In this document: one piece after another, positions 1-64,000 of the stretch | Position numbering within the stretch: the first letter of the stretch is position 1 | Layout of the letters: each line of letters begins with the position of its first letter | Assembly (NCBI GenBank): GCA_043806135.1 | Contig: JAZDHG010000016.1 | Coordinates: 42,110 to 106,109 of the forward strand | Direction of reading: 5' to 3' | Length of the DNA: 64,000 nucleotides | From: Candidatus Omnitrophota bacterium | GTDB lineage: Bacteria; Omnitrophota; Gorgyraeia; B26-G9 | Made by a program: the position numbers and the translations under genes | The notes under the pieces: model-generated | Database searches by the model: none | Told to the model about the DNA's origin: nothing | Seen by the model: only the letters and a program-made list of their open reading frames with translations

Positions 1-1
1 A

Positions 2-436
2 GATAATGGGCCTCTTGATATCGATGGCCGGCGCGGCTCAGGCAAATATGTTTATGATATTGCCGAAGGAGTTTATGCAAAAGACTGCGAAGCCGGTGAT
101 GTTGTATTGATAAGCGATAACGACCAGACCGATGTGATGAAATCATCAGGCAGTTTTGCCAATCGGGTAGCCGGCGTTATTTCGGAAGAGCCGAAGATTT
201 ACATGGGCTCAAACAAACACAAAGTTCCTCTGGCCTTAGCAGGTGTAGTAAAATGTAAAGTAAGCGCTGAAAACGGCAGTATAAAAAAAGGCGATTTGCT
301 GGTTACCTCTTCCTTGCCCGGGCATGCCATGAAAGCCATGCCCTCTGAGGTTAGGTCGGGCATGATTATCGGCAAGGCCATGGAGCCTTTAAAGGAAAAT
401 ACCGGCAAAATTCTTATACTGGTAAATAAACAATAA
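2..436 (+). CDS. Partial (5'-truncated by window edge) secreted paralog-family protein with a conserved C-terminal ~130-aa domain (family copy 1 of 3)
   Basis: The ORF runs from the window edge in the frame of the 107..436 ORF. Its C-terminal 140 aa align with the C-termini of the next two ORFs (motifs GGGKYxYDI, GDVVLISDD, RVAGVISE-PKIYMG, PLALAGVV-C, ENGSIKKGDLLVTSSLPGHAMKA). I did not recognise the domain. Confidence 0.6.
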   Translation, partial: DNGPLDIDGRRGSGKYVYDIAEGVYAKDCEAGDVVLISDNDQTDVMKSSGSFANRVAGVISEEPKIYMGSNKHKVPLALAGVVKCKVSAENGSIKKGDLLVTSSLPGHAMKAMPSEVRSGMIIGKAMEPLKENTGKILILVNKQ

Positions 437-446
437 AGAAAAAAAA

Positions 447-1259
447 ATGATAAAGAAATTATACGAAAAAATTTTAAAGACCAATAAAGAATATATCCTC
501 CTTTTCGTGATTATTGCTGTTTTGGGGTTTTTGATCTATTCACAAACAGTTGTTTCTCAGACTTCGCAGGATATAACCGTAACAACATTCTACCCTGCGC
601 CGTTCGGACAGTTTAATATAGTAAGCGCCAAGATATTTAAAGATTTCGATAATTCTAGCAGATATGCTGATCCCTCCCATGCCAGCCAGCTGCAGGGGCT
701 GCAGGTAACAAAAGGAATTATTACAGAGACGGTTTCCGGCCCAGGAGGAGGTTATAATTTTAATTTGTCTTCCGGAAACGCTAATTTGCAGGAGGTTTAT
801 GCAACGAGATTTTATCAGGGCGATCTCGGCCCTTATGGTATTGATGCGCAGCGCGGCGGAGGTAAATATATATATGATATTGCAGAAGGGGTTTTACCCT
901 CGGACGGTTGCGAAGCAGGTGACGTGGTTTTAATCAGTGATGATGAAAAGACTGATGTAATAAAATCATCTGTGCGTTTTGATAGCCGTGTGGCAGGAGT
1001 TATTTCTGAAGACCCTAAGATCTATATGGGTTCCGAAAAACAAAAGATCCCGCTGGCTTTAGCCGGAGTGGTCATGTGCAAGGCGACTACAGAAAACGGA
1101 AGCATAAAAAGAGGGGATTTGCTGGTTACCTCTTCCTTGCCCGGACATGCCATGAAGGCCTCTGGGCAGGAAGTCAAACCGGGCATGCTCATCGGAAAAG
1201 CAATGCAGCCTTTGAAAGAGAGTACGGGAAAAATTTATATATTAGTGAATAAAAAGTAA
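447..1259 (+). CDS. Secreted paralog-family protein (copy 2 of 3) with N-terminal signal/TM segment and the conserved C-terminal domain
   Basis: 270-aa ORF with a hydrophobic N-terminus (ILLFVIIAVLGFLIYSQ). Its C-terminal ~135 aa are nearly identical in motif content to copies 1 and 3. An RBS-like purine-rich stretch lies upstream. Confidence 0.6.
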   Translation: MIKKLYEKILKTNKEYILLFVIIAVLGFLIYSQTVVSQTSQDITVTTFYPAPFGQFNIVSAKIFKDFDNSSRYADPSHASQLQGLQVTKGIITETVSGPGGGYNFNLSSGNANLQEVYATRFYQGDLGPYGIDAQRGGGKYIYDIAEGVLPSDGCEAGDVVLISDDEKTDVIKSSVRFDSRVAGVISEDPKIYMGSEKQKIPLALAGVVMCKATTENGSIKRGDLLVTSSLPGHAMKASGQEVKPGMLIGKAMQPLKESTGKIYILVNKK

Positions 1260-1270
1260 ATAAAAAATAT

Positions 1271-2140
1271 ATGCGAAATTTAAAAATTAAAATTGTTTTT
1301 GTGGTTTATTTATCCTTAAGCTCGGCCTTTGTCCTGTTATTTTCTCCCCGGAGTTTTGCCCAGCAGGGCTCAGCACAATCAGTGGAGGTTTCCGGTTATA
1401 GTTTTAATACCAGTACCGCAAATATGATCGGGGTTGCTTATGGAGTGGTGGTGAGTAAAAGGTTTAATGATGCGGATAATGCCGTCTATTATCTTGACCC
1501 AAGCGGGGATAGTCAGTTTGCATCTCTGCGGGTTTGGGATGGGATACTTTTGGATTACGATTCTAACTCTATTGGTTCTCCGTTTTTATTACGTCATATC
1601 ACAAGCGCTTATCATATTAATTTTAACGATGCAGGGGCTAATCCAGGCTATGCCAGGTTCAATTGGTTAAGAGCTTTTAAATTTCATATGGAAGACGAAG
1701 GTCCCTTGTTCATGGACGCGCAGAGAGGCGGGGGGAAATTGGTTTATGATATTTCCGAGGCAGTGCTTGCTGCTGAAGGAGAACCGGGAGATGTGATGGT
1801 TATCAGCCAGGATGAAGATATAACCGTGGTTAAATCAAAAAAGAAATATGATTTAAAAATAGCCGGAGTGATATCATCAGATCCGAAGATCTATATGGGA
1901 TATTCTCCTGAGCCTGAGAAAGACAGCAGATATAGACCGCTGGCTTTAGCAGGCATTGTACTTTGCAATGTTACTGCCGAAAACGGGGCGATTAAAAAAG
2001 GAGATATCTTAGTCAGTTCGTCCTTGTCCGGACATGCAATGAGAGCAGATCCGGAGAAAATAACTCCGGGCATGATTTTGGGCAGTGCGTTGGGAAGTCT
2101 GGATAAAGGCGAGGGTAAAATATATATTCTTGTAAATTAA
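1271..2140 (+). CDS. Secreted paralog-family protein (copy 3 of 3)
   Basis: 289 aa with a signal peptide (VFVVYLSLSSAFVLLFSPRSFAQQ). It shares the KF-D-DN--Y-DPS motif with copy 2 and the C-terminal domain (DAQRGGGK, GDVMVIS, IAGVISSDPKIYMG, PLALAGIVLC, GDILVSSSLSGHAMRA) with copies 1 and 2. Confidence 0.6.
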   Translation: MRNLKIKIVFVVYLSLSSAFVLLFSPRSFAQQGSAQSVEVSGYSFNTSTANMIGVAYGVVVSKRFNDADNAVYYLDPSGDSQFASLRVWDGILLDYDSNSIGSPFLLRHITSAYHINFNDAGANPGYARFNWLRAFKFHMEDEGPLFMDAQRGGGKLVYDISEAVLAAEGEPGDVMVISQDEDITVVKSKKKYDLKIAGVISSDPKIYMGYSPEPEKDSRYRPLALAGIVLCNVTAENGAIKKGDILVSSSLSGHAMRADPEKITPGMILGSALGSLDKGEGKIYILVN

Positions 2141-2169
2141 TAAAACATTAAATTACGCGCAGACAAAAA

Positions 2170-2200
2170 GGAAGACAGATAACTCTGTCTTCCTTGTTCT
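2170..2200 (+). terminator. Putative rho-independent terminator after the paralog triplet
   Basis: A GGAAGACAG / CTGTCTTCC stem with a 6-nt loop is followed by a TTGTTCT run, directly after the stop of ORF 1271..2140. Confidence 0.4.
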
Positions 2201-2268
2201 CATCGTCTGTAAATATGTTTGGGCACTTATTGTTGTTTTTAAATCAATATATTTAATATTCGTGAGAG

Positions 2269-3939
2269 GTGATTATGCTGAGAAGTGAAAAAATTAAAAA
2301 TGGCCTGGAGCGTGCGCCGCATCGGGCATTATTGTTCGGAACCGGTCTTTCCCGATCGGATTTAAAAAAACCTTTTATTGCTGTGGCCAGTTCTTATAAT
2401 GATTTTATACCCGGGCATGTGGGCATGCGCGATTTGGAACGTTTTATCGAACGCGGCATTATAAGCCAGGGAGGAGTGCCGTTTTTCTTCGGCGTGCCCG
2501 GGATCTGCGACGGGATTGCCATGGGCCATGAGGGTATGCATTATCCTCTTGCCTCCAGAGAATTGATCGCGGATTCTGTGGAATCAGTAGCCCGCGCGCA
2601 TTGCGTGGATGGGCTGGTTTGTCTTACAAACTGTGATAAGATAACTCCCGGTATGCTCATGGCTATAGCCCGCTTAAATATACCCGCGATTGTAATTACC
2701 GCAGGGCCCATGCTTTCAGGGCGCCTTGGGAAGAAAAAACTGTCTTTTGTCAGAGATACTTTTGAGGCGCTTGCCCAGGCACAGCGCGGGGAAATAACTA
2801 AGGAAGAACTATCCTGCCTAGAAATGGAAGCATGTCCGGGGCAGGGGTCGTGTCAGGGGCTTTATACAGCTAATACCATGGCCTGCTTAACTGAGGCCAT
2901 GGGCATGTCGCTGCCGGGTTGTGCTACCGCTCTTGCGGGAATGGCTAAGAAAAAAAGAATCGCTCAGGCAAGCGGAGAAAGAATTGTACATTTGATCAGA
3001 GAAGATATTACGCCAAGTAAAATTATGAACAAGAAGTCCTTGAAAAATGCGATCATGGTCGATATGGCTTTGGGAGGATCGAGCAATACCGTATTGCATT
3101 TGCTGGCGATAGCTAATGAGTGCAAGGTAAATATCCCGCTTGAGCGCTTTGATGAGATAAGTAAGCAGACGCCGCATATCACCAATTTAAGGCCTGGCGG
3201 CGAATATTTTATGGAAGATCTGGAATACGCAGGCGGTATTCCTGCTGTTTTAAAACGATTGAACAAAAAACTTAATGATAATCTGACTGTTTCAGGGCAG
3301 ATGATAAAACATATTGCTGAGGGTGCGCAGATCTTTGATGAGGATGTTATCAGGCCTCTGGATAAGGCTTATCACAAAGAAGGGGGCATAGCGATCCTGT
3401 ATGGAAACCTGGCTCCTGAGGGTGCGGTTGTCAAGCAGTCTGCGGTAAGCGATAAGATGATGTACTTTAAAGGCAAGGCCAGAGTTTATAACAGCGAAGA
3501 GGCAGTAATGAAGGAAATCCTTGCCGGTAAGGTTAAAAAGGGCACTGTTCTTGTGGTTCGTTATGAGGGGCCTTGCGGCGGTCCGGGCATGAGAGAAATG
3601 CTTGCGCCTACAGCGGCAATTGTGGGCATGGGGCTTGCAGAAGATGTGGCCTTGATCACGGACGGAAGATTTTCCGGAGGGACACGCGGGCCTTGCCTGG
3701 GGCATATATCGCCTGAGGCATCAGCCGGCGGTCCGATAGCCGCAATTAAAAATAATGATCAGATAATAATCGATATACGCAAAAGAAAACTGCATTTGTG
3801 TGTAGATAAGAAGGAGTTGAGGCAGAGGCTGCGGAAAGTTCGTCATCCGCAGCCAAAAGTAACTACTGGATGGCTTGTGCGCTATGCAAAAATGGTTAGT
3901 TCTGCAAGCACAGGAGCTATATTGAAAAGTGATTTTTAA
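2269..3939 (+). CDS. ilvD: Dihydroxy-acid dehydratase
   Basis: 556 aa with the IlvD/EDD signature ([27 protein letters not shown]) and a length typical of IlvD. Confidence 0.92.
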
Positions 3940-4174
3940 AAAAAGGAACACTTTTAATTATTACCTGGAAAGCTTGGCAGAGATTCAGGGTTTACCCTGC
4001 ATCAATATTTAACATTAGGGATTTTTCGGAACAATAGACAATTATGCATAATAAGCTGTGCTTGTGGATTAAAGTAAGCCTGGTATATGGTACGGGGTTT
4101 AATCACAGACAGTCTAGAAAGCTTATCCCGCCAAAAAGCGGCAGGATCTGCTCATTAAAAAAGGAACACTAAAA

Positions 4175-5842
4175 ATGAAGAAAAATGGTGCGCAAATAAT
4201 AGTGGAGTCGTTATTGCAAGAAGGAGTAAGCGTTATTTTTGGTTACCCCGGAGGTTCTGTTTTACCGCTAACCGATGTTCTCTATGATGCACCGATTAAT
4301 TTTGTACTGGTCAGACATGAGCAGGCAGCGGCGCATGCTGCTGACGGATATGCGCGGGCAACAGGTAAAGTAGGCGTTTGCATGGCGACTTCAGGTCCCG
4401 GAGCTACTAATCTTGTAACCGGGCTGGCAACGGCACACATGGATTCTATTCCGATGGTGGCTATTACCGGACAGGTAAAAACACATCTGATCGGTAACGA
4501 TGCGTTTCAGGAAGCAGACATTACCGGTATTACTAGGCCGATCACAAAACATAACTATCTGATTAAAGATATTTCCGAACTTGCCGTTACAATAAAAGAG
4601 GCTTTTCATATTGCTGCAACCGGAAGACCGGGGCCTGTTGTCATAGACGTTCCGGTTGACGTGCAGATGCAGGAGATGGAGTTTTCTTATCCTGAAAAAG
4701 TGTCTCTGCGTTCATATAAACCGACGATTAATCCGCATCCCGGGCAGGTGAAGAAAGCGGCAAAATTGATAGAAAAAAGTAAAAGACCGGTGATTTATGC
4801 CGGGGGAGGCGTGATTATAAGCCAAGCGCATGATCAGCTCTTAGAGCTTGCGTTTAAAATAAAAGCACCGGTAACAACCACCTTGATGGGGCTGGGAGCA
4901 TTTCCTGAGGATAACGAGTTGTCCTTAGGGATGCTGGGAATGCACGGGACGGTTTATGCTAACCTCTCCATTATGGAAAGCGATTTGATCATTGCGGTGG
5001 GAGCACGTTTTGATGACCGCGTTACGGGTAGAATTGATAAGTTCGCGCCTGATGCTAAAGTTATCCATATTGATATTGATCCGACAGCAATCAATAAGAA
5101 TATCCGAGTTGACATCCCGATCGTCTGCGATGCAAAAATCGGATTACAGGCGCTTAATAAAATAGTAAAAAAGCCCAATACCAAAGAATGGCTGAAAAAG
5201 GTATTTGATTGGAAAAAGAAATATCCTTTAAAGTATAAGCTGGGGAAAAAGATCAACCCGCAGTATGTTGTAGAGCAGATATACAAAATCACTAAGGGTG
5301 ATGCGATTATCTGCACTGAGGTCGGACAGAATCAGATGTGGGCGGCGCAATACTATACTTATACAAAGCCGCGCACATGGATCTCTTCCGGCGGTTTAGG
5401 TACAATGGGTTATGGATTTCCTGCGGCTATAGGCGCTAAGATCGGAAGACCGGACAAGCTGGTTTTTGATATTGCCGGCGACGGTTCTATCCAGATGAAT
5501 ATTCAGGAACTGGCTACGGCAGTGGCGAATAAGATTAATGTGAAAATTGCCATTTTGAATAACGGATATCTGGGTATGGTGCGTCAATGGCAGGAATTGT
5601 TTTACAACAGGCGTTATTCAAGCACGCATATTACAGGGCCTGATTTTGTTAAGCTGGCCGAAAGTTATGGGGCTGTGGGTATTCGCGTCAAAGACCCAAA
5701 GGATGTGGCCAAAGCGATAAAACAGGCGATAGCGACCCCGAACGTGGTAATAATGGATTTTATCGTCGAGGAAGAAGAAAACGTGTTTCCGATGGTTCCT
5801 GCCGGAGAGGCGATCAACAGAATGATCGGCGGCATGGCATAA
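4175..5842 (+). CDS. ilvB: Acetolactate synthase large (catalytic) subunit
   Basis: 555 aa. TPP-enzyme motifs are present ([33 protein letters not shown]), and ilvN follows. Confidence 0.9.
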
Positions 5843-5857
5843 CTGTAAAAAGTAGAG

Positions 5858-6016
5858 AGTAGCAAGAAGCGAGTAGCGAGAAAATAATAGAATAAAAACA
5901 TGATAAAAAAAATTATAAAACATTAATAGTAATTTTCGGATTATTAAAAATAATTTTATAATTGTAATGTTTAAATGAGAGGGTATAAAAATTTTGTCTT
6001 GCTACTCTCTACTCGC
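5858..6016. repeat. Long inverted repeat (16-nt perfect arms AGTAGAGAGTAGCAAG plus flanking GTAGCGAG motifs) enclosing an AT-rich ~120-nt loop, in the ilvB-ilvN intergenic region
   Basis: Read directly from the sequence: the arms are at about 5862-5877 and 5997-6012 in reverse complement. The element lies between ilvB and ilvN. Confidence 0.5.
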
Positions 6017-6039
6017 TACTTATAAATAAGGAGAATAAC

Positions 6040-6513
6040 ATGAAGCATACAATTTATGCATTAGTTGAAAACAAGCCGGGCGTGCTTGCCAGAATTTCAG
6101 GCCTGTTCAGCGCGCGTGGTTTTAATATTGAGTCTTTGGCGGTCGGGGAAACGCATGATCCGACGATGTCCCGGATGACGATGATCGTTGATGCCCAAGA
6201 TGAAAAAATACTGGAGCAGATCAAGAAACAACTGAACAAGCTTATTGATGTTGTTACGGTTGGGGATCTGACAAAGAAAAAATTTATTGAAAGGGAGCTT
6301 GTATTGATTAAGGTCAATACAGCCAATATTTCCAGACAGAAAATAACCGCAATGCTTAATAAATTTTCCGTAAGGATTTTATCTTATGATAAGACTGCGG
6401 CAATTATCGAAGCAACTGAGACAAAGACGCAGATAAAGATGTTGCTGGAAACTCTGGGTAAGCTGGGCATAAAAGAGCTGGTAAGAACGGGAAGAATCGC
6501 TATTGCAGAATAA
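6040..6513 (+). CDS. ilvN: Acetolactate synthase small (regulatory) subunit, ACT domain
   Basis: 157 aa with the N-terminus MKHTIYALVENKPGVLARISGLFSARGFNIESLAVGET, typical of IlvN/IlvH. Confidence 0.88.
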   Translation: MKHTIYALVENKPGVLARISGLFSARGFNIESLAVGETHDPTMSRMTMIVDAQDEKILEQIKKQLNKLIDVVTVGDLTKKKFIERELVLIKVNTANISRQKITAMLNKFSVRILSYDKTAAIIEATETKTQIKMLLETLGKLGIKELVRTGRIAIAE

Positions 6514-6675
6514 AGACATCTTATAAATAAAAAGCAGGAGGATGTTTTGATTGCAGAGATTAAGAAATCGATCACAGCGATTTGCTAATAAAAAGTAATC
6601 TTTGTAATCTTTTGATAATCTGTGTAATTAGGCATAATCCATTTCATGAGAGAGGATTATGCCAGGAGAGTTTCT

Positions 6676-7746
6676 ATGCTGGAAATAAAGGAATTGTTAA
6701 AGCTTATTGTCGAAAAAGGGGCATCAGATCTGCATTTAACCGTAGGTATTCCTCCGCAGCTTAGAATAGGCGGGCAGCTTACGTATATAGAAAATACTGA
6801 GGTGCTTACTCCGGAATCGATTCAGAAGCTGGCACATAGTCTTTTGACCGGCGATCAGATTAAATGGTTTGAATTAAAAAAAGAGCTTGATTTTTCCTGC
6901 GGGCTTCCTGAAATAAGCCGTTTTCGTGTGAACTTGTTTTATCAACGGGGATCTATTGCCTTAGCGGCACGCGTGATACCGTTTATTATCCCGACTATAG
7001 AAGAGTTAAAGCTTCCTGATGTGGTCAAGGATTATGCCGATAAACCAAACGGGCTGGTTTTAATAACCGGAGCAACAGGAAGCGGAAAATCAACTACGCA
7101 GGCGGCAATAATAGATTATATTAACAAAAGGCGCAGGGCGCATATTATATCGATAGAAGATCCAATAGAATATCTGCATAGACATAACTTGTGTACGATA
7201 AATCAACGCCAATTAGGTACTGATACACTATCTTTCCAGGAAGCGTTGAAGCATGTGTTGCGGCAGGATCCGGATATTGTTATTATCGGTGAGATGCGGG
7301 ATCTGGAAACAATCCAGGCGGCCTTGACGATTGCCGAAACCGGACATCTGGTCTTTGCGACATTGCATACAGGAAGCGCGGTTAATTCCATAAGCCGTAT
7401 TGTGGATGTTTTTCCGGCGCATCAGCAGCAGCAAATACGCGTGCAGCTTTCACTTGTGCTTTTGGGAGTTCTGGTGCAGCAGCTTATTCCCAACGCAAAG
7501 GGCAAAGGCAGGTCACTGGCAATGGAAGTTATGACGGTAATTACCGGTATCCAGAACCTGATCCGGGAAAATCAGACCCATCAGATCTATTCGCTGATCC
7601 AGACCGGCCGGCGTCACGGAATGTATACGATGAATCAATCGCTGTGTGATCTGATTTTTAGCGGAAAAATAACTTTTGAGGAAGGGCTTAAACATACGCT
7701 AGATGAAGAAGAATTAACTACTTTACTGCAAAAAGCAAAAAAATGA
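6676..7746 (+). CDS. pilT: Type IV pilus retraction ATPase PilT family (twitching motility protein)
   Basis: Walker A ([10 protein letters not shown]), the PilT/GspE secretion-NTPase fold and a length of about 356 aa. I take the ATG at 6676 as the start because a GGAG lies 8 nt upstream; the ORF track begins 30 nt earlier. Confidence 0.85.
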
Positions 7747-7762
7747 AAAGAAAGAGAAGGTT

Positions 7763-8764
7763 ATGGTAAAGATATATTATGAAAAAGATGCGGATTTAAA
7801 AATGCTGAAAAACAAGACGATTGGAATCATCGGTTACGGAAGCCAGGGGCATGCCCAGGCGCAGAACCTGCGCGATTCAGGCGTAAAAGTCATTGTATCG
7901 GAAATAAAGGGCACGGCGAACTACAAGCTGGCAAAATCACACGGATTCGATCCGATAAGTGCGGCAGAACTTGTAAAAAAAGCGGATATTATTCAGATCT
8001 TAGTCCCGGATGAGTTCCAGGCTGAGCTTTATAATAATGATATCAAGCCGAATATCGCATCCGGCAAGGCCATAATGTTTTCGCATGGTTTTAATATAAA
8101 CTTTGGACAGATCGTGCCTGAGAAAAATATAGATGTGTTCATGATCGCTCCTAAAGGACCGGGGCATCTTGTAAGGAGCGAATATGAAAAAGGCGGCGGA
8201 GTTCCTTGTCTTGTTGCTATTTTTCAAGATGCATCCGGCAATGCTAAAAAAATTGCACTGGCTTATGGCAAGGGGATAGGCGGTGCGCGCGCCGGGATTA
8301 TTGAAACCACGTTTAAGGAGGAAACAGAGACGGATCTTTTCGGCGAACAGGTTGTTCTGTGCGGCGGCGTTACAGAGCTTGTTAAAAAAGGTTTTGAGAC
8401 ATTGACAGAAGCAGGATATCAGCCGGAGATCGCTTACTTTGAATGCCTGCATGAGCTTAAATTGATCGTGGATCTTTTTTATCAAGGCGGAGTGAATTAT
8501 ATGCGCTATTCTGTTTCTAATACCGCTGAATACGGTGATCTGACCCGCGGCAAGAGGATAGTTACGGATGCTACTAAACGCGAAATGAAAAAGATCCTTA
8601 CCGAAATCCAGGATGGCAGTTTTGCCAAGGAATGGATGGATGAGTGTAAAAACGGGAAAAAGAACTTTAAGAAAATGGAAGAGGAAGGAAAGAATCATCC
8701 GCTTGAGATAGTCGGACGCGATCTGCGCAAGATGATGAAGTGGATTAATGCTAAGGAAGTTTAA
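7763..8764 (+). CDS. ilvC: Ketol-acid reductoisomerase
   Basis: 333 aa with a Rossmann motif ([20 protein letters not shown]) and the conserved KARI C-terminal domain. Confidence 0.92.
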
Positions 8765-8771
8765 TTAAAAA

Positions 8772-8870
8772 AATAGTTACTAATGGTTACTAAAGGTTAA
8801 TAAAGGTTTCTAAAGGTGGCAACAAGAAGTAATTAAATTTGGTAACTATTTGTAACTGTTTGTAACCTTT
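8772..8870. repeat. Phased 10-bp repeat array (GGTTACTAAT/GGTTACTAAA/GGTTAATAAA/GGTTTCTAAA then GTAACTATTT/GTAACTGTTT/GTAACC) upstream of leuA
   Basis: Read directly from the sequence. The helical-phase periodicity of GTTAC/GTAAC units ends about 15 nt before the leuA start. Confidence 0.6.
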
Positions 8871-8885
8871 AATGGGTGATAAGTC

Positions 8886-10418
8886 ATGAAGAAGATAAAG
8901 ATATTTGATACAACGCTAAGGGACGGAGAACAGGCTCCGGGAGCCAGTCTGAGCGGTCAGGAGAAACTTGAAGTTGCACATCAGCTGGTGCGTCTTGGCG
9001 TGGATGTGATCGAAGCAGGCTTTCCTATCTCTTCTCCGGGTGATTTTGACTCTGTAAAGCAAATAGCCCGCAAGGTAAAGGGAGCAACTATTTGCGGCCT
9101 GGCAAGGTCATTAAACAAAGATATAGAGGCTGCGGCTATGGCGCTTAAGCCGGCAAAAAGAAAACGTATCCACGTTTTTCTGGCAACATCTAAAATCCAT
9201 ATGAAATATAAACTAAGAAAAGCAGAAAGTGAAATACTCAAGATAGCCGAATCCGCAGTCAAGTATGCGCGAAAATTCTCTGCTGATGTCCAGTTTTCTC
9301 CGGAAGACGCTTCGCGTACAGAAAGAGAGTTTCTTTACCGGGTTATCGAAAGGGTGATCAAGGCAGGAGCAACAACGGTTAATATACCCGATACGGTAGG
9401 GTTTGCCCAGCCCGATGAATTCGGAGGGCTTATCCATGCCATAGTTAATAATGTGCCTAATGTGAACAAGGCGGTTATTGCCGTACATTGTCATAATGAC
9501 CTGGGTCTTGCCGTGGCTAACTCCCTTGCGGCTATCCGCAGCGGGGCAGGTCAGGTTGAGTGCACGATCAACGGCATTGGAGAAAGAGCCGGCAATGCTG
9601 CCTTAGAAGAGATAGTTCTTAGCATGCGCACCCGGAAAGATCATTTTAAAAATATTTACACGGATATTAATACGAAAGAGATCTATAAAACCAGCCGGCT
9701 GGTAAGTAAGCTGACTGGATTTGTAGTTGCGCCTAATAAAGCCATTGTCGGAGGAAATGCTTTCCGGCATGAGTCAGGAATCCATCAGGATGGGATGCTT
9801 AAAAAAAGACAGACTTATGAGATTATCAAACCCGAAGATGTCGGATTTTACGGCGAAGGTCTTGTGCTTGGAAAACATTCAGGCAGGCATGCGCTTTCGA
9901 AGCGGCTTGAACAGATCGGGTTTAAGCTGAATAAAGCCCAGCTGCAAAAGGCATTCATGCGCTTTAAAGAGCTTGCAGATAAGAAGAAAGAGGTTTTTGA
10001 AGAAGATCTTATGTCTATTGTTGAGGAACAGATGAAAGATGTCCCTGAAGTTTGGAGCCTGGTGGGACTAGATTTTTGCGGCGGTATAGGTGTTGAACCT
10101 AAGGCCACACTTTGGCTCAAAAAAAGCAAAAAGATATATAAGAAAACATCAAACGGAGACGGCCCGGTAGATGCCTGCTATAAGGCGATCGAAAAAATAA
10201 CCGGTATTAAAGCAAAACTGCTGGATTATTCCATTAAAGCTATTACCCGCGGTAAAGACGCGTTGGGAGAGGTTAATGTAAAGTTGAAGATAAAGCAGGA
10301 GGAGATCGGAGCGCGTGCGGCAAGCACCGACATTATTGAAGCTTCGGCTAAGGCCTATCTTAACGCTATAAACAGAGTACTGTTTAAAGCTAAAAAGGCT
10401 AATTCAATACGGCTTTAG
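8886..10418 (+). CDS. leuA: 2-isopropylmalate synthase (LeuA/CimA family, with C-terminal LeuA-dimer regulatory domain)
   Basis: 510 aa with the N-terminal motifs IFDTTLRDGEQAPG and HCHNDLGLAVANSLAA. The C-terminal ~130-aa regulatory domain is present. The sequence alone cannot exclude citramalate synthase. Confidence 0.8.
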   Translation: MKKIKIFDTTLRDGEQAPGASLSGQEKLEVAHQLVRLGVDVIEAGFPISSPGDFDSVKQIARKVKGATICGLARSLNKDIEAAAMALKPAKRKRIHVFLATSKIHMKYKLRKAESEILKIAESAVKYARKFSADVQFSPEDASRTEREFLYRVIERVIKAGATTVNIPDTVGFAQPDEFGGLIHAIVNNVPNVNKAVIAVHCHNDLGLAVANSLAAIRSGAGQVECTINGIGERAGNAALEEIVLSMRTRKDHFKNIYTDINTKEIYKTSRLVSKLTGFVVAPNKAIVGGNAFRHESGIHQDGMLKKRQTYEIIKPEDVGFYGEGLVLGKHSGRHALSKRLEQIGFKLNKAQLQKAFMRFKELADKKKEVFEEDLMSIVEEQMKDVPEVWSLVGLDFCGGIGVEPKATLWLKKSKKIYKKTSNGDGPVDACYKAIEKITGIKAKLLDYSIKAITRGKDALGEVNVKLKIKQEEIGARAASTDIIEASAKAYLNAINRVLFKAKKANSIRL

Positions 10419-10466
10419 TTGTATTCTGAAATATTGCTTGGTGAAAGAGATTAAAAATAAGAAAAC

Positions 10467-11351
10467 ATGGAACCCAAAAAAAAACAAATATACGGGCTTA
10501 TCGGCTATCCCATCAAGCACAGCTTTTCGGCTGCAATGCACAATGCTGCTTTCACTTATTTGGGGATGAATGCAGCATATAAGCTTTTTGAAATCAATCC
10601 TCAAGAGCTGCAATATTTTTTTCACAGGATCATACCTTTAGAGGACATACATGGGGAAATTTTTTCTTATGATGATCTGCAGGGTTTTAATGTGACTATT
10701 CCGCATAAGGAAATGGTGCTTCAATTCTTAAATGAAATATCCCCTGCTGCTGCGGACATCAAAGCGGTAAATACTGTAAGCGTTCACATTGGCAGCGAAT
10801 TCAAAGGATTTAATACCGATTTTTCCGGATTTTCCCGTCATATAACCGAGCTGGATGTTAATACACATAAAGTTGCTATTATCGGAGCCGGAGGAGCGGC
10901 CAAAGCCGTAGCCTATGCTTTAAAAACAAAAAAAACTAAAGAGATCGCTATCTATGATATTGACAAACAAAAGGCAGAATCATTAACAGAATCTGTGAAT
11001 GCTTGGGATGCGGGATGTATGGCCTACACCGTAGATTCAATTGAAGAATTAAACCTTTATGATAAAACATTGCTGATCAATGCCTCACCTGTTGGGATGG
11101 GAAAAGATGATCCGCTGCTTATTACAGAACAGATGCTGCATAAAGAGCTCTTTGTATATGATCTAATTTATAATCCCGCATATACCAAACTGCTATTGCT
11201 GGCTCAGAATAAGGGATTACGCTGCCGCAATGGCCTGAAAATGCTCTTGTATCAGGGAGTCCTTGCTTTTGAGCACTGGAGCGGCATCGATGCACCGCTG
11301 GAGGTAATGTTTGAGGCGTTAAAAGGAGAGATGAATAAATGCCAGGGATAA
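10467..11351 (+). CDS. aroE: Shikimate 5-dehydrogenase
   Basis: 294 aa with YGLIGYPIKHSFSAAMHNAAF, a typical AroE N-terminus, followed by a Rossmann domain (IIGAGGAAKAVAYAL). Confidence 0.85.
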   Translation: MEPKKKQIYGLIGYPIKHSFSAAMHNAAFTYLGMNAAYKLFEINPQELQYFFHRIIPLEDIHGEIFSYDDLQGFNVTIPHKEMVLQFLNEISPAAADIKAVNTVSVHIGSEFKGFNTDFSGFSRHITELDVNTHKVAIIGAGGAAKAVAYALKTKKTKEIAIYDIDKQKAESLTESVNAWDAGCMAYTVDSIEELNLYDKTLLINASPVGMGKDDPLLITEQMLHKELFVYDLIYNPAYTKLLLLAQNKGLRCRNGLKMLLYQGVLAFEHWSGIDAPLEVMFEALKGEMNKCQG

Positions 11352-12349
11352 TAAGCAAAAGCATGATCTTTATATTCGGATCGCTCATAGGCAGTTTTCT
11401 CAACGTATGTATTTACCGCATGCCCAGATCCGGAAAAGTTGAAAAGGAGGATTTTTTAAAGGTCTCAGGCTCTGAGGAATATACGGATAAACTATGGCAC
11501 GATCTGATTGCGAGCGGTTACATTGATGAATACGGCTTTGTTGAGAGAAAATTCAAGAAACTCAAGAATAAAGAAAAAGAAACAGGATTTACGCTTGATG
11601 GCAAATACACAAATAGCAAAAAACAGATTTTTAACATACTTGATCACTCCTGTGCACTGTCTGTAGATGAGCCGAAACGTTCTTTTTGCCCGCATTGCCG
11701 CAAGCAGGTTCTTTGGTATGATAATATTCCGCTGGTAAGTTATCTGGCGCTTTCCGGTATTTGCCGTTTTTGCAAAAAGCCGATAGCTTTCCGGTATTTT
11801 TTTGTAGAGTTTCTTACTGCAGCTTTACTGGTTATTCTGCATGGAAAATTCGGATTATCCGCGCATTTTTTTATTTATGGAATTTTAAGCTGCGCTTTAG
11901 TTGCAGCAACTTTTATCGATTTTGACTTTCAAATTATCCCGGATGAAATTACTATCGGAGGATTGGGATTGGGAATTATTTTATCAATAATATTTCCCCA
12001 ATTACATCATACCTCACTGCGCATGCATGCGCTTATATACTCAATATTGGGTATGCTTGCCGGCGGCGGCAGTATATATTTGATCGGAAGGTTTGGAGAA
12101 ATAATATTCAAGAAAGAAAGTATGGGCGGAGGCGATGTTAAATTTCTGGCCATGATCGGGTCAGTTTTAGGATGGAAACTCACCTTGCTTATATTTTTTC
12201 TTGCGCCTTTTTTCGGCGCGGTAGTGGGCATTATCGCACGGCTTACCAGGGGAGCGGAAGTGATCCCTTATGGGCCTTATCTGTCTCTGGCAACTTTCCT
12301 GGTGATTTTATGGGGAAACAGGCTCCTGGCATATTTGTTTTATTTTTAA
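11339..12349 (+). CDS. pilD: Prepilin peptidase (A24 family) with an unusual ~75-aa insertion between TM1 and the CxxC zinc-binding N-terminal domain
   Basis: Motifs present: FLNVCIYRMP, CPHCRKQVLWYDNIPLVSYLALSGICRFC, a catalytic Asp in IDFDFQIIPDE, and GGGDVKFLAMIG. The start overlaps the aroE end by 13 nt. Confidence 0.8.
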   Translation: MPGIISKSMIFIFGSLIGSFLNVCIYRMPRSGKVEKEDFLKVSGSEEYTDKLWHDLIASGYIDEYGFVERKFKKLKNKEKETGFTLDGKYTNSKKQIFNILDHSCALSVDEPKRSFCPHCRKQVLWYDNIPLVSYLALSGICRFCKKPIAFRYFFVEFLTAALLVILHGKFGLSAHFFIYGILSCALVAATFIDFDFQIIPDEITIGGLGLGIILSIIFPQLHHTSLRMHALIYSILGMLAGGGSIYLIGRFGEIIFKKESMGGGDVKFLAMIGSVLGWKLTLLIFFLAPFFGAVVGIIARLTRGAEVIPYGPYLSLATFLVILWGNRLLAYLFYF

Positions 12350-12587
12350 AAACGTATTGAGTATCGAGTGCAAGACCGATGGACTTGGGTTTAAGTAAAA
12401 AGAGAATGTAATATTTAGTAAAATTTTTAAGCGATGCTAAAGACTACTTTTAAATAGCAGATAAAATGTTAATGTTAATTTTTGGAAGTAACCATGAAAA
12501 AGCGTCATCAATTGTAGGTCAAAAAAAGCATAGAAAATCTAAACGTTAATCGCTTGACGCTATACGCTAAAATCAAAGGAGTTAATC

Positions 12588-13613
12588 ATGTTGCGTTTTA
12601 TGAGTGCCGGTGAATCTCATGGGGAATGTATGATAGGTATTCTTGAGGGGCTGCCCGCGGGACTAGATATCGATATTGGATTTATTAATAAGGAACTCGC
12701 CAGACGCCAGTTTGGATACGGTCGAGGTGACAGAATGAAGATAGAAAAGGATACGATTAGAATTCTTTCTGGAGTAAAAGGCGAAAAAACTTTGGGTAGT
12801 CCGGTTGCGTTCTCAATAAAAAATAAGGATTTTAAGATTAATGTTCTGATGCCGGTAAGCGAGCCTAGGCCGGGTCATGCGGATTTGGCAGGAGCGATAA
12901 AATACGGGTTTTCTGATATACGCTGCGTTTTGGAACGGGCTTCTGCGCGGGAAACAGTTGTGCGGGTCGCTGCAGGTGCAATCTGTAAAACAATGCTGAA
13001 AGAATTCGGTGTTAGTATTACGAGTACACGGATAAGCGTCGGAGGGCAAACAAACGTAAAAGAAATAAAAGAAATAATAGATACGGCCAGGAAGCAAGGG
13101 GACAGTTTGGGAGGTGTTTTTGAAGTGCAGGCGGCAAATGTTCCTGTGGGCCTGGGCAGTTATGTGCATTATGACCGCAGGCTGGATGCGCGCTTGGGGG
13201 CAGCGCTTATGTCAATTCCGGCAATAAAAGCAGTTGAATTCGGGGCAGGATTCGCAGGCGCATCAAAACTTGGCTCTGAGGTGCATGATGCTATTTTTTA
13301 TTCAAAAGCTAAAGGCTTTTACAGAATATCGAATAATGCCGGAGGCCTTGAAGGCGGCATGAGCAACGGAGAAACCATAGTTGCCAGGTGTGCGATGAAA
13401 CCGATATCAACCTTGGGCAGCCCCCTGTCAAGCGTGCATATAAAAACAAAAAAGAAGGTTAAGGCTTCTGTTCAGCGTTCGGATATCAGTGCGGTTGAGG
13501 CTGCCGGCGTAATTGGCGAGAGCATGATGGCAATTGTTATTGCCGATGCATTTCTTGAGAGATTTGGTGCGGATGATCTGAAAATGATCAAAAAAGCTTA
13601 CAAAATGAAGTAA
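12588..13613 (+). CDS. aroC: Chorismate synthase
   Basis: 341 aa. The N-terminus MLRFMSAGESHGECMIGILEGLPAGL is a canonical AroC signature. Confidence 0.9.
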   Translation: MLRFMSAGESHGECMIGILEGLPAGLDIDIGFINKELARRQFGYGRGDRMKIEKDTIRILSGVKGEKTLGSPVAFSIKNKDFKINVLMPVSEPRPGHADLAGAIKYGFSDIRCVLERASARETVVRVAAGAICKTMLKEFGVSITSTRISVGGQTNVKEIKEIIDTARKQGDSLGGVFEVQAANVPVGLGSYVHYDRRLDARLGAALMSIPAIKAVEFGAGFAGASKLGSEVHDAIFYSKAKGFYRISNNAGGLEGGMSNGETIVARCAMKPISTLGSPLSSVHIKTKKKVKASVQRSDISAVEAAGVIGESMMAIVIADAFLERFGADDLKMIKKAYKMK

Positions 13614-13775
13614 CTTTTTTATAAAGAGCAAGGCGTTACAAAAACTGTTTTTGCTCAAACTCGTCCCGCTATCCTTGGCGGGCTCCGAGAAAATCAATTG
13701 ATTTTTAGCAGTCTGTAAAACCAATTGATTAAATCCACGAGCACAGTTGCTTATTCCGCCTAAATAAAATTTAAA

Positions 13776-14300
13776 ATGGGTACTCCTATAAAACATGAAA
13801 AAGTGAAGCTGATCACCGGGCTTATCGGAAAAGAAATTTTGTTTGATGAAGTAAAAACAAAGTTATCGCGTAAGTTCGGAGAGATCGATTTTGAAAGTAA
13901 GATCTTGGATTTTACTTACACCGATTACTATAACCAAGAAATGGGAGCGGATTTAAAACGTCAGTTTCTGTCTTTTAAACGGTTAATTTATCCAGAGCTG
14001 ATAATAGCTATAAAAAATTATACAAATACAATAGAGAGTAAATTTTTTTCTAGCAATAAAAAACGGTCGGTCAATATTGATCCTGGATATCTTAGTCTTT
14101 CGAAATTGGTACTTGCGACAACAAAAGACCATCAGCACCGGATATATTTAGGTAAAGGTATATATGCAGAGGTGACGCTGCGCTACACGAACAAAACCTT
14201 TTCCTCCTGGGAATGGACATATCCTGATTATTGCTCGAAAGAATATATTTCCATATTTAATCATCTACGTAAGGAATTATATATGGCAAAGGACAGTTAA
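13776..14300 (+). CDS. Conserved hypothetical protein (possibly DUF4416-like)
   Basis: 174-aa ORF with good coding periodicity and no recognisable catalytic motif. Its stop overlaps the start of the next ORF (ATGA). Confidence 0.5.
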   Translation: MGTPIKHEKVKLITGLIGKEILFDEVKTKLSRKFGEIDFESKILDFTYTDYYNQEMGADLKRQFLSFKRLIYPELIIAIKNYTNTIESKFFSSNKKRSVNIDPGYLSLSKLVLATTKDHQHRIYLGKGIYAEVTLRYTNKTFSSWEWTYPDYCSKEYISIFNHLRKELYMAKDS

Positions 14301-15412
14301 TGATGAATGAAGTGTCCAGTTTTTATTCCAAGACAAAAAATTTACTTTTTATTTTTAATATAGCCTTCACGCTGATTTTTCTTTTTATTATGTCTTACAG
14401 TTTTTCTCGTCTGTTGCGCAATGCTGTAACGTATCTTACCGGCAATACTGTTATTGTAATAACGATTTACTTTACGCTGTTTTACTTTCTCTATTTTTTA
14501 TTTGTTTTTATCCTGAGATATCTTGAAGGGTTTGTTCTTGAAAATCACATAAATAAAAGAAAACAGAAATTCCGGAGCTGGTTTAGAGTACTTATTAATA
14601 AGGAAATAATAACTTTTTCTCTTTTGCTTGTCAGCGTGCAAGTGATCTACTTTTTTTTGGAAACGAATGTAAATGCCTGGTGGGTACCGATGGCGGTTTT
14701 AGCTATTCTTACCCGTAATGCATGGGAACTTTTGCCTGACTGGGTGGTTCCCTATTATTCGCGGCATAAGGATCTTGAGGATAAACATCTACAGGACCGT
14801 CTTCTGAAACTTGCCAAAAAAGGGGGGGTATGGTTTTCGCGAATTTTAATCTATAAAGACAGCAGGGCAAAGGCGGTTATTTTGGGACTAAAGAAATCAA
14901 GGCGGCTTATTTTGAGCGATATGGCGCTTGATTATGCCCTTGAGGAAATAGAAGTTCTGGTGGCCATGGAAATAGCCAAGCTGCACAAAGGTTATAACTG
15001 GAAAAAAGCACTTATTGAGGCATTAGGTATGTTTATCACGTTTTTTATTGTAAGTTTCGTCTTTGTACCTGGTTGCGAAAAATTTGGTTTTGAATTTGTT
15101 TTTGATGTGCAAACATTGCCGCTATTACTAGGGTTATTTTTTGTTATTTTTATAGTTGTCTGGTTTATCTTGAATTATTTTATGCGGGACATGGCCAAAG
15201 AAAATGATGCCTATACCTTGCGCCTTTCAAAAGCACCCGAGGCATTTGTTTCTTTAATTATCCGTGATTCACAACAGAATATCCAAGGGGATAGGGCTAT
15301 TTACTTTTTTGAAAGAATGCTTTGTGCTAAAAGTCCGATTTCTCAGCGGCTGATGCTTGCTCAGGACTATGCCCAGGATATGCTTTTTGAAGACATACAT
15401 CGAAAAAATTAA
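14300..15412 (+). CDS. Polytopic membrane protein of unknown function
   Basis: 370 aa with multiple hydrophobic helices. It is translationally coupled to the upstream ORF. The segment AMEIAKLH only superficially resembles an M48 HExxH motif (the first His is missing). Confidence 0.5.
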   Translation: MMNEVSSFYSKTKNLLFIFNIAFTLIFLFIMSYSFSRLLRNAVTYLTGNTVIVITIYFTLFYFLYFLFVFILRYLEGFVLENHINKRKQKFRSWFRVLINKEIITFSLLLVSVQVIYFFLETNVNAWWVPMAVLAILTRNAWELLPDWVVPYYSRHKDLEDKHLQDRLLKLAKKGGVWFSRILIYKDSRAKAVILGLKKSRRLILSDMALDYALEEIEVLVAMEIAKLHKGYNWKKALIEALGMFITFFIVSFVFVPGCEKFGFEFVFDVQTLPLLLGLFFVIFIVVWFILNYFMRDMAKENDAYTLRLSKAPEAFVSLIIRDSQQNIQGDRAIYFFERMLCAKSPISQRLMLAQDYAQDMLFEDIHRKN

Positions 15413-15462
15413 GGGTCATTCTTAATTAAGTTGAATAGATTTTTATAAATTAATGATTTGCA

Positions 15463-15495
15463 GGTTCTTTGATCCAACTTAAACAAGAAAGAACC
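15463..15495. repeat. MITE-like palindromic hairpin repeat (GGTTCTTT...AAAGAACC), copy 1 of 4
   Basis: The same element occurs at 23958-23992, 34508-34540 and 49739-49771 with conserved flanks (CTGATTGCACCGAT). Confidence 0.6.
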
Positions 15496-15523
15496 AAAAT
15501 TGATTTAAAGACAAGGAAAGAAG

Positions 15524-15982
15524 ATGATTTTAGCCAGCGCCTGTTTGACAGGAGAAAAATGCCGTTATAACGGCGAACACTGTCTGCATCCGGTGATTGC
15601 CGAGCTTGGTAAAAAAGGAAAGATTGCGGCAGTGTGTCCGGAAGTAATGGGCGGACTTACCGTTCCCAGGCTTGCCTGCGAAATAACAGGCGCAGACGCA
15701 CAGGCAGTACTTGATTCACAGGCCAGGGTGCTCAACCTGGCCGGAGATGATATTACAGAAGCAGTACTCAGCGGCTGCCGCAAAGCACTGGATTTGGCGA
15801 AAAAAAACAATATTAAACTGGCTGTTTTAAAGGATAAAAGCGTTTGCTGCGGCGTGGATACGATATATGATGGGAGTTTTCAATCCCGGCTGGTAAAAGG
15901 CAAGGGCATCCTTGCCTTACTGCTTGAGCGCGAAGGGGTCAGAGTTGTAAACAGCGAGGAACTTATCGCTTTGCCGATTTAA
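15524..15982 (+). CDS. DUF523 family protein (YbbK-like, purine nucleoside phosphorylase-like fold)
   Basis: 152 aa with MILASACLTGEKCRYNGEHC and the conserved Cys pattern of DUF523. Confidence 0.65.
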   Translation: MILASACLTGEKCRYNGEHCLHPVIAELGKKGKIAAVCPEVMGGLTVPRLACEITGADAQAVLDSQARVLNLAGDDITEAVLSGCRKALDLAKKNNIKLAVLKDKSVCCGVDTIYDGSFQSRLVKGKGILALLLEREGVRVVNSEELIALPI

Positions 15983-16104
15983 CGGAAAATAGCGCAAAGC
16001 ATAAATAGTCGATAGTTAATAGGAAAAACTAAAAAGCCGAATATAAGCGGATATAGAGAAATGATAGCGAAAGAAAAACTAAGAAAACGTTGACATTAAT
16101 TTCT

Positions 16105-16158
16105 TGAAGTAACTATTAGTAACCAATATTAACTGTTTGTAACTGCTAGTAACCGAAA
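16105..16158. repeat. GTAAC-type repeat element (~50 bp, near-identical copy at 37968-38025) upstream of the CDF transporter gene
   Basis: GAAGTAACTATTAGTAACCAATATTAACTGTTTGTAACTGCTAGTAACC here versus GAAGCAACTATTAGTAACCCCTATTAACTGTTGGTAACTTGTAATTAGTAACC upstream of kdtA. A TTGACA hexamer lies at about 16090. Confidence 0.6.
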
Positions 16159-16162
16159 AAAT

Positions 16163-17401
16163 GTGAGTTATAACAGGACAAGATACATGAGACTTGATCT
16201 GGAAAAATTCTTAATAAAAAAAGCAAATCTTGCAAATGCCGATTTAAACGATACTGAGGTACGTACCCGCTACGGTTACCTGGAAGGCTGGGTCAGCGTT
16301 ATCCTGAATTTATTGATTTTTATCGCCAAAATGATAATGGGGATTATGACCGCAAGTATAAGCATTGTTGCTGATGCTGTGCATACTGTTTCTGATGTGG
16401 CAACTTCCGCAGTAGTGATCTGGGGATTTAATGTAGCGAAGAAACCTGCTGATGAGGAACATCCTTTCGGCCATGGACGCATGGAAAACATCGCGACATT
16501 AATAATTGCCGTTCTTTTATGCTCAATCGGAGCAGAACTTTTGCACGCGGCATTTACGCGCATATCAGAACCAAGGGAAGTTAAGGGGAATATTTTCGTT
16601 ATAATTGCGCTGATTGTAACTATAATTATCAAAGAGTGGATGGCGCGTTTTTCTTTTTCTCTAGCGAAAAAAATAAACTCTTCTACTCTTTTTGCTGATG
16701 CCTGGCATCATCGCAGTGATGCTATATCAACGCTTTTGGTGATTGCGGCGATTCTCGGATCCATGTACAAGATCTTTAACCTGGATGCTCTTTTTGGCGC
16801 TGTTGTTGCTTTGTATATTATTTATACCGGGGGGAACTTGATAAAAGAGGCAACGGTTTATCTGCTCGGGAAAGCGGCAGACAAAAAAATACAGGATGAA
16901 ATCAAGGATATCGCCCGGTCGGTTGAAGGCGTTGAAGGCGTGCATGATGTTATTGTGCATGACTATGGTGATTTTAAGGCGATATCTCTTCATGTAGAGG
17001 TCGAACCATCACTTGATTCGGTAAGCGCGCACAGAATAGCAACATCGGTTGAGGCGCATATCGCAAAACAGATCAAGTCCAGCCCGATCGTGCATATTGA
17101 CTTGAAAAAAGGGAAAAGAGAAAAATCTTCGAAAAATTTTAAACATCTTGAGAAGATCATGAAATCCTTTGAGCGGATTATAAATTTTCACGGAGTGGAG
17201 ATCCTCAGCAATGAAAGCGGAGATTTTCTGACTTTGCATATCGTGCTTTCAAAAATCATGACCATCGAAGATTCTCATGCAATCGTGCATAGTGCGCAGG
17301 GATCATTAAGCGAGCATTTCAGGAACTATAAAATCAATATGCATATTGAACCTTGCGATTCGCGCTGTGCAGCATGTTCACAGCCGTGCAAACAGCATTA
17401 A
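16163..17401 (+). CDS. Cation diffusion facilitator (CDF) family metal efflux transporter with Cys-rich C-terminal tail
   Basis: The six-TM CDF core (HTVSDVATSAVVIWG, HPFGHGRMENIA) is present, followed by a cytoplasmic C-terminal domain that ends in CDSRCAACSQPCKQH. The ORF track uses a GTG start; an in-frame ATG at 16187 is an alternative. Confidence 0.75.
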   Translation: MSYNRTRYMRLDLEKFLIKKANLANADLNDTEVRTRYGYLEGWVSVILNLLIFIAKMIMGIMTASISIVADAVHTVSDVATSAVVIWGFNVAKKPADEEHPFGHGRMENIATLIIAVLLCSIGAELLHAAFTRISEPREVKGNIFVIIALIVTIIIKEWMARFSFSLAKKINSSTLFADAWHHRSDAISTLLVIAAILGSMYKIFNLDALFGAVVALYIIYTGGNLIKEATVYLLGKAADKKIQDEIKDIARSVEGVEGVHDVIVHDYGDFKAISLHVEVEPSLDSVSAHRIATSVEAHIAKQIKSSPIVHIDLKKGKREKSSKNFKHLEKIMKSFERIINFHGVEILSNESGDFLTLHIVLSKIMTIEDSHAIVHSAQGSLSEHFRNYKINMHIEPCDSRCAACSQPCKQH

Positions 17402-17434
17402 TCGAGTAAGCTTTGGAGAGGTTGAGTTTTATAA

Positions 17435-18355
17435 ATGAAGGAAAATACAAAGTTCAAGTCAGGTTACGTGGCACTGTTAGGAAAACCGAATGTAGGCAAA
17501 TCAACGCTGCTGAATTATTTTCTGAAAGAAAAACTGTCTATAGTATCCGAGAAGCCGCAGACAACCCGCGATGCTATACTCGGTATCTTTACCCAAAGCG
17601 ATTATCAGATAATTTTTGTGGATACGCCCGGGATGCATAAGCCGAGAACGCAGCTGGGGCAGCATATGATGCATTGCGCGATCAGCGCCGGAGTTGATGC
17701 TGATATTGTTATTTTTATTATTGATGCCCTAAGCGGTATAACTGCAGCGGACAGGCATATATTCGAAATGATCAAAAGTAAAAAGGTTTTAAAAGGCTGC
17801 TGCTGGTCTGCTGTTTTAATAAACAAAATAGATACGATAAAAAAGGAAGATATCCTGCCGATCATGAAATGCTGCACTGGTTTTCCCGGATTTGACGAAT
17901 ATATTCCTGTGTCAGCACAGACAGGTGCCAACTGCGAGCAGGTTTTGGATAAAATAATAAAGACGCTGCCTTATGGGCCGGCGTATTACCCTAAGGAACA
18001 GCTTACCGATAAAAATGAGCGTTTTGTCGTCGGCGAACTTATGCGTGAGGCGGTTTTAAAATTATGCCGTGAAGAGGTTCCGCATTCAGTAGCCGTTGAA
18101 GTGGAAAACTTTACAGATAACCCAGGCAGGAAAACATTAATTCAGGCGACGGTTTTTTTAGAAAGGCAGTCACAGAAAAAAATTGTCATCGGCAAAAACG
18201 GAATAATGCTCAAAACTATCGGCACTGCCGCACGCCGGGAGATAGAAGAGTTTTTAGGCAGGCCGGTATATCTGGAATTAAGGGTTAAGATACATGACAA
18301 CTGGCGTAAGGATGCGGTTTTTTTGCGCCGGTTGGGTTATGATAAAAGTCTTTGA
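17435..18355 (+). CDS. era: GTPase Era
   Basis: 306 aa with G1 GKPNVGKSTLLN, G3 DTPG and a C-terminal KH domain. Confidence 0.88.
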   Translation: MKENTKFKSGYVALLGKPNVGKSTLLNYFLKEKLSIVSEKPQTTRDAILGIFTQSDYQIIFVDTPGMHKPRTQLGQHMMHCAISAGVDADIVIFIIDALSGITAADRHIFEMIKSKKVLKGCCWSAVLINKIDTIKKEDILPIMKCCTGFPGFDEYIPVSAQTGANCEQVLDKIIKTLPYGPAYYPKEQLTDKNERFVVGELMREAVLKLCREEVPHSVAVEVENFTDNPGRKTLIQATVFLERQSQKKIVIGKNGIMLKTIGTAARREIEEFLGRPVYLELRVKIHDNWRKDAVFLRRLGYDKSL

Positions 18356-18380
18356 GCAATATTTTCCTTGATAGTAATAT

Positions 18381-18460
18381 TGGGGTCATTCTTATTTAGG
18401 GTGGAAGAATTTTGGTAAGACAATAAGAGTGAAGGGGTTAGATAGAAACCAGAATGGCCC
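18381..18460. repeat. ~80-bp intergenic repeat (second copy at 49571-49648, ~85% identical)
   Basis: GGGTGGAAGAATTTTGGTAAGACAATAAGAGTGAAGGGGTTAGATAGAAACCAGAATGGCCC here versus GGGTGAAAGAATTTTTGTAAGACAATAAGAGTGAAGTGCTTAGATAAAAACGAGGATGGCCC at the second locus. Confidence 0.6.
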
Positions 18461-18520
18461 TAATATTGTAGACGGTAAAATATTTTTGTAAATATAAGTA
18501 CTCTTTAAGGGGGAGATGAG

Positions 18521-19450
18521 TTGAAGCTTACCCGCAGGCAATTTATTAAAATATTCGGCTCCACTGCCGTTGGAGCAGGTATAACCGGTTTTTATAATCA
18601 GACCATAATCGACGCTTTGGCCGTTGATGACGGTAAGCCTCCTGTGCTTTGGCTGCAGGGAGCAAGCTGTAACGGATGCTCTGTATCGCTTTTAAATACA
18701 GTCCATCCCAAAATTGCCGAAGTATTGCTGCATGTTGTAAGCATGCGCTATCATCAGACGTTAATGGCTGCAACCGGTAAAACAGCATTTGATGTAATTT
18801 ATGATGTGGCGGAAGAATTCAAGGGTAAATATATTTTAGTTCTTGAAGGAGGGATCCCGACCGCAGAAAACGGGGCTTACTGCACGATAGGGGAGAATTA
18901 CGGTCACCAGGTCAATCTTACGCAGGCAATAGATAAGCTGGCTCCGGATGCAGCCGGCCTTATTGCTGTGGGAACCTGTGCTGCTTTTGGAGGTATCCCC
19001 TCAGGCAAACCCAACCCGGCAAACGTCAAGGGACTCTCAGGTTATACAGGCAAGAGCATTGTTAATGTTTCCGGATGTCCTGCCCATCCTGATTGGGTAG
19101 TCGGAACATTGATACATTTGCTTCATTTCGGCGTTCCGGAGCTTGATGAACACGGCCGTCCGCTTTTGTTTTACGGAAAAAATCTTCATGAAAATTGTCC
19201 AAACTATTCTTTTTTTGCAAACGGCAAATATGCTGAAAAATTAGGCGAAGAAGGCTGTCTGGCCGCAGTGGGATGCAAAGGCCCTATGGCGTTTGCGGAT
19301 TGTCCCTTGCGTCATTGGAACAGCGGTGTTAACTGGTGCATCGGCTCAGGAACAGGATGTATTGCCTGCTGCGAACCCGGTTTTCCAGATAGCTCATCGG
19401 GTATGTATGAAAAATTACCCGATGATTTAATCCCCCGTGGAATAGTTTAA
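18521..19450 (+). CDS. [NiFe] hydrogenase small subunit, Tat-exported (group 1 periplasmic uptake type)
   Basis: Twin-arginine signal (MKLTRRQFIKIFGSTAVGAG) and the Cys clusters that bind the FeS centres (CNGCS, GTCAAFGG, CPNYS, CIGSGTGCIAC). Confidence 0.88.
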   Translation: MKLTRRQFIKIFGSTAVGAGITGFYNQTIIDALAVDDGKPPVLWLQGASCNGCSVSLLNTVHPKIAEVLLHVVSMRYHQTLMAATGKTAFDVIYDVAEEFKGKYILVLEGGIPTAENGAYCTIGENYGHQVNLTQAIDKLAPDAAGLIAVGTCAAFGGIPSGKPNPANVKGLSGYTGKSIVNVSGCPAHPDWVVGTLIHLLHFGVPELDEHGRPLLFYGKNLHENCPNYSFFANGKYAEKLGEEGCLAAVGCKGPMAFADCPLRHWNSGVNWCIGSGTGCIACCEPGFPDSSSGMYEKLPDDLIPRGIV

Positions 19451-19476
19451 TTTTTGTTAAACAGGAGCAAAATAAA

Positions 19477-20886
19477 TTGGCTAAACAGACGATAAGCATT
19501 GATCCGATCACACGTATTGAAGGGCATCTTAAGATAGAGGTTGACGTAGAAGATAAAAAGGTGGTTGATGCGCGTTCAATCGGAACACTCTGGCGGGGTT
19601 TTGAGGTTATTTTAAAAGGCAGAGATCCGCGTGATGCTCAGATGATCACACAGCGTATATGCGGTGTTTGCTCTATAAGCCATGCGATAGCTGCTGCGCT
19701 TACTCTTGAGGCGGCCTTTAATGTTATGCCTCCTTCCAACGGGCGCATTGTGAGGAATTTGATCTTAGGAGGCAATTATATCCAATCACATATTCTGCAT
19801 TTCTATCATTTGGCGGCATTAGATTATGTTATCGGTCCTGATTTGGCCCCGTTTATCCCCCGCTACGCAGGAGATTACCGTGTGAGCAAACAATTGAATG
19901 ACTCTGTCGTAGAGCACTATGTCCAGGCGCTGGATATGCGTTTAAAAGCGCAGGAGCTTACTGCTTTATGGTCAGGGAAAGTGCCTATGGCGCAATCTAT
20001 CACTCCGGGCGGAGTTTCTCAAAAAGTCAGCGTTGACAGGATTGCTTCCACTTTATGGAGGATACGGCAGCTTAAGGAGTTTATCAATAATGTATATATT
20101 CCTGACGTGCTGGCAGTAGCGGATGCCTATAAGGATTATGCCGGCTTAGGCGTCGGATATAAAAATTTTTTATCTTACGGAGTTTTCGCTCAAGACGATA
20201 AGCGCAGCGGATTCCTTTTTAAGCCGGGACGTTATACAAGTGAAATTGATCTGGATATCAACGCAGAAAAAATCACGGAAGATGTTAGTCATGCCTGGTA
20301 CAAAGAAGAAACTCCACGGCATCCTTCTCGCGGAAAAACTGACCCGGAGATGGGAAAAGCCGGTGCATATTCATGGGTAAAGGCACCGCGCTACGATAAT
20401 ATCCCCCATGAAGTAGGTCCTCTGGCAAGGATGTGGATCAGCGGAGATTACCGCAAAGGCGCTTCTTTTCTGGACAGACACGTATCCCGCGCTCTTGAGA
20501 CAAAAAAAATTGCTGAGGCTATGGAGAAATGGGTTTTACAGCTTAAGCCCCAAGAGCCTGTGTTTGAGCCTTTTGAATTGCCTGTATCTTCTGAAGGAGC
20601 GGGCATGACCGAGGCTCCGCGCGGTGCTCTGGGGCATTGGATAAGGATTGAAAATAAAAAAATTGCCAATTATCAGGCAGTTGTGCCGACCACGTGGAAT
20701 TGTTCACCGCGTGATGCGGATTTGCAGCGCGGACCTTTAGAGCAGGCCTTGATCGGCTGTCCGGTGCCTGATGTGGATAATCCTCTGAATATTGTGCGTA
20801 TCGTGCGTTCATTTGATCCCTGTCTTGCTTGTGCTGTGCATCTGACCAAGCCGAACGGGCAGATGAAAAAATTTAGAGTTTGCTAA
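19477..20886 (+). CDS. [NiFe] hydrogenase large subunit
   Basis: The N-terminal RICGVCSISH and C-terminal DPCLACAVH Ni-Fe ligand motifs are both present. A short C-terminal extension after the His is the expected substrate of the maturation protease. Confidence 0.9.
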   Translation: MAKQTISIDPITRIEGHLKIEVDVEDKKVVDARSIGTLWRGFEVILKGRDPRDAQMITQRICGVCSISHAIAAALTLEAAFNVMPPSNGRIVRNLILGGNYIQSHILHFYHLAALDYVIGPDLAPFIPRYAGDYRVSKQLNDSVVEHYVQALDMRLKAQELTALWSGKVPMAQSITPGGVSQKVSVDRIASTLWRIRQLKEFINNVYIPDVLAVADAYKDYAGLGVGYKNFLSYGVFAQDDKRSGFLFKPGRYTSEIDLDINAEKITEDVSHAWYKEETPRHPSRGKTDPEMGKAGAYSWVKAPRYDNIPHEVGPLARMWISGDYRKGASFLDRHVSRALETKKIAEAMEKWVLQLKPQEPVFEPFELPVSSEGAGMTEAPRGALGHWIRIENKKIANYQAVVPTTWNCSPRDADLQRGPLEQALIGCPVPDVDNPLNIVRIVRSFDPCLACAVHLTKPNGQMKKFRVC

Positions 20887-21039
20887 CAAAACAGCGATTA
20901 GCGTATAGCGGTTATGGATTAGGGGAAAAACAAAGCAGAAGATAAAAAATACAATTAATTGTTTTAGTTTATGATTTTTGATTTATTTAGTGTTTAGAGT
21001 TTTAGTTAATAGGGTTGACTGTTACAGGGCAAGAGAGAA

Positions 21040-21516
21040 TTGGGGGTTATTTTGTCAGGACGAAAAATTACGGTGTTGGGTATCGGGAATCTTCTACTTA
21101 AAGATGAGGGGGTAGGCATACATGCTATCAATGCTTTGAAGAAAGAAATGCTTCCTAAGAATGTAGAACTTGTAGACGGAGGAGTAGCCGGATTTGACCT
21201 TTTACCAATAGTTGAGAGTTGCGATAAACTGATTGTTATCGATGCGATCAAGACATCGGATGCTCCGGGTACAATATATAAATTTGACCCGCAGCATATA
21301 GATATTCAAAAGGACGCAAATATTTCTTTGCATGATATGGATTTTTTTCAGGTTTTGGAATTCGCAAAAAAACATAAAAGATTGCCTTTAACGCAAATGA
21401 TTGCTGTTGTGCCCAAAGAAATCGAAGCGGGCATGGATTTGACGCCTGAGCTACAAGAAAAGATACCGGAAATAGTTGCGCTGATAAAAGAGGAAATAAA
21501 TTCTAAAGCTGTTTAA
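21040..21516 (+). CDS. Hydrogenase maturation endopeptidase (HyaD/HybD family)
   Basis: 158 aa with VLGIGNLLLKDEGVGIHAI and a D/H metal-site pattern typical of HybD/HycI. Confidence 0.8.
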   Translation: MGVILSGRKITVLGIGNLLLKDEGVGIHAINALKKEMLPKNVELVDGGVAGFDLLPIVESCDKLIVIDAIKTSDAPGTIYKFDPQHIDIQKDANISLHDMDFFQVLEFAKKHKRLPLTQMIAVVPKEIEAGMDLTPELQEKIPEIVALIKEEINSKAV

Positions 21517-21537
21517 AAATGTATTTCAACTAGGGGA

Positions 21538-22203
21538 GTGAATGAAGTCAAGTCCCCAGGGGGTTTTATTTTTTATTTGCGGATGCCTCGGGTTGATCGT
21601 ATAATATGTCTGGTATTTGCGCAGCAAACAGATACGGCTGCAGATAGGACGCTGGAAAATCAAGAGGCTTTGCCAACCAGGACAACAGACTCAACCGGAC
21701 AAATGATAATGCCGGTTGAACCAGGGCAAGCAACATCTTCGCAGACAATAGTTGTAGCTGAACCGCAGGCAGAACCTGCCGGGCAAATGGTCGTTCCGGT
21801 TATGCTAACTCCTCCGGCAGAACAGGTTGAAAAACCAGCTGTTGAGGAAGTAATACCTTATGCAGGGGCTGATACATGTAAGCCTTGTCATCCTAAGCAA
21901 TACGAAAACCAGAATGAGCTTAATTTTTCTAAGTCTTGGAAAATACTGAAGATGCGCAAAGAGGAAAATAAGCCCCAGTGCATTAAATGCTATGCTGCAG
22001 GAGCAGGCAGGCCTGGCGGGTTTATTTCAGCAGAAAGAACGCCTCATTTGACGGACAAACAATGTGAAGTCTGCTACGGCCCAGGAGACAGACATGTGAA
22101 AAATCCGGCAGAGCGGCAGAGGCTAAAGAGTTCCGTAAAAGAAAAAAATATTTGTCTTGAATGTCATCTTTGCATGACAACGCACAGGACGGTAAGGTTC
22201 TGA
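21538..22203 (+). CDS. Putative c-type cytochrome-like protein (2 CxxCH plus 2 CxxCY motifs, Pro/Ala/Gln-rich linker). The start codon is uncertain.
   Basis: The C-terminal half contains CKPCH, CIKCY, CEVCYGPGDRH and CLECH, and the gene sits immediately downstream of the hydrogenase genes. The N-terminus annotated by the ORF track does not look like a clean signal peptide. Confidence 0.4.
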   Translation: MNEVKSPGGFIFYLRMPRVDRIICLVFAQQTDTAADRTLENQEALPTRTTDSTGQMIMPVEPGQATSSQTIVVAEPQAEPAGQMVVPVMLTPPAEQVEKPAVEEVIPYAGADTCKPCHPKQYENQNELNFSKSWKILKMRKEENKPQCIKCYAAGAGRPGGFISAERTPHLTDKQCEVCYGPGDRHVKNPAERQRLKSSVKEKNICLECHLCMTTHRTVRF

Positions 22204-22513
22204 TCCATAGTATATTTTTTCTTGACAAAAAATACGATTAATGTTAATTTATTAACTTAATAAGAAATAAACTCGTTATATTTTCGAGGTTATTTAATAT
22301 AAGTGATATTCATCATATCTGATTTTAATTTGGGCAAAAAAAGGGGGTGGTGGATCAACAGCCGCCGGAAGTTATAAGCATATGATGATAATGGAGCGCA
22401 TAGAGAAAATAATCTAGGCAGCTATAGTTAAAAAGAAAAACCAGGCTATAGACCTAGTTAAATAAATTCAGGGTTTAACAATTGGTTTAAGTCAAAATAG
22501 GAGGGATCATAAT

Positions 22514-23824
22514 ATGAAGCGTATGTTAATTGTGTTGTTAGCATTGAGCATGGTTGCGGTTATTGCAATGCCTGCCTTTGCTGAAGTGCAGAACATCAAG
22601 GTAACAGGATCTGTTCTTGTTAGAGGATTTCATCGTGATAATTATAGTACAACAGGGTCTGGCGCCGCCCGTGCTTTGACTGGTTTTACAGAAACAGGGT
22701 CAAGTGACTGGTACAATACTCAGACAAAAATAGGCGTGGCCGCGGATCTTACGGATAATGTTGGCGCCGCAGTTGTGCTTGGCAATGAAAGAGATTGGGC
22801 GGCTGCAGTTGGAACTAATGAAGGAACCACAGTGAACTTAAGAAGCTCTTATATCACTATAAAGGAAATGCTCTATTCTCCGCTGACAGTGAAAATCGGA
22901 AGAATGCCTGTAAAAGTTGCTGACGGCTTAGTCGTCGGCGATGGGACTACCGGAGAAACTGTCATGGCTTCAGATTATGCTGACAGCAAGGAATACGACG
23001 CGATTGTGGGTGTGTTGGATTATGATCCGTTAACCTTAGTTCTTGGAACAGCAAAAACAGCAGAAAGGCTTCAAAATGCCGGTGATGATGCTGATTTGTA
23101 TTTAATTGATGCTATCTACAAATTTGGCGATGACATGAACACTGTGCTTGACGCCTATTACTGCCAGGCGCACTATAGCTCACCAGGAGCTGCAAATAGT
23201 GCTGGTTGGACAAATTCAAGTACAACCGGTGTTGATATCAATATATTAGCAGCCATGGTTACCTTGGAACCAAAGGAAAGATTGACCGCAAAAATCGGTA
23301 TTGCTTTACAAAAGGGCGATTACATTAAGAATACTACGACCTCAAGAGATCTTGATGCTATGGCATATGATCTCGGGTTAAATTATGCTCTGGAAAATGA
23401 ATATTCACCAGTAGTGGGTTTAAAATATGTGTATCGTTCTGGCATGGAAGATGCAACTACAGCTGCCGGCGATTACGAAGGCTGGTTAGCCTTAACGGAA
23501 GATCAGACCAATGGTGTCATCTATGACCCGAACACAAATATCAGCGCGATTGCTCTAAGTGCAACCGCAGCTCCCGCAGACAGAGTTACGGTAGGAGTGG
23601 AATACTGGTTGTATAGCTTAGCTCAGTCGCAGAATGCAGTAACAAGTACTACTTCCACAGATAAAGAAGCCGGGACAGAACTTGACTTAATGGCGAAATA
23701 TGCTTACACAGAAGACGTAAGTATCGGTCTTAACCTGGCATGGTTCTGGCCGGGAGATTACTATGTAGGCGGTAATGACGAAACAGCAATGCAGGCTATG
23801 CTTGAACTTGGTGTAAAGTTTTAA
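22514..23824 (+). CDS. Outer-membrane porin-like beta-barrel protein
   Basis: Signal peptide (MKRMLIVLLALSMVAVIAMPAFA). The mature sequence is rich in alternating amphipathic beta strands and Gly/Thr/Asp, and it ends with a C-terminal Phe (GVKF). Confidence 0.7.
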   Translation: MKRMLIVLLALSMVAVIAMPAFAEVQNIKVTGSVLVRGFHRDNYSTTGSGAARALTGFTETGSSDWYNTQTKIGVAADLTDNVGAAVVLGNERDWAAAVGTNEGTTVNLRSSYITIKEMLYSPLTVKIGRMPVKVADGLVVGDGTTGETVMASDYADSKEYDAIVGVLDYDPLTLVLGTAKTAERLQNAGDDADLYLIDAIYKFGDDMNTVLDAYYCQAHYSSPGAANSAGWTNSSTTGVDINILAAMVTLEPKERLTAKIGIALQKGDYIKNTTTSRDLDAMAYDLGLNYALENEYSPVVGLKYVYRSGMEDATTAAGDYEGWLALTEDQTNGVIYDPNTNISAIALSATAAPADRVTVGVEYWLYSLAQSQNAVTSTTSTDKEAGTELDLMAKYAYTEDVSIGLNLAWFWPGDYYVGGNDETAMQAMLELGVKF

Positions 23825-23841
23825 ACTGATTTGAAATATAA

Positions 23842-23876
23842 GCCCTCGCCGGTTTCTCCGGCGGGGGCTTTTTTAT
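23842..23876 (+). terminator. Rho-independent terminator after the porin gene
   Basis: A GCCCTCGCCGG / CCGGCGGGGGC stem is followed by TTTTTT. Confidence 0.7.
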
Positions 23877-23957
23877 GCCTGTTACAAGCAGTACTCTGTA
23901 TAACCGGAAAATTCCGTTTTGCGTTAGTGAAAAATAATTTTAGTAAAAACATTTTTT

Positions 23958-23992
23958 GGTTCTTTCTTGTTTAAGTTGTAACGAAAGAACCT
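23958..23992. repeat. MITE-like palindromic hairpin repeat, copy 2 of 4
   Basis: GGTTCTTTCTTGTTTAAGTTGTAACGAAAGAACC followed by CTGATTGCACCGAT. Confidence 0.6.
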
Positions 23993-24309
23993 GATTGCAC
24001 CGATATACTATTTTTCCTAAAATGAAGGTTTAAGATTTAAGACTAGTCTTATAAGCAAAAAAGCGATAAGACGATGGATGAATTATAGGCTTATCCCGGA
24101 TATCCCGCCTTTTAGGTGAAATCTTCATCTGCATCTCCCCGTTTTGCCTAGGGTTAGCTTTGTAACTTCACAGAGAAAGGCCGGCTGATTAAATCGGGGA
24201 TAAGGTAAAGCGCATAAGTTCCTTTTGATAATATGCCTCCTGCTCTTGTTCCTGTTTTTTGATATATTTGTATCTTGAAAAACATTTTAATTTCTGCAGG
24301 ATTTTCTGC

Positions 24310-24338
24310 TTGACACTTTGTACTTTTTTAAGTATTAT
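24310..24338 (+). promoter_or_regulatory. Near-consensus sigma70-type promoter upstream of the chemotaxis operon
   Basis: TTGACA, a 17-nt spacer, then TATTAT, about 60 nt upstream of the MCP start codon. Confidence 0.5.
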
Positions 24339-24397
24339 AAAGAATAACATAACTTATTTTTTTGCAACTTGTTCAGCCAAAATAAAAGGGGGACGAA

Positions 24398-26104
24398 GTG
24401 TTTAAATTTTTGCCAAAAAATCTAGAGTTTAAGATTTTATCTTGGGTAGGGATAGCGTTGATTGTTATTTTGGGATTGATGTCAATAATTACGGTTGCAT
24501 TTCAACACAGCACTTCCCTTACGCAGGAACACAGGCTCTCTGGAACATTAGCCCGTAGTATTTTAAATGCTATCCGCTATCCTCTGCTCGGGGGAGACCA
24601 GAAAGTGGTGCAGAAAATTTTTAATTACCTGATCGATCAGGAAGAGATAGTTCATCTTTACCTGACAGACAATGATGGAAAAATTAAATGCAGTACCAAG
24701 AAAGAGAAAATCGGTAAATTTATCAATTTTAACGAAATTATTAAAAGGATCGAGACAAGCAAGGATAAGTGCTTACAGGAATCGACGGTCCTTAAGGGAG
24801 GAACTGCTCAGAAGGTTTTTAGTACATATATTCCTGTTTATAATGAGCCTGAATGTAATAGCTGTCATGGTAAAAACGATGAAGTTCTGGGAATATTAGG
24901 GGTAGATCTTAAAATGGATCTACTCTTGGCAGCGATGCGCGGAATCACATCCAGAGGGATTTTTCTCGCTGTACTTGGTACTCTTATCATAAGCTTCTTG
25001 ATCTTGGTATTGCTGCGCAAACTGGTTATCATCCCGGTAAAAAAACTGGTACAGGCAAGTGTGCCGGCAACCAAGGGGGATTTGACCCAGATCGTGGATA
25101 TCGATAGCGAAGATGAAATAGGTCTTCTCGGCCGCTCCTATAACACCATTATAAATAATGTTCATAATATGGTTTGCAGCATCAGAGATCTTGCTTCGAA
25201 AGTTTCCAGTTTCGCTCAAGAGATATCAACATCATCCAAGGAAATGAATGCTTCTACCCAGGAAATATCCGCGACTATTCAAAAGATTGCCAAAGGTGTT
25301 ACTACTCAGGCAAAAAGAGTTGAGGATACTTCCCGTTTAATGGAGGCCATGTCCAGTTCTGTACGCCGGGTTGCTGAGAATGCTCAGTTAGCTACAGCGG
25401 CATCTGAAAAATCACTTAGTCAGGCTGAAAGCGGCGGAATCGCTACACATGAGGCGGTAGAAAAGATGAATAAAATCACAACTACTGTTTCCAATGCGGC
25501 TGCTGTTGTTCAATCTTTGGGTGAAAAATCTCAACAGATCGGACAGATCACAGAGACGATCACAAATATTGCTGATCAGACAAATCTGCTTGCGCTTAAT
25601 GCCGCGATTGAGGCTGCGCGCGCAGGAGAGGCCGGGCGCGGTTTTGCGGTTGTTGCGGAAGAAGTTCGTAAGCTTGCAGAGGGATCGGCTGAAGCGGCAA
25701 GAAGGATAGGGGCGTTGATAAAAGGTATTCAGATTGAGACGCCTAAAGCGGTTAAGTCGATCGAAGCAGGGACCAAAGAGGTTAATGAAGGTGCCTTGAT
25801 CGTATCGAGAGTTTCTGATTCGTTGACTGAAATTATTGAAACAGCACAACTGGCAGCGTCAAAGGTTAAGGAAATCACTACTGCTACTGAGACGCAGCTT
25901 TCCAATTCAGAGAAGATTGTTAAAGCCGTGGATGAAGTTGCTGTAGTTGCCGAAGAATCTGCTTCGGCAACAGAGCAGGCATCAAGTTCCGCACAAGAAC
26001 AGACAGCTTCCATGGAAGAGTTGACGGCTTCAGCAGAAGAACTGGCGCGGTTGTCTCTGGATTTGCAGGGCTTTGTCGGCAAATTCAAATTAAAAGATAA
26101 GTAA
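24398..26104 (+). CDS. Methyl-accepting chemotaxis protein with a periplasmic sensor domain containing a CxxCH heme-c binding motif
   Basis: TM1 at residues 13-35, a periplasmic region of about 150 aa containing CNSCH, TM2, a HAMP domain, and the highly conserved MCP signalling domain ([32 protein letters not shown]). Confidence 0.85.
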
Positions 26105-26196
26105 GCATTTTGGTTTTATGATTAATCTAAAGTAAATGGCGTTGGGAGTGTTAAATCACATGCCAGGGAACATCTGGATTTGAGGAGGTAGCGGAT

Positions 26197-26709
26197 ATGG
26201 CTGATAAGGGCAAGATAAAAGAAGAAGTTCAGTTGGTTGTTTTTAAGATCGGGGATGAAGAATTCGGAGTAGAAATCAATCAGGTAAGAGAAATTGTTAA
26301 GCTTGTTTCGATCACCCGGATGCCGAAGGCTCCTGTGTTTATTGAAGGGGTTGTGAACTTAAGAGGGCAGATAATCACGGTAATTGATCTTGCCAAAAGG
26401 CTTGATCTGCCTTCAACGGGCAGGACAGATTCTACGAGAATTATGGTTGTTGAAGTTGGGGAAGATACCGTAGGGATGATCGTTGATTCGGTTTCTGAAG
26501 TATTGCGGCTTTCTACGGATAATATAGAAGATACCCCTGCGCTTATTGAGACAGAGGTCCATGAAAAATACCTGAGAGGCGTGGGTAAAAGTGAAGATAG
26601 ATTGCTGATTTTGCTTGACTTAAACGAAGTGTTGAGCACGGACGAGATCAAGCATATTTCAAAGCATGTCGAAACAATGAAGGATAGTGTAAAAAAAGAA
26701 GAAAAATAA
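26197..26709 (+). CDS. cheW: Chemotaxis coupling protein CheW
   Basis: 170 aa with a CheW-like domain (FGVEINQVREIVKLVSITRMPKAPVFIEGVVNLRGQIITVIDL). Confidence 0.85.
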   Translation: MADKGKIKEEVQLVVFKIGDEEFGVEINQVREIVKLVSITRMPKAPVFIEGVVNLRGQIITVIDLAKRLDLPSTGRTDSTRIMVVEVGEDTVGMIVDSVSEVLRLSTDNIEDTPALIETEVHEKYLRGVGKSEDRLLILLDLNEVLSTDEIKHISKHVETMKDSVKKEEK

Positions 26710-26733
26710 ACAAGGAAAGGGAGGAGCAAGAAC

Positions 26734-27108
26734 ATGGGAGTAAAAGTTTTAGTTGTTGATGATGCTGTTTTTATGCGTAAAATGATTGGCGATATCCTTA
26801 AAAAAGAAGGATATGAGGTTGCCGGAGAAGCTGAGAACGGTAAAGAGGCTGTGGATAAGTATACAGAGCTTTCTCCGGACTTAGTGACTATGGATATAGT
26901 TATGCCCAAAGTGGGAGATATCGACGGGATCGGGGCAGTTAAGCAGATAATGCAAAAAGATGGAAAAGCTAAGATTCTTATGGTAAGCGCTATGGGACAG
27001 CATGCATTGGTTGTGGAGGCAATTCAAGCAGGAGCAAAAGATTTTGTAACTAAGCCGTTCCAGCCTTCACGCGTACTTGAAGCTGCAAAGCGTGTTTTGG
27101 AAAGCTAA
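26734..27108 (+). CDS. cheY: Chemotaxis response regulator CheY (stand-alone receiver)
   Basis: 124-aa REC domain with the acidic pocket (VLVVDD), a phospho-acceptor Asp in DIVMP, and a conserved Lys (KPF). Confidence 0.85.
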   Translation: MGVKVLVVDDAVFMRKMIGDILKKEGYEVAGEAENGKEAVDKYTELSPDLVTMDIVMPKVGDIDGIGAVKQIMQKDGKAKILMVSAMGQHALVVEAIQAGAKDFVTKPFQPSRVLEAAKRVLES

Positions 27109-27168
27109 TCTTAAAAACACCACTAAAATATTTTTTCTTTGTTTGTTTAAAACAGGGGTGTTTATAAT

Positions 27169-27780
27169 TTGTCAAAAGATAAAATTATTTTAACTGATAA
27201 GCAAAAAGATGTTTTAAAAGAGATGGCCAACATTTGCGCCGGGAACGCGGCGACGTCTTTGTCTCAATTGCTTAATAAAAGAATTGAGATGAATGTGCCG
27301 CATGTTGAGTTTATACCTGTTTCTTCTGTACCTGAGGCTGTTGGCGGTGCCGAAACATTGGTAGTTGGAGTTGTTTTTCAGGTTTTTGGTGATGCTCCCG
27401 GGGTAATTCTTCTTCTTTTCCCCCAGCAAGATGCTCATGTTCTTGCAGAAATACTTACCGGAAAGAACAATATTAACGGAATATTCACAGAAATGGATCA
27501 ATCGGCAATTAAGGAAGCTGGAAGCATCCTTTCTGGAGCATACTTGAATACGCTTACTGCATTCACCCAGTTGGGGCTGATACCTTCAACGCCGGGTATA
27601 GTAGTAGATATGGCTGGTGCATTGATAGATGATATTCTTATCGAGCTCGCTGCAGTTACCGAATATGCGTTATTGATCGATTCGGAATTTATTGATGCTG
27701 AGAAGAGCGTTAAAGGGCATTTCTTTTTACTACCCAATCCTGGAAGTTTAGAAGCAATTTTATCTGCAATCGGAGCATAA
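27169..27780 (+). CDS. cheC: CheC-family chemotaxis phosphatase
   Basis: EMANICAGNAATSLSQLL matches the CheC/CheX/FliY consensus, and cheD follows. Confidence 0.75.
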   Translation: MSKDKIILTDKQKDVLKEMANICAGNAATSLSQLLNKRIEMNVPHVEFIPVSSVPEAVGGAETLVVGVVFQVFGDAPGVILLLFPQQDAHVLAEILTGKNNINGIFTEMDQSAIKEAGSILSGAYLNTLTAFTQLGLIPSTPGIVVDMAGALIDDILIELAAVTEYALLIDSEFIDAEKSVKGHFFLLPNPGSLEAILSAIGA

Positions 27781-27781
27781 A

Positions 27782-28276
27782 ATGGATTATGAGACAAACG
27801 AATTTCATGTCGGAATGGCTGACTCGAAAAGCGCGAAAGCACCTACTGTCCTTACATCATTAGGTCTTGGTTCCTGTGTGGGAGTTGTCTTATATTATGC
27901 CCGAGAGAAAATAGGCGGACTTGCCCATATAATGCTGCCGGAAATTGAATTAGTAAAGAACAAATCTAACCGGGCAAAATTTGCCAATACGGCAATCCCG
28001 GATCTGTTGGAAAAAATGGAAGCCCTTGGTGCGGACAGGCGTTTTGTGAAAGCTAAAATTATGGGCGGTGCGCATATGTTTGGGTTTTCTAAAACAAATA
28101 AAATTTTTAATATAGGGGAACGTAATATTGAAAAAACCAGGGAAGTATTGCAATCATTGAATATTAGGATTGCCGCTGAAGATGTCGGCGGATCTCATGG
28201 CCGGTCGCTTTATTTTTACTTGGAGACAGGCGATGTAAGAGTAAGAACAATTGCTCATGGAGAGAGAACATTATGA
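27782..28276 (+). CDS. cheD: Chemoreceptor glutamine deamidase CheD
   Basis: 164 aa with the motif VGMADSKSAKAPTVLTSLGLGSCVGVVLY, a CheD signature that includes the catalytic Cys. Confidence 0.85.
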   Translation: MDYETNEFHVGMADSKSAKAPTVLTSLGLGSCVGVVLYYAREKIGGLAHIMLPEIELVKNKSNRAKFANTAIPDLLEKMEALGADRRFVKAKIMGGAHMFGFSKTNKIFNIGERNIEKTREVLQSLNIRIAAEDVGGSHGRSLYFYLETGDVRVRTIAHGERTL

Positions 28277-29316
28277 TTCGAGTCCTTATTGTTGATGACT
28301 CAGCTTTGATGCGCAGACGTATCAGCGATATTTTGAGTTTAGATAGCGAAATTGAGGTCCTGGATTGTGCAAAAACCGGGGCAGAAGCTATTAAAAAAGC
28401 CGTGAAAATGAAGCCGGATGTGATAACACTGGATCTGTCCATGCCGGATATCGATGGATTAACTGCGCTTACTTATATAATGACTGAGGTGCCGACACCG
28501 GTTGTTATTATCAGCGCGAACGCGTCTGCAGGCGGGGCCAACGCATTAAAGGCATTAGAGCTTGGAGCGGTAGAAATTGTGAATAAGCCAAGCGGCGAAA
28601 TATCGCTTGATATAGAAAACGTTGATCAGGAAATTGTACGTAAAGTAAAATCAGCCAGCAAGGTAGATGTTAAGAGAGTCAGGGCTGTTTTTAATATGTT
28701 TAAAAATATAGCGCCTGCCGTACAGCCCAAGGTGCCGGCTGGTTTAAATAAGATCGTAGCTATAGGGGCTTCTACCGGAGGTCCGAAAGCAATTAAAGAA
28801 ATACTTCCTTATTTTGCAGCGGACATTCCGGCGGCATTTTTGTTTGTGCAGCATATGCCGGCAGGGTTTACCCGTTCTATGGCGGAAAGATTAAACTGGC
28901 TGACAAAGATTGACGTAAAAGAAGCTGAAGAAGGTGATATAATCCAGGCCGGGCACGGATATATCGCACCGGGTGATTTTCATATGGTTGTGGAAATGCA
29001 TAATAATAATGCGGTTATACGTCTAAACACAGGTCCGAAAGTTAACAGAGTTCGCCCTTCAATATCTGTAATGATGGATTCTGTGGTTAAGATCTTTGGA
29101 GCAAAGACAATAGGCGTTTTACTTACAGGGATGGGGCAGGACGGCGTGTCGGGCATGAGAAATATTAAAAATGCGGGGGGATTAACATTGGCTGAGGATA
29201 AATCCAGCTGTGTTGTCTATGGGATGCCGCGGGTAGCGATAGAAGAAGGAATTGTAGATAAGGTTTTACCTATATCGCATATGGGCCTTGAAATAATGAA
29301 GCATATTAAGATATAA
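28273..29316 (+). CDS. cheB: Chemotaxis protein-glutamate methylesterase CheB (REC + methylesterase)
   Basis: 347 aa with an N-terminal REC domain and a CheB catalytic domain (GASTGGP, HMPAGFTRS). Translationally coupled to cheD. Confidence 0.88.
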   Translation: MIRVLIVDDSALMRRRISDILSLDSEIEVLDCAKTGAEAIKKAVKMKPDVITLDLSMPDIDGLTALTYIMTEVPTPVVIISANASAGGANALKALELGAVEIVNKPSGEISLDIENVDQEIVRKVKSASKVDVKRVRAVFNMFKNIAPAVQPKVPAGLNKIVAIGASTGGPKAIKEILPYFAADIPAAFLFVQHMPAGFTRSMAERLNWLTKIDVKEAEEGDIIQAGHGYIAPGDFHMVVEMHNNNAVIRLNTGPKVNRVRPSISVMMDSVVKIFGAKTIGVLLTGMGQDGVSGMRNIKNAGGLTLAEDKSSCVVYGMPRVAIEEGIVDKVLPISHMGLEIMKHIKI

Positions 29317-29329
29317 AAGGATTTAACAA

Positions 29330-31357
29330 ATGGGAGTTGAGCAATATAGAACATTATTTGTTGCCGAATCTGAAGAGCATTTGCAAATAATAAATAATGC
29401 TGTACTTGTTTTAGAAAAAGACCCTCAGAATACAAAAATTTTAAACGAGATTTTCCGCAGTGTACATACTTTAAAGGGCATGTCGGCCACGATGGGGTTT
29501 GAGGCTCTTACAAAATTGACCCATAAGATGGAAGACGTCCTTGATATCTTTAGAACCCAAAAGATCGCTGTTGCTATAGAGGTTGTTGACAGCTTGTTTG
29601 ATTGTTTGGATATGCTCCAAATGCTGCTGGATGAGATAAAACAGGAAAAGGATTTAAAATTAGATGTTGATGAGATTATTGTCCGGCTTGAGAGTGTCAT
29701 TCCTTCAATCTCAGAGATAAAACAGGCTAAAGTAGAAGTAAGGAAAGAAATATGTTTGACTTCTTTGGAAAAGCAAAACCTGAGCAGTGTATTTGCCGAC
29801 CGGAAGTCAAAAATTTATGTAATAGAGATATATCTTAGCGCTGATTGTCAGTTAAAATCAGTGCGGGTTTTTATGATTTTTCATAAGCTTGAACAAATCG
29901 GTGAAGTCATAAAATCTGCCCCTTCGATCGAAGATATGGAAATGAACCGGCTGGGACAGGTGTTTTCCCTGCTGTTTTTGAGTAGCTTATCAAAGAAAAA
30001 GATTGAAGAAGTCTTGAAGATGGTAATGGAAGTTGAAAAGGTCGTTGTAAATCATATTTTGGATATAGATGAGTTGCCGGAGGAAAAGAACAATACCCTT
30101 GAAACTAATGTCACCTTGGCTGTTAATAAAAACAAGGCAGAAGACGCAGCGCAGCAGCTAAGCTTTAAAAAAATACAAAGCATCAGGGTCAGTACGCAGC
30201 GACTGGATAAGCTTATGAATTTTGTCGGGGAGCTGGTAATATCCAAAATTCGCCTTATGCAGATTGCCAAGACGTATCAGCTTAAGACATTAAATGAGAT
30301 TTTGACGAGTATAGACCGCCTGACCAGTGATTTGCAGGATGAGGTAATGCAGGCTCGCCTTATACCTATGTCTCAGGTTTTTGACCGCTTTCCGCGAATG
30401 GTAAGGGATCTTGCGCGCAGTGAAAAAAAACAGATCAATCTGGAAGTTACGGGCGGAGAGATAGAGCTTGATAGAACGGTCCTTGATGAAATAGCTGATC
30501 CATTGGTGCATCTTTTGCGAAACAGCATTGATCATGGGATTGAATTGCCGCGGGATCGCAAGGCAAAGAATAAAAGCCTGGTGGGCACAATAAAGTTGTC
30601 TGCTTTGAGAGAACGGACATATGTGTTGATACGGGTCTCTGATGACGGTAAGGGGATCAATCCGAACAAATTGCGTAACATCGCTGTAAAGAAGGGGTTT
30701 ATGGAGGAAGAAGAAGCTAGTAAAACAAGCGATATGGATATGCTTAATATCATTCTTCTTCCAGGATTCAGCTCCGCAACAGAGATAACAGATACCTCAG
30801 GCCGCGGAGTAGGCATGGATGTTGTAAAGACAAAAGTAGAATCTTTAGGCGGAAGCCTTGTGTTTGATTCCGAGGTTGACAAGGGAAGCAATTTTAACTT
30901 AAAACTGCCGCTTACAGTTGCTATTATCAAAGCAATGCTCGTGAAAGTGAATAATGAGATTTATGCTGTTCCGATAGCAAATATTGCCGAAACAGTAAAA
31001 GTTAAAAAGAGTAAGATCAAACATATAGAAAAATTTGAAGTAATAAATTTGCGTAATGAAGTTCTTCCATTGCTTCGTTTGGGAAACGCTTTGAAAAGCC
31101 TGGATTTTAATTCCTTACAAAATGATGATGAGGCTCAGGCAAAGGAGCAGAAGGAAGATCAAGAGACCGCTATCGTGGTTGTGGAGAGCGGTACGAAAAA
31201 AGCAGGACTGATTGTGGACCAGGTATTAGGACAACAGGAAGTCGTTATAAAATCAGTCGGAACTTTCTTAAAGGGGATCAAGGGATTTGCAGGGGCAACG
31301 ATATTGGGGGACGGAAGAGTGGCATTAATCCTTGATGTTGCCACTTTAATTGGTTAG
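29330..31357 (+). CDS. cheA: Chemotaxis histidine kinase CheA
   Basis: 675 aa with an Hpt domain (HTLKGMSATMGF), a dimerisation domain, an HATPase domain (DDGKGIN, GRGVGMDVV) and a C-terminal CheW-like domain. Confidence 0.9.
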   Translation: MGVEQYRTLFVAESEEHLQIINNAVLVLEKDPQNTKILNEIFRSVHTLKGMSATMGFEALTKLTHKMEDVLDIFRTQKIAVAIEVVDSLFDCLDMLQMLLDEIKQEKDLKLDVDEIIVRLESVIPSISEIKQAKVEVRKEICLTSLEKQNLSSVFADRKSKIYVIEIYLSADCQLKSVRVFMIFHKLEQIGEVIKSAPSIEDMEMNRLGQVFSLLFLSSLSKKKIEEVLKMVMEVEKVVVNHILDIDELPEEKNNTLETNVTLAVNKNKAEDAAQQLSFKKIQSIRVSTQRLDKLMNFVGELVISKIRLMQIAKTYQLKTLNEILTSIDRLTSDLQDEVMQARLIPMSQVFDRFPRMVRDLARSEKKQINLEVTGGEIELDRTVLDEIADPLVHLLRNSIDHGIELPRDRKAKNKSLVGTIKLSALRERTYVLIRVSDDGKGINPNKLRNIAVKKGFMEEEEASKTSDMDMLNIILLPGFSSATEITDTSGRGVGMDVVKTKVESLGGSLVFDSEVDKGSNFNLKLPLTVAIIKAMLVKVNNEIYAVPIANIAETVKVKKSKIKHIEKFEVINLRNEVLPLLRLGNALKSLDFNSLQNDDEAQAKEQKEDQETAIVVVESGTKKAGLIVDQVLGQQEVVIKSVGTFLKGIKGFAGATILGDGRVALILDVATLIG

Positions 31358-31415
31358 GTTTATTTTTCATAATAATCTTAATCATTGATTTTTAACTCTT
31401 AAGGAGGGAAACAAA

Positions 31416-32012
31416 ATGGCTGAGTTAACAGATGTTCAGCTGGATGCGTTACGTGAAATGGGTAATATCGGAGCAGGAAATGCGGCAACAGCACTTTCTC
31501 AGCTGATTAGCGAAACAATTGAGATCAGTGTTCCGTCTGTAAAGGTTGTGCCTTTGGATAACGTATCATATGTACTTGGCGGTCCTGAGAGGCTTGTTTA
31601 TGTTGTATATCTTGAAGTCCTCAGAGAAATGAATGGGACCATGTTGACTATTTTTTCACCGGAAAGCGCGGCTTTTCTGACGAAAAGGCTCTTAGGAGAA
31701 GATACGGTTGATATGCAAACCGAGATAGCCCAGTCAGCGCTAAAAGAGGTCGGATCTATTCTGTGCGGTTCCTATATTAGCGCCTTGACGCAGGTAGTTG
31801 CAATGCATGCTGTGGCAAGTGTTCCGGCCATGGCTAATGATATGCTCGGAGCAATGCTTAATTTTATTCTTGTAGAGATCGGGCAAGTTGCTGATGAAAT
31901 TTTTCTTATTAATGTAGAATTATTTGTTGCGAATACAAGGCTGGAATGTTCGCAGCTGTATTTGCCTAAGCCAGATACCTTGGAGGCTGTGCTTGCTGCG
32001 CTTGGCATGTAA
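31416..32012 (+). CDS. Second CheC/CheX-family protein
   Basis: EMGNIGAGNAATALSQLI motif; 198 aa. Confidence 0.7.
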   Translation: MAELTDVQLDALREMGNIGAGNAATALSQLISETIEISVPSVKVVPLDNVSYVLGGPERLVYVVYLEVLREMNGTMLTIFSPESAAFLTKRLLGEDTVDMQTEIAQSALKEVGSILCGSYISALTQVVAMHAVASVPAMANDMLGAMLNFILVEIGQVADEIFLINVELFVANTRLECSQLYLPKPDTLEAVLAALGM

Positions 32013-32027
32013 GAGAGGAACTAAAGA

Positions 32028-34190
32028 ATGAAAATTAAATCGGATTTTGTTTTTTCTTTAGATATCGGAACGCGTAAGGTGGTAGGTATTGTTGCAGAAA
32101 AAACAGAGGATAAATTAAAGATTATTGATGTTGAGATCGTTGAGCATCAAACAAGAACAATGCTTGACGGCCAGATACATAATATAAATGAAGTGGCCAA
32201 GATCGTAACAGCTATTAAAGAGAGTCTTCAAAAGAGGCTGGCTGTAGAGTTTCGGGATGTGGGAGTAGCTGTTGCCGGGCGGGCGCTTAAGACAATTAAG
32301 GCAAAGATTGAAAAAGAACTTTCCCTAAACGAAGAGATTACCGAAGACGCTGTCCGCAATCTTGAGCTAGAGGCGGTAAGCAGTGTTTTAAATAATGCAG
32401 AGAGTGATTTCGGAAGCGGTGATTTTTATTGTGTCGGTTACAGTGTGGTATATTATGAACTGGACGGGGCACGAATCGGAGACTTGTTAGGTCATTTCGG
32501 CCGCAATATGTCAGTTGAGGTGATAGCAACATTTTTACCCCGCGTGGTCCTAGACAGTATGCTTAGTGTTTTACGCCGCGCAGGGCTTGAAATAATTAAT
32601 CTTACCTTAGAGCCGATAGCAGCAATAAATGCTATTATTCCTACAGATATCCGCAGGTTAAATCTTTTACTATTAGATATCGGTGCCGGTACATCAGACA
32701 TTGCTTTGACAAAGGACGGGACTGTTTTTGCTTATGGTATGGTTCCGGAAGCAGGCGATGAAATAACTGAATTTTTGTGTGAAAAATTTATTATTGATTT
32801 CAGAACGGCAGAAATTATTAAAAAGCAGCTATTAAGACAGCCAAAGGTGTATTTTAAAGATATTCTCGGGCGCGAACATAATGTTGAATCACAGGAAATT
32901 ATTAATGCGATCCGTCCTCGTGTAAATAAACTTGCAGAGTCTATAGTACGTACTGTGCTTGAACTTAATCAAAAAGCACCTCATGCCGTGGTTTTAGTCG
33001 GAGGAGGAAGTCTTACGCCTCTATTTGAAAAGGAGCTTGCCGTAAGCTTTCCTATGAAGGAAGAAAATATCGGGATAAGATTACCGGAGATGATCCATGA
33101 AGTGGTAGATAAGACAGGAAAGCTTAAAGGGCCGGACATGGTAACGCCGATTGGTATTTGTATTATGACCGCTAGATCCACGGGATTAAAGTTTATCGAT
33201 TTACATGTTAATGATAAACGGGTCAATGTACTTGATATGCAGCAAAATCTTGATGTGCTGAGTGCCCTAGTTGCTGCCGGAGTTGATAAAATGAAGCTGT
33301 ATGGTAAAATAGGCCATGCTATTTGCGTAGAGGTAAACGGCCGTTTAAAAGTGATCCGGGGGCAAATGGGGAAGCCGGCACAAATAAAACTTAATGATCA
33401 GAAGGCTGATTTAACAACAAAGGTTAAGACTGGAGACAGGATATTTTTTGAAGATGCGGAAAACGGACATAATGCACAGGGGAAAATAGCTGATGTTGTG
33501 GAGATTGAAACGGTCAAGGTTACGGTCAATTCGCAGCAAGTTGAGGTCAGTCCTCAAATTTTTATGAAGGGAAATGTCGTAGCTCCCGATACCGAGCTTA
33601 CAGACCGTGCTACTATTGGATATAAAGAAGATGTCAGGGTAAGAGATATATTAGCGGCGATTAATATTGATGCTAGTTCTCTTCAAGAACGGGAAATTGT
33701 AGTTCGTGTAAATAAAGAGCCGAAGGTATTGTCGCAGAGCAGTTTTTTACTGCTTGTCAACGGGAAAAGGTCAATACTGGATTCAACCGTCCCCAATGGA
33801 AGTATCATTGAGTTTAAACAGGACCAGACGTTCTTTTATAAGATAAAAGATATCGTTGAGCTTCCGTCCGCTGCCAAAAGTATAGAAGTTATTTTAAATG
33901 GGAAAAAACAAGTTATACCGGGAAATGAGGGAAAAATTTTTATGAATGGACAGCAGGTAAACCCGGATGAATTTATAATTGACAGGGCTGAGATTATTAC
34001 GCGGCCTCCGGAAAAAGTTCCGCCAACAGTTTCTCAGGTGCTTGAGAACCTTGAGCTGAATTTAGACGAGCAAAAAGGGAAGCTTATGAAAATCACGGTT
34101 AACGGACAATCTGCCGGTTTTACGACGCCTTTATCTGAGGGGACAGACATTACGATTAAATTTATTGAAAGGGAAGATCTGATCAGTTGA
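32028..34190 (+). CDS. FtsA/PilM-like actin-fold (ASKHA) ATPase fused to a C-terminal array of ~5 tandem beta-grasp (ThiS/MoaD-like) repeats
   Basis: The N-terminal ~390 aa carry FtsA-like motifs (FSLDIGTRKVVGIV, LLLDIGAGTSDIAL, VVLVGGGSLTPLFEKELA). The C-terminal ~330 aa contain repeated ~65-aa modules with the pattern V-V-(V/L)NG....(V/I)......GD-I-F. Confidence 0.6.
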   Translation: MKIKSDFVFSLDIGTRKVVGIVAEKTEDKLKIIDVEIVEHQTRTMLDGQIHNINEVAKIVTAIKESLQKRLAVEFRDVGVAVAGRALKTIKAKIEKELSLNEEITEDAVRNLELEAVSSVLNNAESDFGSGDFYCVGYSVVYYELDGARIGDLLGHFGRNMSVEVIATFLPRVVLDSMLSVLRRAGLEIINLTLEPIAAINAIIPTDIRRLNLLLLDIGAGTSDIALTKDGTVFAYGMVPEAGDEITEFLCEKFIIDFRTAEIIKKQLLRQPKVYFKDILGREHNVESQEIINAIRPRVNKLAESIVRTVLELNQKAPHAVVLVGGGSLTPLFEKELAVSFPMKEENIGIRLPEMIHEVVDKTGKLKGPDMVTPIGICIMTARSTGLKFIDLHVNDKRVNVLDMQQNLDVLSALVAAGVDKMKLYGKIGHAICVEVNGRLKVIRGQMGKPAQIKLNDQKADLTTKVKTGDRIFFEDAENGHNAQGKIADVVEIETVKVTVNSQQVEVSPQIFMKGNVVAPDTELTDRATIGYKEDVRVRDILAAINIDASSLQEREIVVRVNKEPKVLSQSSFLLLVNGKRSILDSTVPNGSIIEFKQDQTFFYKIKDIVELPSAAKSIEVILNGKKQVIPGNEGKIFMNGQQVNPDEFIIDRAEIITRPPEKVPPTVSQVLENLELNLDEQKGKLMKITVNGQSAGFTTPLSEGTDITIKFIEREDLIS

Positions 34191-34507
34191 GAAGAACTTA
34201 TTGTAAAGGCAAAGAAATCTGAGTTTGCCACAGAGAGAAATAAATAGCATAATTTTCAAAATAAGTTTATGCAATAAAAAGAATTAGCGAGCATCATTTG
34301 TTTGATGCCGCTGTTTTTTTATACAGCAGAACCGGCATTTGCGGGCTTTTCTTTTTAAAATATAAAATATAAAATCTAAAATCCTGCAAATTGTTGCCCC
34401 CGTTAGAGAAAGCCAACGATTTTAATCGGTAGTGGAATATATTTTATAAAGCCGACGCTGGTTTAAAGCCATCTTCGGCGTATACCGCTGGCTAGAATAG
34501 AAAAATT

Positions 34508-34540
34508 GGTTCTTTCTTGTTTAAGTTGAACGAAAGAACC
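34508..34540. repeat. MITE-like palindromic hairpin repeat, copy 3 of 4
   Basis: GGTTCTTTCTTGTTTAAGTTGAACGAAAGAACC followed by TGATTGCACCGATT. Confidence 0.6.
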
Positions 34541-34802
34541 TGATTGCACCGATTAAAAGCCCGATTACGCTGATATACTAATAGAAATTAATCCGTTGTA
34601 ATCTTTTAATAATCTGTGTAATCATGGGGCATGCTTAGTTGGTTCTAATAACTTGCAAATCATTAAGTTATAGAAAACGATTCAACTTAATTAAGAATGA
34701 CCCAAAAATTCTTCATAACGGGGGTAAAAACGAAGAACTCTTACGGAGTTGACTATGCCGTTTAAATAAGCTATTATATGAGACTATATACAAGGATAAA
34801 AT

Positions 34803-36794
34803 TTGATGAAAAAACTGGTTATTGTAGAATCCCCGACAAAAGCAAGAACAATCAGCCGTATTTTGGGCAAAGAATTTGTTGTATATTCTTCCATGGGTCA
34901 TATTATTGATCTGCCGAGGCGCAAAATCGGCGTTGATATTGATGATAACTTTGGTCCTACTTATGTAGTCATCCCGGGGAAAAAGAAAATTCTCACACAG
35001 CTTAAAAAGGAAGTAAAAAATTCAGATATTGTTTACCTGGCCACTGATCAGGACAGAGAAGGAGAGGCAATAAGCTGGCATTTAAGAGATAGGCTGCAGG
35101 ACAAGAAGAGAAAGCTTGAATTCCTTAGGGTTATTTTTCATGAAATAACACCACAGGCGATCAAGGAAGCTTTTGCGGCTACAGAGAAGATTGACGAAAA
35201 TAGAGTAAATGCGCAGCAGGCAAGGCGAATTTTAGACAGGATAGTGGGATATTTTTTGAGTCCCCTGCTTTGGAAAAAAGTGGCAAAAGGATTAAGCGCA
35301 GGGCGTGTACAATCCGTTGCGTTAAAATTGATCGTACAAAGAGAAAGACAGATACTAAGCTTTATTCCGCAGGAATACTGGAAAATTGAAGCGCTGCTTA
35401 AAAGAAAAAAAGAAAAATATGAGGAGCTTACCGCTGAGCTTATTAAATATGAAAATAAAAAAATTGATTTAAAGAACGAAGTGCAGTCAAGCGGTATAAT
35501 CGAGGCATTACAAAAAGAGGACTATATAGTATCTTCTGTAAATAAGAAGGAAAAAAAGCGCAATCCATACCCTCCTTTTATTACTAGCACTTTACAGCAG
35601 GATGCTTTTAATAAGCTTAAATTTACCACGCGAAAGACAATGATGATCGCTCAGCAGCTTTATGAAGGAGTAGAGCTAGGCGATGAGGGGCCCATAGGTC
35701 TTATAACCTATATGCGTACAGATTCTGTGCGTATTGCGGATATTGCCTTAAATCACATACGCAAGTTTATCAGTGACCATTATGGCGCAAAATATCTTCC
35801 GGCAAAACCGCATGTATATAAATCAAAGAAATCAGCACAGGAAGCGCATGAAGCTATCCGTCCGACTTCAATTGAGCGCAGGCCCCAGGAACTGGAAAAG
35901 CACCTAAGCCCTGATCAGTATAGGCTGTATGAGCTTATATGGAAAAGGACTATGGCCAGCCAGATGAAGGCTGCTGTATATATGACAAGCACTATCGAGA
36001 TTGCAGCCGGTAAATACCTTTTTTCCCTTTCCGGATCGATCCTTATTTTTGATGGCTTTTTGAGAATATACCAGGAAGAGGGCAAAGAAAAACTTAAATT
36101 GATCCCTGATGTGGAGAAAGGGGAAAAACTTGAGCTGCTGAAATTGATCCCCTCACAGCATTTTACGCGACCGCCGGCAAGGTACTCTGAATCCTCGCTG
36201 GTAAAGGATCTGGAAGAAAAAGGCATAGGACGGCCGAGTACTTATGCGCCTATTGTGCATACGCTTATTATGCGTAATTATATTCGCAGGGAAAAGGGAT
36301 ATTTGACCTGTACTGAATTGGGGATGAAGGTAAATGATATTTTGGTCGAGTATTTCCCAAATATTATCAATATTACCTTTACAGCGATAATGGAAGAGGA
36401 GCTGGACAAAGTAGAAGAAGGCAGTATGAAATGGGACCAGGTTTTAAAGGATTTCTATATTCCGTTTAAGAAAAAGCTTGCCTACGCACAGACAAATCTG
36501 AAAAAAGAAGTTATTGAAACCGACCAAAACTGTGAGCAATGCGGCAGACCGATGGTTATTAAATGGTCGCGTACCGGAAAGTTTTTGAGCTGCTCCGGAT
36601 TCCCTGAATGCCGCAATGCAAAATCAATATCCTCAGGGGTTAAATGTCCGAATCAGGATTGTGGCGGGGAGCTGATTCAGCGTAGTTCAAGGCGGGGAAT
36701 GCGTTTTTACGGATGTAGTAATTATCCGAAATGTACTTTTTTATCAAAAACACTTCCTAAAGAAGATGGAACTGCTGAAGATGAAGCTCAGTAA
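34803..36794 (+). CDS. topA: DNA topoisomerase I
   Basis: 663 aa with a Toprim N-terminus (LVIVESPTKARTI), the catalytic Tyr region, and three to four C-terminal Cys4 zinc ribbons. Confidence 0.92.
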   Translation: MMKKLVIVESPTKARTISRILGKEFVVYSSMGHIIDLPRRKIGVDIDDNFGPTYVVIPGKKKILTQLKKEVKNSDIVYLATDQDREGEAISWHLRDRLQDKKRKLEFLRVIFHEITPQAIKEAFAATEKIDENRVNAQQARRILDRIVGYFLSPLLWKKVAKGLSAGRVQSVALKLIVQRERQILSFIPQEYWKIEALLKRKKEKYEELTAELIKYENKKIDLKNEVQSSGIIEALQKEDYIVSSVNKKEKKRNPYPPFITSTLQQDAFNKLKFTTRKTMMIAQQLYEGVELGDEGPIGLITYMRTDSVRIADIALNHIRKFISDHYGAKYLPAKPHVYKSKKSAQEAHEAIRPTSIERRPQELEKHLSPDQYRLYELIWKRTMASQMKAAVYMTSTIEIAAGKYLFSLSGSILIFDGFLRIYQEEGKEKLKLIPDVEKGEKLELLKLIPSQHFTRPPARYSESSLVKDLEEKGIGRPSTYAPIVHTLIMRNYIRREKGYLTCTELGMKVNDILVEYFPNIINITFTAIMEEELDKVEEGSMKWDQVLKDFYIPFKKKLAYAQTNLKKEVIETDQNCEQCGRPMVIKWSRTGKFLSCSGFPECRNAKSISSGVKCPNQDCGGELIQRSSRRGMRFYGCSNYPKCTFLSKTLPKEDGTAEDEAQ

Positions 36795-36851
36795 AAAGTC
36801 AGCCGTAAAACAATATAGGATCTCTCAAAAATAATTGGGGTAACCGGTAAT

Positions 36852-37733
36852 ATGGAACGATATATCGATAAGTTCTTGAATTATTTAAAAGTAGAAAAAG
36901 ATGCATCAGTGCATACCTTGATAAATTACAGCGTTGATTTGAAAGAGCTTGCGCAGTTTTTGAATAACCGGGAGCTTAAAACAATAGATGTTTTTGATGT
37001 CCGAAAATTTCTGGTTACGCTGCGGCAAAAAGGGTTTAAAAAAGTTACAATTGCACGTAAAATGGCCTGCCTCAGGTCTTTTTTTAAATTTTTAACCCGT
37101 GAAGGACATCTAAAAGCAAATCCGATGATCGGACTGGTTGGCCCGAAATTAGAAAAAAAACTGCCTTTATTTTTGGGTGAAGATGATATTGTGAAGCTTT
37201 TAGAAACGCCTGATGTTGCTGATGCTGCCGGATTGCGTGATAAAGCGATACTTGAGACATTATACAGCACCGGCATACGCGTAAGCGAGCTGGTGGGCTT
37301 AAGCGTAGAGGATATCGACTTTATTTCCGGGATTGTAAGAGTTTATGGTAAGGGCAAGAAGGAGAGGCTGGCGCCTATTGGTGATAGAGCGTTAAGGGTT
37401 ATCAAAAATTACTTAAAAAAGCGCAAAAAAGGCATAGGGACTTCTGATCGTGCGGTGTTTTTGAATAAGGACGGACGCAGGCTTACGGACCGCAGTATTC
37501 GCAATATCGTTGAAAAATATATAAAAGTTGCCAGTATTAGGACTGATATATCACCGCACAGCTTAAGACATTCGTTTGCCACGCATCTTTTGAACAGAGG
37601 GGCTGACCTGCGTTCAGTTCAGGAATTACTGGGCCATGCCAATTTATCCACAACGACTATATATACACATCTTTCCACGGAAAGACTTAAAAATGTTTAT
37701 GACAAGACGCATCCAAGGGCAAATAAAGAGTAA
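36852..37733 (+). CDS. xerC: Tyrosine site-specific recombinase XerC/XerD family
   Basis: 293 aa with the RHRY catalytic residues (HSLRHSFATHLL, LGHANLSTTTIYTH). The position after topA is common for xerC. Confidence 0.8.
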   Translation: MERYIDKFLNYLKVEKDASVHTLINYSVDLKELAQFLNNRELKTIDVFDVRKFLVTLRQKGFKKVTIARKMACLRSFFKFLTREGHLKANPMIGLVGPKLEKKLPLFLGEDDIVKLLETPDVADAAGLRDKAILETLYSTGIRVSELVGLSVEDIDFISGIVRVYGKGKKERLAPIGDRALRVIKNYLKKRKKGIGTSDRAVFLNKDGRRLTDRSIRNIVEKYIKVASIRTDISPHSLRHSFATHLLNRGADLRSVQELLGHANLSTTTIYTHLSTERLKNVYDKTHPRANKE

Positions 37734-37962
37734 GTAGCGAGTAACAAGAAAAAACCGAAGCCCGAAGGACGAGGGAAGAAGGACGCAATTTCAAGTAAAA
37801 AGTTAAAAGTAAAAAACAACAAAATAAGTTATAAATTACTAGTTATAAATTATGAGTGAAAAACAGAAAAACAAAAACAGCGGAAAGCATCTATTGTAGA
37901 GCGTATAGTTTTTTTACTCAATGCTCGATGTAAATTAAGATTAGTGCCTTTTGTGATTTTTT

Positions 37963-38068
37963 GAAGCAACTATTAGTAACCCCTATTAACTGTTGGTAAC
38001 TTGTAATTAGTAACCAGTAACTCATAACTCGTAATTCGTAACTAGTAATTAGTAGTAACTAGTAACTA
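37963..38068. repeat. GTAAC/GTAAT tandem heptamer and phased repeat array ending 4 nt before the kdtA start codon
   Basis: GTAACCA GTAACTC ATAACTC GTAATTC GTAACTA GTAATTA GTA GTAACTA GTAACTA. The 5' part is near-identical to the element at 16105-16158. Confidence 0.65.
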
Positions 38069-38072
38069 TCCC

Positions 38073-39350
38073 ATGACTCTATTATTTGATTTTATTTATT
38101 TGCTGTTAGCATTTTTTTATCTTCCGTCACTGCTTTTTAAAGGAAAGCGCCGGATAGGATTAAGGCAGCGTTTTGGCATTTATCCGAACCTCATTAAAAA
38201 AGCACTCAAAGAACATGATAATTTTGTCTGGGTGCATGCGGTTAGCGTGGGAGAGATGAAGGCAGCGGCACTGCTTATAAGGCAATTGAGAAGTTCGTTC
38301 CCCGGCGTTCGATTTGTTATCTCTACGATCACGCCTACCGGAAATACGGTTGCAAAACAGATAGCAACCAAAGAGGATATTGTTATATATTTACCCTTTG
38401 ATCTAAGCATTATTGTCAACAAGACACTTTCCTTAATAAACCCGAAAATGCTCATAATTTTGGAGACAGAACTTTGGCCGAATATGATCTGTATTGCCTC
38501 TAGAAAAAAAATACCGGTAGTTATTGCCAACGGCCGTATTTCCGACGGAGCGTATCCGAAATACAAAAAACTTTCTATTGTTTTCACTCCGATAATCAAA
38601 AGAATAACTTTGCTATGCATGCAAAGCGAAAAAGATGCGCAGAGAATCATTGCCCTTGGGGCAAGGCCCAAAAACGTTCAGGTTGTCGGTAATATTAAGT
38701 TTGATCAGGTGGGGGAAGCTTTTTCTAAAGAATTGCCTGAGCTTAAAACTAATAAAAACGAGTTATTGATCATAGCAGGCAGCACGCATGATAATGAAGA
38801 AGAGATGCTCGCAAGAGTATTCATAAAGCTTAAGCAAGTGCATCATGATATCCGCCTGCTTATAGCTCCCCGTCATCCTCGCCGCGCTATTGAGGTCGAG
38901 CGGGTATTAAGTAAATACGGCTTAAGCAGTAAAAGCATGAGCCGGATAATGCAGGAAGGGCTGCAGGTAGGACCTGAGGATGTCCTGGTGCTTGATATCA
39001 TGGGTGTATTGGCTCAAGTTTATAAATCAGCTGATATTGTTTTTATGGGGGGCAGTCTTGTTAAGCACGGAGGGCAGAACCCCATTGAGCCGGCACTTTG
39101 CTTTAAGCCGATCGTATTCGGGCAATATATGTTCAACTTTCGTGAGATAGAAAAGCTTTTCCTGTCGGAGAAAGCAGCGGTTTCAGTGGATAGCGAAGAG
39201 AGGCTGATGCGCTGCCTGGATGAACTTATCCGCGATAAAGGCAAAAGAGAAAGTCTGGCGGCTAATGCCCAAGCTTTAGTTTCGAAAAATCAGGGCGCTG
39301 TAAAAAGGATTGTAGAACTCTTGAAAGAGAAGGAACTGCTGCTCAAATAA
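38073..39350 (+). CDS. waaA: 3-deoxy-D-manno-octulosonic acid (Kdo) transferase
   Basis: 425 aa with an N-terminal membrane anchor and the WVHAVSVGE motif characteristic of KdtA/WaaA. Confidence 0.85.
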   Translation: MTLLFDFIYLLLAFFYLPSLLFKGKRRIGLRQRFGIYPNLIKKALKEHDNFVWVHAVSVGEMKAAALLIRQLRSSFPGVRFVISTITPTGNTVAKQIATKEDIVIYLPFDLSIIVNKTLSLINPKMLIILETELWPNMICIASRKKIPVVIANGRISDGAYPKYKKLSIVFTPIIKRITLLCMQSEKDAQRIIALGARPKNVQVVGNIKFDQVGEAFSKELPELKTNKNELLIIAGSTHDNEEEMLARVFIKLKQVHHDIRLLIAPRHPRRAIEVERVLSKYGLSSKSMSRIMQEGLQVGPEDVLVLDIMGVLAQVYKSADIVFMGGSLVKHGGQNPIEPALCFKPIVFGQYMFNFREIEKLFLSEKAAVSVDSEERLMRCLDELIRDKGKRESLAANAQALVSKNQGAVKRIVELLKEKELLLK

Positions 39351-39411
39351 AAATTTTTTAATTACAATGTTAACTAAAAAATATATAATGGTTAACAATA
39401 GAAGGAGTTTT

Positions 39412-41238
39412 ATGAAGAAAATGAGCATCAGAATTGTTTTTATTCTGTTAGCGATCAGCTTGTTTTTACTGTGCCTGAATGCCGATGGATTTGCCAAGGA
39501 CACTGAATCCGGTGTTTATTACCTTGAACCTGTGTTAGTTTATCCATCGGTCATTGATGAATACTATTCCAATTCCTTGCGTCATATGGAAGATAAGGGA
39601 TATAAATCAGGAGCTGTTGAGGACGGCTTAAGAGAGATTTCCTTTGTTGATGTACAAAGGCGCGGGCCTTACGGGATACAATCAGATGTTCAGATACGTG
39701 CGGCCACATTTGAGCAGACCGATGTTTTAATTGACGGGATAAAAGTCAATGACCCGCAAACCGGGCATTTTAATATGGATATTCCTTTTTCCTGCTTTGA
39801 TATTGACAGAATGACCGTTATCTCAGGTCCGGCAGCGGGGGTTAATGCAGCAGGCAGGCAAGGAGGCTCAGTACATATTGTTACAAAGAAGCCGCAAGGA
39901 GAAGGTGTTAAGGCTAAAGCTGTTTTTGGAGAAAATGGGTTTCAAAGCCAAATGCTCTCTGTTTTATACCCGTTAGCCGGGGTTAATTCACGGACAAATA
40001 TCGGACGCAGTTCTTCTGATGGGTATATGTATAATACTGATTTCGATACGATTAATTTTTCCCATATCAGCAATATAAAAAGCGGTTACGGAGATATTGA
40101 TTTTAAATTAGGGTTTTTGGATAAAGAATTTGGCGCGAACGGATTTTACTCAGAATTTTTTCCGGATCAGAAAGAACATACAAAAACAATTTTTTCAAGT
40201 GTTGGATTGAAAGCGGAATCGAATGGTTTTTATTTTAATCCTCAGATTTATGTGCGCCGCCATAAAGACCGCTTTATGCTGAAAAAATCAAACCCGGCCT
40301 TTTACGAAAATATTCATGTCAATTATGTAAAAGGAGCTAAGATTGATATGATAAGTGAATTTTACTCAGGCAGAATTTTTTATGGAGTAGATACTGCTGT
40401 AGAAAGTATTAACAGCAGTAATTTAGGAAAACACAACCGCGGCAGAAACATGGTTTATTCTACTTATACCCGAAAGATTGATAAATGGATTGCATCAGTT
40501 GGGTTGACCGGTTATATTTATGAAGGATTTAAAAAAAAGGCAGCTCCGGATATGGGTATTGGGTATTTATTAACGGACAAACTTAAACTGCGCAGTGCCT
40601 GCGGCCAGTCGTTTCGCGCACCGACATTTACAGAACTCTATTATCAGAGCCCGGCTAATATCGGTAATGAGAATCTAGCTCCTGAGAGATCGAATAATTA
40701 TGAGTTCGGGATTGATTATGATGATGAATATCTTAGTTCATCATTGACTTTGTTCAAAAGAGAGGAAAAAGACTTGATCGACTGGGTCAGGAGTCCGTCT
40801 TCTACGATCTATAATATCAAAAACATAACAAGGGTTGATACAAACGGAGCAGAGGTGGATTTAAAATTATATCCAAAAAACATGAGCCCGGAATTAAAAT
40901 CCTGGGATGAGGTTTGGTTTGGCTACGCATTTAATGATAGAGACCAAAAAGAAACAGGGTTTATTTCAAAATATGTTTTTGATTATTTGAAGCATAAATT
41001 TACAGCAGGCTCTAAAAACTCTCTTCCTATGGGCATAGCTCTAAATAATAACGTTATATATCAGCAGCGTTCAAATATGGGAGGGGATTTTATTGTTAAT
41101 AGTTCACTCGAGAAAAAAATCAAGGAGTACGCGGTCTCTTTAAAAGTAGATAATCTATTTAATAAGGCATATGCTGAAAGAGGCAATATCCCCATGCCGG
41201 GTCGTTTGATCTTTGCCGGTATTTCAAGTGAGTGGTAG
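39412..41238 (+). CDS. TonB-dependent outer-membrane receptor-like protein
   Basis: Signal peptide (MKKMSIRIVFILLAISLFLL), a plug-domain motif (DVLIDGIKVNDPQTGHFN), a long beta-barrel region, and a C-terminal aromatic residue (SSEW). I take the ATG at 39412 as the start because GGAG lies 5 nt upstream. Confidence 0.75.
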   Translation: MKKMSIRIVFILLAISLFLLCLNADGFAKDTESGVYYLEPVLVYPSVIDEYYSNSLRHMEDKGYKSGAVEDGLREISFVDVQRRGPYGIQSDVQIRAATFEQTDVLIDGIKVNDPQTGHFNMDIPFSCFDIDRMTVISGPAAGVNAAGRQGGSVHIVTKKPQGEGVKAKAVFGENGFQSQMLSVLYPLAGVNSRTNIGRSSSDGYMYNTDFDTINFSHISNIKSGYGDIDFKLGFLDKEFGANGFYSEFFPDQKEHTKTIFSSVGLKAESNGFYFNPQIYVRRHKDRFMLKKSNPAFYENIHVNYVKGAKIDMISEFYSGRIFYGVDTAVESINSSNLGKHNRGRNMVYSTYTRKIDKWIASVGLTGYIYEGFKKKAAPDMGIGYLLTDKLKLRSACGQSFRAPTFTELYYQSPANIGNENLAPERSNNYEFGIDYDDEYLSSSLTLFKREEKDLIDWVRSPSSTIYNIKNITRVDTNGAEVDLKLYPKNMSPELKSWDEVWFGYAFNDRDQKETGFISKYVFDYLKHKFTAGSKNSLPMGIALNNNVIYQQRSNMGGDFIVNSSLEKKIKEYAVSLKVDNLFNKAYAERGNIPMPGRLIFAGISSEW

Positions 41239-41467
41239 GAGACAGCTAAAGAGCATAGTAATACCACCCCCAGGGTGGGCTTTGGGTGGTAAAATCTACT
41301 CCAACTTAAAGCTCTATAAAGAATTCTTTTTACTCATTACACATTATCCGTCTTTCTTTTCTAAGAAAACCTTGATATACTATAAGTTATCCCGAATATT
41401 TTATAATATAGGCTGTTGCACATGCTCGTGACGCCAATACCATGAAATACCCAGGATTGGAGGCAGA

Positions 41468-41848
41468 ATGAATACAAAACAAATAGGCAAGATCGGAGAG
41501 AACCTGGCGGTCGAGTTCCTTAAATCTAACAATTATAATATATTAGAGCGCAATTATCACAACCGGATAGGAGAAATTGATATCATTGCCGAAAATTCAA
41601 GTGTGCTTTGTTTTATTGAAGTAAAAACGCGCGCAAATGACAATTTCGGGCTTCCCCAGGAAGCGATATCAAAATCAAAACAGCGTAAAATATCTCAAAC
41701 TGCTTTAGCTTATCTTAAAGCAAGAAATAGGCTTAAAGGTAATTTTCGCTTTGATGTTATTGCGGTTATGCTGAACGAGGCAGGTGAAAATCCGGATATT
41801 AACTTAATCAAAAATGCTTTTGATCTGGATCGGCAATATTTTATTTAG
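41468..41848 (+). CDS. yraN: YraN family endonuclease (UPF0102)
   Basis: 126 aa with GENLAVEFLKSNNYNILERNYHNRIGEIDIIA. Confidence 0.8.
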   Translation: MNTKQIGKIGENLAVEFLKSNNYNILERNYHNRIGEIDIIAENSSVLCFIEVKTRANDNFGLPQEAISKSKQRKISQTALAYLKARNRLKGNFRFDVIAVMLNEAGENPDINLIKNAFDLDRQYFI

Positions 41849-41856
41849 AGGAAGAG

Positions 41857-42912
41857 ATGAATAATAAACAATATTTAGCAGGGCTTTACCCCGAAGAACT
41901 TCAAACCATAGTAGCGGGCTTAAACCATCCAGTATACAGGTCAAAGCAGATACAGGAGTGGATATTTAAGAAAAGTGTTCTGTCTTTTTCAGAGATGAAA
42001 AACCTTCCCGGAGAACTAAGGGAAAAGCTGGAGATTAAAAATTGTCCTGTCAGTCTTCATCAAAAATTAAAATTAACCTCTGCTGTTGATAAAACCTCTA
42101 AATATATTTTTATTACCGATGATGATAATTCTTTAGAAACTGTTTTGATACCGACAGCCAAGCGGGCTACTGTATGCGTATCTACTCAGGTAGGATGTGC
42201 CTTTGGGTGCTTATTTTGCGCAAGCGGCAGCGGAGGACTGGTGCGCGATCTTAGGGCAGATGAGATCGTTTCGCAGCTATTGCTTGTAAAAAAAGACAAC
42301 CCCGAACAGCCGGTCACTAATATTGTATTTATGGGCATGGGAGAGCCGCTGGCAAATTATGAGAATACTTTAAAGGCAATCAGGATTTTAAACCATCCGG
42401 ATTGTCTGGGAATAGCCGCAAGGAGGATAACCATTTCAACCTGCGGGTTGCCGGATGCGATATTGCAGCTTGCCAAAGAGAACATACAGTTTGAATTATC
42501 GATCTCGTTGCATGCCGCGGATAATGATACGCGAAACCGTCTTATGCCGATAAACAAGAAATTCCCCCTGAATATGCTGATGAAGGCGGCCAGGGAATAC
42601 ACTCAGGTGACAAACCGCATGATCACATTTGAATATGTGATAATGGACGGGATCAATGATTCAATAAAAGCAGCTTTAGATATCGCGCATCTATTCTTTG
42701 CACTTAAGTGTAAACTTAATATTATCCCGTTTAATCCTGCTGGGGCAATGGATTTTAAGCGCGTGAAAAAAACACAGCTTGAAGAATTCACGCATATGCT
42801 TCAAAGGCTTAAGATCAATTTCACTCTAAGGCGTTCGCGGGGTGCGGATATCCAAGGCGCCTGCGGACAATTGAGAGCAAACTTAGATAAGGGGTTAGGG
42901 GATAGCGTATAG
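41857..42912 (+). CDS. rlmN: 23S rRNA (adenine2503-C2)/tRNA methyltransferase RlmN (radical SAM)
   Basis: 351 aa with the radical SAM CxxxCxxC motif in VGCAFGCLFCASG, conserved RlmN N- and C-terminal motifs, and the catalytic Cys in GACGQL. Confidence 0.92.
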   Translation: MNNKQYLAGLYPEELQTIVAGLNHPVYRSKQIQEWIFKKSVLSFSEMKNLPGELREKLEIKNCPVSLHQKLKLTSAVDKTSKYIFITDDDNSLETVLIPTAKRATVCVSTQVGCAFGCLFCASGSGGLVRDLRADEIVSQLLLVKKDNPEQPVTNIVFMGMGEPLANYENTLKAIRILNHPDCLGIAARRITISTCGLPDAILQLAKENIQFELSISLHAADNDTRNRLMPINKKFPLNMLMKAAREYTQVTNRMITFEYVIMDGINDSIKAALDIAHLFFALKCKLNIIPFNPAGAMDFKRVKKTQLEEFTHMLQRLKINFTLRRSRGADIQGACGQLRANLDKGLGDSV

Positions 42913-42937
42913 GGGATAGAATTGTTGGTTGATCGTA

Positions 42938-43007
42938 ACATAAAGATCAGCTGCCCTGAGCCGCCACGATTAGCGGCGGGGAAGGGTTAGCTGAATTGCC
43001 TTGTTAT
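42938..43007 (+). repeat. attC-like imperfect palindromic repeat A
   Basis: ATAAAGATCAGCTGCCCTGAGCCGCCACGATTAGCGGCGGGGAAGGGTTAGCTGAATTGCCTTGTTAT. The stop codon of the downstream minus-strand gene overlaps the GTTAT box. Confidence 0.6.
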
Positions 43008-43282
43008 CTTTTTTCCATCATTCTGCCATTAACAAATTTATGAATAATGCTTGCTAATAAAGTTTGATAAGGAATGCCTTCTTCTATTGCTCTAATTTGG
43101 ATTCCATTGAGATCCTTTGAAGATATTCTAATGTTCACGCGTTTATCTTTTTTTAAGGTGTTTTTAGCATATTTTTGATGTTTTTTGATCTCTTGTTTTA
43201 AATCTTTTATAGATTCCCATTCCTTCCGGTTATAAGAATCTACTAAGTCTTGTTCATATTTGTCTAAATTATTTTTTTTCAT
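43004..43282 (-). CDS. brnA: BrnA antitoxin (RHH/CopG-like; type II TA)
   Basis: 92 aa with KDKRVNIRISSKDLNGIQIRAIEEGIPYQTLLASIIHKFVNGRM, a BrnA signature. Overlaps brnT by 4 nt. Confidence 0.8.
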   Translation of the reverse strand: MKKNNLDKYEQDLVDSYNRKEWESIKDLKQEIKKHQKYAKNTLKKDKRVNIRISSKDLNGIQIRAIEEGIPYQTLLASIIHKFVNGRMMEKR

Positions 43283-43563
43283 TTTTCACCTCGTATATAT
43301 TTTTTTGTAGCTTCACGGCTAGGGATAATAGTTTTTAGAAAATATGTGTCTCCTTTTTCTGCAACAAAAGGCACTAAATACGCATAATTATTTACATTAA
43401 CAATAAGAATGTTTTGATTGGGATATTTATTTTTATTCGGATGGTGTATTATATCAATAAGGTAACCTTTTTCTATGCAAGAAACTATTTCTTCAAAACA
43501 GATACCCCGATCATTTTTCAGCAGTTTATTTTTATCATTATCCCAATTATAGTATATATTCAT
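43279..43563 (-). CDS. brnT: BrnT toxin (DUF497 RNase; type II TA)
   Basis: 94 aa of DUF497-like sequence (NDRGICFEEIVSCIEKGYLIDII), paired with brnA. Confidence 0.75.
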   Translation of the reverse strand: MNIYYNWDNDKNKLLKNDRGICFEEIVSCIEKGYLIDIIHHPNKNKYPNQNILIVNVNNYAYLVPFVAEKGDTYFLKTIIPSREATKKYIRGEK

Positions 43564-43620
43564 AATTAAAATATATCACATTGTGTGCGCTTTGGCAACA
43601 AAATATTTTATATTAATATA

Positions 43621-43690
43621 ACATAAAAATCAGCTGCCCTGAGGCGGCGCCGAATGGCGGCGGGGAAGGGTTAGCTAATTGCTTTGTTAG
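43621..43690 (+). repeat. attC-like imperfect palindromic repeat B
   Basis: ACATAAAAATCAGCTGCCCTGAGGCGGCGCCGAATGGCGGCGGGGAAGGGTTAGCTAATTGCTTTGTTAG. Confidence 0.6.
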
Positions 43691-43693
43691 ATT

Positions 43694-43972
43694 TTACTGA
43701 TATCTATGTTTATCATACACTTCCTTGCGATGGCCTATTTTTAACACTATAATATCATTTTCTTCGATTTTATAGATAACTCTATAATCTCCCACGCGTA
43801 GTTTTCGGTATCCTTGCAGGCTTCTACGCAAGGGTTCACCATATTTGATAGGATCAGATAGCAGCCTATTTTCAATAGCTTTTCTAATTCTTGTTTTTAT
43901 GTTTTTTGGAATTCCTGAAATATCTTTTTTGATTTCAGGATGATAGGAAATCTGATAGTTCATTAGTTCCAA
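43694..43972 (-). CDS. relE: RelE/ParE-family toxin (type II TA)
   Basis: 92 aa with the RelE/StbE fold pattern (RKLRVGDYRVIYKIEENDIIVLKIGHRKEVY). Confidence 0.8.
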   Translation of the reverse strand: MELMNYQISYHPEIKKDISGIPKNIKTRIRKAIENRLLSDPIKYGEPLRRSLQGYRKLRVGDYRVIYKIEENDIIVLKIGHRKEVYDKHRYQ

Positions 43973-44190
43973 ATATCCTTGTGAGATATTTTTTTATTCT
44001 TTGAAAGAGAATTGTCTCTTTTTCGTGCCTGTTCTTGCCAATATAAATCTTCTCTAATTTCCAAAGCTTCTTTTATAAGATCTCTGGAGAAAAGAGATAG
44101 GGAAATTCCCTGGCTTTGAGCTGATTTATTAAGAATATTATATATTTCAGGGTCAAGTACGACATTTATTCTAGGATTTTTAGTTGGCAT
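43963..44190 (-). CDS. RHH (CopG/RelB-like) antitoxin partner of RelE
   Basis: 75 aa with an N-terminal ribbon-helix-helix segment (RINVVLDPEIYNILNKSAQSQGISLSLFSRDLIKEAL). Overlaps the relE start. Confidence 0.7.
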   Translation of the reverse strand: MPTKNPRINVVLDPEIYNILNKSAQSQGISLSLFSRDLIKEALEIREDLYWQEQARKRDNSLSKNKKISHKDIWN

Positions 44191-44310
44191 ATTTTTACCT
44201 CCACAATAAGTGTATCACATGTGATGAACCTTGTCAATGGGTAATTATCCCATTTTTGCATTTAATGGTAGGGGGGGTAAAAATAGTCGCTGTCCCTATT
44301 TTTCCCTAGA

Positions 44311-44660
44311 TAAACAATAAATTCCCCCTGAATATGCTGATGAAGGCGGTCAGGGAATATACTCAAGCGACAAACCGCATGATCACCTTTGAGTATGTGA
44401 TAATGGACGGGATTAATGATTCAATAAAAGCAGCTTTAGATATTGCGCATCTACTCTTTGCACTTAAGTGCAAACTTAATATTATCCCGTTTAATAATGT
44501 TGGGGCAATAGATTTTAAACGCGTGAAAAAAGCACAGCTTAAAGAATTCACGCATATGCTCCAAAGGCTTAAGATTAATTTTACTATAAGGCGTTCGCGG
44601 GGTGCGGATATTCAAGGCGCCTGCGGGCAGTTAAGGTTACATGTAGATAAGGGTAATTAG
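44311..44660 (+). pseudogene. rlmN: Duplicated 3' fragment of rlmN (last ~108 codons; ~90% nt identity to 42551-42890)
   Basis: Direct comparison with rlmN 42551-42890. The translation (MLMKAVREYTQATNRMITFEYVIMDGINDSIKAALDIAHLLFALKCKLNIIPFN...RRSRGADIQGACGQL) matches the RlmN C-terminus, but the radical SAM N-terminus is absent. Confidence 0.85.
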
Positions 44661-44746
44661 GCGTAAGCTGTAAGTTTTAAGCCTTAAGCAAAAACAGAAA
44701 GTATCCAATAAGTTTCTAAAAGTTTAGGTCTTATTACGTACAGCTT

Positions 44747-44820
44747 ATAACGTAAAAATCAGCTGCCCTAAGCCGACGCCAACTGACGGCGGGGAAGGGT
44801 TAGCTGGATTGTCTTGTTAG
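44747..44820 (+). repeat. attC-like imperfect palindromic repeat C
   Basis: ATAACGTAAAAATCAGCTGCCCTAAGCCGACGCCAACTGACGGCGGGGAAGGGTTAGCTGGATTGTCTTGTTAG. Confidence 0.6.
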
Positions 44821-44825
44821 AAATT

Positions 44826-45092
44826 CTATTCATAATGAGTCCACATGCGAATAATTTTTACTGTTTTATATTTTTTTAGAACTTGATAAACAATTCTATG
44901 TTGTATAGTTACTCTTCTTGAGTATGCGCCGGTTAAATCACCTACTAGCTTTTCGAATGGGGGGGGAGTCTTGAAAGGATTTCTCTTTATGATTTCCAGG
45001 ATAGCTTCGGCTTTAGGACACATACCACTGGCAGAAAGTTTCTTTGCGTCCTTCAAAGCTTGTTTTGTATAAACTATTTTCCAATTTACCAT
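44826..45092 (-). CDS. yoeB: YoeB/Txe-family toxin (type II TA)
   Basis: 88 aa with KIVYTKQALKDAKKL...LTGAYSRRVTIQHRIVYQV...IIRMWTHYE, a YoeB signature. Confidence 0.85.
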   Translation of the reverse strand: MVNWKIVYTKQALKDAKKLSASGMCPKAEAILEIIKRNPFKTPPPFEKLVGDLTGAYSRRVTIQHRIVYQVLKKYKTVKIIRMWTHYE

Positions 45093-45343
45093 GTTAATTT
45101 CTTATTGCATTCTTTAATTGGAGTTTTTAATCCCTTCCGAATTGATTCTCGCATTCCTGGAATAGAGATAAGATATAAGGTTTCCTGGATAGACCGCCAG
45201 TCATTTTCTGAAATTAAGACAGCATTATGTCTTTTTCCAGTAATCTGTATCGGTTCATGCGATAAGGCGGTCTTGTCTAATAATTTATATAATATGCTTC
45301 GTGCTTGACTTGCTGTTAAAGTAGTCACTGTAATCACCTCCAA
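45086..45343 (-). CDS. yefM: YefM/Phd-family antitoxin
   Basis: 85 aa of Phd/YefM-type N-terminus (LTASQARSILYKLLDKTALSHEPIQITGKRHNAVLISENDWRSIQETLYL). Overlaps yoeB by 7 nt. Confidence 0.85.
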   Translation of the reverse strand: MEVITVTTLTASQARSILYKLLDKTALSHEPIQITGKRHNAVLISENDWRSIQETLYLISIPGMRESIRKGLKTPIKECNKKLTW

Positions 45344-45414
45344 TTAAAGCGTACCACATCACGTACGTTTTGTCAATAATTGATTTTTATATTATTTATT
45401 GCTAACATTTGAGC

Positions 45415-45478
45415 TCAGGCAGAGGAAACCGACGCCATTTGGCAGCGGTTTGCGATTGCCTGGAGCGATTTGCTAGGA
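45415..45478 (+). repeat. Degenerate attC-like repeat D'
   Basis: The core ACCGACGCCATTTGGCAGCGG resembles GCCGACGCCAACTGACGGCGG of repeat C. The outer arms have diverged. Confidence 0.4.
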
Positions 45479-45479
45479 G

Positions 45480-45830
45480 CTATTTATTTTCTTCCTGAAT
45501 AATTTTTTCGATTTCTTTATGGAGAGAGGGGATTTTGTTAATAACTACATCCCACACAATATCATAATCTATGCCGAAGTAATCATGTATTAATATATCC
45601 CGCATGCCAGCCATAGCGCGCCACTCTATATAAGGATGTTTTTGTTTTAAGTTGTCAGGGGTATTTTTTGTAGCCTCTCCGATAATTTCTATACTACGGA
45701 CAAACGCTCGTTGGAGTGTTTCGTGCTGCATAAAATTTTCTTTAGCCAATCCTTTTGTTTGACTTAAAATATATTTTGTTTCATCCAATATATGGTGAAG
45801 ATATTCATGCCCGGGAAATGACATATTCAA
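45480..45830 (-). CDS. hepT: HepT-like toxin (DUF86, RNase; HepT/MntA type II/VII TA)
   Basis: 116 aa with the Rx4HxY motif in MRDILIHDY and a DUF86 helical pattern. Confidence 0.8.
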   Translation of the reverse strand: MNMSFPGHEYLHHILDETKYILSQTKGLAKENFMQHETLQRAFVRSIEIIGEATKNTPDNLKQKHPYIEWRAMAGMRDILIHDYFGIDYDIVWDVVINKIPSLHKEIEKIIQEENK

Positions 45831-46113
45831 CCTCTCTCAATATATTAGGTTTAATATAAGGGCTTAATGATTCGGAAGTTACTAATTCTATGCGATGTTT
45901 TAATAATGTTTCAAGCAAAAAGGAAAGGTGAATGAAATTATCAAAGTTTTTTTTATCAGGGTAGAATTCAACAAGTAAATCAATATCGCTTTTAGGGTTT
46001 TGTTTTCCCTTAACGAACGAGCCAAAAAGACCAAGTTGTTTCACGCCGAAAGATATAATATCATTTTGGTTATTTTTTATAAGATTTAAAATTTCTTCTT
46101 TATCTTTAATCAT
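45805..46113 (-). CDS. mntA: MntA-like minimal nucleotidyltransferase antitoxin
   Basis: GLFGSFVKG....SDIDLLV nucleotidyltransferase motif. I take the ATG at 46113 as the start; the ORF track extends to a TTG at 46149. Overlaps hepT. Confidence 0.75.
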   Translation of the reverse strand: MIKDKEEILNLIKNNQNDIISFGVKQLGLFGSFVKGKQNPKSDIDLLVEFYPDKKNFDNFIHLSFLLETLLKHRIELVTSESLSPYIKPNILREVEYVISRA

Positions 46114-46277
46114 ATTACTTATTATAACTATTCTTATTGGAGTTTTCAATAGATAGTATTTTTTTTGAATGAACCCAAACTAAAATTAAAGAGATTATCC
46201 AAAGTATCCCAGTAGCAAAGCCCCCCACCAATAATACTAAATAAAGCAGAAAGAAGCTATTCATTCATAATTTTTCA

Positions 46278-46363
46278 GATAACACAAAAATCAGCGGCCT
46301 TTAGAAACGGCACCTTCTTTTTCGCAAAAGCCGTTAATAAAGGTCCGCTGGATTGTCTTGTTA
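46278..46363 (+). repeat. attC-like imperfect palindromic repeat E (longer loop)
   Basis: ATAACACAAAAATCAGCGGCCTTTAGAAACGGC...GCCGTTAATAAAGGTCCGCTGGATTGTCTTGTTAG, with nested inverted repeats. Confidence 0.55.
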
Positions 46364-46370
46364 GATGGTA

Positions 46371-46937
46371 CTATTTTATTTCTATCAAAATGGTGTTAGA
46401 AATTAAACTATCGACAAAAACATTTTTAAGCCCTATTTTTTTACTTATCGCAATCTCTTTTCCATCTGTATCTACTGTAATTCCATCCCACCCATCATAA
46501 GTAACAAAAACTTTAAATTTTCCTGAATGAGCTAATTTAATTAATGAATCATCAAAATCGATGACAGAATTTTTTTCTTTTCGTATTTTTGCTTTGATAT
46601 TCCTTTTATATTCTTCTCCTGCCTTGACCAACTTGTAATCTTTTTCATCCCACATTATATCATACATAATTGTTCTTTCTGAGGGTTGGTTGTTTCCTGC
46701 TTCGTCAGTAATGGTAAATAAATCTGCGTTATAAATATCCTCGATATAAATATACCTATCTTCTGGGGTTATATTTTTAAGAATTAACAGAAATTCCATG
46801 TTGTCTTCTGGTTTATAAATCTTTTTATCCGATGTGATAGTAAATTGGAACACTTGAGATGCTTCTCGACATCGTCCAGTTATAGCTAAAGAGAAAATCG
46901 CAATCCCTATAACTGTAAAAATAATTAATTTTTTCAT
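46371..46937 (-). CDS. Secreted/lipoprotein-like hypothetical protein (last cassette-like unit)
   Basis: Signal peptide (MKKLIIFTVIGIAIFSLAITGRC) with a GGAGG RBS upstream of the ATG at 46937. No recognisable domain. The ORF-track start (47021, TTG) is probably too long. Confidence 0.55.
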   Translation of the reverse strand: MKKLIIFTVIGIAIFSLAITGRCREASQVFQFTITSDKKIYKPEDNMEFLLILKNITPEDRYIYIEDIYNADLFTITDEAGNNQPSERTIMYDIMWDEKDYKLVKAGEEYKRNIKAKIRKEKNSVIDFDDSLIKLAHSGKFKVFVTYDGWDGITVDTDGKEIAISKKIGLKNVFVDSLISNTILIEIK

Positions 46938-47256
46938 TATTTTCCTCCATCTAACATTTAATAGCCGAAAGGCGCATTTCCTTGTGTTTTTCAGCATACC
47001 ATATCTAATTTTGTGGGGCAATTAGAATTTTTCAGAGTAAAAAACTTGAAATTGGCCCATATTTTGTCTATAAAACCACAACTCAGAGCCCATCACTGGG
47101 GTAGGATTTGGGTTGCTTTTAATGATAGCTTTGTGACCTTTGTCCCGGCGACAATAACTGTATTTTCTCTAACTGCTAAACGTTATAATTGTGATATACT
47201 ATAGAAGATCTTGCTAACACATAACTCATAATTCATCACTTGTAACTGAGGCAGAT

Positions 47257-47766
47257 ATGTCTCTACACTATATAATCGACGGATACAATGTTATAAAACA
47301 GGTGACCTTTTTGACCGGGGAAAAGCTAAGGGCCGGAAGAGAAGGCCTGGTACAATTTATTGAACGCTACAGGCCTCAGGGCTCAAAACGCAATGAGATA
47401 ACTATTGTTTTTGACGGTAAAGCCGAGGTGGTTGGCTATAGTATGAAAACTGATATAAAGATAATATTCAGCAGGAACGAATCAGCAGACGATGTAATAA
47501 AGCGTATGATAGAGAAAGTTTCTAATCCCGGGCAGTATGTGGTAGTAAGCGATGATAAGGCAGTTGTGTTCTACTGCCGGTCTATCGGAGCGAAATGGAT
47601 TGCGGTAAAAGATTTTATTGGCAATACAGGCATTAAGAAAACGCCGCAGAAAAAGAGCAGTTATATACCGGAATCAAAGGAATTATCGCAGGATATAGCC
47701 GATAAGATCACTGAGAACCTGAGAAAACTTTGGGTTAAGGATGATGAAAAGGAAAGCTGGTATTAG
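47257..47766 (+). CDS. NYN-domain (YacP-like, PIN-fold) predicted RNase
   Basis: 169 aa with MSLHYIIDGYNVIKQ and an acidic-residue pattern like B. subtilis YacP. Confidence 0.6.
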   Translation: MSLHYIIDGYNVIKQVTFLTGEKLRAGREGLVQFIERYRPQGSKRNEITIVFDGKAEVVGYSMKTDIKIIFSRNESADDVIKRMIEKVSNPGQYVVVSDDKAVVFYCRSIGAKWIAVKDFIGNTGIKKTPQKKSSYIPESKELSQDIADKITENLRKLWVKDDEKESWY

Positions 47767-47794
47767 ATTAGCGGGTAAGTAAGGGATAAATAAT

Positions 47795-47940
47795 AGTTAT
47801 GAATTACGAGTGATGAGTTATGAATTAAGAAAGGGAAGCTGGTTTGTGGGTGTGGAGGCTGGAAAAATAAAAGCAAAAAACTATTAACTTGTAATTTATA
47901 ACTCGTAATTAGTAATTTGTAACTTATAACCTTGTATTTG
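47795..47940. repeat. GTAAC/GTAAT heptamer-type repeat arrays (two blocks in opposite orientation) upstream of the flavoprotein gene
   Basis: AGTTATGAATTACGAGTGATGAGTTATGAATTAAG (47795-47830) and CTATTAACTTGTAATTTATAACTCGTAATTAGTAATTTGTAACTTATAACCTTGTA (47880-47940). Both are similar to the kdtA-upstream array. Confidence 0.6.
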
Positions 47941-47958
47941 ATAAAAAACAGAGAAAAG

Positions 47959-49194
47959 ATGTTAAAACCTTATGATGTCATTGTAGTCGGAGGCGGGCCG
48001 GCGGGAATGATCGCCGCAGGCAGAGCGGCAGAACTGGGCAGATCGGTTTTGCTGCTTGAACGCAACAATGTGCTGGGAGTAAAATTGCGCATTACCGGTA
48101 ATGGCCGCTGTAATGTAACGAACGCGGTGGCCTTAGACAGATTTGCACCATATTATGTCGATAATCCAAAATTTCTATACAATGTTTTTAATAAATTTTT
48201 TAATGCTGACCTCAGAAGCCTATTGCAGAAATACGGGGCGAAAACAAAGATAGAAGAAAATTTAAGAGTGTTTCCGGTTACAGATAAGTCAGGTGATATT
48301 GTTAAAGCGCTGCAGTTATACATGGAGCGGCCGCTTGTTCGAATTAAATGCCGTACTCTTGTAACCGAACTGGATGTTTACGATGACCGGATAAAGGGGG
48401 TTAACACTGAGCAAAAAGAACGGTTTACTGCGGACAAGGTTATAATTGCGACCGGAGGCAAAAGCTATCCCAGCTTGGGTTCTAATGGCTTCGGATATCA
48501 ATGGGCAAAAAAAGCAGGACATGACCTGGTTCAGTGCCGCCCCGGGCTGGTCGGCATAGAAATCAAGGAGCAATGGATAAAAAATCTGCAGGGGCTCAGC
48601 ATTAATGCGGATATTTCCTTATATATAGCCGGAAAAAAGAAAAAGCAAATCCAAGGCGACATTGTTTTTAGCCATTACGGGATATCCGGGCCGGCTGCTT
48701 TTGATATGAGCATGTATATTGATTCAACAGAGTCGACACTGCATATGGATATAATACCAGGCTATACACACGAGCAGGCAACTGAAGAACTTAATAGTCT
48801 TATCCGTATGAACCCCAGAGTTAAATGCAGGAATGTTTTACTTTTTAATGTACCCAGAAAACTGATATCTATATGTCTTGATATAGCAGGTATTGGCGAT
48901 GATAAGGCGCTTAATCAGCTGAATAAAAAGGAAAAAAGAACCTTGATAAATATACTTAAAAGTGTACAATTGACTGTACAAAGATTGCGCCCTCTGAAAG
49001 AAGCTATGGTTACCCGAGGCGGAGTTAGCGCAAAACAAATAAATCCTCAAAGCATGGAATCGAAATTTATAAAAGGACTTTATTTTTGCGGAGAGGTTAT
49101 TGATATAGCCGGGCTAACCGGAGGGTTTAATCTTCAGGCAGCCTTTTCTACGGGTTATGTTGCCGGAGAAAGCTGTGCTGATGATACACGATAA
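47959..49194 (+). CDS. HI0933-family NAD(FAD)-dependent flavoprotein (BaiN-like)
   Basis: Dinucleotide-binding motif YDVIVVGGGPAGMIAAGRAAELG and RITGNGRCNVTN, typical of the HI0933/TIGR00275 family. I take the ATG at 47959 as the start because the ORF-track start overlaps the repeat array. Confidence 0.8.
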   Translation: MLKPYDVIVVGGGPAGMIAAGRAAELGRSVLLLERNNVLGVKLRITGNGRCNVTNAVALDRFAPYYVDNPKFLYNVFNKFFNADLRSLLQKYGAKTKIEENLRVFPVTDKSGDIVKALQLYMERPLVRIKCRTLVTELDVYDDRIKGVNTEQKERFTADKVIIATGGKSYPSLGSNGFGYQWAKKAGHDLVQCRPGLVGIEIKEQWIKNLQGLSINADISLYIAGKKKKQIQGDIVFSHYGISGPAAFDMSMYIDSTESTLHMDIIPGYTHEQATEELNSLIRMNPRVKCRNVLLFNVPRKLISICLDIAGIGDDKALNQLNKKEKRTLINILKSVQLTVQRLRPLKEAMVTRGGVSAKQINPQSMESKFIKGLYFCGEVIDIAGLTGGFNLQAAFSTGYVAGESCADDTR

Positions 49195-49202
49195 GGATTT
49201 TC

Positions 49203-49382
49203 ATGGATAAAGAGGGCCTAAAAACACTGGTGTTTATAGCTGTGGGTACAATGATCGGCGCTTTTTTGCGTGGTGTGATACAAAGCGGGCAAAAACTCTC
49301 AGTGCATATTATCGTGCGCACAGTATTATTCATATTAATAGCAGCGGCTATAGGTTTTTTTGTGTTTAAGAAAATAAAATAA
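49203..49382 (+). CDS. Small hydrophobic protein (59 aa), low confidence
   Basis: Short ORF MDKEGLKTLVFIAVGTMIGAFLRGVIQSGQ... with two predicted TM helices. Confidence 0.3.
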   Translation: MDKEGLKTLVFIAVGTMIGAFLRGVIQSGQKLSVHIIVRTVLFILIAAAIGFFVFKKIK

Positions 49383-49397
49383 TAGGAGGAAGATAAT

Positions 49398-49592
49398 GTG
49401 TTTGTGGGAGCGTTATTTATCCTTACGGGCATTTTGATCGCGCTTAATCCGCCGCTCTTATCATTTATCGCGGCTTCAATTTTGATATTACCGGGCCTGG
49501 GATTTATGAGCATTAGTTATCATTACAAAAAAATTTCAAAACAATTTGAAGGTCCCTCTATGGATTTTTTGAGCCATTCTTCTCTAGGGTGA
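49398..49592 (+). CDS. Small membrane protein (64 aa, GTG start)
   Basis: GGAGG RBS 8 nt upstream and two hydrophobic helices. Confidence 0.35.
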   Translation: MFVGALFILTGILIALNPPLLSFIAASILILPGLGFMSISYHYKKISKQFEGPSMDFLSHSSLG

Positions 49593-49738
49593 AAGAATTT
49601 TTGTAAGACAATAAGAGTGAAGTGCTTAGATAAAAACGAGGATGGCCCATGATTACGCCGATGAAAAACAGATTATAGCGATTGTCTAGGTTCGAAGAAG
49701 AACGAATCTATGTAATCATGTTTTAATCTGTGGAATCA

Positions 49739-49771
49739 GGTTCTTTCTGCCGCCCTAAACAAGAAAGAACC
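49739..49771. repeat. MITE-like palindromic hairpin repeat, copy 4 of 4 (inverted orientation)
   Basis: ATCAGGTTCTTTCTGCCGCCCTAAACAAGAAAGAACC is the reverse complement of the consensus, including the CTGATT flank. Confidence 0.6.
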
Positions 49772-49812
49772 ATTTTTTATCAGATTTTAATGAAAGTTGG
49801 GAGTTTTAAGTT

Positions 49813-50100
49813 ATGAGCCAGAGTGTTAATTTTTTAAAAATCATAGGCAAAGCAGCTTATTTGATCGGGGTATTGCTGTTTTTTAATTTTTTCTTCGGAC
49901 TGCTTTTCCTCCGGTTTTTTTATTGGATTATTTTAGGATCAATCCTGTTGTTCCTGTTTACAGGAGCGCTTTCTATAGGCAAAAATATCATATTTACGAA
50001 TTTCGCAAAAACAGCAAAACCAAAAGGCCCTGCGTATCAAAAGGACGATATTATTGATGTGGAAGCAGAAGTTGTTGACAATAATGGCCAGCAGGAGTAA
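49813..50100 (+). CDS. Small membrane protein of unknown function
   Basis: 95 aa with two TM helices and a hydrophilic C-terminal tail. Confidence 0.4.
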   Translation: MSQSVNFLKIIGKAAYLIGVLLFFNFFFGLLFLRFFYWIILGSILLFLFTGALSIGKNIIFTNFAKTAKPKGPAYQKDDIIDVEAEVVDNNGQQE

Positions 50101-50229
50101 AATTTTTTAATTCATTTTGAATCTTTAGCTTAATTGACAAGTTACGGATTTGCATATAAGATGAGTCTATATGAGCTGATATTTTTGCTCTTATATATTA
50201 AAATTCATAAATTATAAGGACTTTATTCC

Positions 50230-50913
50230 ATGGGACGGATTATTTTCATCGCAGTATTAATCCTTTTGTTTTCCTCTATAAATGCAGGAGCGATTCCATC
50301 TGAAGGTAATTTTTTGCCTGATTTACACAAAACAATCTGGGGTTTTCAATTTAACAATATCTTCCTGCGTGACTTTAATAAAGTCGAAGGCAAGGGGATG
50401 ACAAAGCAGTATTTTCTTAAAGCGAGTTACGGCTTAACGGAAAGGTTTTTTTTAGACGGAAAAATCGGCCAGGGCAGTATTAGGTTTAAGCGTAATGACA
50501 ATATTGATCTTGATTTTTCAAGCAGTTTTGCCGGGGGGTACGGATTCCGCTATCTTATTTTTCAGGATGACCGGAGCGGGTGGAAATCAATAATGGGATT
50601 TCAGCATATTAGCTGCCATCCGTTTAAAGACACGGTAGCAGGTATTAATTATCGCGTTATATGGGATGAGTGGCAGGGGACGTGGCTGTTTATAAAGGAA
50701 TGGGAAAAGACGGCTTTGCATTTTGGCCCGCAGTACAGTGCAGTGCAGCTAAAATACAAGGTTGATAATTTTAGGCGCCGTTTAAAGGCAGAGGACTCCT
50801 GGGGGTTACTGTTCGGCGGCGAATATCGCTTTACGAAGAAAGCAAGCATAAGTGCGGAGCTCAGGGTGCTTGATGAGTGGGCAATTAACACGGGGATTAG
50901 TTATAAATTCTAA
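50230..50913 (+). CDS. Small outer-membrane beta-barrel protein
   Basis: Signal peptide (ILLFSSINAGA), alternating-hydrophobic beta-strand pattern, and a C-terminal ISYKF. Confidence 0.5.
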   Translation: MGRIIFIAVLILLFSSINAGAIPSEGNFLPDLHKTIWGFQFNNIFLRDFNKVEGKGMTKQYFLKASYGLTERFFLDGKIGQGSIRFKRNDNIDLDFSSSFAGGYGFRYLIFQDDRSGWKSIMGFQHISCHPFKDTVAGINYRVIWDEWQGTWLFIKEWEKTALHFGPQYSAVQLKYKVDNFRRRLKAEDSWGLLFGGEYRFTKKASISAELRVLDEWAINTGISYKF

Positions 50914-51197
50914 TTTAAAGCAGTGTATTGTTGTAATTTGGTGTTAACAAAGTGAACATCAACGAGTTGTTCGGATATGAAAACTCTTTTTCCTCCCGCC
51001 ACAAAGATTGGCGGACAGGCATTCTTGTTTTGCCTCAGGCGGGACTCCGAGCTGACCCCGTATTGTAGGGGTAAATCCGGACATAGAAACTGTATTTGTA
51101 GTTTCTAAGACCGAGTTATGTATTTCAAGGTCCAAAACAGTTATTCATATCCTGAAAGTATAAACATTAGGCGCAGATATACATAGAAAGTAAATAT

Positions 51198-51851
51198 ATG
51201 CAGTTTAAAAAATTACGTTTATGGGCAACATATCCGTTTGCTTTAGTATATATATTATTCGCGTATAAACAGGGCATTGAGTTCATTCCCGGCATATGGT
51301 TTATTTTGTCCGGATTGTTAGTGCGTTGCTGGGCAGCCGGATATATAAAAAAGATAAAGGTACTGACTACTGCCGGGCCATACTCTTTTGTGCGCAATCC
51401 GCTGTATGTAGGGAATTTTCTCATGGGCCTGGGTTTCTGTCTGTTTGTACGGGATTTAATGCTTAGCCTTCTATATATAATTTTATTTTTCTTCTTTTAT
51501 ATAGGAACCATGAAAAAAGAAGAAGCAGTGCTTACGGATCTTTTTAAGGAGGAATATATTAATTACAAGAATAAGGTTCCTGCCTTTATCCCCCGTATTT
51601 TGCCTTATGCCTCAAAACAGCCGATGCGCTACAGCTTAAAACAGGCGTATTATAATGGTGAGCTGATCAGAGTAGTTGTAACGGGTATTTTGCTTTCTCT
51701 ATCTTATTTTGGGGTTGATTTTCTTAAAGCAGAGTCTTTGGACAAGGGTGAGCTGTTTAGGGCAGGACTGCTTATTGCGGTACAGGGCATAATACTGCTT
51801 GTAATCATACAGCATAGAAAAGAGTTTGTTAAAAAACAGGACAAAAAATAA
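51198..51851 (+). CDS. Isoprenylcysteine carboxyl methyltransferase (ICMT/PEMT) family membrane methyltransferase
   Basis: GPYSFVRNPLYVGNFLMGLG plus a C-terminal EE...L motif typical of the ICMT/phospholipid methyltransferase family. Confidence 0.7.
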   Translation: MQFKKLRLWATYPFALVYILFAYKQGIEFIPGIWFILSGLLVRCWAAGYIKKIKVLTTAGPYSFVRNPLYVGNFLMGLGFCLFVRDLMLSLLYIILFFFFYIGTMKKEEAVLTDLFKEEYINYKNKVPAFIPRILPYASKQPMRYSLKQAYYNGELIRVVVTGILLSLSYFGVDFLKAESLDKGELFRAGLLIAVQGIILLVIIQHRKEFVKKQDKK

Positions 51852-51900
51852 CCTGCTGCTTATTTTTTAAACAGTAAGCACAATCACACAGAACCTATCA

Positions 51901-53586
51901 ATGCAGAAAACCTGGAATATACGAAAAATTGACGCAAAAAAACAGCAATCATTTGCCAAAGAGCTGGGGATATCTTTGATACTTGCACAGATTCTTTTGA
52001 ATCGCGGAATTCAGACAAAGGAGCAGGCGCGCAGTTATCTTTATGATGATATCAGCAAGTGTTTTGATCCTTTTTTGTTAAAAGGTATGAAAAAAGCGGT
52101 TAAGCGTACTCAAGAAGCGCTTGCTGGTAAAGAGAAAATTTTCATTTACGGAGACTATGATGTTGACGGCCTGAGCAGCACTGCTTTGCTTTATTTTGTT
52201 CTAAAAGACCTTGGGGCGGATGTCGCGTATTATATACCGCATAGAGTTGAAGAGGGTTACAGCCTGAATAAACAGGCGTGCATGAATTTAAAAAAACAAA
52301 AAGCAAAACTTATAATAACTGTTGATTGCGGGATAAGCAGTTTTAAAGAAGTAAAATATCTTAATTCTGCGGGCATAGACATCATCATAACCGATCATCA
52401 TCGTATAGTTGAAGGTAAAATACCTTCGGCGTATGCGGTAATTAATCCGATGCAAAAAGGATGTGATTATCCCTATAAGGATCTTGCCGGTGTAGGCATT
52501 GCCTATAAATTTGCTCAGGCGCTCACTCATGGAGTGATGGATGTAAACAGCCATCTTGATCTTGTGGCCCTGGGAACGATTAGTGATGTTGCGCCTTTAA
52601 CAGGTGAAAACAGGATTCTGGTCAAGCAGGGGCTCCAGGTACTGAGCAATACAAATAAGACAGGATTAAAAGCACTAATGGAGATCACCGGTATAAAAAA
52701 AAAGAAAATTTCAACCCAGCACGTAGGATTTATACTTGGACCGCGCATTAATGCCAGCGGACGTATGGGTTCAGCCGAAAAAGCGCTTGAGCTTTTGCTG
52801 AGTGATGACGATGAACATGCCTTGCGGCTTGCTAAAGACCTGGAAAATTATAACAGGCAGCGGCAAAAAGAGGAAGCTAAGACATTAAAGCAGGCTATTT
52901 CGATGATGCAAAGTGAAATAAATTTTAAACATCACCGCTCTGTAGTGTTACATAACGATGAGTGGCATCCCGGGGTTATCGGTATTGTGGCCTCGCGTAT
53001 TGCCGAAAAATATTACCGCCCGACGATATTGATTTCCACAAAAGATAAGATGGGCAAAGGATCAGGGCGTTCCATCAGGAACTTCCATCTTTTTGACACT
53101 CTTTCAAAATGCGGCCATTTATTGGAAAAATTCGGCGGGCATGAAAAAGCTGCGGGTATAAGTATTTTAAAAAACAACCTGCTTGATTTTAAAAAGTTCT
53201 TTAATGAAATGGTGCATAAGAGCCTATCCTGCGAGGAACTTGTTCCGGTTATTGACGTGGATATGGAAGTATCTCTTGACGTTTTATCTGAAAAGCTGAT
53301 AAATGAGCTTGAACTCTGCGCTCCTTTTGGCATAGGCAATCCGCGTCCTGTATTTGCTTCGCGTGATTTAAGGGCAAAAGACAGACCCAGGACTTTAAGG
53401 GGCAATGGTTTTAAAATATGGCTTACGGACGGCAAAGTGACCTGCGAGGCATTGGGCAGTAAGTTTAGCGATATTGATATTTCGGATATCAGCAGCGGGT
53501 TTTCCGTTGTATACTCTCCCTCTATAAATGACTGGCAGGGCATTAACACTATCCAGTTAAAACTCAAGGATCTGCAATTTTCCTGA
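51901..53586 (+). CDS. recJ: Single-stranded-DNA-specific exonuclease RecJ
   Basis: 561 aa with DHH motifs (IYGDYDVDGLSS, ITDHH) and a DHHA1 domain (GGHEKAAGI). Confidence 0.88.
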   Translation: MQKTWNIRKIDAKKQQSFAKELGISLILAQILLNRGIQTKEQARSYLYDDISKCFDPFLLKGMKKAVKRTQEALAGKEKIFIYGDYDVDGLSSTALLYFVLKDLGADVAYYIPHRVEEGYSLNKQACMNLKKQKAKLIITVDCGISSFKEVKYLNSAGIDIIITDHHRIVEGKIPSAYAVINPMQKGCDYPYKDLAGVGIAYKFAQALTHGVMDVNSHLDLVALGTISDVAPLTGENRILVKQGLQVLSNTNKTGLKALMEITGIKKKKISTQHVGFILGPRINASGRMGSAEKALELLLSDDDEHALRLAKDLENYNRQRQKEEAKTLKQAISMMQSEINFKHHRSVVLHNDEWHPGVIGIVASRIAEKYYRPTILISTKDKMGKGSGRSIRNFHLFDTLSKCGHLLEKFGGHEKAAGISILKNNLLDFKKFFNEMVHKSLSCEELVPVIDVDMEVSLDVLSEKLINELELCAPFGIGNPRPVFASRDLRAKDRPRTLRGNGFKIWLTDGKVTCEALGSKFSDIDISDISSGFSVVYSPSINDWQGINTIQLKLKDLQFS

Positions 53587-53822
53587 AAGATTTAAAAGTC
53601 ACCTCTGCTCATTAAACATACTAAGTTCTGCGTTTTTAAAATCAATCTAGTCTGTATAATTTTTACGTCAGAATTTACAAATCTTTAATTTACAAACAGT
53701 TATGATCACAATAAAAATCCTGCACTATTGTAAAAATCATATTTACATGGTATACTTTAAAATCTTTTATATGCATAACATATTCATTGAATAATGGTTA
53801 TAGAAAACCTTAGGAGATATAA

Positions 53823-54920
53823 ATGGCCAAAAACAGGGGAAAAAATCTTTTTTTACTTCTGATGGTCCTATTTATAATCGCAGGGTCTTTTAATTGCAGC
53901 CGGGTTCTTTACGCGCAGGAAAATACCCATTGTATGTTACAAACTGCAAATCTTTCTCCTGCGCTTAAACTCCCTGAACAGGTATTTCAAGAGAGCTGGA
54001 GGGATATCATCGTTGACTTTTATATGCGCAGCAGTATATTGAGCGAATATGAATATCGGGTGTTAAAACTGAATGTCTTATTTAATGTAAAAATAAATCC
54101 GGCTGATATTGAACGAAGTTTATTGAATTCTATCAGCAAGGAAGATATTCCATACTATTTTTACGAAGCCACGCCGGATAAGGATTTAATAAGAAAAACA
54201 AGACTGAAAATCCGCAATAAATTCGAAATGATCCTTATTGAATATGGATGGGAGCTTGATATAAGCATGCTTAGATACCTTGAAGCCTTAATGAAAAAGA
54301 TCGCGGCGAAACAGGATAAAGATATTTCCGCATATCAAATGCAGATAACAAAAGTGTTGAACACTCTTACAGACGAAGAGATGCTGCTTTTTAAAGCCCA
54401 GCCGCGCTCTTTACAAGAGCATGCATTAAAAAAGAAGGTTATGTATCTTGTTAACGGAGAGATTGTTAAAGAAGGCGTTTTGATCGATTCAAAGGTAGGG
54501 GATGCCGTGGCTGATGCGGTTGAAGCAAAAAAGCAGAATCTGCTTTCTCAGGTGCGGTTTTACGTTAATATTCATAAGGATGAATTAAAACAGCAGCTGT
54601 ACAGTGAATTGCTTAGTGAAATAAGTTATTATTCTGCTCGCCATTCACGCTTAAGTCTCCAAAGGCAAAAGGTTCGCGCAGAAGCATTTGGAATATTCAT
54701 GGAATGGCTTAAAAGCAAAGAGAGTACGCTATCCTTTGATAAAGTGACGCTTTATAAAGAGGGGGAATTATGGGAATCGCGCTATTGGTTTATGCTTGAT
54801 GAGATCATGCGGGAATTAATTGAGGCAGGTTCTCTTGTAAACATTATTCCTGAATTGCCAAGTAGTAATCCGCCTCATCTACAAATACAAAACAGCCTAA
54901 TTATTAGCCAGGCAATATAA
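53823..54920 (+). CDS. Hypothetical exported, helical protein (first of three genes sharing the N-terminal LSPAL-FQ motif)
   Basis: N-terminal hydrophobic segment followed by LSPALKLPEQVFQESW. No known domain recognised. Confidence 0.6.
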   Translation: MAKNRGKNLFLLLMVLFIIAGSFNCSRVLYAQENTHCMLQTANLSPALKLPEQVFQESWRDIIVDFYMRSSILSEYEYRVLKLNVLFNVKINPADIERSLLNSISKEDIPYYFYEATPDKDLIRKTRLKIRNKFEMILIEYGWELDISMLRYLEALMKKIAAKQDKDISAYQMQITKVLNTLTDEEMLLFKAQPRSLQEHALKKKVMYLVNGEIVKEGVLIDSKVGDAVADAVEAKKQNLLSQVRFYVNIHKDELKQQLYSELLSEISYYSARHSRLSLQRQKVRAEAFGIFMEWLKSKESTLSFDKVTLYKEGELWESRYWFMLDEIMRELIEAGSLVNIIPELPSSNPPHLQIQNSLIISQAI

Positions 54921-55094
54921 TTTCAATCAAAAATAAACATAACTCTTTATTTTACAGCATGTTGTGAGCAGGGTATTTGTTTGCAAAGCAATGTGTTGTG
55001 TGGTATACTTTATCACCTTTTTTAACGTGCTTACAAAATGACTTTTTAAGAGAGAAATAAACAGGAAAAAGAAGGATTTAGATGGGTTTTTCAG

Positions 55095-56999
55095 GTGAAT
55101 AAATTTACGGTAATGAGAATTATAATCTTTATTCTTATTCAGGCATTTTTGTTTTCTACCAGTGCCTTTGCCCTGGGAATCTCTGTGTCATCTTTCTGTG
55201 ATAAAAACTGTCTGTCACCTGCAGTACAGCTTAAAACAAATAATTTTCAGAAGTTTTTTTTAGAACGCAGCTTGCAGCAGAATACTGCGGATAGTTTTCA
55301 GGAATACATAAAGCAGAAAATTATTGCAAAAGGAGGCAGAATAAGCTTTGCGGAATTCATGGATGATGCCTTGTATTCAGAGCACGGATTTTTCCCCAAG
55401 ATTGTAAATATTGGATACAACAATGTGTTCTCTTCTGATCCTGTCAAGGCTAAAGAAAAAAAGCATTTTAATACCTATGCAGAATCGCTGCCTTTTGCGC
55501 ATTCTCTGGCAATACAATTGATCGAGATGTGGGAATTAATGGGTACGCCGGATAAGTTTAGTATTGTTGAGATGGGAGCAGGCACAGGTGTTTTGGCAAA
55601 GAATATTATTAGTTATATACAAGAGCACAAACCGCAGCTTTATAAAAGCTTAGATTATGTAATAGTGGATATAAGCGAGAGGCTTATTGAGATACAGAAA
55701 GAGACTATAAAAAAGAAATTTAAGGATACGAAGGGTGTCCCTATCCGCTGGGAAAGTGGGGATGCTTTTCATCTATCAAAATTGGAGGATATTGAAGGAG
55801 TATTTCTTTCCAATGAAATGCCGGATAATTTTGCTGTTCACAGAATAAAAAAAGTTAACGGCAGATTCCTGGAAGTATATACTGCATTTCATGAAGGAAA
55901 TTTTGTGGATAAGCTTGGTCCGCTGTCAACTCCTGAGCTTAAAGCATATGTTGAGAATATTGGAGTTGAAATACAAGAAGGCCGTGAAATTCCTGTTAAT
56001 CTGAATTTGCGTGTTTGGCAGGAAAATATGGCTAAGGCACTGAAAAGAGGTTTTGTGATCACTATAGATTACGGCGGAAAGATCGAGGAAATAAGTGAAG
56101 AGCCTTATGCTGTGTGGAATAAGGAAACTAATGACATTGAAGACAGATCAGAAAAAATGAAATATATATATGATAACAGCGGAAACTGTGATATCACAGC
56201 CAATGTTAATTTCTTTGATACTGCTAAATGGGGTAAATCAGCTGGATTAAATGTGCATGGATATACGCTGCAAAGAGATTTTCTCGAGAACTTGGACTTT
56301 CATAAGATCCTGGATAATTTACAAAGACAGGATAAGCCGGAGCCGGGGCTGAAATCCCTTTCTAATGACATTGTCACTAATTTTCACTTTAAAGTGCTGG
56401 TTCAAAGTAAGGGGCTTGATGCGGATATTCCGCTTGCTGGCTTTAAGCAAATGGATGGATTTTTCATGAAGTATGAACAGAAAATAAGTTTAATATTGCC
56501 GATAGGCCCCAAGGAAAGCAAGTTTATCGTAGTAACTAATGATTTTAACCTGCAGAGTGAGCATGTAAAAAGAGGACAGGAAGGACTTAAAAAATATGCA
56601 GACTCTATTCGCGATTACAGGACTAAAACAGAAATAATCGAGGGTACAAATAATATGAGAGAGGGTAAGTATGTGCTTGATTTAAAACGCAAGGATTTTA
56701 GCGAGGGGTTTTCCGATTTAAGGATCTATAATGATAAAGGCGAGCTCATTTTTAATGCGAAAAACATTTCCGATTATGAAAAAGAAGCGTTTGTAATGAC
56801 AAAAAAGGCTTTTGATCAACAATACCGGACACGCTTTGATCTAAGCGATAAGCATATTACAAATGCTCCGGAGTTGTTTTATGTGCATCCCGACGGTTCT
56901 CTCCTGATTGTTCCACCGATTTTTCTGCCTGAAGGCGTTGTAGACAAGAAAGAATCCATTGATCAAAATCCAAACTTTATTCTGGAGAAATCGATTTAA
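55095..56999 (+). CDS. MidA/DUF185-family class I SAM-dependent methyltransferase-like protein with N-terminal signal segment and ~190-aa C-terminal extension
   Basis: ISFAEFMDDALYSEHGFF and SIVEMGAGTGVLAKNII match the MidA (NDUFAF7-like) family. The N-terminus has a signal-like segment followed by LSPAVQLKTNNFQKFF. Confidence 0.65.
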   Translation: MNKFTVMRIIIFILIQAFLFSTSAFALGISVSSFCDKNCLSPAVQLKTNNFQKFFLERSLQQNTADSFQEYIKQKIIAKGGRISFAEFMDDALYSEHGFFPKIVNIGYNNVFSSDPVKAKEKKHFNTYAESLPFAHSLAIQLIEMWELMGTPDKFSIVEMGAGTGVLAKNIISYIQEHKPQLYKSLDYVIVDISERLIEIQKETIKKKFKDTKGVPIRWESGDAFHLSKLEDIEGVFLSNEMPDNFAVHRIKKVNGRFLEVYTAFHEGNFVDKLGPLSTPELKAYVENIGVEIQEGREIPVNLNLRVWQENMAKALKRGFVITIDYGGKIEEISEEPYAVWNKETNDIEDRSEKMKYIYDNSGNCDITANVNFFDTAKWGKSAGLNVHGYTLQRDFLENLDFHKILDNLQRQDKPEPGLKSLSNDIVTNFHFKVLVQSKGLDADIPLAGFKQMDGFFMKYEQKISLILPIGPKESKFIVVTNDFNLQSEHVKRGQEGLKKYADSIRDYRTKTEIIEGTNNMREGKYVLDLKRKDFSEGFSDLRIYNDKGELIFNAKNISDYEKEAFVMTKKAFDQQYRTRFDLSDKHITNAPELFYVHPDGSLLIVPPIFLPEGVVDKKESIDQNPNFILEKSI

Positions 57000-57013
57000 A
57001 TTAATTTAAAAAG

Positions 57014-59119
57014 ATGAAAAGTAAAATTAAAAAAATAACAGTATATATATTAATTGAATTATTTATTCTGATTGAAGTTGCTTTGGCAGGAACAGGAAAA
57101 ATTATGCCTGATGCCGGAAACAGCATGCTTTCTCCTGCTTTGCAGATACCGGGTCAGATTTTTCAGAACATCTTTCTTAATAGCGACCTTGCTAAAGCGG
57201 TTAATTCTGTGCGGGTTGAGATAGGAGATAAAACTGAAAAAGACAACAAATTTGTCTGGGAAATAGAAGTTTATTTTCAAAATGACCAGCCGGGAGTACT
57301 GAATAATATCCTGCACAAGATATCTCCCGGGGTAGAGATTATCTGGTTTGAAATGTCCAGAAGAGATGGTGTAAGTTCAATAAAGATAGCGATTTCAACA
57401 GAAAAAAAAGAGCTGCTGGATACAACAGTCAAAGGTTTTAAGGAAATCAAAGATAAAAAAATTTATGTTCAAGAAAGTAGACACAGAAGTCTGGTTCTTA
57501 ATATCTCCCTGATCCAAGCGGAGAAAAGCTTGATTTTGATAACAGATTACCTGGCTCTACAAGATATTAATGTGTCAAAGTTTTTGACGCCAACCGTGAC
57601 CAGGACAGGCTATTCTAATTTTGTTTTTGAACTGGAAGTACCGGAAAAGACAAATATCAGATCTGTAGAAGCCGACCTTAGCTTTATAACCAAAGGTGTA
57701 GATGGTCATATGCAGCTGAGCAAGGGACAGCTGATAAATAAAATATTCCAGGAATCACTGCTGAAGAAAATAAATACACCTTTATCTAAAAAAGAAGAAC
57801 ATCAATTGCTGCGGGCCATTAAGATAGTAGGCAGGAGACATATAAGCGAATCAAGAAAGGACAGAAAAACCCCATTTATCATGCATCAGGTAGAAGCAGT
57901 TCAGATACTGGTAAATGAAATAAAGATTTTATCCCCGGAGGTTGTTTCCTTTATTGCCAAAAGTTTACAGGTTAATAAGGACGAGGAGGACGAGATTAAG
58001 GCCATAATACTTTTAGCTGCTCTTTTGCATGATGCTGTCGAAGATGGGGATATTTCATTAAAAAAGATTAAGAAGAAATTTGGGGTAAGGGTGGCGGATA
58101 TGGTTAAACTGCTGAGCAAGGAGGATATCCATAGGAGTAAACAAGGGGAGGCGGTTTATCTTGGTAACATGATAGAAAAAAAAGATATTATCGGGCTTAT
58201 CACACAGATCGTCAAGATTGCCGACCGCATTAATAATTTGCGGACTTTAGTAGATAATGATCGAGAATTTCAAAGAAAAATATTTTTTTCTACTTTAAAC
58301 ACTTTTATACCTGTATTTATAGATAAGATTGACCTTAATGGGATTGAGAATAAGCCGTTGCGGGAAGTTTTTAAGCGGGCGCTGCAGTTATTTGAGAGAC
58401 AGGTGTATCTTACCGGGCGGGAGCTTGGGCTTATTAATAAGCAGGGAAAGATAAACAAAGAGGGATACCGTATTTATGAGCAGGAAGAAAAACAGCGCCA
58501 GAAGAAGATGATCCTTGAAATAGGCAATTCGAAAAAAGTGCTGGCGTATGGAGTAGATGAATCCAAGGTCGGGTTACAGGGATTAGCGGATATTTTAATC
58601 CAAGGTTATGTCAAAGCACGGAAAACAAAGTCTGGTTATGTAATCTTTGCCGGTCCGTTGAGGCCGCAGAGAGTGGATGAACAGTATTTCGATTATATCG
58701 CGGAATCATCCGGAGATTACGGCCCCTACTATGTTATCTTGGATCCGGCAATAGAAAATATCAGGATTGAGCATAAAATAGGAGAAAAAAAAATCATAAT
58801 GCCTGGATTTTATAAAGCTCGGAAAGTAGGTATTGGTACATGGGGCTTACCCTATAAATATCATGGAGCTTATCTTGTGCCCACTGAAAAGGACAGACAG
58901 TTTTTAATTAAAAAAATTGAACAGGCGCTAAAACAATCCAGGATAAATATGGACTATGCCAAGCAGATCACTCAGAAAATCATTACTTATTTTGAGTTTA
59001 TACAGGCAAAAGAGGAAGTATGCCTGCTTAAGGTTGAACAAGGTGATACAGAGTCTGAAATGATAAGAAAAAAAGTGCTGAATTTATCCTGTAAAATATT
59101 TGTTGAACAAGCAATTTGA
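57014..59119 (+). CDS. Multidomain protein with N-terminal membrane/signal segment, ACT-like domains and a RelA/SpoT-type HD (ppGpp-hydrolase-like) domain
   Basis: Motifs LAALLHDAVEDG and VKIADRINNLRTL match the SpoT/Mesh1 HD-domain signature. No synthetase domain is present. The N-terminus carries the LSPALQIPGQIFQNIF motif. Confidence 0.65.
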   Translation: MKSKIKKITVYILIELFILIEVALAGTGKIMPDAGNSMLSPALQIPGQIFQNIFLNSDLAKAVNSVRVEIGDKTEKDNKFVWEIEVYFQNDQPGVLNNILHKISPGVEIIWFEMSRRDGVSSIKIAISTEKKELLDTTVKGFKEIKDKKIYVQESRHRSLVLNISLIQAEKSLILITDYLALQDINVSKFLTPTVTRTGYSNFVFELEVPEKTNIRSVEADLSFITKGVDGHMQLSKGQLINKIFQESLLKKINTPLSKKEEHQLLRAIKIVGRRHISESRKDRKTPFIMHQVEAVQILVNEIKILSPEVVSFIAKSLQVNKDEEDEIKAIILLAALLHDAVEDGDISLKKIKKKFGVRVADMVKLLSKEDIHRSKQGEAVYLGNMIEKKDIIGLITQIVKIADRINNLRTLVDNDREFQRKIFFSTLNTFIPVFIDKIDLNGIENKPLREVFKRALQLFERQVYLTGRELGLINKQGKINKEGYRIYEQEEKQRQKKMILEIGNSKKVLAYGVDESKVGLQGLADILIQGYVKARKTKSGYVIFAGPLRPQRVDEQYFDYIAESSGDYGPYYVILDPAIENIRIEHKIGEKKIIMPGFYKARKVGIGTWGLPYKYHGAYLVPTEKDRQFLIKKIEQALKQSRINMDYAKQITQKIITYFEFIQAKEEVCLLKVEQGDTESEMIRKKVLNLSCKIFVEQAI

Positions 59120-59349
59120 TTTATGGTTAAATTACCCGCAATTTTTCCGCAATGTTAAACTTCTAACTTCAAATAATATAAAATGTTATACTTATTTTAT
59201 ATCAAGCTGCTGGTTGAGAAAATCATTGATTTTTACCTGGATAATAGCTATACTAAAAATACTGTTTTAATAGTCAATCATGATTAATTTCTTGTATAAA
59301 ATCACGGGTTAGTCTGTATTAGACATTATAAGGAAATATAATACAGAAA

Positions 59350-59658
59350 ATGCTTATTCTTGCATATATTATTGAGGGGCTTGCAACCGTTCTTGGGCTG
59401 GTATTGACAATAATGTATTGGTTGCTTTTGATCCGGGTGCTTATCAGCTGGGTTAGCCCGGACCCTTATAACCCGATTGTTCAATTTCTACACAGAGCAA
59501 CGGATCCGGTGCTTGAACCGCTGCATTATTTATTAATGCCATTGACCATGCAGATTAGAGTAGACCTGTCTCCTTTGCTGGCTTTTTTTATTATTGTATT
59601 TTTACAAAGGTCTTTGGTGGGAGTCTTGTTCCATGTCGCTTATTTGCTTAAACAATAA
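59350..59658 (+). CDS. yggT: YggT family membrane protein
   Basis: 102 aa with LLLIRVLISWVSPDPYNPIVQFLHRATDPVLEPL. Confidence 0.75.
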   Translation: MLILAYIIEGLATVLGLVLTIMYWLLLIRVLISWVSPDPYNPIVQFLHRATDPVLEPLHYLLMPLTMQIRVDLSPLLAFFIIVFLQRSLVGVLFHVAYLLKQ

Positions 59659-59695
59659 GTTGTTTTTGCTGCCTTAAGTAAAAAAAGGAAAAAGC

Positions 59696-61393
59696 GTGAA
59701 CAAAAACACAGTCAATAAGCTTTTAGATATCAGTATTGTAATTACCGCTGCTGTCTCATTTATCATTTTGCTTGTGCAGTGGGAAATAATGCCTGTTATT
59801 AAAACGCTTACTACTTCTCTGCTGGATATAATCGATATTATTGTTTTAGCTGTATTCTTTATATGTGTTTTGGTACGTTTTATAGCTAACCCGAATAAAA
59901 AAGAATATTTCAAGGAATATTGGATAGACCTGATCATCATTCTGCCTTTGATCCAGATATTTCAAGGTGTGCACAATACGGGTCTTGCGATTGTTTTAAG
60001 AGAAGCAATAAGATTGCTCAGGTTTTTATCCCGGATAAAAGTGCCAGAGCGGTTGATCAGTTTGCTAGGTATAAAACCGGCACAGCTTTTGATCGTAACA
60101 TTTTTGATGACGATCTTAATCGGGACGTTTTTGCTTACTCTTCCTGTTTCAACACAAAGCAGCCAGGGAATGAATTTCGTCGATGCCTTGTTTACGGCGA
60201 CATCGGCAACCTGTGTGACCGGCCTGATTGTGCAGGATACAGGCAGCTTTTTTTCAATTTTCGGACAGCTTGTGATCTTGCTGCTTATCCAGGTCGGGGC
60301 ATTGGGAATAATGACTTTTTCCGTAACCTTATTCCTGGCTGCGGGCAAACAGATGTCTAATAGAGAAGCTATTGCCATGCAGGATGTTCTTAATCAGGAC
60401 AGTATTGCGGGAATTATGAATCTGATTGCTTTTATAGCAAAAATGACCATATGCATAGAGGCTTTGGGAGCGGTTTTTCTTTTTGCCGGGTTTATACCTT
60501 ATATCAGTGACCCCTGGCAAAGGGCATATATATCTTTGTTCCATTCTGTTTCTGCTTTTTGTAATGCAGGATTTTCATTATTCCCAGACAGTATTATGAA
60601 GTATACAAATGACGGGGTTATCAACCTGTCTATTGCTTTTTTGATTATTCTCGGCGGGTTGGGGTTTATCGTCGTAAAAGATCTCTGGGATATGTTTGTT
60701 TTAGGTTTGCGACCTAAGAGTTTAGGTTTAAGACTGCATACTAAGATCGTTTTATCCATGACCGCTATTTTACTTGTTGCCGGTACAATTGTTATATTTT
60801 TTGCGGAAAATAAGGTTAATTTTACGGGTATGGCTTTCAAACACAAAATTTTAATAAGCTTTTTTCAATCTGTTTCAGCCAGGACAGCGGGGTTTAACAG
60901 TGTGGATATTGGCGGCATGACCAATGGGAGTATATTCAGCATTATTGTACTGATGTTTATCGGGGCCTCGGCCGGTTCTACAGGAGGAGGTATTAAGACT
61001 ACAACTTTTTGGGTATTGCTAAAGTCATTTAGCAGCAGCCTGCAGAACAAGGAAGATATAAACACATTTAAGAAAAAAATCCCTGAACAGATCGTTGGCA
61101 AGGCAATAGCCATATTTATATTATCCTTGGGTTTTGTTAGCTTGTTTATGTATCTTTTGTCTGTTTTTGAACCGCTGCCTTTCAAGGCTTTGCTCTTTGA
61201 GGTTGTATCTGCATTCGGTACTGTAGGGCTTTCTACAGGGATTACGGCACAATTGCATAATGCCGGTAAATTACTGATAACCTGCTTAATGTTTTTGGGA
61301 AGGCTGGGGCCTTTAACAGTCGTTCTGGCTTTTTCAGGGTATAAAAGAAAAATAAATTATACCTATGCACAAGAAAAAATTATGGTCGGATAA
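59696..61393 (+). CDS. TrkH/KtrB-family K+ transporter with an N-terminal ~130-aa four-helix extension resembling a voltage-sensor (S1-S4-like) module
   Basis: The core shows TrkH/KtrB pore-loop signatures (TATSATCVTGL, GASAGSTGGGIKTTT, SAFGTVGLSTG). The N-terminal extension contains EYWIDLIIILP (S3-like) and LREAIRLLRFLSRIK (Arg at every third or fourth position, S4-like). Confidence 0.75.
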   Translation: MNKNTVNKLLDISIVITAAVSFIILLVQWEIMPVIKTLTTSLLDIIDIIVLAVFFICVLVRFIANPNKKEYFKEYWIDLIIILPLIQIFQGVHNTGLAIVLREAIRLLRFLSRIKVPERLISLLGIKPAQLLIVTFLMTILIGTFLLTLPVSTQSSQGMNFVDALFTATSATCVTGLIVQDTGSFFSIFGQLVILLLIQVGALGIMTFSVTLFLAAGKQMSNREAIAMQDVLNQDSIAGIMNLIAFIAKMTICIEALGAVFLFAGFIPYISDPWQRAYISLFHSVSAFCNAGFSLFPDSIMKYTNDGVINLSIAFLIILGGLGFIVVKDLWDMFVLGLRPKSLGLRLHTKIVLSMTAILLVAGTIVIFFAENKVNFTGMAFKHKILISFFQSVSARTAGFNSVDIGGMTNGSIFSIIVLMFIGASAGSTGGGIKTTTFWVLLKSFSSSLQNKEDINTFKKKIPEQIVGKAIAIFILSLGFVSLFMYLLSVFEPLPFKALLFEVVSAFGTVGLSTGITAQLHNAGKLLITCLMFLGRLGPLTVVLAFSGYKRKINYTYAQEKIMVG

Positions 61394-61485
61394 ATAATAG
61401 CGGTTAGCGAATAGCGATTAGAGAAAACAAGAATGTAAAAATCATAACAAAGCAATTGAACAGTATCCTTAGAAAGGGGTTTAAT

Positions 61486-62538
61486 ATGTACTATCCTGTT
61501 TCGAGATTAAGAAGATTACGTAAAAGTCATCTTTTGCGGGAAATGGTTAAGGAGACGAATTTAAGCGCAGTATCCTTTATCTATCCTGTTTTTGTAGTTG
61601 AGGGAAAAAACATAAAAGAACCCGTAAAATCAATGCCCGGAGTTTTTAGGTTGTCTGTGGACAATTTACTGAAAGAAGCCAAAGAAGTGGAGAGCCTGAA
61701 TATCCCGGCTATTATGCTTTTCGGTATACCTGAGAAAAAGGATGAGAGGGCTACGGCTGCCTATGCTAAAGGCGGTATTGTGCAAACAGCAATAAGGGCG
61801 CTCAAAGAAAAACATTATAATTTGCTGATAGCAACTGATGTATGTCTTTGCGCCTATACAGCTTCCGGGCATTGCGGGATAGTGAAAAATAAAATCTCTC
61901 CGACTCAGGAAAACCCGGAAGAAGAAAATGCTTTAGATACCTCTTCTGCAGGGGAAGTTGTTGTCTATAATGACGCGACATGTGAATTGCTTGGTAAAAT
62001 GGCCTTGTCGCATGCAGAAGCAGGAGCAGATTTAGTCGCGCCAAGCTCCATGATGGATGGACAGGTTGCGGCTATCCGCAAAGTTTTGGATGCAAATAAT
62101 TTTAAACATGTTCCGATTATGGCCTATAGTGCGAAATTTGCCTCAAATTTTTATAGTCCTTTTCGTGATATTGCTGATTCCAGTCTTGGTACAGGAGACA
62201 GAAAAACATATCAGATTAATCCTGGCAATACTAACGAGGCATTGAGAGAAATAGAGTTTGATATTCAGGAAGGGGCAGACATGGTCATGGTAAAGCCGGC
62301 GCTTGCATATTTGGATATAATTGCCAAAGCAAAGCAGAAATACCAGGTACCGATAGTCGCTTATAATGTAAGCGGTGAATTTTCAATGGTTAAGGCAGCA
62401 GCGTCACTGGAGTATATAGATGAAAAGTCAGTTACTCTTGAAATATTAACAAGCATAAAAAGATCCGGAGCTGATTTGATCATTACTTATCATGCCAAAG
62501 ACGCCGCACGCTGGCTTAGCGGCCAATACCTGCTTTAA
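61486..62538 (+). CDS. hemB: Porphobilinogen synthase (delta-aminolevulinic acid dehydratase)
   Basis: N-terminus YPVSRLRRLRKS, active-site lysines (MVKPA) and metal-binding Cys (DVCLCAYTASGHCG). I take the ATG at 61486 as the start. Confidence 0.9.
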   Translation: MYYPVSRLRRLRKSHLLREMVKETNLSAVSFIYPVFVVEGKNIKEPVKSMPGVFRLSVDNLLKEAKEVESLNIPAIMLFGIPEKKDERATAAYAKGGIVQTAIRALKEKHYNLLIATDVCLCAYTASGHCGIVKNKISPTQENPEEENALDTSSAGEVVVYNDATCELLGKMALSHAEAGADLVAPSSMMDGQVAAIRKVLDANNFKHVPIMAYSAKFASNFYSPFRDIADSSLGTGDRKTYQINPGNTNEALREIEFDIQEGADMVMVKPALAYLDIIAKAKQKYQVPIVAYNVSGEFSMVKAAASLEYIDEKSVTLEILTSIKRSGADLIITYHAKDAARWLSGQYLL

Positions 62539-62574
62539 GTTAAAAGTAAAAAGTAGAAAGTAAAAAATTATAAA

Positions 62575-63603
62575 ATGCTGATTTCCTGGAATATTACCAA
62601 AGCATGCAATTTAAAATGCGAACATTGCTATCGTGATGCAGGATTTGCGGCGCCTGATGAGCTTAACCTGCTTGAAGGTAAAAAGCTCTTAAGAGAGCTT
62701 AAAGACCTTAATTTCCGCTTGATCATTTTTTCCGGAGGAGAACCGGTACTCAGGGTTGAGCTTTTTCAGTGGATCCCTTTTGCGCGGGGATTAGGATTAA
62801 TAAGTGTTTTAGGTACAAACGGTACTCTTATTGATGAAAAATGCGCCGTGCGTCTTAAGCAGGCAGGACTAAAACGCCTGGGGATAAGTATTGATTCTAT
62901 TGATGAAAAAAAGCACGATAAATTCCGTCGCCTTGAAGGAGCTTGGAAACAGGCGGTACGGGGAATGGAAAATGCCAAGAAAGCCGGCCTTGAGTTTCAG
63001 GTGCATACCACGGTTACCAAAAAAAATATTAACGAGATCCTGGCTATTACAGATTTTGCGCAAAAAACAAATGCGCAGGCGCATCATATATTCTTTCTTG
63101 TACCTACTGGCAGAGGCAAGGAGATCGATGATGTTATCCCCAGTGCGCAAGAGTATGAGAGATTGATCGAGGCAATACTCCAGAAGCAAAAAACCGTTAC
63201 TCTGGAACTGAAGCCTGTGTGTGCCCCGCAGTTCGTGCGTATTGCCAAAGAAAAAAACATTAAGACGCGTTTTGATAAAGGCTGTCTTGCCGGAATAAGC
63301 TATGCCTGCGTTCTTCCTAACGGTGAAGTGCACCCGTGTCCTTATATGCCGATAATCCTGGGAAATGTCCGGGATGACGGCGGATTTAAAAAGATCTGGC
63401 AGGAAAATAAGGTATTGAAGAATTTACGAAGCATGAAATTTCATAATAAATGCGGAATATGCGAGTTTAAAACTTTGTGCTCGGGATGCCGTGCTGCTGC
63501 GTTCCATCAATCCGGCGGAGATTATATGGCAGAAGACCCCAATTGCAATTATGAACCGAAAACAAAAATTAATTCTAAAAATTCTCAAAACATTACAGTC
63601 TGA
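62575..63603 (+). CDS. Radical SAM/SPASM enzyme of the alternative heme biosynthesis pathway (AhbC/AhbD, NirJ-like)
   Basis: WNITKACNLKCEHCY radical SAM motif, a C-terminal SPASM Cys cluster (CGICEFKTLCSGCRAAAF), and proximity to hemB and ahbA/B-like genes. Confidence 0.75.
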   Translation: MLISWNITKACNLKCEHCYRDAGFAAPDELNLLEGKKLLRELKDLNFRLIIFSGGEPVLRVELFQWIPFARGLGLISVLGTNGTLIDEKCAVRLKQAGLKRLGISIDSIDEKKHDKFRRLEGAWKQAVRGMENAKKAGLEFQVHTTVTKKNINEILAITDFAQKTNAQAHHIFFLVPTGRGKEIDDVIPSAQEYERLIEAILQKQKTVTLELKPVCAPQFVRIAKEKNIKTRFDKGCLAGISYACVLPNGEVHPCPYMPIILGNVRDDGGFKKIWQENKVLKNLRSMKFHNKCGICEFKTLCSGCRAAAFHQSGGDYMAEDPNCNYEPKTKINSKNSQNITV

Positions 63604-64000
63604 TTTTCCTCTGACGATTAACCCTTATCAGGTGCTGGCCGGTAAGCTAGGCATGGATGAGGATGCGCTTATTGCCGAGATCAAGCAGTTAAAAAAAAAG
63701 GGTTATGTGCGCAGGATAGGCGCGGTCGTATCATTAGCGCATCTTGGCTATAAAAGCACTCTTATTGCTGCAAGGCTGGAAAAGGCATTTATGACTCAGA
63801 ACATTGCTTTTATAAATGCTTCTGAGTTTATAACGCATAACTACCTGAGAGATGTAAAATACAATGTCTGGTTTACGTTTAGTGCAAAAACCAAAAAAGA
63901 GATCGAAAATTTTATCCGCATCTTTAAAAAACGCAGGGGGGTCGTCGATGTATTGAGTCTGCCGGCAAAAAAAACATTTAAAATTAATGCTGAGTTCATG
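63551..64000 (+). CDS. Siroheme decarboxylase subunit (AhbA/AhbB, NirD/L/G/H-like Lrp/AsnC-fold), 3'-truncated by window end
   Basis: LILKILKTLQSDFPLTINPYQVLAGKLGMDEDALIAEIKQLKKKGYVRRIGAV matches the AhbA/B N-terminal HTH. Overlaps the upstream gene end in a different frame. Confidence 0.65.
   Translation, partial: MNRKQKLILKILKTLQSDFPLTINPYQVLAGKLGMDEDALIAEIKQLKKKGYVRRIGAVVSLAHLGYKSTLIAARLEKAFMTQNIAFINASEFITHNYLRDVKYNVWFTFSAKTKKEIENFIRIFKKRRGVVDVLSLPAKKTFKINAEFM

What the first reader, a model, noticed from the sequence alone, without database searches (positions are those of the whole stretch)
53823..59119. Three-gene cluster whose products share an N-terminal hydrophobic segment plus a conserved LSPAL(K/Q)(L/I)P-Q-FQ motif: unknown protein, MidA-like methyltransferase, SpoT-type HD-domain protein
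The three consecutive ORFs have N-termini ...ANLSPALKLPEQVFQESW, ...NCLSPAVQLKTNNFQKFF and ...SMLSPALQIPGQIFQNIF, each 15-25 residues after a signal-peptide-like or TM segment. I know of no described sorting signal that matches this motif. Two of the cargo domains are normally cytoplasmic: a DUF185/MidA (NDUFAF7-like) SAM methyltransferase and a RelA/SpoT HD domain carrying the intact HDxxED and ADRxxNxRT hydrolase motifs. Both are embedded in much longer proteins with ACT-like modules and unknown C-terminal extensions. A shared leader-plus-motif on co-encoded proteins suggests either a common export or targeting route (a novel N-terminal sorting or processing signal) or co-assembly into one membrane-anchored complex. 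That complex might couple an alarmone-hydrolase-like activity to protein methylation. The combination looks undescribed to me.
Basis: partly seen in the sequence, partly recalled or inferred. Interest (0 to 1): 0.7.

Follow-up and report, generated by a model that had tools for sequence, protein, structure and literature searches.

The report
Shared end-tags on co-encoded Omnitrophota enzymes
In about a dozen related Omnitrophota genomes, every protein encoded in one small variable gene island carries the same signal-peptide-plus-LSP box at its start and the same five-residue tail at its end, whatever enzyme it is; this looks like an undescribed address label on enzymes that normally stay in the cytoplasm.

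Summary
The three ORFs (53823-54920, 55095-56999, 57014-59119, + strand) each carry a roughly 55-residue N-terminal module. It has a basic n-region, an 18-residue h+c region ending x-(W/F)-A, a 13-residue linker and an L-S-P-A-Φ-x-Φ box.

Both tags are kept in orthologues down to about 25-40% identity. They also occur on other enzyme families encoded at the same locus: a true PPDK, an MTS-type methyltransferase, a TreT-like glycosyltransferase (start seen only) and an unknown 653-aa protein. The locus always begins just after recJ; where the contig reaches far enough, yggT, mscS or trkH follows. There is one leader and one tail per polypeptide, even in a HD+methyltransferase fusion and in truncated variants. 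Canonical PPDKs have neither tag (0 of 116). In 1.9 Mb of unrelated DNA no ORF had both tags.

Both tags lie in segments AlphaFold2 models with low confidence. Pfam and NCBIfam have no model for them.

Best reading (confidence 0.42): a portable two-part address tag, giving Sec export followed by recognition of both ends by a shared partner. Where the proteins end up, and what recognises the tags, are unknown.

The parts
53823..54920 (+). ORF1 ('U'), 365 aa. It has an all-alpha core of unknown fold (aa 52-336) between the two tags. NCBI names it a hypothetical protein (MFH1092926.1).
53823..53915 (+). ORF1 leader: MAKNRGK (n-region), a hydrophobic core, and an end at ...VLYA, the predicted signal-peptidase-I-type site.
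   Evidence: Manual n/h/c dissection. This is the only hydrophobic segment in the protein.
53952..53972 (+). ORF1 N-box LSPALKL, 12 residues after the predicted cleavage site.
   Evidence: AF2 pLDDT below 50 over aa 24-51.
54903..54917 (+). ORF1 C-terminal tail ISQAI-COOH.
   Evidence: AF2 pLDDT below 50 over aa 337-365.
55095..56999 (+). ORF2, 634 aa. It is a MidA/NDUFAF7-like (Methyltransf_28) SAM methyltransferase (aa 138-391) with an unknown extension of about 240 aa, between the two tags.
   Evidence: Pfam E=1e-52. PDB sequence matches 4f3n, 5ztz and 1zkd, which are COG1565, NDUFAF7 and DUF185 entries.
55095..55172 (+). ORF2 leader: MNKFTVMR, then IIIFILIQAFLF (h-region), then STSAFA (c-region). 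The gene starts with GTG.
   Evidence: Methyltransferase orthologues also start with GTG, preceded by a GGGGG-type ribosome-binding site.
55212..55232 (+). ORF2 N-box LSPAVQL, 13 residues after the predicted cleavage site.
56982..56996 (+). ORF2 C-terminal tail LEKSI-COOH.
57014..59119 (+). ORF3, 701 aa. Between the two tags it has tandem ACT folds (aa 66-145 and 157-237), a RelA/SpoT-type HD hydrolase domain (aa 240-500) and an unknown C-terminal region (aa 501-696). NCBI names it 'HD domain-containing protein' (MFH1092928.1).
   Evidence: Pfam and NCBIfam. A profile of the family against PDB gives Rel, SpoT, MESH1 and SAH at E down to 5e-20. Invariant H291, H339, D340, E343, D344, D404, R405, N408 and R410. 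AF2 model. Foldseek finds MESH1, SAH and Rel, plus GcvR/SerB2-type ACT pairs.
57014..57088 (+). ORF3 leader: MKSKIKK, then ITVYILIELFIL (h-region), then IEVALA (c-region).
   Evidence: A25 (the -1 Ala) is nearly invariant in alignment A2.
57128..57148 (+). ORF3 N-box LSPALQI, 13 residues after the predicted cleavage site.
   Evidence: L39 and P41 are invariant in 11 orthologues. AF2 pLDDT below 50 over aa 20-63.
59102..59116 (+). ORF3 C-terminal tail VEQAI-COOH.
   Evidence: AF2 pLDDT below 50 over aa 663-701.
51901..53586 (+). recJ, the conserved left border of the island in every related locus.
   Evidence: Sequence. DHH, DHHA1 and RecJ_OB domains on the orthologous neighbours.
59350..61393 (+). 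yggT (59350-59658) and trkH (59696-61393), the conserved right border of the island.
   Evidence: YGGT Pfam E=2e-19. The same neighbours occur in L161, L162, L163, L165, L167 and L169.

Best explanation
**What it is.** The three genes are this genome's version of a small island of variable content, found in about a dozen related Omnitrophota genomes. The island always begins just after recJ. Where the contig extends far enough, it is followed by yggT, mscS or trkH.

**The tags.** Every intact protein encoded in the island carries the same pair of portable terminal tags, whatever its catalytic family.
- The N-terminal tag has four parts:
  - a Sec-type signal peptide with a basic n-region;
  - an 18-residue h+c region ending in small-x-Ala;
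  - a 13-residue acidic or neutral linker;
  - the box L-S-P-A-Φ-x-Φ.
- The C-terminal tag is Φ-(E/G)-(Q/K/R)-(A/S)-Ile with a free carboxylate.

**Proposed mechanism.**
1. The leader takes each protein across the cytoplasmic membrane through Sec, and it is probably cleaved after the Ala.
2. The two exposed, flexible end-peptides are then read by one shared partner. This could be a receptor, a chaperone or a pore component encoded elsewhere in the genome.
3. The whole enzyme set therefore reaches the same extracytoplasmic destination.

**Likely destination.** The cargo enzymes need ATP or PEP, SAM, (p)ppGpp-type substrates and NDP-sugars. The final site of action is therefore more likely the cell surface or another cell than the ordinary periplasm.

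**Shown versus inferred.**
- Shown here: the tags exist, they are under selection, they are portable across at least six families, they occur once per polypeptide, and in all sequence sampled they are confined to the island.
- Inferred: export, cleavage, the existence of a reader protein, and the destination.
For: 1. **Conservation.**
   - N-box: L 35/36, S or A 36/36, P 36/36, Φ+4 36/36, Φ+6 36/36.
   - Tail: I or V at -5 in 30/35, Q, K or R at -3 in 31/35, A or S at -2 in 33/35, Ile at -1 in 34/35.
   - The tags hold across orthologues at 24-61% identity.
2. **Selection is on the protein.** Tail codons vary synonymously and the DNA downstream is unrelated.
3. **Portability.**
   - Both tags are seen on U, Methyltransf_28, an MTS-type methyltransferase, the HD protein, PPDK and an unknown 653-aa protein. 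The TreT-like glycosyltransferase shows the leader only.
   - 4 of 120 PPDK hits carry both tags. These are the Omnitrophota proteins, about 49% identical to canonical PPDK, and P0133 keeps the TSHAA and GICGE motifs. None of the 116 canonical PPDKs carries a matching tail, and the three inspected lack the leader.
4. **Limited similarity between families.** It is confined to the first 55 residues or so, for example 46% over 56 aa between L163 MT and L163 HD.
5. **One leader and one tail per polypeptide.**
   - In the fusion P0011 the methyltransferase part starts at about residue 70 of the free-standing enzyme, so the inner leader and inner tail are gone.
   - Short variants keep the tail: P0010 at 556 aa, and the window ORF1 at 365 aa against 575-740 aa in several orthologues.
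6. **Signal-peptide anatomy.**
   - n-region net charge +3.1.
   - h+c length 18 aa (median).
   - Ala at -1 in 31/31, with a small or aliphatic residue at -3.
   - Linker net charge -1.2.
   - No second hydrophobic segment anywhere in the proteins.
   - Ribosome-binding sites precede the leader start codons of several genes (U, PPDK and most methyltransferases).
7. **Flexible segments.** Both tags lie in low-confidence, non-globular parts of both AF2 models, as expected for short linear recognition motifs.
8. **Specificity.** No ORF among 2331 in 1.92 Mb of unrelated DNA has both tags. No flanking gene in the window or in ten related loci has both; the only single-tag hits are split or truncated island genes, one antisense ORF and a chance EKSV ending on a flanking rlmN-type (RlmN_N/radical SAM) gene in L167.
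9. **Context in the literature.** Omnitrophota giant proteins made of the same enzyme types (methyltransferases, HD, PPDK_N, glycosyltransferases, ROK kinases) are also predicted to carry signal peptides or TM helices. They have been proposed to be extracellular effectors (10.64898/2026.06.07.730766; 10.1101/2023.11.21.568195; PMC10066038).
Against: - No experiment and no dedicated predictor (SignalP, DeepTMHMM) was available. Export and cleavage rest on my manual reading of the leader.
- The cargo enzymes are cytoplasmic in every studied organism and need cofactors that are absent from the periplasm.
- The PPDK copies look catalytically intact and could simply be the housekeeping enzyme.
- No secretion or receptor gene lies in the island. 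The only secretion-type genes in the window are about 42-47 kb upstream and are not linked to it: a PilT/T2SSE ATPase at 6646-7746 and a prepilin peptidase at 11339-12349.
- The window encodes branched-chain and aromatic amino-acid synthesis, chemotaxis and a NiFe hydrogenase. This does not look like a reduced obligate parasite.
- The island sits at a fixed chromosomal position among housekeeping genes, which is unlike a typical mobile effector locus.
- The h-region often contains Gln or Glu (ILIQxF, ILIELF), which is unusual for Sec signals.
- I could sample only about 200 kb around the islands, so 'restricted to the island' is not established genome-wide.
Confidence: 0.42

Rival explanations
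1. **Membrane-tethered multi-enzyme assembly.** The N-terminal hydrophobic segment is an uncleaved anchor. The N-box and C-tail are docking peptides, comparable to docking domains of modular synthases or to donor-strand or PDZ-type end recognition. They hold the island's proteins together, head-to-tail or on the helical ORF1 protein as scaffold, in one membrane-associated complex.
For: - The genes are always adjacent and on the same strand.
- The natural HD+methyltransferase fusion P0011 shows that these two enzymes work together.
- ORF1 is an all-helical protein with no catalytic signature, so it could be a scaffold.
- Both tags lie in flexible segments suited to peptide-in-groove binding.
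- Related domains occur fused in one giant ORF in L003, as ROK kinase plus ACT-ACT-HD.
Against: - Composition is not fixed. ORF1 is absent in L163, HD is absent in L165, PPDK occurs in only three genomes, and gene order differs in L161.
- The strict small-x-Ala site, with Ala at -1 in 31/31, and the 12+6 h/c layout are features of cleaved signals, not of anchors.
- With the basic n-region inside, the enzymes would still sit outside the cytoplasm.
- AF2 did not pair the N-box with the tail within one chain. Pairing between chains could not be tested.
Confidence: 0.25
2. **Targeting to an internal or otherwise unusual compartment.** The leader and tags deliver ordinary metabolic and regulatory enzymes to a compartment where nucleotides and SAM are available. 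This could be an intracellular membrane system or an enlarged, metabolically active periplasm-like space, as debated for PVC-group bacteria. The enzymes would then act inside the producer cell rather than as effectors.
For: - The cargo is housekeeping-like. The PPDK is about 49% identical to canonical enzymes, and P0133 keeps the catalytic motifs. The HD domain is regulated by ACT domains and has all catalytic residues.
- The island has a fixed chromosomal position among core genes.
- The organism looks metabolically self-sufficient.
- The same paradox of cytoplasmic-type enzymes carrying signal peptides is reported phylum-wide for Omnitrophota giant proteins (10.64898/2026.06.07.730766).
Against: - No such compartment is known in Omnitrophota.
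- No shell, coat or vesicle genes lie near the island.
- It is not known whether these genomes also hold an untagged PPDK.
Confidence: 0.15
3. **Proteolytic control tags.** The tail is a degron or processing site read by a tail-specific (PDZ) protease or an AAA+ unfoldase. The N-box is a second cleavage or maturation site. The island's proteins would then be co-regulated by processing or turnover rather than sorted.
For: - A free C-terminal small-residue-Ile with a basic or amide residue at -3 resembles known C-terminal protease or unfoldase recognition peptides, such as the MuA ...RRKKAI tail read by ClpX. This comparison is from my own knowledge and was not tested.
- The tags are terminal, flexible and short.
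Against: - A degron does not explain the obligatory pairing with a signal peptide of fixed geometry.
- No protease gene is linked to the island.
- Conservation of both tags across six families suggests a positive function for the mature proteins.
Confidence: 0.1
4. **No function.** The shared ends are leftovers of gene duplication or domain shuffling at one locus, or a chance resemblance.
For: - Cross-family similarity over the first 55 residues or so shows that the leaders share ancestry.
- The distribution is narrow. Only 11-12 relatives each were found for the HD and U families, in searches of 5.8 billion protein clusters (HD) and 1.84 billion representatives (U).
Against: - Invariant positions persist at 24-40% overall identity while the linkers drift.
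- Tail codons vary synonymously.
- The tags are kept when domains are lost or fused.
- They were acquired by a PPDK whose closest relatives lack them.
- No ORF among 2331 control ORFs has both tags.
Confidence: 0.02

Closest known systems
Two-ended sorting codes: an N-terminal Sec signal plus a C-terminal sorting element (T9SS C-terminal domain, LPXTG/sortase, PEP-CTERM/exosortase, GlyGly-CTERM/rhombosortase)
   Same: - Each protein carries one Sec-type leader and one conserved C-terminal element.
- The tags are portable across unrelated catalytic domains.
- They are lineage-restricted.
   Different: - The tail here is only about 5-7 residues and ends in a free Ile. It has no TM helix plus basic cluster and no 80-residue beta-sandwich.
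- There are no Pfam or NCBIfam matches.
- A third element, the LSP box at mature position +14, has no counterpart in these systems.
- The cargo is made of cytoplasmic-type enzymes.
- No sortase-like gene is linked to the island.
Signals in the mature N-terminus read after Sec export (the curli CsgA N22 segment; the Bacteroidota lipoprotein export signal)
   Same: A short conserved peptide lies a fixed, small distance after the signal-peptidase site.
   Different: - The sequence is unrelated.
- No lipobox is present.
- Here the element is paired with a C-terminal tail.
- This comparison is from my own knowledge and was not tested.
Conserved specialised signal peptides of very large secreted proteins (the extended signal peptide region of autotransporters; YSIRK leaders)
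   Same: The leader sequence itself is conserved beyond generic n/h/c features (KKITxxILIQxFLxLNxSWA) across different passenger proteins.
   Different: - The consensus is different.
- There is no N-terminal extension before the n-region.
- The passengers are enzymes rather than adhesins.
Omnitrophota giant multi-enzyme ('Archaeovorin-type') proteins
   Same: - Same phylum.
- Same repertoire of enzyme types: methyltransferases, HD, PPDK_N, glycosyltransferases and ROK kinases.
- Same paradox of signal peptides or TM helices on cytoplasmic-type domains (10.1101/2023.11.21.568195; 10.64898/2026.06.07.730766).
- The ACT-ACT-HD module also occurs inside a giant ORF (L003).
   Different: - The proteins here are separate, 365-2231 aa each, with one leader and one tail.
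- The visible 1742 aa of the giant ORF in L003 contain no internal leader or hydrophobic segment and only one regex-level N-box match (at residue 1444), with no preceding leader.
- The end-tags are not mentioned in those papers, as far as my text searches show.
Small alarmone hydrolases, MESH1 and the SpoT hydrolase domain; MidA/NDUFAF7 methyltransferases; pyruvate phosphate dikinase (the cargo domains)
   Same: - The sequence and fold matches are clear.
- Catalytic motifs are intact in the HD domain and in the P0133 PPDK; they were not checked for the methyltransferase.
   Different: - All characterised members are cytoplasmic or mitochondrial-matrix proteins without signal peptides.
- Here they carry the leader, the box and the tail, plus extra unknown regions.

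Membership tests
Sec / signal peptidase I signal peptide | A basic n-region, a hydrophobic h-region of 7-15 residues, and a polar c-region with small residues at -3 and -1 | tested here: met
   In 31 leaders the n-region net charge is +3.1 and the h+c length is 18 aa (median, roughly 12+6). Ala is at -1 in 31/31. The -3 residue is A, S, C, T or G in 20 of 31, V in 6 and L in 5. This was a manual analysis; SignalP and DeepTMHMM were not available.
Sec / signal peptidase I signal peptide | Actual translocation and cleavage | not testable with these tools
   This needs N-terminal proteomics or reporter fusions.
Lipoprotein (signal peptidase II) signal | A lipobox [LVI][ASTVI][GAS]C at the end of the h-region | tested here: not met
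   No conserved Cys follows the h-region. The Cys that often precedes the LSP box lies in TDC, KNC or ADC contexts and is absent from the HD and PPDK families.
Tat signal | A twin-arginine S/T-R-R-x-F-L-K motif in the n-region | tested here: not met
   The n-regions are Lys-rich. No RR-x-F-L-K type motif is present in the 31 leaders; the only adjacent Arg pair is in L162 HD (MKIMRRKDTR).
Type IV prepilin / pseudopilin leader | G-|-(F/M)-x-x-x-E cleavage motif before the hydrophobic helix | tested here: not met
   There is no Gly before the h-region. The mid-helix polar residue is mostly Gln and is not at +5 of a G-F site.
Double-glycine (C39 peptidase) leader | L-S-x-x-E-L-x-x-I-x-G-G cleavage motif | tested here: not met
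   The LSP box has no GG and its spacing is different.
PEP-CTERM, LPXTG, GlyGly-CTERM and similar C-terminal sorting domains | A C-terminal motif followed by a TM helix and a basic cluster | tested here: not met
   No C-terminal hydrophobic segment exists in any member. The proteins end directly in ...QAI. No NCBIfam sorting-domain match was found at E<=0.1.
T9SS C-terminal domain | A C-terminal beta-sandwich domain of about 80 residues | tested here: not met
   No Pfam or NCBIfam match. The C-terminal regions are modelled with low confidence or as helix. The conserved part is only 5-7 residues.
Microcompartment or encapsulin cargo-loading peptides | A terminal amphipathic helix on the cargo, with shell genes in the locus | tested here: not met
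   No shell or encapsulin genes lie in the window or in related loci. The N-terminal segment has signal-peptide architecture, not that of an amphipathic peptide.
RelA/SpoT-homologue hydrolase domain (HD_4), ORF3 | HD...ED metal and catalytic motifs and the downstream ADRxxNxR motif on the Rel/MESH1 fold | tested here: met
   H291, H339, D340, E343, D344, D404, R405, N408 and R410 are invariant in 11 orthologues. A family profile against PDB gives E=5e-20 to Rel. Foldseek target-normalised TM-score is 0.6-0.73 to MESH1 and SAH. The substrate, (p)ppGpp or another, was not tested.
MidA/NDUFAF7 (Methyltransf_28, DUF185), ORF2 | A full-length match to the family model | tested here: met
   PF02636 at E=1e-52 covers model positions 2-249 of 249. 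PDB sequence matches are 4f3n, 5ztz and 1zkd. Protein-arginine methylation activity is not testable here.
Pyruvate phosphate dikinase (tagged relatives P0133-P0136) | PPDK_N, PEP-utilizers and PEP-utilizers_C domains with the phospho-His motif | tested here: met
   All three domains are found. The proteins are about 49% identical to canonical PPDKs. The GGKTSHAAV and GICGE motifs are present in P0133.

The most novel reading that the evidence does not exclude
The leader, LSP box and IxQAI tail together are the signature of a previously unknown protein-delivery pathway in Omnitrophota. The pathway would ship a variable kit of ATP/PEP-, SAM-, NDP-sugar- and alarmone-metabolising enzymes out of the cytoplasm. 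The destination would be either a partner or prey cell, where the enzymes act as effectors that rewire host energy and stringent-response metabolism, or an energised extracytoplasmic compartment. These small proteins would then be tractable models for the unexplained signal-peptide-bearing 'metabolic' giant proteins of the phylum.
Probability: 0.3. Interest if true: 0.85.

Novelty: new variant of a known kind. Interest (0 to 1): 0.68.

Why it matters
1. **A new tag.** It defines a sequence-level tag that is absent from Pfam and NCBIfam: a leader of fixed geometry, an LSP box and a C-terminal Ile tail. The tag can be searched for and mutated.
2. **A clean test case for the export paradox.** A bona fide PPDK, a SpoT-like hydrolase and SAM methyltransferases all carry what looks like a cleavable export signal. 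Preprints have raised the same paradox for Omnitrophota giant proteins of 10-147 thousand residues, which are experimentally intractable. The proteins here are 365-2231 residues and can be expressed, localised and assayed.
3. **A possible new pathway.** If the tags prove to be a delivery code, they point to an unknown reader or secretion machinery. They also point to a set of enzymes that act outside the producer's cytoplasm, which bears on the proposed predatory or symbiotic lifestyle of the phylum.
4. **Still useful otherwise.** If the tags prove to be docking peptides, they are a new minimal system for assembling enzymes.

Tried and rejected
1. **Profile search with the leader alignment.** I searched 5.8 billion protein clusters with the 18-sequence N-terminal alignment A2 to find further tagged families. 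Only 238 candidates shared words and none scored E<=10. The module is too short and hydrophobic for this tool. The question of tagged proteins elsewhere in the genomes stays open.
2. **Metagenome and genome scans.**
   - The metagenome-contig scan with the HD family alignment was swamped by ordinary RelA/SpoT genes and yielded no family member.
   - The genome-contig scan found only three true relatives: L001, L002 and L003.
3. **Nucleotide-level explanation of the tail** (ribosome-binding site or terminator overlap). Rejected: the codons vary synonymously, and the downstream sequence and the distance to the next gene differ.
4. **Internal alternative start just before the LSP box**, which would give a leaderless cytoplasmic isoform. 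The preceding codon is ATG only in the PPDKs and two HD proteins; otherwise it is TGT/TGC, ACG/ACC, AAC/AAT, TAT, CTC, TTA or, once, GTG, and no consistent ribosome-binding site precedes it. Rejected as a general explanation, but not excluded for PPDK.
5. **Intramolecular clasp between N-box and tail.** AF2 models of ORF3 and ORF1 place both in low-confidence, unpaired segments. Not supported.
6. **Giant proteins as concatenated [leader-module-tail] units.** The visible 1742 aa of the L003 giant ORF and the 2231-aa PPDK have no internal leader; L003 shows a single regex-level N-box match without a leader. Not supported by these two cases.
8. **More sequence from the window's own contig.** Exact-protein look-ups either failed or returned a short duplicate contig.
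9. **PEMT/ICMT-like membrane methyltransferase upstream of recJ as a possible carboxyl-methylase for the tails.** It is syntenic in most loci but absent from L165. This is only a lead.

Full report
**1. What is in the window**

- ORF1, 53823-54920, 365 aa.
- ORF2, 55095-56999, 634 aa, GTG start.
- ORF3, 57014-59119, 701 aa.

ORF2 carries a full-length Methyltransf_28 (DUF185, MidA/NDUFAF7) domain at E=1e-52 over aa 138-391. ORF3 carries an HD_4 domain and a weak ACT match. ORF1 matches nothing in Pfam, NCBIfam or PDB sequences.

A profile of ORF3 and its relatives hits Rel, SpoT, MESH1 and small alarmone hydrolases in the PDB at E down to 5e-20. The catalytic residues H291, H339, D340, E343, D344, D404, R405, N408 and R410 are invariant in 11 orthologues.

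An AlphaFold2 model of ORF3 has mean pLDDT 71. It shows two confident tandem ACT folds (aa 66-145 and 157-237) and the HD domain (aa 240-500). Foldseek matches MESH1, SAH and Rel, and GcvR/SerB2-type ACT pairs.

The source is a Candidatus Omnitrophota MAG. NCBI names the products 'hypothetical protein' and 'HD domain-containing protein'.

**2.

The pattern SP[AS].{7}FQ occurs exactly three times in the six-frame translation of the window. Each time it lies at residues 39-44 of one of these ORFs.

All three proteins also end in the same kind of tail...IISQAI...ILEKSI and ...FVEQAI.

**3. Conservation in relatives**

The families are tiny.
- ORF3 has only about 11 full-length relatives among 5.8 billion protein clusters.
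- ORF1 has 12 relatives among 1.84 billion representatives read exhaustively by HMMER.

The named relatives come from Omnitrophota MAGs; most carry no source name.

Every intact member of each family has the hydrophobic leader, the box and the tail, down to 24-40% identity.

Compiled over 36 N-termini and 35 C-termini:

| Element | Position | Conservation |
|---|---|---|
| N-box | 0 | L 35/36 |
| N-box | +1 | S 30, A 6 |
| N-box | +2 | P 36/36 |
| N-box | +3 | A 22/36 |
| N-box | +4 | Φ 36/36 |
| N-box | +6 | Φ 36/36 |
| N-box | +11, +15 | mostly hydrophobic or aromatic (F 13 and L 11 at +11; F 17 at +15) |
| Tail | -5 | I or V 30/35 |
| Tail | -4 | E or G 24/35 |
| Tail | -3 | Q, K or R 31/35 |
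| Tail | -2 | A or S 33/35 |
| Tail | -1 | Ile 34/35 |

Tail codons vary synonymously: ATT, ATA and ATC for Ile; GCA, GCT, GCG, GCC, TCx; CAA, CAG, AAA, AAG and CGx. The downstream DNA is unrelated. Selection therefore acts on the peptide and not on an overlapping nucleotide signal.

**4. The leader is a module with fixed geometry**

In 31 leaders:
- The n-region carries a net charge of +3.1.
- The stretch from the last basic residue to a conserved Ala is 18 residues in most. That is about 12 hydrophobic residues plus a polar c-region of about 6.
- Ala occupies -1 in 31/31. The -3 residue is A, S, C, T or G in 20 of 31, V in 6 and L in 5.
- The linker from that Ala to the box is 13 residues in most, with a net charge of -1.2.

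The h-region itself is similar across families (KKITxxILIQxFLxLNxSWA).

BLAST between families finds similarity only in the first 55 residues or so, for example 46% identity over 56 aa between the methyltransferase and the HD protein of locus L163.

Each protein has exactly one hydrophobic segment, at the N-terminus. Ribosome-binding sites precede the leader start codons of several genes (U, PPDK and most methyltransferases), so the leaders are translated.

By sequence this is a classical cleavable Sec/SPI signal. It has no lipobox, no twin arginine and no prepilin or double-glycine site. I had no SignalP or DeepTMHMM, so this is a manual call.

**5. The tags are portable and mark a gene island, not a protein family**

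All ten related loci begin the tagged-gene stretch directly after recJ. Where the contig extends far enough, yggT, mscS or trkH follows (L164, L166 and L168 end inside the island). The content of the stretch varies.

| Locus | Genes in the island, in order |
|---|---|
| window | U, MT28, HD |
| L001 | U, MT28, HD |
| L161 | MT28, U, HD |
| L163 | MT28, HD |
| L169 / L162 | PPDK (2231 aa), U, MTS+MT28 (965 aa), HD |
| L167 | PPDK (1387 aa), an 83-aa minus-strand ORF without tags, U, MT28, HD |
| L168 | PPDK, U (split), MT28, HD (split) |
| L165 | U, MTS-type methyltransferase; no HD |
| L166 | unknown 653-aa protein, U |
| L164 | U, TreT-like glycosyltransferase |

Every intact tagged-family protein in these islands has both tags; the only other gene called there is the 83-aa minus-strand ORF in L167, which has neither. 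No flanking gene has both. The single-tag hits are split or edge-truncated island genes, one spurious antisense ORF in the window, and a chance EKSV ending on a flanking rlmN-type (RlmN_N/radical SAM) gene in L167.

Among the 120 best PPDK relatives, exactly four carry both the leader-plus-box and the tail (...EKAI...GKAI...DKAI). These are the Omnitrophota proteins, about 49% identical to canonical PPDK, and P0133 keeps the GGKTSHAAV and GICGE motifs. None of the other 116 ends in the tail, and the three of them inspected also lack the leader.

In 1.92 Mb of unrelated loci (2331 ORFs of at least 150 aa), the box pattern alone occurs 6 times, the tail pattern alone 12 times and both together never. 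In the island loci 26 ORFs have both.

**6. One leader and one tail per polypeptide**

P0011 (1070 aa, locus L002) is a natural fusion of ACT-ACT-HD with the MidA-like methyltransferase. Its methyltransferase part aligns from about residue 70 of the free-standing enzyme, so the internal leader and internal tail are gone. The outer ones remain in degenerate form (HLAPKS...FERAS).

Short variants keep the tail:
- P0010 lacks the 150-residue C-terminal region of the HD protein yet ends ...LIERAI.
- The window's ORF1 is 365 aa against 575-740 aa in several orthologues, yet ends ...ISQAI.

This is the behaviour of signals that belong to the chain ends, not to a domain.

**7. Structure**

In both AF2 models the box and the tail lie in segments with pLDDT below 50. 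These are aa 20-63 and 663-701 in ORF3, and aa 24-51 and 337-365 in ORF1. They flank confident cores and do not pack against each other. This fits short linear motifs read by a partner.

**8. Interpretation**

Shown:
- A pair of end-tags exists and is under selection.
- It is portable across at least six catalytic families.
- It occurs once per polypeptide.
- It is confined to one island in all sequence I could sample.

Inferred:
- The leader drives Sec export and is cleaved after the conserved Ala.
- The box, at mature position about +14, and the free C-terminal Ile tail are read by a shared partner that routes or assembles the whole set.

The difficulty is that the cargo (PPDK, SAM methyltransferases, a SpoT-like hydrolase, a sugar-nucleotide transferase) needs cytoplasmic cofactors. 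Three resolutions are possible:
- **(a) Delivery beyond the periplasm,** to the surface or into another cell, as an effector kit. The phylum is thought to be largely host-dependent or predatory. Its giant proteins carry the same enzyme types together with signal peptides and have been proposed as extracellular effectors (PMC10066038; 10.1101/2023.11.21.568195; 10.64898/2026.06.07.730766).
- **(b) A membrane-tethered complex** held together by the end peptides.
- **(c) Targeting to an unrecognised compartment** in the producer.

Points against (a):
- The window encodes ilv/leu and aro biosynthesis, a che operon and a NiFe hydrogenase.
- The island has a fixed position among core genes.
- No secretion gene is linked to it.

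I rank (a), or more generally 'export plus a shared reader', first at 0.42. The docking complex is at 0.25, an internal compartment at 0.15, proteolytic control at 0.10 and no function at 0.02.

**9. Comparison with known systems**

The closest analogues in logic are two-ended sorting codes: a Sec signal plus a T9SS C-terminal domain, LPXTG, PEP-CTERM or GlyGly-CTERM. Their defining C-terminal features are absent here. These are a TM helix with a basic cluster, or an 80-residue beta-sandwich. None of them has an element like the LSP box.

Signals in the mature N-terminus (CsgA N22; the Bacteroidota lipoprotein export signal) and conserved specialised leaders (ESPR, YSIRK) resemble single parts of the arrangement only. 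These comparisons are from my own knowledge.

The cargo domains are ordinary members of their families. What is unusual is where they are attached.

My text searches of the Omnitrophota papers found no mention of these tags.

**10. Verdict**

The finding is confirmed and extended. It is best classed as a new variant of a known kind, namely terminal protein-sorting or assembly tags. The main limits are the lack of any localisation data and the lack of whole-proteome scans of the tag-bearing genomes.

Noticed in passing
L003:1-5229 (frame 2); contig CAZNGC010000091.1, labelled uncultured Planctomycetales: The whole 5.2-kb contig is one open reading frame that runs off both ends (at least 1742 aa). 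It contains a ROK-kinase-like region followed by the same ACT-ACT-HD module (26% identity to ORF3 aa 73-488) and further unknown sequence. It has no hydrophobic segment or leader and only one regex-level N-box match (residue 1444). This looks like part of a giant multi-enzyme protein.
   Followed up: partly
L002:9839-13051 (protein P0011, 1070 aa); contig CAYUET010000013.1: This is a natural fusion of the ACT-ACT-HD protein with the MidA-like methyltransferase, in a different genomic context: an RND/MMPL-like transporter, a MlaC-like protein and a glycosidase-like protein upstream, and leuA and yicC downstream. No ORF1 homologue is nearby. The tags are degenerate (HLAPKS; ...FERAS).
   Followed up: partly
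window:43004-46149 (minus strand) and 44334-44660 (plus strand): This is a low-GC stretch (0.34-0.37) holding four back-to-back pairs of small genes that look like toxin-antitoxin modules, judged from the sequences only. They resemble a BrnT/BrnA-like pair, RelE/ParE with a ribbon-helix-helix antitoxin, YoeB with Phd/YefM, and HepT with a MntA-type nucleotidyltransferase. The stretch lies just after rlmN (41857-42912). It contains a 108-aa near-duplicate of the rlmN 3' end (44334-44660), as if an element had integrated into the end of rlmN.
   Followed up: no
window:2-436, 447-1259, 1271-2140: Three consecutive ORFs; the two complete ones have no Pfam match. They share nearly the same C-terminal end (GKILILVNKQ, GKIYILVNKK, GEGKIYILVN). 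They appear to be tandem paralogues of an uncharacterised family.
   Followed up: no
window:50230-50913 and 51198-51851: A small outer-membrane beta-barrel protein and a PEMT/ICMT-family membrane methyltransferase sit just upstream of recJ. They are syntenic with the island in the window, L161, L163, L167 and L169, and at least the PEMT gene in L168. The PEMT/ICMT gene is missing in L165. An ICMT-like carboxyl methyltransferase next to proteins with a conserved free C-terminus is a lead that I could not test.
   Followed up: partly
P0133-P0136 (L167:10001-14164, L168:2724-7091, L169:5706-12401) and window:57125-57127: In all four tagged PPDKs and in two HD proteins the residue directly before the LSP box is Met (…EMLSP…). 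In the other families it is Cys, Thr, Asn, Tyr, Leu or Val. An internal start giving a leaderless isoform cannot be excluded for the PPDKs.
   Followed up: partly
window:32028-34190: A 720-aa protein directly after the che operon (24398-32012) has weak PilM/FtsA-like actin-fold matches at the N-terminus and a ThiS/ubiquitin-like match at the C-terminus. This is an unusual combination.
   Followed up: no
L168:7363-9159 and 11190-12746: In this JGI contig the ORF1 homologue and the HD homologue are each split into two ORFs: 130 + 464 aa, and 160 + at least 331 aa. The cause could be assembly frameshifts or decay of the island in that genome.
   Followed up: no

Follow-up and report, generated by a model that had tools for sequence, protein, structure and literature searches.

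Small alarmone hydrolases (SAHs) such as RelH and PaSAH are small, single-domain enzymes (Atkinson 2011, PMC3153485), and the long RelA/SpoT homologues (RSH) Rel and SpoT join hydrolase and ACT-type regulation with a SYNTH domain, a TGS domain and further C-terminal domains. Experimental precedent also exists for Sec-exported RSH synthetases, the EAS enzymes, with export shown for SaEAS of Streptomyces (Ahmad et al. 2025, PMC12691689); that paper on exported alarmone synthetases describes no exported hydrolase. In the Omnitrophota, giant proteins carry cytoplasmic-type domains (methyltransferase, HD, PPDK, ROK) behind signal peptides or transmembrane helices (West-Roberts 2023 preprint; bioRxiv 10.64898/2026.06.07.730766), and among the long Omnitrophota proteins, whose modules include methyltransferase and HD, 94% show a signal peptide or transmembrane helices (bioRxiv 10.64898/2026.06.07.730766). 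The locus described here lies in a 64,000-nucleotide stretch of a Candidatus Omnitrophota genome (the whole stretch analysed, hereafter the window), in which one gene encodes a 701-aa protein with 100% identity to a database entry (P0001) named 'MAG: HD domain-containing protein [Candidatus Omnitrophota bacterium]' at NCBI. We refer to it as the HD protein, and the gene and its parts are as follows.

57014..59119, forward strand: HD-protein gene, ATG start, 701 aa, encoding leader, ACT-ACT, HD_4 and a new domain
57014..57091, forward strand: Sec-type leader, aa 1-26, MKSKIKK followed by hydrophobic ITVYILIELFILIEVALA, with the end pattern A-L-A
57128..57178, forward strand: post-leader motif LSPALQIPGQIFQNIFL, aa 39-55, with L39 and P41 invariant in the family
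57212..57442, forward strand: ACT-like domain 1, aa 67-143, from a sub-threshold ACT_4 match, the AF2 model and Foldseek matches to tandem-ACT proteins
57482..57724, forward strand: ACT-like domain 2, aa 157-237, with beta-alpha-beta-beta-alpha-beta order, from AF2 and Foldseek
57731..58423, forward strand: RSH-type HD hydrolase domain, aa 240-470, from Pfam, alignments, AF2 and Foldseek
58466..59038, forward strand: new C-terminal domain, aa ~485-675, from profile search and a domain model
59093..59116, forward strand: C-terminal tail ...KIFVEQAI-COOH, conserved in orthologues

The order of parts is thus a Sec-type leader, an LSPALQ motif, two ACT-like domains, a Rel/Mesh1-type HD domain, a domain of ~190 aa and a conserved tail. 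A Pfam/NCBIfam scan of the 701-aa protein returned no match to the RelA_SpoT synthetase (PF04607) or TGS domains, bearing out the claim of an earlier note on this DNA that a synthetase domain is absent. The protein falls outside the SAH definition of a small, essentially single-domain enzyme, having 701 aa and five further elements, and also departs from the long-RSH definition, as no SYNTH (PF04607) or TGS follows the HD domain. We conclude that the HD protein is a putative hydrolase-only member of the RSH superfamily with a new architecture.

The HD domain matches Pfam HD_4 (PF13328) over aa 309-433 at 38.7 bits (gathering cut-off 27.2, E 1e-9), and TIGR00691 matches locally at aa 331-434. 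Both (p)ppGpp-hydrolase signatures claimed in the earlier note are in place, LLHDAVEDG at residues 337-345 and KIADRINNLRTL at 401-412, and the motif residues comprise R281-K282-D283, H291, H339-D340, E343-D344, K401, D404-R405 and N408. When the domain was aligned with human MESH1 and Rel enzymes, the check that the note had proposed for the metal site, H291, H339, D340 and D404 aligned with the Mn2+ ligands of MESH1 and Rel, and the catalytic Glu-Asp dyad (E343-D344), the substrate-binding Arg of RxKD (R281-K282-D283), and R405 and N408 of ADRxxN were all present. Metal ligands and catalytic residues are invariant across an 11-member family alignment, and since the homologues are just 29-63% identical overall, this invariance argues for selection on catalysis. 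The predicted active site for ppGpp hydrolysis is therefore, as read from these alignments, intact. Substrate specificity cannot be read from sequence, a point that counts against naming an alarmone as the substrate.

The structure prediction likewise gave a Mesh1/Rel/SpoT-type fold and not a generic HD phosphohydrolase, so that neither of the two outcomes named in the note as refuting its reading was seen. In the AF2 model of the HD protein, with pLDDT >85 over aa 64-500, the HD domain adopts an all-helical fold that Foldseek superposes on Rel and Mesh1, with probability 1.00 against 3nr1, 5vxa, 6s2t, 7qpr, 7qoc and 6yvc; TM on target was 0.72-0.74 for Mesh1, the best structural match, and the other matches were Thermus Rel, full-length SpoT, RelH and PaSAH. 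In profile comparisons the family scored against Rel, SpoT, Mesh1 and SAH structures at E 5e-20 to 1e-6, with the top scores going to long RSH enzymes (Bacillus Rel 5e-20, Rel_Seq 5e-19). The likeness to small alarmone hydrolases that the earlier note had seen holds for the HD_4 fold, the lack of a synthetase, the full set of Mn2+ ligands and catalytic R/ED/N residues and the Mesh1 structural match; the HD domain itself appears closer to that of long RSH. The HD protein differs from SAHs by its leader, its two ACT-like domains, an additional domain at the C-terminus and 24 residues inserted after the first His and before the HD dyad; after the NxxRT motif, the last of the set, it also carries a Rel-like helix in which EFQRKIFFSTLNTFIPVF aligns with EKQRRISNETLEIFAPLA of Rel. 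With this post-motif helix in common and Rel giving the best profile scores, the HD domain resembles a long-RSH (Rel) hydrolase minus its synthetase more closely than a classical SAH. The kinship extends to the pairing of hydrolase with ACT-type regulation, although in the HD protein the ACT domains are N-terminal and in tandem, the remaining C-terminal domains of long RSH are missing and a Sec-type leader is present.

Of the N-terminal ACT-like folds claimed earlier, the sequence gives a sub-threshold trace, Pfam ACT_4 at 20.4 bits over aa 78-147 against a cut-off of 27 bits, and the structure model shows two alpha/beta units (pLDDT mostly >85) that match the tandem-ACT proteins 2nyi, 1u8s and SerB2 in Foldseek. 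Precomputed Pfam ACT matches are also found on the homologues P0002, P0003, P0009 and P0010. The ACT assignment is accordingly taken to be real but weak by sequence, with its fold supported by the model.

The C-terminal region, described in the earlier note as uncharacterised, has no Pfam or PDB sequence match, and its domain model is well folded over ~190 aa (pLDDT 90.9). An exhaustive profile search gave 117 representatives of the family, which recurs in about 110 other proteins, giant Omnitrophota proteins among them, and shares the motifs AHG..KGG..NIMLEG, G.HGPYYVIL, H.AYLVP and K..TY.EF. No Pfam family recurred when all 58 aligned members were scanned at E <= 10, and the domain is, on these searches, a family new to Pfam. 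Both conserved His residues, which are His in most members, are Tyr in the HD protein (LAYGV and DYGP); the first of them (AHG) is kept in its close homologues, and the homologue P0002 retains both AHG and HGP. Foldseek returned weak matches to Tpt1 (7yw4, E 0.023, probability 0.96, TM 0.47) and DarT (probability up to 0.25), and a search of a viral structure library gave nothing significant. An identity as an ADP-ribosyltransferase was considered but found no support in profile comparison, hhalign against E. coli KptA giving Probab=0.21 on a 0-100 scale, that is 0.2%.

In the Omnitrophota the HD gene is the last of a conserved set of three to four genes between recJ and yggT, which in the window reads as follows.

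51901..53586, forward strand: recJ, the upstream boundary of the tagged set, with Pfam DHH, DHHA1 and RecJ_OB; in the same place in loci L001, L005 and L093
53823..54920, forward strand: 365-aa upstream partner of unknown family, with the same leader, an LSPALK motif and an ...SQAI tail
55095..56999, forward strand: Methyltransf_28 upstream partner, 634 aa, COG1565/NDUFAF7-like, with the same leader, an LSPAVQ motif and an ...EKSI tail
59350..59658, forward strand: yggT, the downstream boundary, Pfam YGGT; in the same place in all six syntenic loci

Synteny is kept in L001/L002, L005, L090/L093, L091 and L092. The stop codon of the Methyltransf_28 gene lies 14 nt upstream of the HD gene, and its product, which resembles NDUFAF7/MidA-type enzymes in matching PF02636 (E 1.1e-52) and COG1565/NDUFAF7 structures (PDB 4f3n, 5ztz and 1zkd), differs from them by its leader, its tail and a C-terminal extension of ~190 aa. 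Its N-terminus is similar to that of the HD protein (E 5e-5), and one genome has methyltransferase and ACT-ACT-HD joined in a single protein (P0011). A RelA_SpoT (PF04607) match on the methyltransferase, at 19 bits below the 27 required and overlapping the Rossmann fold, was taken as chance. The 365-aa partner has no Pfam, NCBIfam or PDB match, and a word-based search found one relative only; its orthologues in the syntenic loci measure 377-730 aa. Domains of the ACT, HD_4 and SAM-dependent methyltransferase kinds usually work in the cytoplasm, on substrates not known to occur in a periplasm, an observation that speaks against export. The locus keeps a constant place on the chromosome, surrounded by housekeeping genes, and within the window no secretion-system genes flank it. 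Its conserved neighbours include an OMP-like protein and an ICMT/PEMT-like membrane methyltransferase. None of the three tagged window proteins matched known anti-phage defence models (PADLOC), Rfam found no RNA family in the window, and promoter and terminator scans gave counts equal to the shuffled expectation and are hence uninformative.

The hydrophobic leader pointed out in the earlier note spans aa 5-31, is the sole hydrophobic segment of the HD protein and is kept in all homologues. Since 19 proteins from 7 loci share this leader, a misannotated start was rejected. By inspection, it combines a basic n-region, an h-region of 12-18 residues and small residues at -3/-1 (A-L-A, S-W-A, C-W-A or A-F-A in orthologue alignments), all of them conserved, and region by region (n, h and c) it is similar to the signal peptides encoded by TonB receptor and OMP genes of the window. 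The h-region also holds conserved polar residues (Q, N or E), which are unusual for a cleaved signal peptide and may mark a retained, oligomerising anchor. The alignments contain no twin-arginine (Tat) motif, no lipobox L-x-x-C and no pilin-like G|F-T-L-I-E, and Tat, lipoprotein and pilin-type leaders were ruled out on inspecting them. The flank before the helix carries a charge of +1 to +4 in 18 of the 19 tagged proteins (0 in one, with a probably truncated start call), and the flank after it is neutral or negative in 17.

Leader, motif and tail also occur on partner orthologues in six other loci, on a 2231-aa PPDK-containing protein in one genome examined and, for the tail, on large PPDK_N or TIM/ROK proteins in two further loci. 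An LSPAL-type motif is found in 18 of the 19 tagged proteins from 7 loci and the standard tail likewise in 18, the sole exception to both being the fusion protein, which ends in ...ERAS; the consensus tail is ...[QKR][AS]I. Among the 148 window ORFs of >=80 aa, a tail of the form [KRQN][AGS]I-COOH ends three (0.6 expected), all adjacent genes, and these three are the only ones in the window to combine it with the N-terminal motif. The leader is thus, judging by these alignments, a tag common to the operon partners and not a peculiarity of the HD protein. A profile of the leader region (60-80 aa) returned nothing at E <= 10 from a database of 5.8 billion proteins, for which it is too short, and a local comparison with 224 N-termini yielded no more than partial, signal-peptide-like matches to a few C-domain proteins. 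The HD protein recalls the giant Omnitrophota proteins in its cytoplasmic-type domains behind a leader, and its modules recur in long chains: ACT-ACT-HD within a fragment (L008) of 1742 aa or more, and the C-terminal domain inside Omnitrophota proteins of 2292 and 5745 aa. The locus differs in that its modules are separate, normal-sized operon proteins, each with its own leader, LSPAL motif and tail, and 141,705 residues of giant proteins contained no internal LSPAL-like motif.

Considering the leader shape, the small residues at -3/-1 and the charge asymmetry, we suggest that, with the leader cleaved or kept, the bulk of the protein lies outside the cytoplasm, a call based on inspection of the leader and the positive-inside rule. 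Since this export-type leader and the tags are shared with the neighbouring enzymes, the HD protein probably works outside the cytoplasm of its own cell. Our main reading, to which we give a probability of about 0.5, is that of a 3'-pyrophosphohydrolase, active and gated by its ACT domains, that would be sent with its partner enzymes to a common extracytoplasmic destination. Through its leader the protein would use the Sec pathway to cross the inner membrane, motif and tail would route or assemble together the partner enzymes that share them, the HD domain would remove the 3'-pyrophosphate from (p)ppGpp-type nucleotides with Mn2+, and the tandem ACT domains would gate hydrolysis on a small ligand, for example an amino acid. 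Because the enzymes of the set need cytoplasmic-type substrates (alarmones, SAM, and ATP/PEP for PPDK-type domains), the most coherent destination would be another cell, partner or prey, or nucleotides that such a cell has released, and removal of alarmone in a victim would block the victim's stringent response. Like EAS with their N-terminal Sec-type signal peptide, the HD protein is an RSH-superfamily enzyme behind a candidate signal peptide of that type, which would imply alarmone chemistry outside the producer's cytoplasm; EAS, however, are synthetases with export shown, whereas the HD protein is a predicted hydrolase with predicted export.

The alternative that survives best, although we hold it to be rather unlikely, is that the HD protein is a membrane-tethered housekeeping hydrolase, its leader an uncleaved anchor or assembly helix and its catalytic domains facing the cell's own cytoplasm, where it would reset (p)ppGpp in the manner of SpoT once the ACT domains register sufficient amino acids, with leader and tail holding the partners in a membrane complex. 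Such a topology would suit the ACT, HD_4, Methyltransf_28 and PPDK domains, all of which use cytoplasmic metabolites, as well as the housekeeping setting of the locus, and the conserved Q/N/E in the hydrophobic core suggest helix-helix association over a disposable signal peptide. The charges flanking the helix, however, predict N-in/C-out in most of the 19 tagged proteins, and the conserved small -3/-1 residues resemble a signal-peptidase site. Anchors of N-out/C-in topology, such as ZipA, have a basic cluster after the helix, and the tagged proteins have none. A general precedent for tethering is that 46% of long Omnitrophota proteins read as membrane-anchored with cytoplasmic domains (bioRxiv 10.64898/2026.06.07.730766).

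We consider it improbable, and more so than tethering, that the HD domain acts on something other than an alarmone, taking a 2'- or 3'-phosphate or pyrophosphate off NADPH, CoA, PAPS/PAP or pyrophosphorylated tRNA ends in nucleotide scavenging or modification, jointly with the C-terminal domain. Enzymes of the Mesh1 type also remove phosphate from NADPH and CoA, Mesh1 being reported as a CoA 3'-phosphatase (PMC13221220), and our Foldseek matches include an NADPH-bound (5vxa) and a PAPS-bound (9chy) structure of Mesh1, which ranks with the nearest proteins by fold. Salvage chemistry would be favoured by an extracytoplasmic location, and the weak fold matches of the C-terminal domain, Tpt1 and DarT, are NAD+-using, nucleic-acid-modifying enzymes. 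Against this, the full Rel-type motif set is kept, including the R-K-D and E-D residues used on ppGpp, bona fide (p)ppGpp hydrolases take the top sequence scores, and an ART-like C-terminal domain is not backed by profile comparison. A regulatory or scaffold protein with little catalysis, whose HD domain would sense alarmones and whose C-terminal domain would be inactive while the partners are organised, is very unlikely: the two Tyr in place of the usual C-domain His would fit, but every HD catalytic residue is invariant across the divergent homologues and the first of these His persists in the close ones.

Returning to our main reading of a co-targeted extracytoplasmic hydrolase, a bolder version, which we put forward as speculation and doubt on balance, is that the tagged set forms a secreted effector kit of host-dependent Omnitrophota, consisting of the unknown protein, the Methyltransf_28 enzyme, the ACT-ACT-HD protein with its new domain and, in one genome examined, the large PPDK protein, all bearing a two-ended sorting or assembly signal, with the HD protein erasing (p)ppGpp in the prey or host. 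If this were true, a previously undescribed sorting or assembly signal would be made up of the leader, the LSPAL motif and the ...[QKR][AS]I tail, and with the HD protein an exported alarmone hydrolase would be known for the first time, one that keeps the victim metabolically active while it is exploited.

Alarmone hydrolysis has so far been treated as cytoplasmic housekeeping by long Rel/SpoT enzymes or small single-domain hydrolases; exported synthetases were shown only in 2025, and an exported hydrolase counterpart has not been described. The HD protein offers a clonable candidate for an exported hydrolase, with an intact predicted active site and built-in putative ACT sensors, and brings with it an unannotated C-terminal domain family of about 110 representatives. 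For the Omnitrophota, the puzzle of cytoplasmic-type enzymes behind signal peptides is cut down from untractable giant proteins to a three-gene operon, whose short conserved N-terminal motif and C-terminal tail are amenable to testing by fusion and deletion.

The HD protein, in which a hydrophobic leader is followed by an ACT-ACT pair, an HD_4 domain and a new C-terminal domain, is encoded by the following gene:

57014..59119, + strand: ATG start, 701-aa ORF, HD protein

An identical database entry on a 124-kb contig is named 'MAG: HD domain-containing protein [Candidatus Omnitrophota bacterium]'. The canonical (p)ppGpp-hydrolase signatures that the earlier note had reported were located at residues 337-345 (LLHDAVEDG) and 401-412 (KIADRINNLRTL), and HD_4, the Pfam family of Rel/SpoT-type HD domains, matched aa 309-433 with 38.7 bits against a curated threshold of 27.2. 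In agreement with the claimed lack of a synthetase, the Pfam scan detected neither RelA_SpoT synthetase nor TGS domains, and NCBIfam gave only local matches to the spoT_relA model (aa 331-434). A profile built from the 11-member family was compared with solved structures and matched Bacillus Rel (5e-20), Rel_Seq (5e-19), human MESH1 (6e-17), Thermus Rel (2e-16), SpoT (6e-15), RelH (9e-10) and PaSAH (1e-6). At residue level, against MESH1 and Rel, R281-K282-D283...H291 aligned on 'RRKD...YINH', H339-D340-x-x-E343-D344 on 'LHDTVED' and K401-x-x-D404-R405-x-x-N408 on 'KLADKLYN'; none of the key metal-binding residues was lost, and the residues of all three blocks were invariant among homologues with only 29-63% overall identity. 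The AlphaFold2 model, calculated from the family alignment and confident over residues 64-500, found its top PDB matches in Mesh1 (TM 0.72-0.74 on the target), Thermus Rel, full-length SpoT, RelH and PaSAH, and does not support a generic HD phosphohydrolase. Judged by alignment and predicted fold, the HD protein belongs to the RSH hydrolase family on every criterion tested, and we estimate a probability of about 0.8 that its HD domain is a functional RSH-type hydrolase. The earlier observation is confirmed and its interpretation supported.

The proposed likeness to a small alarmone hydrolase (SAH) held for the RSH hydrolase but not for the classical SAH type. Since an insertion of ~24 residues separates H291 from the HD dyad and a Rel-like helix ('EFQRKIFFSTLNTFIPVF', against 'EKQRRISNETLEIFAPLA' in Rel) lies past the last HD motif, the domain looks like a Rel hydrolase that has lost its synthetase. 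Moreover, SAHs are defined as small, single-domain proteins (PMC3153485), unlike the multidomain HD protein, which, having neither SYNTH nor TGS, is not a long RSH either. The HD protein is a known kind of enzyme in a new architecture, and the ACT-HD architecture was found at three loci only among 185,579 species-representative genomes.

The ACT-like folds suspected N-terminal of the HD domain were recovered as two alpha/beta units in the AlphaFold2 model:

aa 67-143: first alpha/beta unit
aa 157-237: second alpha/beta unit, canonical beta-alpha-beta-beta-alpha-beta order

Foldseek paired this region with the tandem-ACT proteins 2nyi, 1u8s and SerB2. In the HD protein itself, Pfam ACT_4 scored under threshold (aa 78-147, 20.4 bits against 27); several homologues carry precomputed ACT Pfam matches.

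The C-terminal region, previously described as uncharacterised, matched no Pfam family and no PDB sequence, yet it is a folded domain and founds a new family: when 1.84 billion representatives were searched exhaustively with HMMER, a profile of residues 471-701 matched 117 proteins (E <= 0.001). Carriers other than orthologues either measure 200-600 aa and have it C-terminally or span 1,400-7,200 aa and have it in their interior. NCBI names two of the latter, of 2292 and 5745 aa, Candidatus Omnitrophota; the 2292-aa protein also contains methyltransferase, UPF0489, HPr and PEP-utilizer domains. The family is marked by the motifs AHG..KGG..NIMLEG, G.HGPYYVIL, H.AYLVP and K..TY.EF. The HD protein has Tyr (LAYGV, DYGP) at both positions that are His in most members; its close homologues retain the first His. 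A model from a 58-sequence alignment (pLDDT 90.9) showed only weak structural likeness, to yeast Tpt1 (E 0.023, probability 0.96, TM 0.47) and to DarT (probability up to 0.25), both of the ADP-ribosyltransferase (ART) superfamily; profile comparison with E. coli KptA gave no support for this link, and the predicted ART-like fold is a lead only.

As the earlier note had proposed, the HD protein starts with a hydrophobic leader (residues 1-26, MKSKIKK followed by ITVYILIELFILIEVALA), its sole hydrophobic segment, which in length and shape is like the signal peptides that the window's OMP and TonB-dependent receptor genes encode. Leader, motif and tail recur in the two genes directly upstream:

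53823..54920: tagged protein of unknown family
55095..56999: tagged Methyltransf_28 protein (E 1e-52)

All three proteins share a leader ending with small residues at -3 and -1, the motif (C/T/N)LSPA(L/V)Q about 12 residues past it, and the C-terminal tail phi-x-[EGQ]-[QKRN]-[AS]-I-COOH. The tail pattern was seen in 3 of the 148 ORFs of the 64-kb window (0.6 expected), exactly these three, and neither N-motif without tail nor tail without N-motif was ever seen. The leader and C-terminus of the HD protein are tags common to its operon partners. The window copy of the unknown protein (365 aa) is shorter than those of other loci (377-730 aa) and than its closest relative (614 aa, 60% identity) yet keeps both tags intact, so that part of its interior has apparently been lost.

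In six further loci of other Omnitrophota-like genomes the tagged set is likewise flanked by recJ and yggT-trkH-hemB; gene order varies there, and the tags are constant. One genome encodes ACT-ACT-HD and Methyltransf_28 as one fused protein of 1070 aa, with the leader retained, a fusion that points directly to functional coupling. Large proteins were found directly upstream of the set in three syntenic loci, and a frame containing the ACT-ACT-HD module on a contig from a Planctomycetales-labelled MAG:

L093 3039-9734: complete 2231-aa protein, PPDK_N/PEP-utilizer
L091 1-4696 and L092 1-4868: between them, proteins of at least 1653 aa (TIM and ROK) and at least 1735 aa (PPDK_N)
L008 1-5229: 5229-nt contig, which is a single reading frame of at least 1742 aa, continuous and open at either end

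The upstream proteins end in tails of the tagged-set type (...GKAI, 2231 aa; ...QRSI, at least 1653 aa; ...GRGI, at least 1735 aa), and the complete one starts with a leader and MLSPALSV. In the Planctomycetales-labelled frame, a fragment of a giant protein, an ACT-ACT-HD_4 module whose catalytic motifs are intact follows a ROK domain, so the module is also present inside giant proteins.

Several neighbouring features were recorded alongside. The TrkH-family protein (59696-61393) has an extra N-terminal Ion_trans (voltage-gated-channel-like) match (aa 8-143, E 5e-8), an unusual fusion for TrkH. Just upstream of recJ, here (50230-50913 and 51198-51851) and in every syntenic locus (L001, L005, L093), lie genes for an OMP-beta-barrel-like protein and an ICMT/PEMT-family membrane methyltransferase. 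Eukaryotic ICMT enzymes methylate protein C-terminal carboxylates, and by analogy a link to the conserved tail is conceivable. A chemotaxis cluster (24398-31357; MCP, CheB, CheA with P2 and CheW domains) and LPS and outer-membrane genes on the same contig (KdtA, TonB-dependent receptor) indicate from gene content a diderm, probably motile or chemotactic organism. A low-GC island (0.34-0.37; 43004-46149, mostly - strand, with 44334-44660 on +) holds four small two-gene cassettes, putative toxin-antitoxin pairs by size, overlap and sequence (families assigned by eye):

43004-43282/43279-43563
43694-43972/43963-44190
44826-45092/45086-45343
45480-45830/45805-46149

Next to it lies a near-duplicate, 108 aa long, of the C-terminal end of an RlmN-like radical-SAM gene (41857-42912), which points to an insertion in the course of which that gene's 3' end was duplicated.

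With regard to mechanism, the HD domain would remove the 3'-pyrophosphate from (p)ppGpp-type nucleotides in a Mn2+-dependent manner. In some Rel enzymes hydrolysis is stimulated when the ACT domain binds an amino acid, and by analogy a ligand on the ACT pair may gate this reaction. Among 19 tagged proteins, 18 have the LSPAL motif and 18 the standard tail; the net charge of the N-flank is +1 to +4 in 18 (0 in one, its start call probably truncated) and that of the C-flank is 0 or negative in 17. From this N-in bias and the signal-peptide form of the leader, the bulk of the HD protein is predicted to cross the inner membrane. The main rival, in which the leader is a retained anchor for a cytoplasm-facing complex, draws on conserved Q/N/E within the hydrophobic core, but the charge distribution does not fit it, and we consider an extracytoplasmic HD protein slightly the likelier outcome. 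The nearest conceptual precedent for such a protein are exported alarmone synthetases, described in a paper that reports no exported hydrolase (PMC12691689). The LSPAL motif and tail may co-route or co-assemble the tagged partners. As all tagged enzymes need cytoplasmic-type substrates, we favour action in another cell, or on its material, in agreement with the proposal that Omnitrophota depend on hosts (PMC10066038) and with the signal peptides or TM helices of 94% of their long multi-enzyme proteins (10.64898/2026.06.07.730766); a specific effector role is doubtful.

In the literature searched, neither the leader/LSPAL/tail tag nor the C-terminal domain is described. Four carriers of the latter (P0141, P0225, P0228, P0165) have leaders of similar flavour, KKIT..IL..LFLF.Q...A, in P0228 followed by SALAPPL, and several giant proteins share other post-leader motifs, e.g. 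'..IP.ELG.I...Y' and 'LSP.(F/Y)NP.ILKG.K'. The HD protein and its partners constitute a small conserved co-tagged enzyme set, and the recurrence of leaders and motifs may reflect a wider, Omnitrophota-specific N-terminal targeting code.
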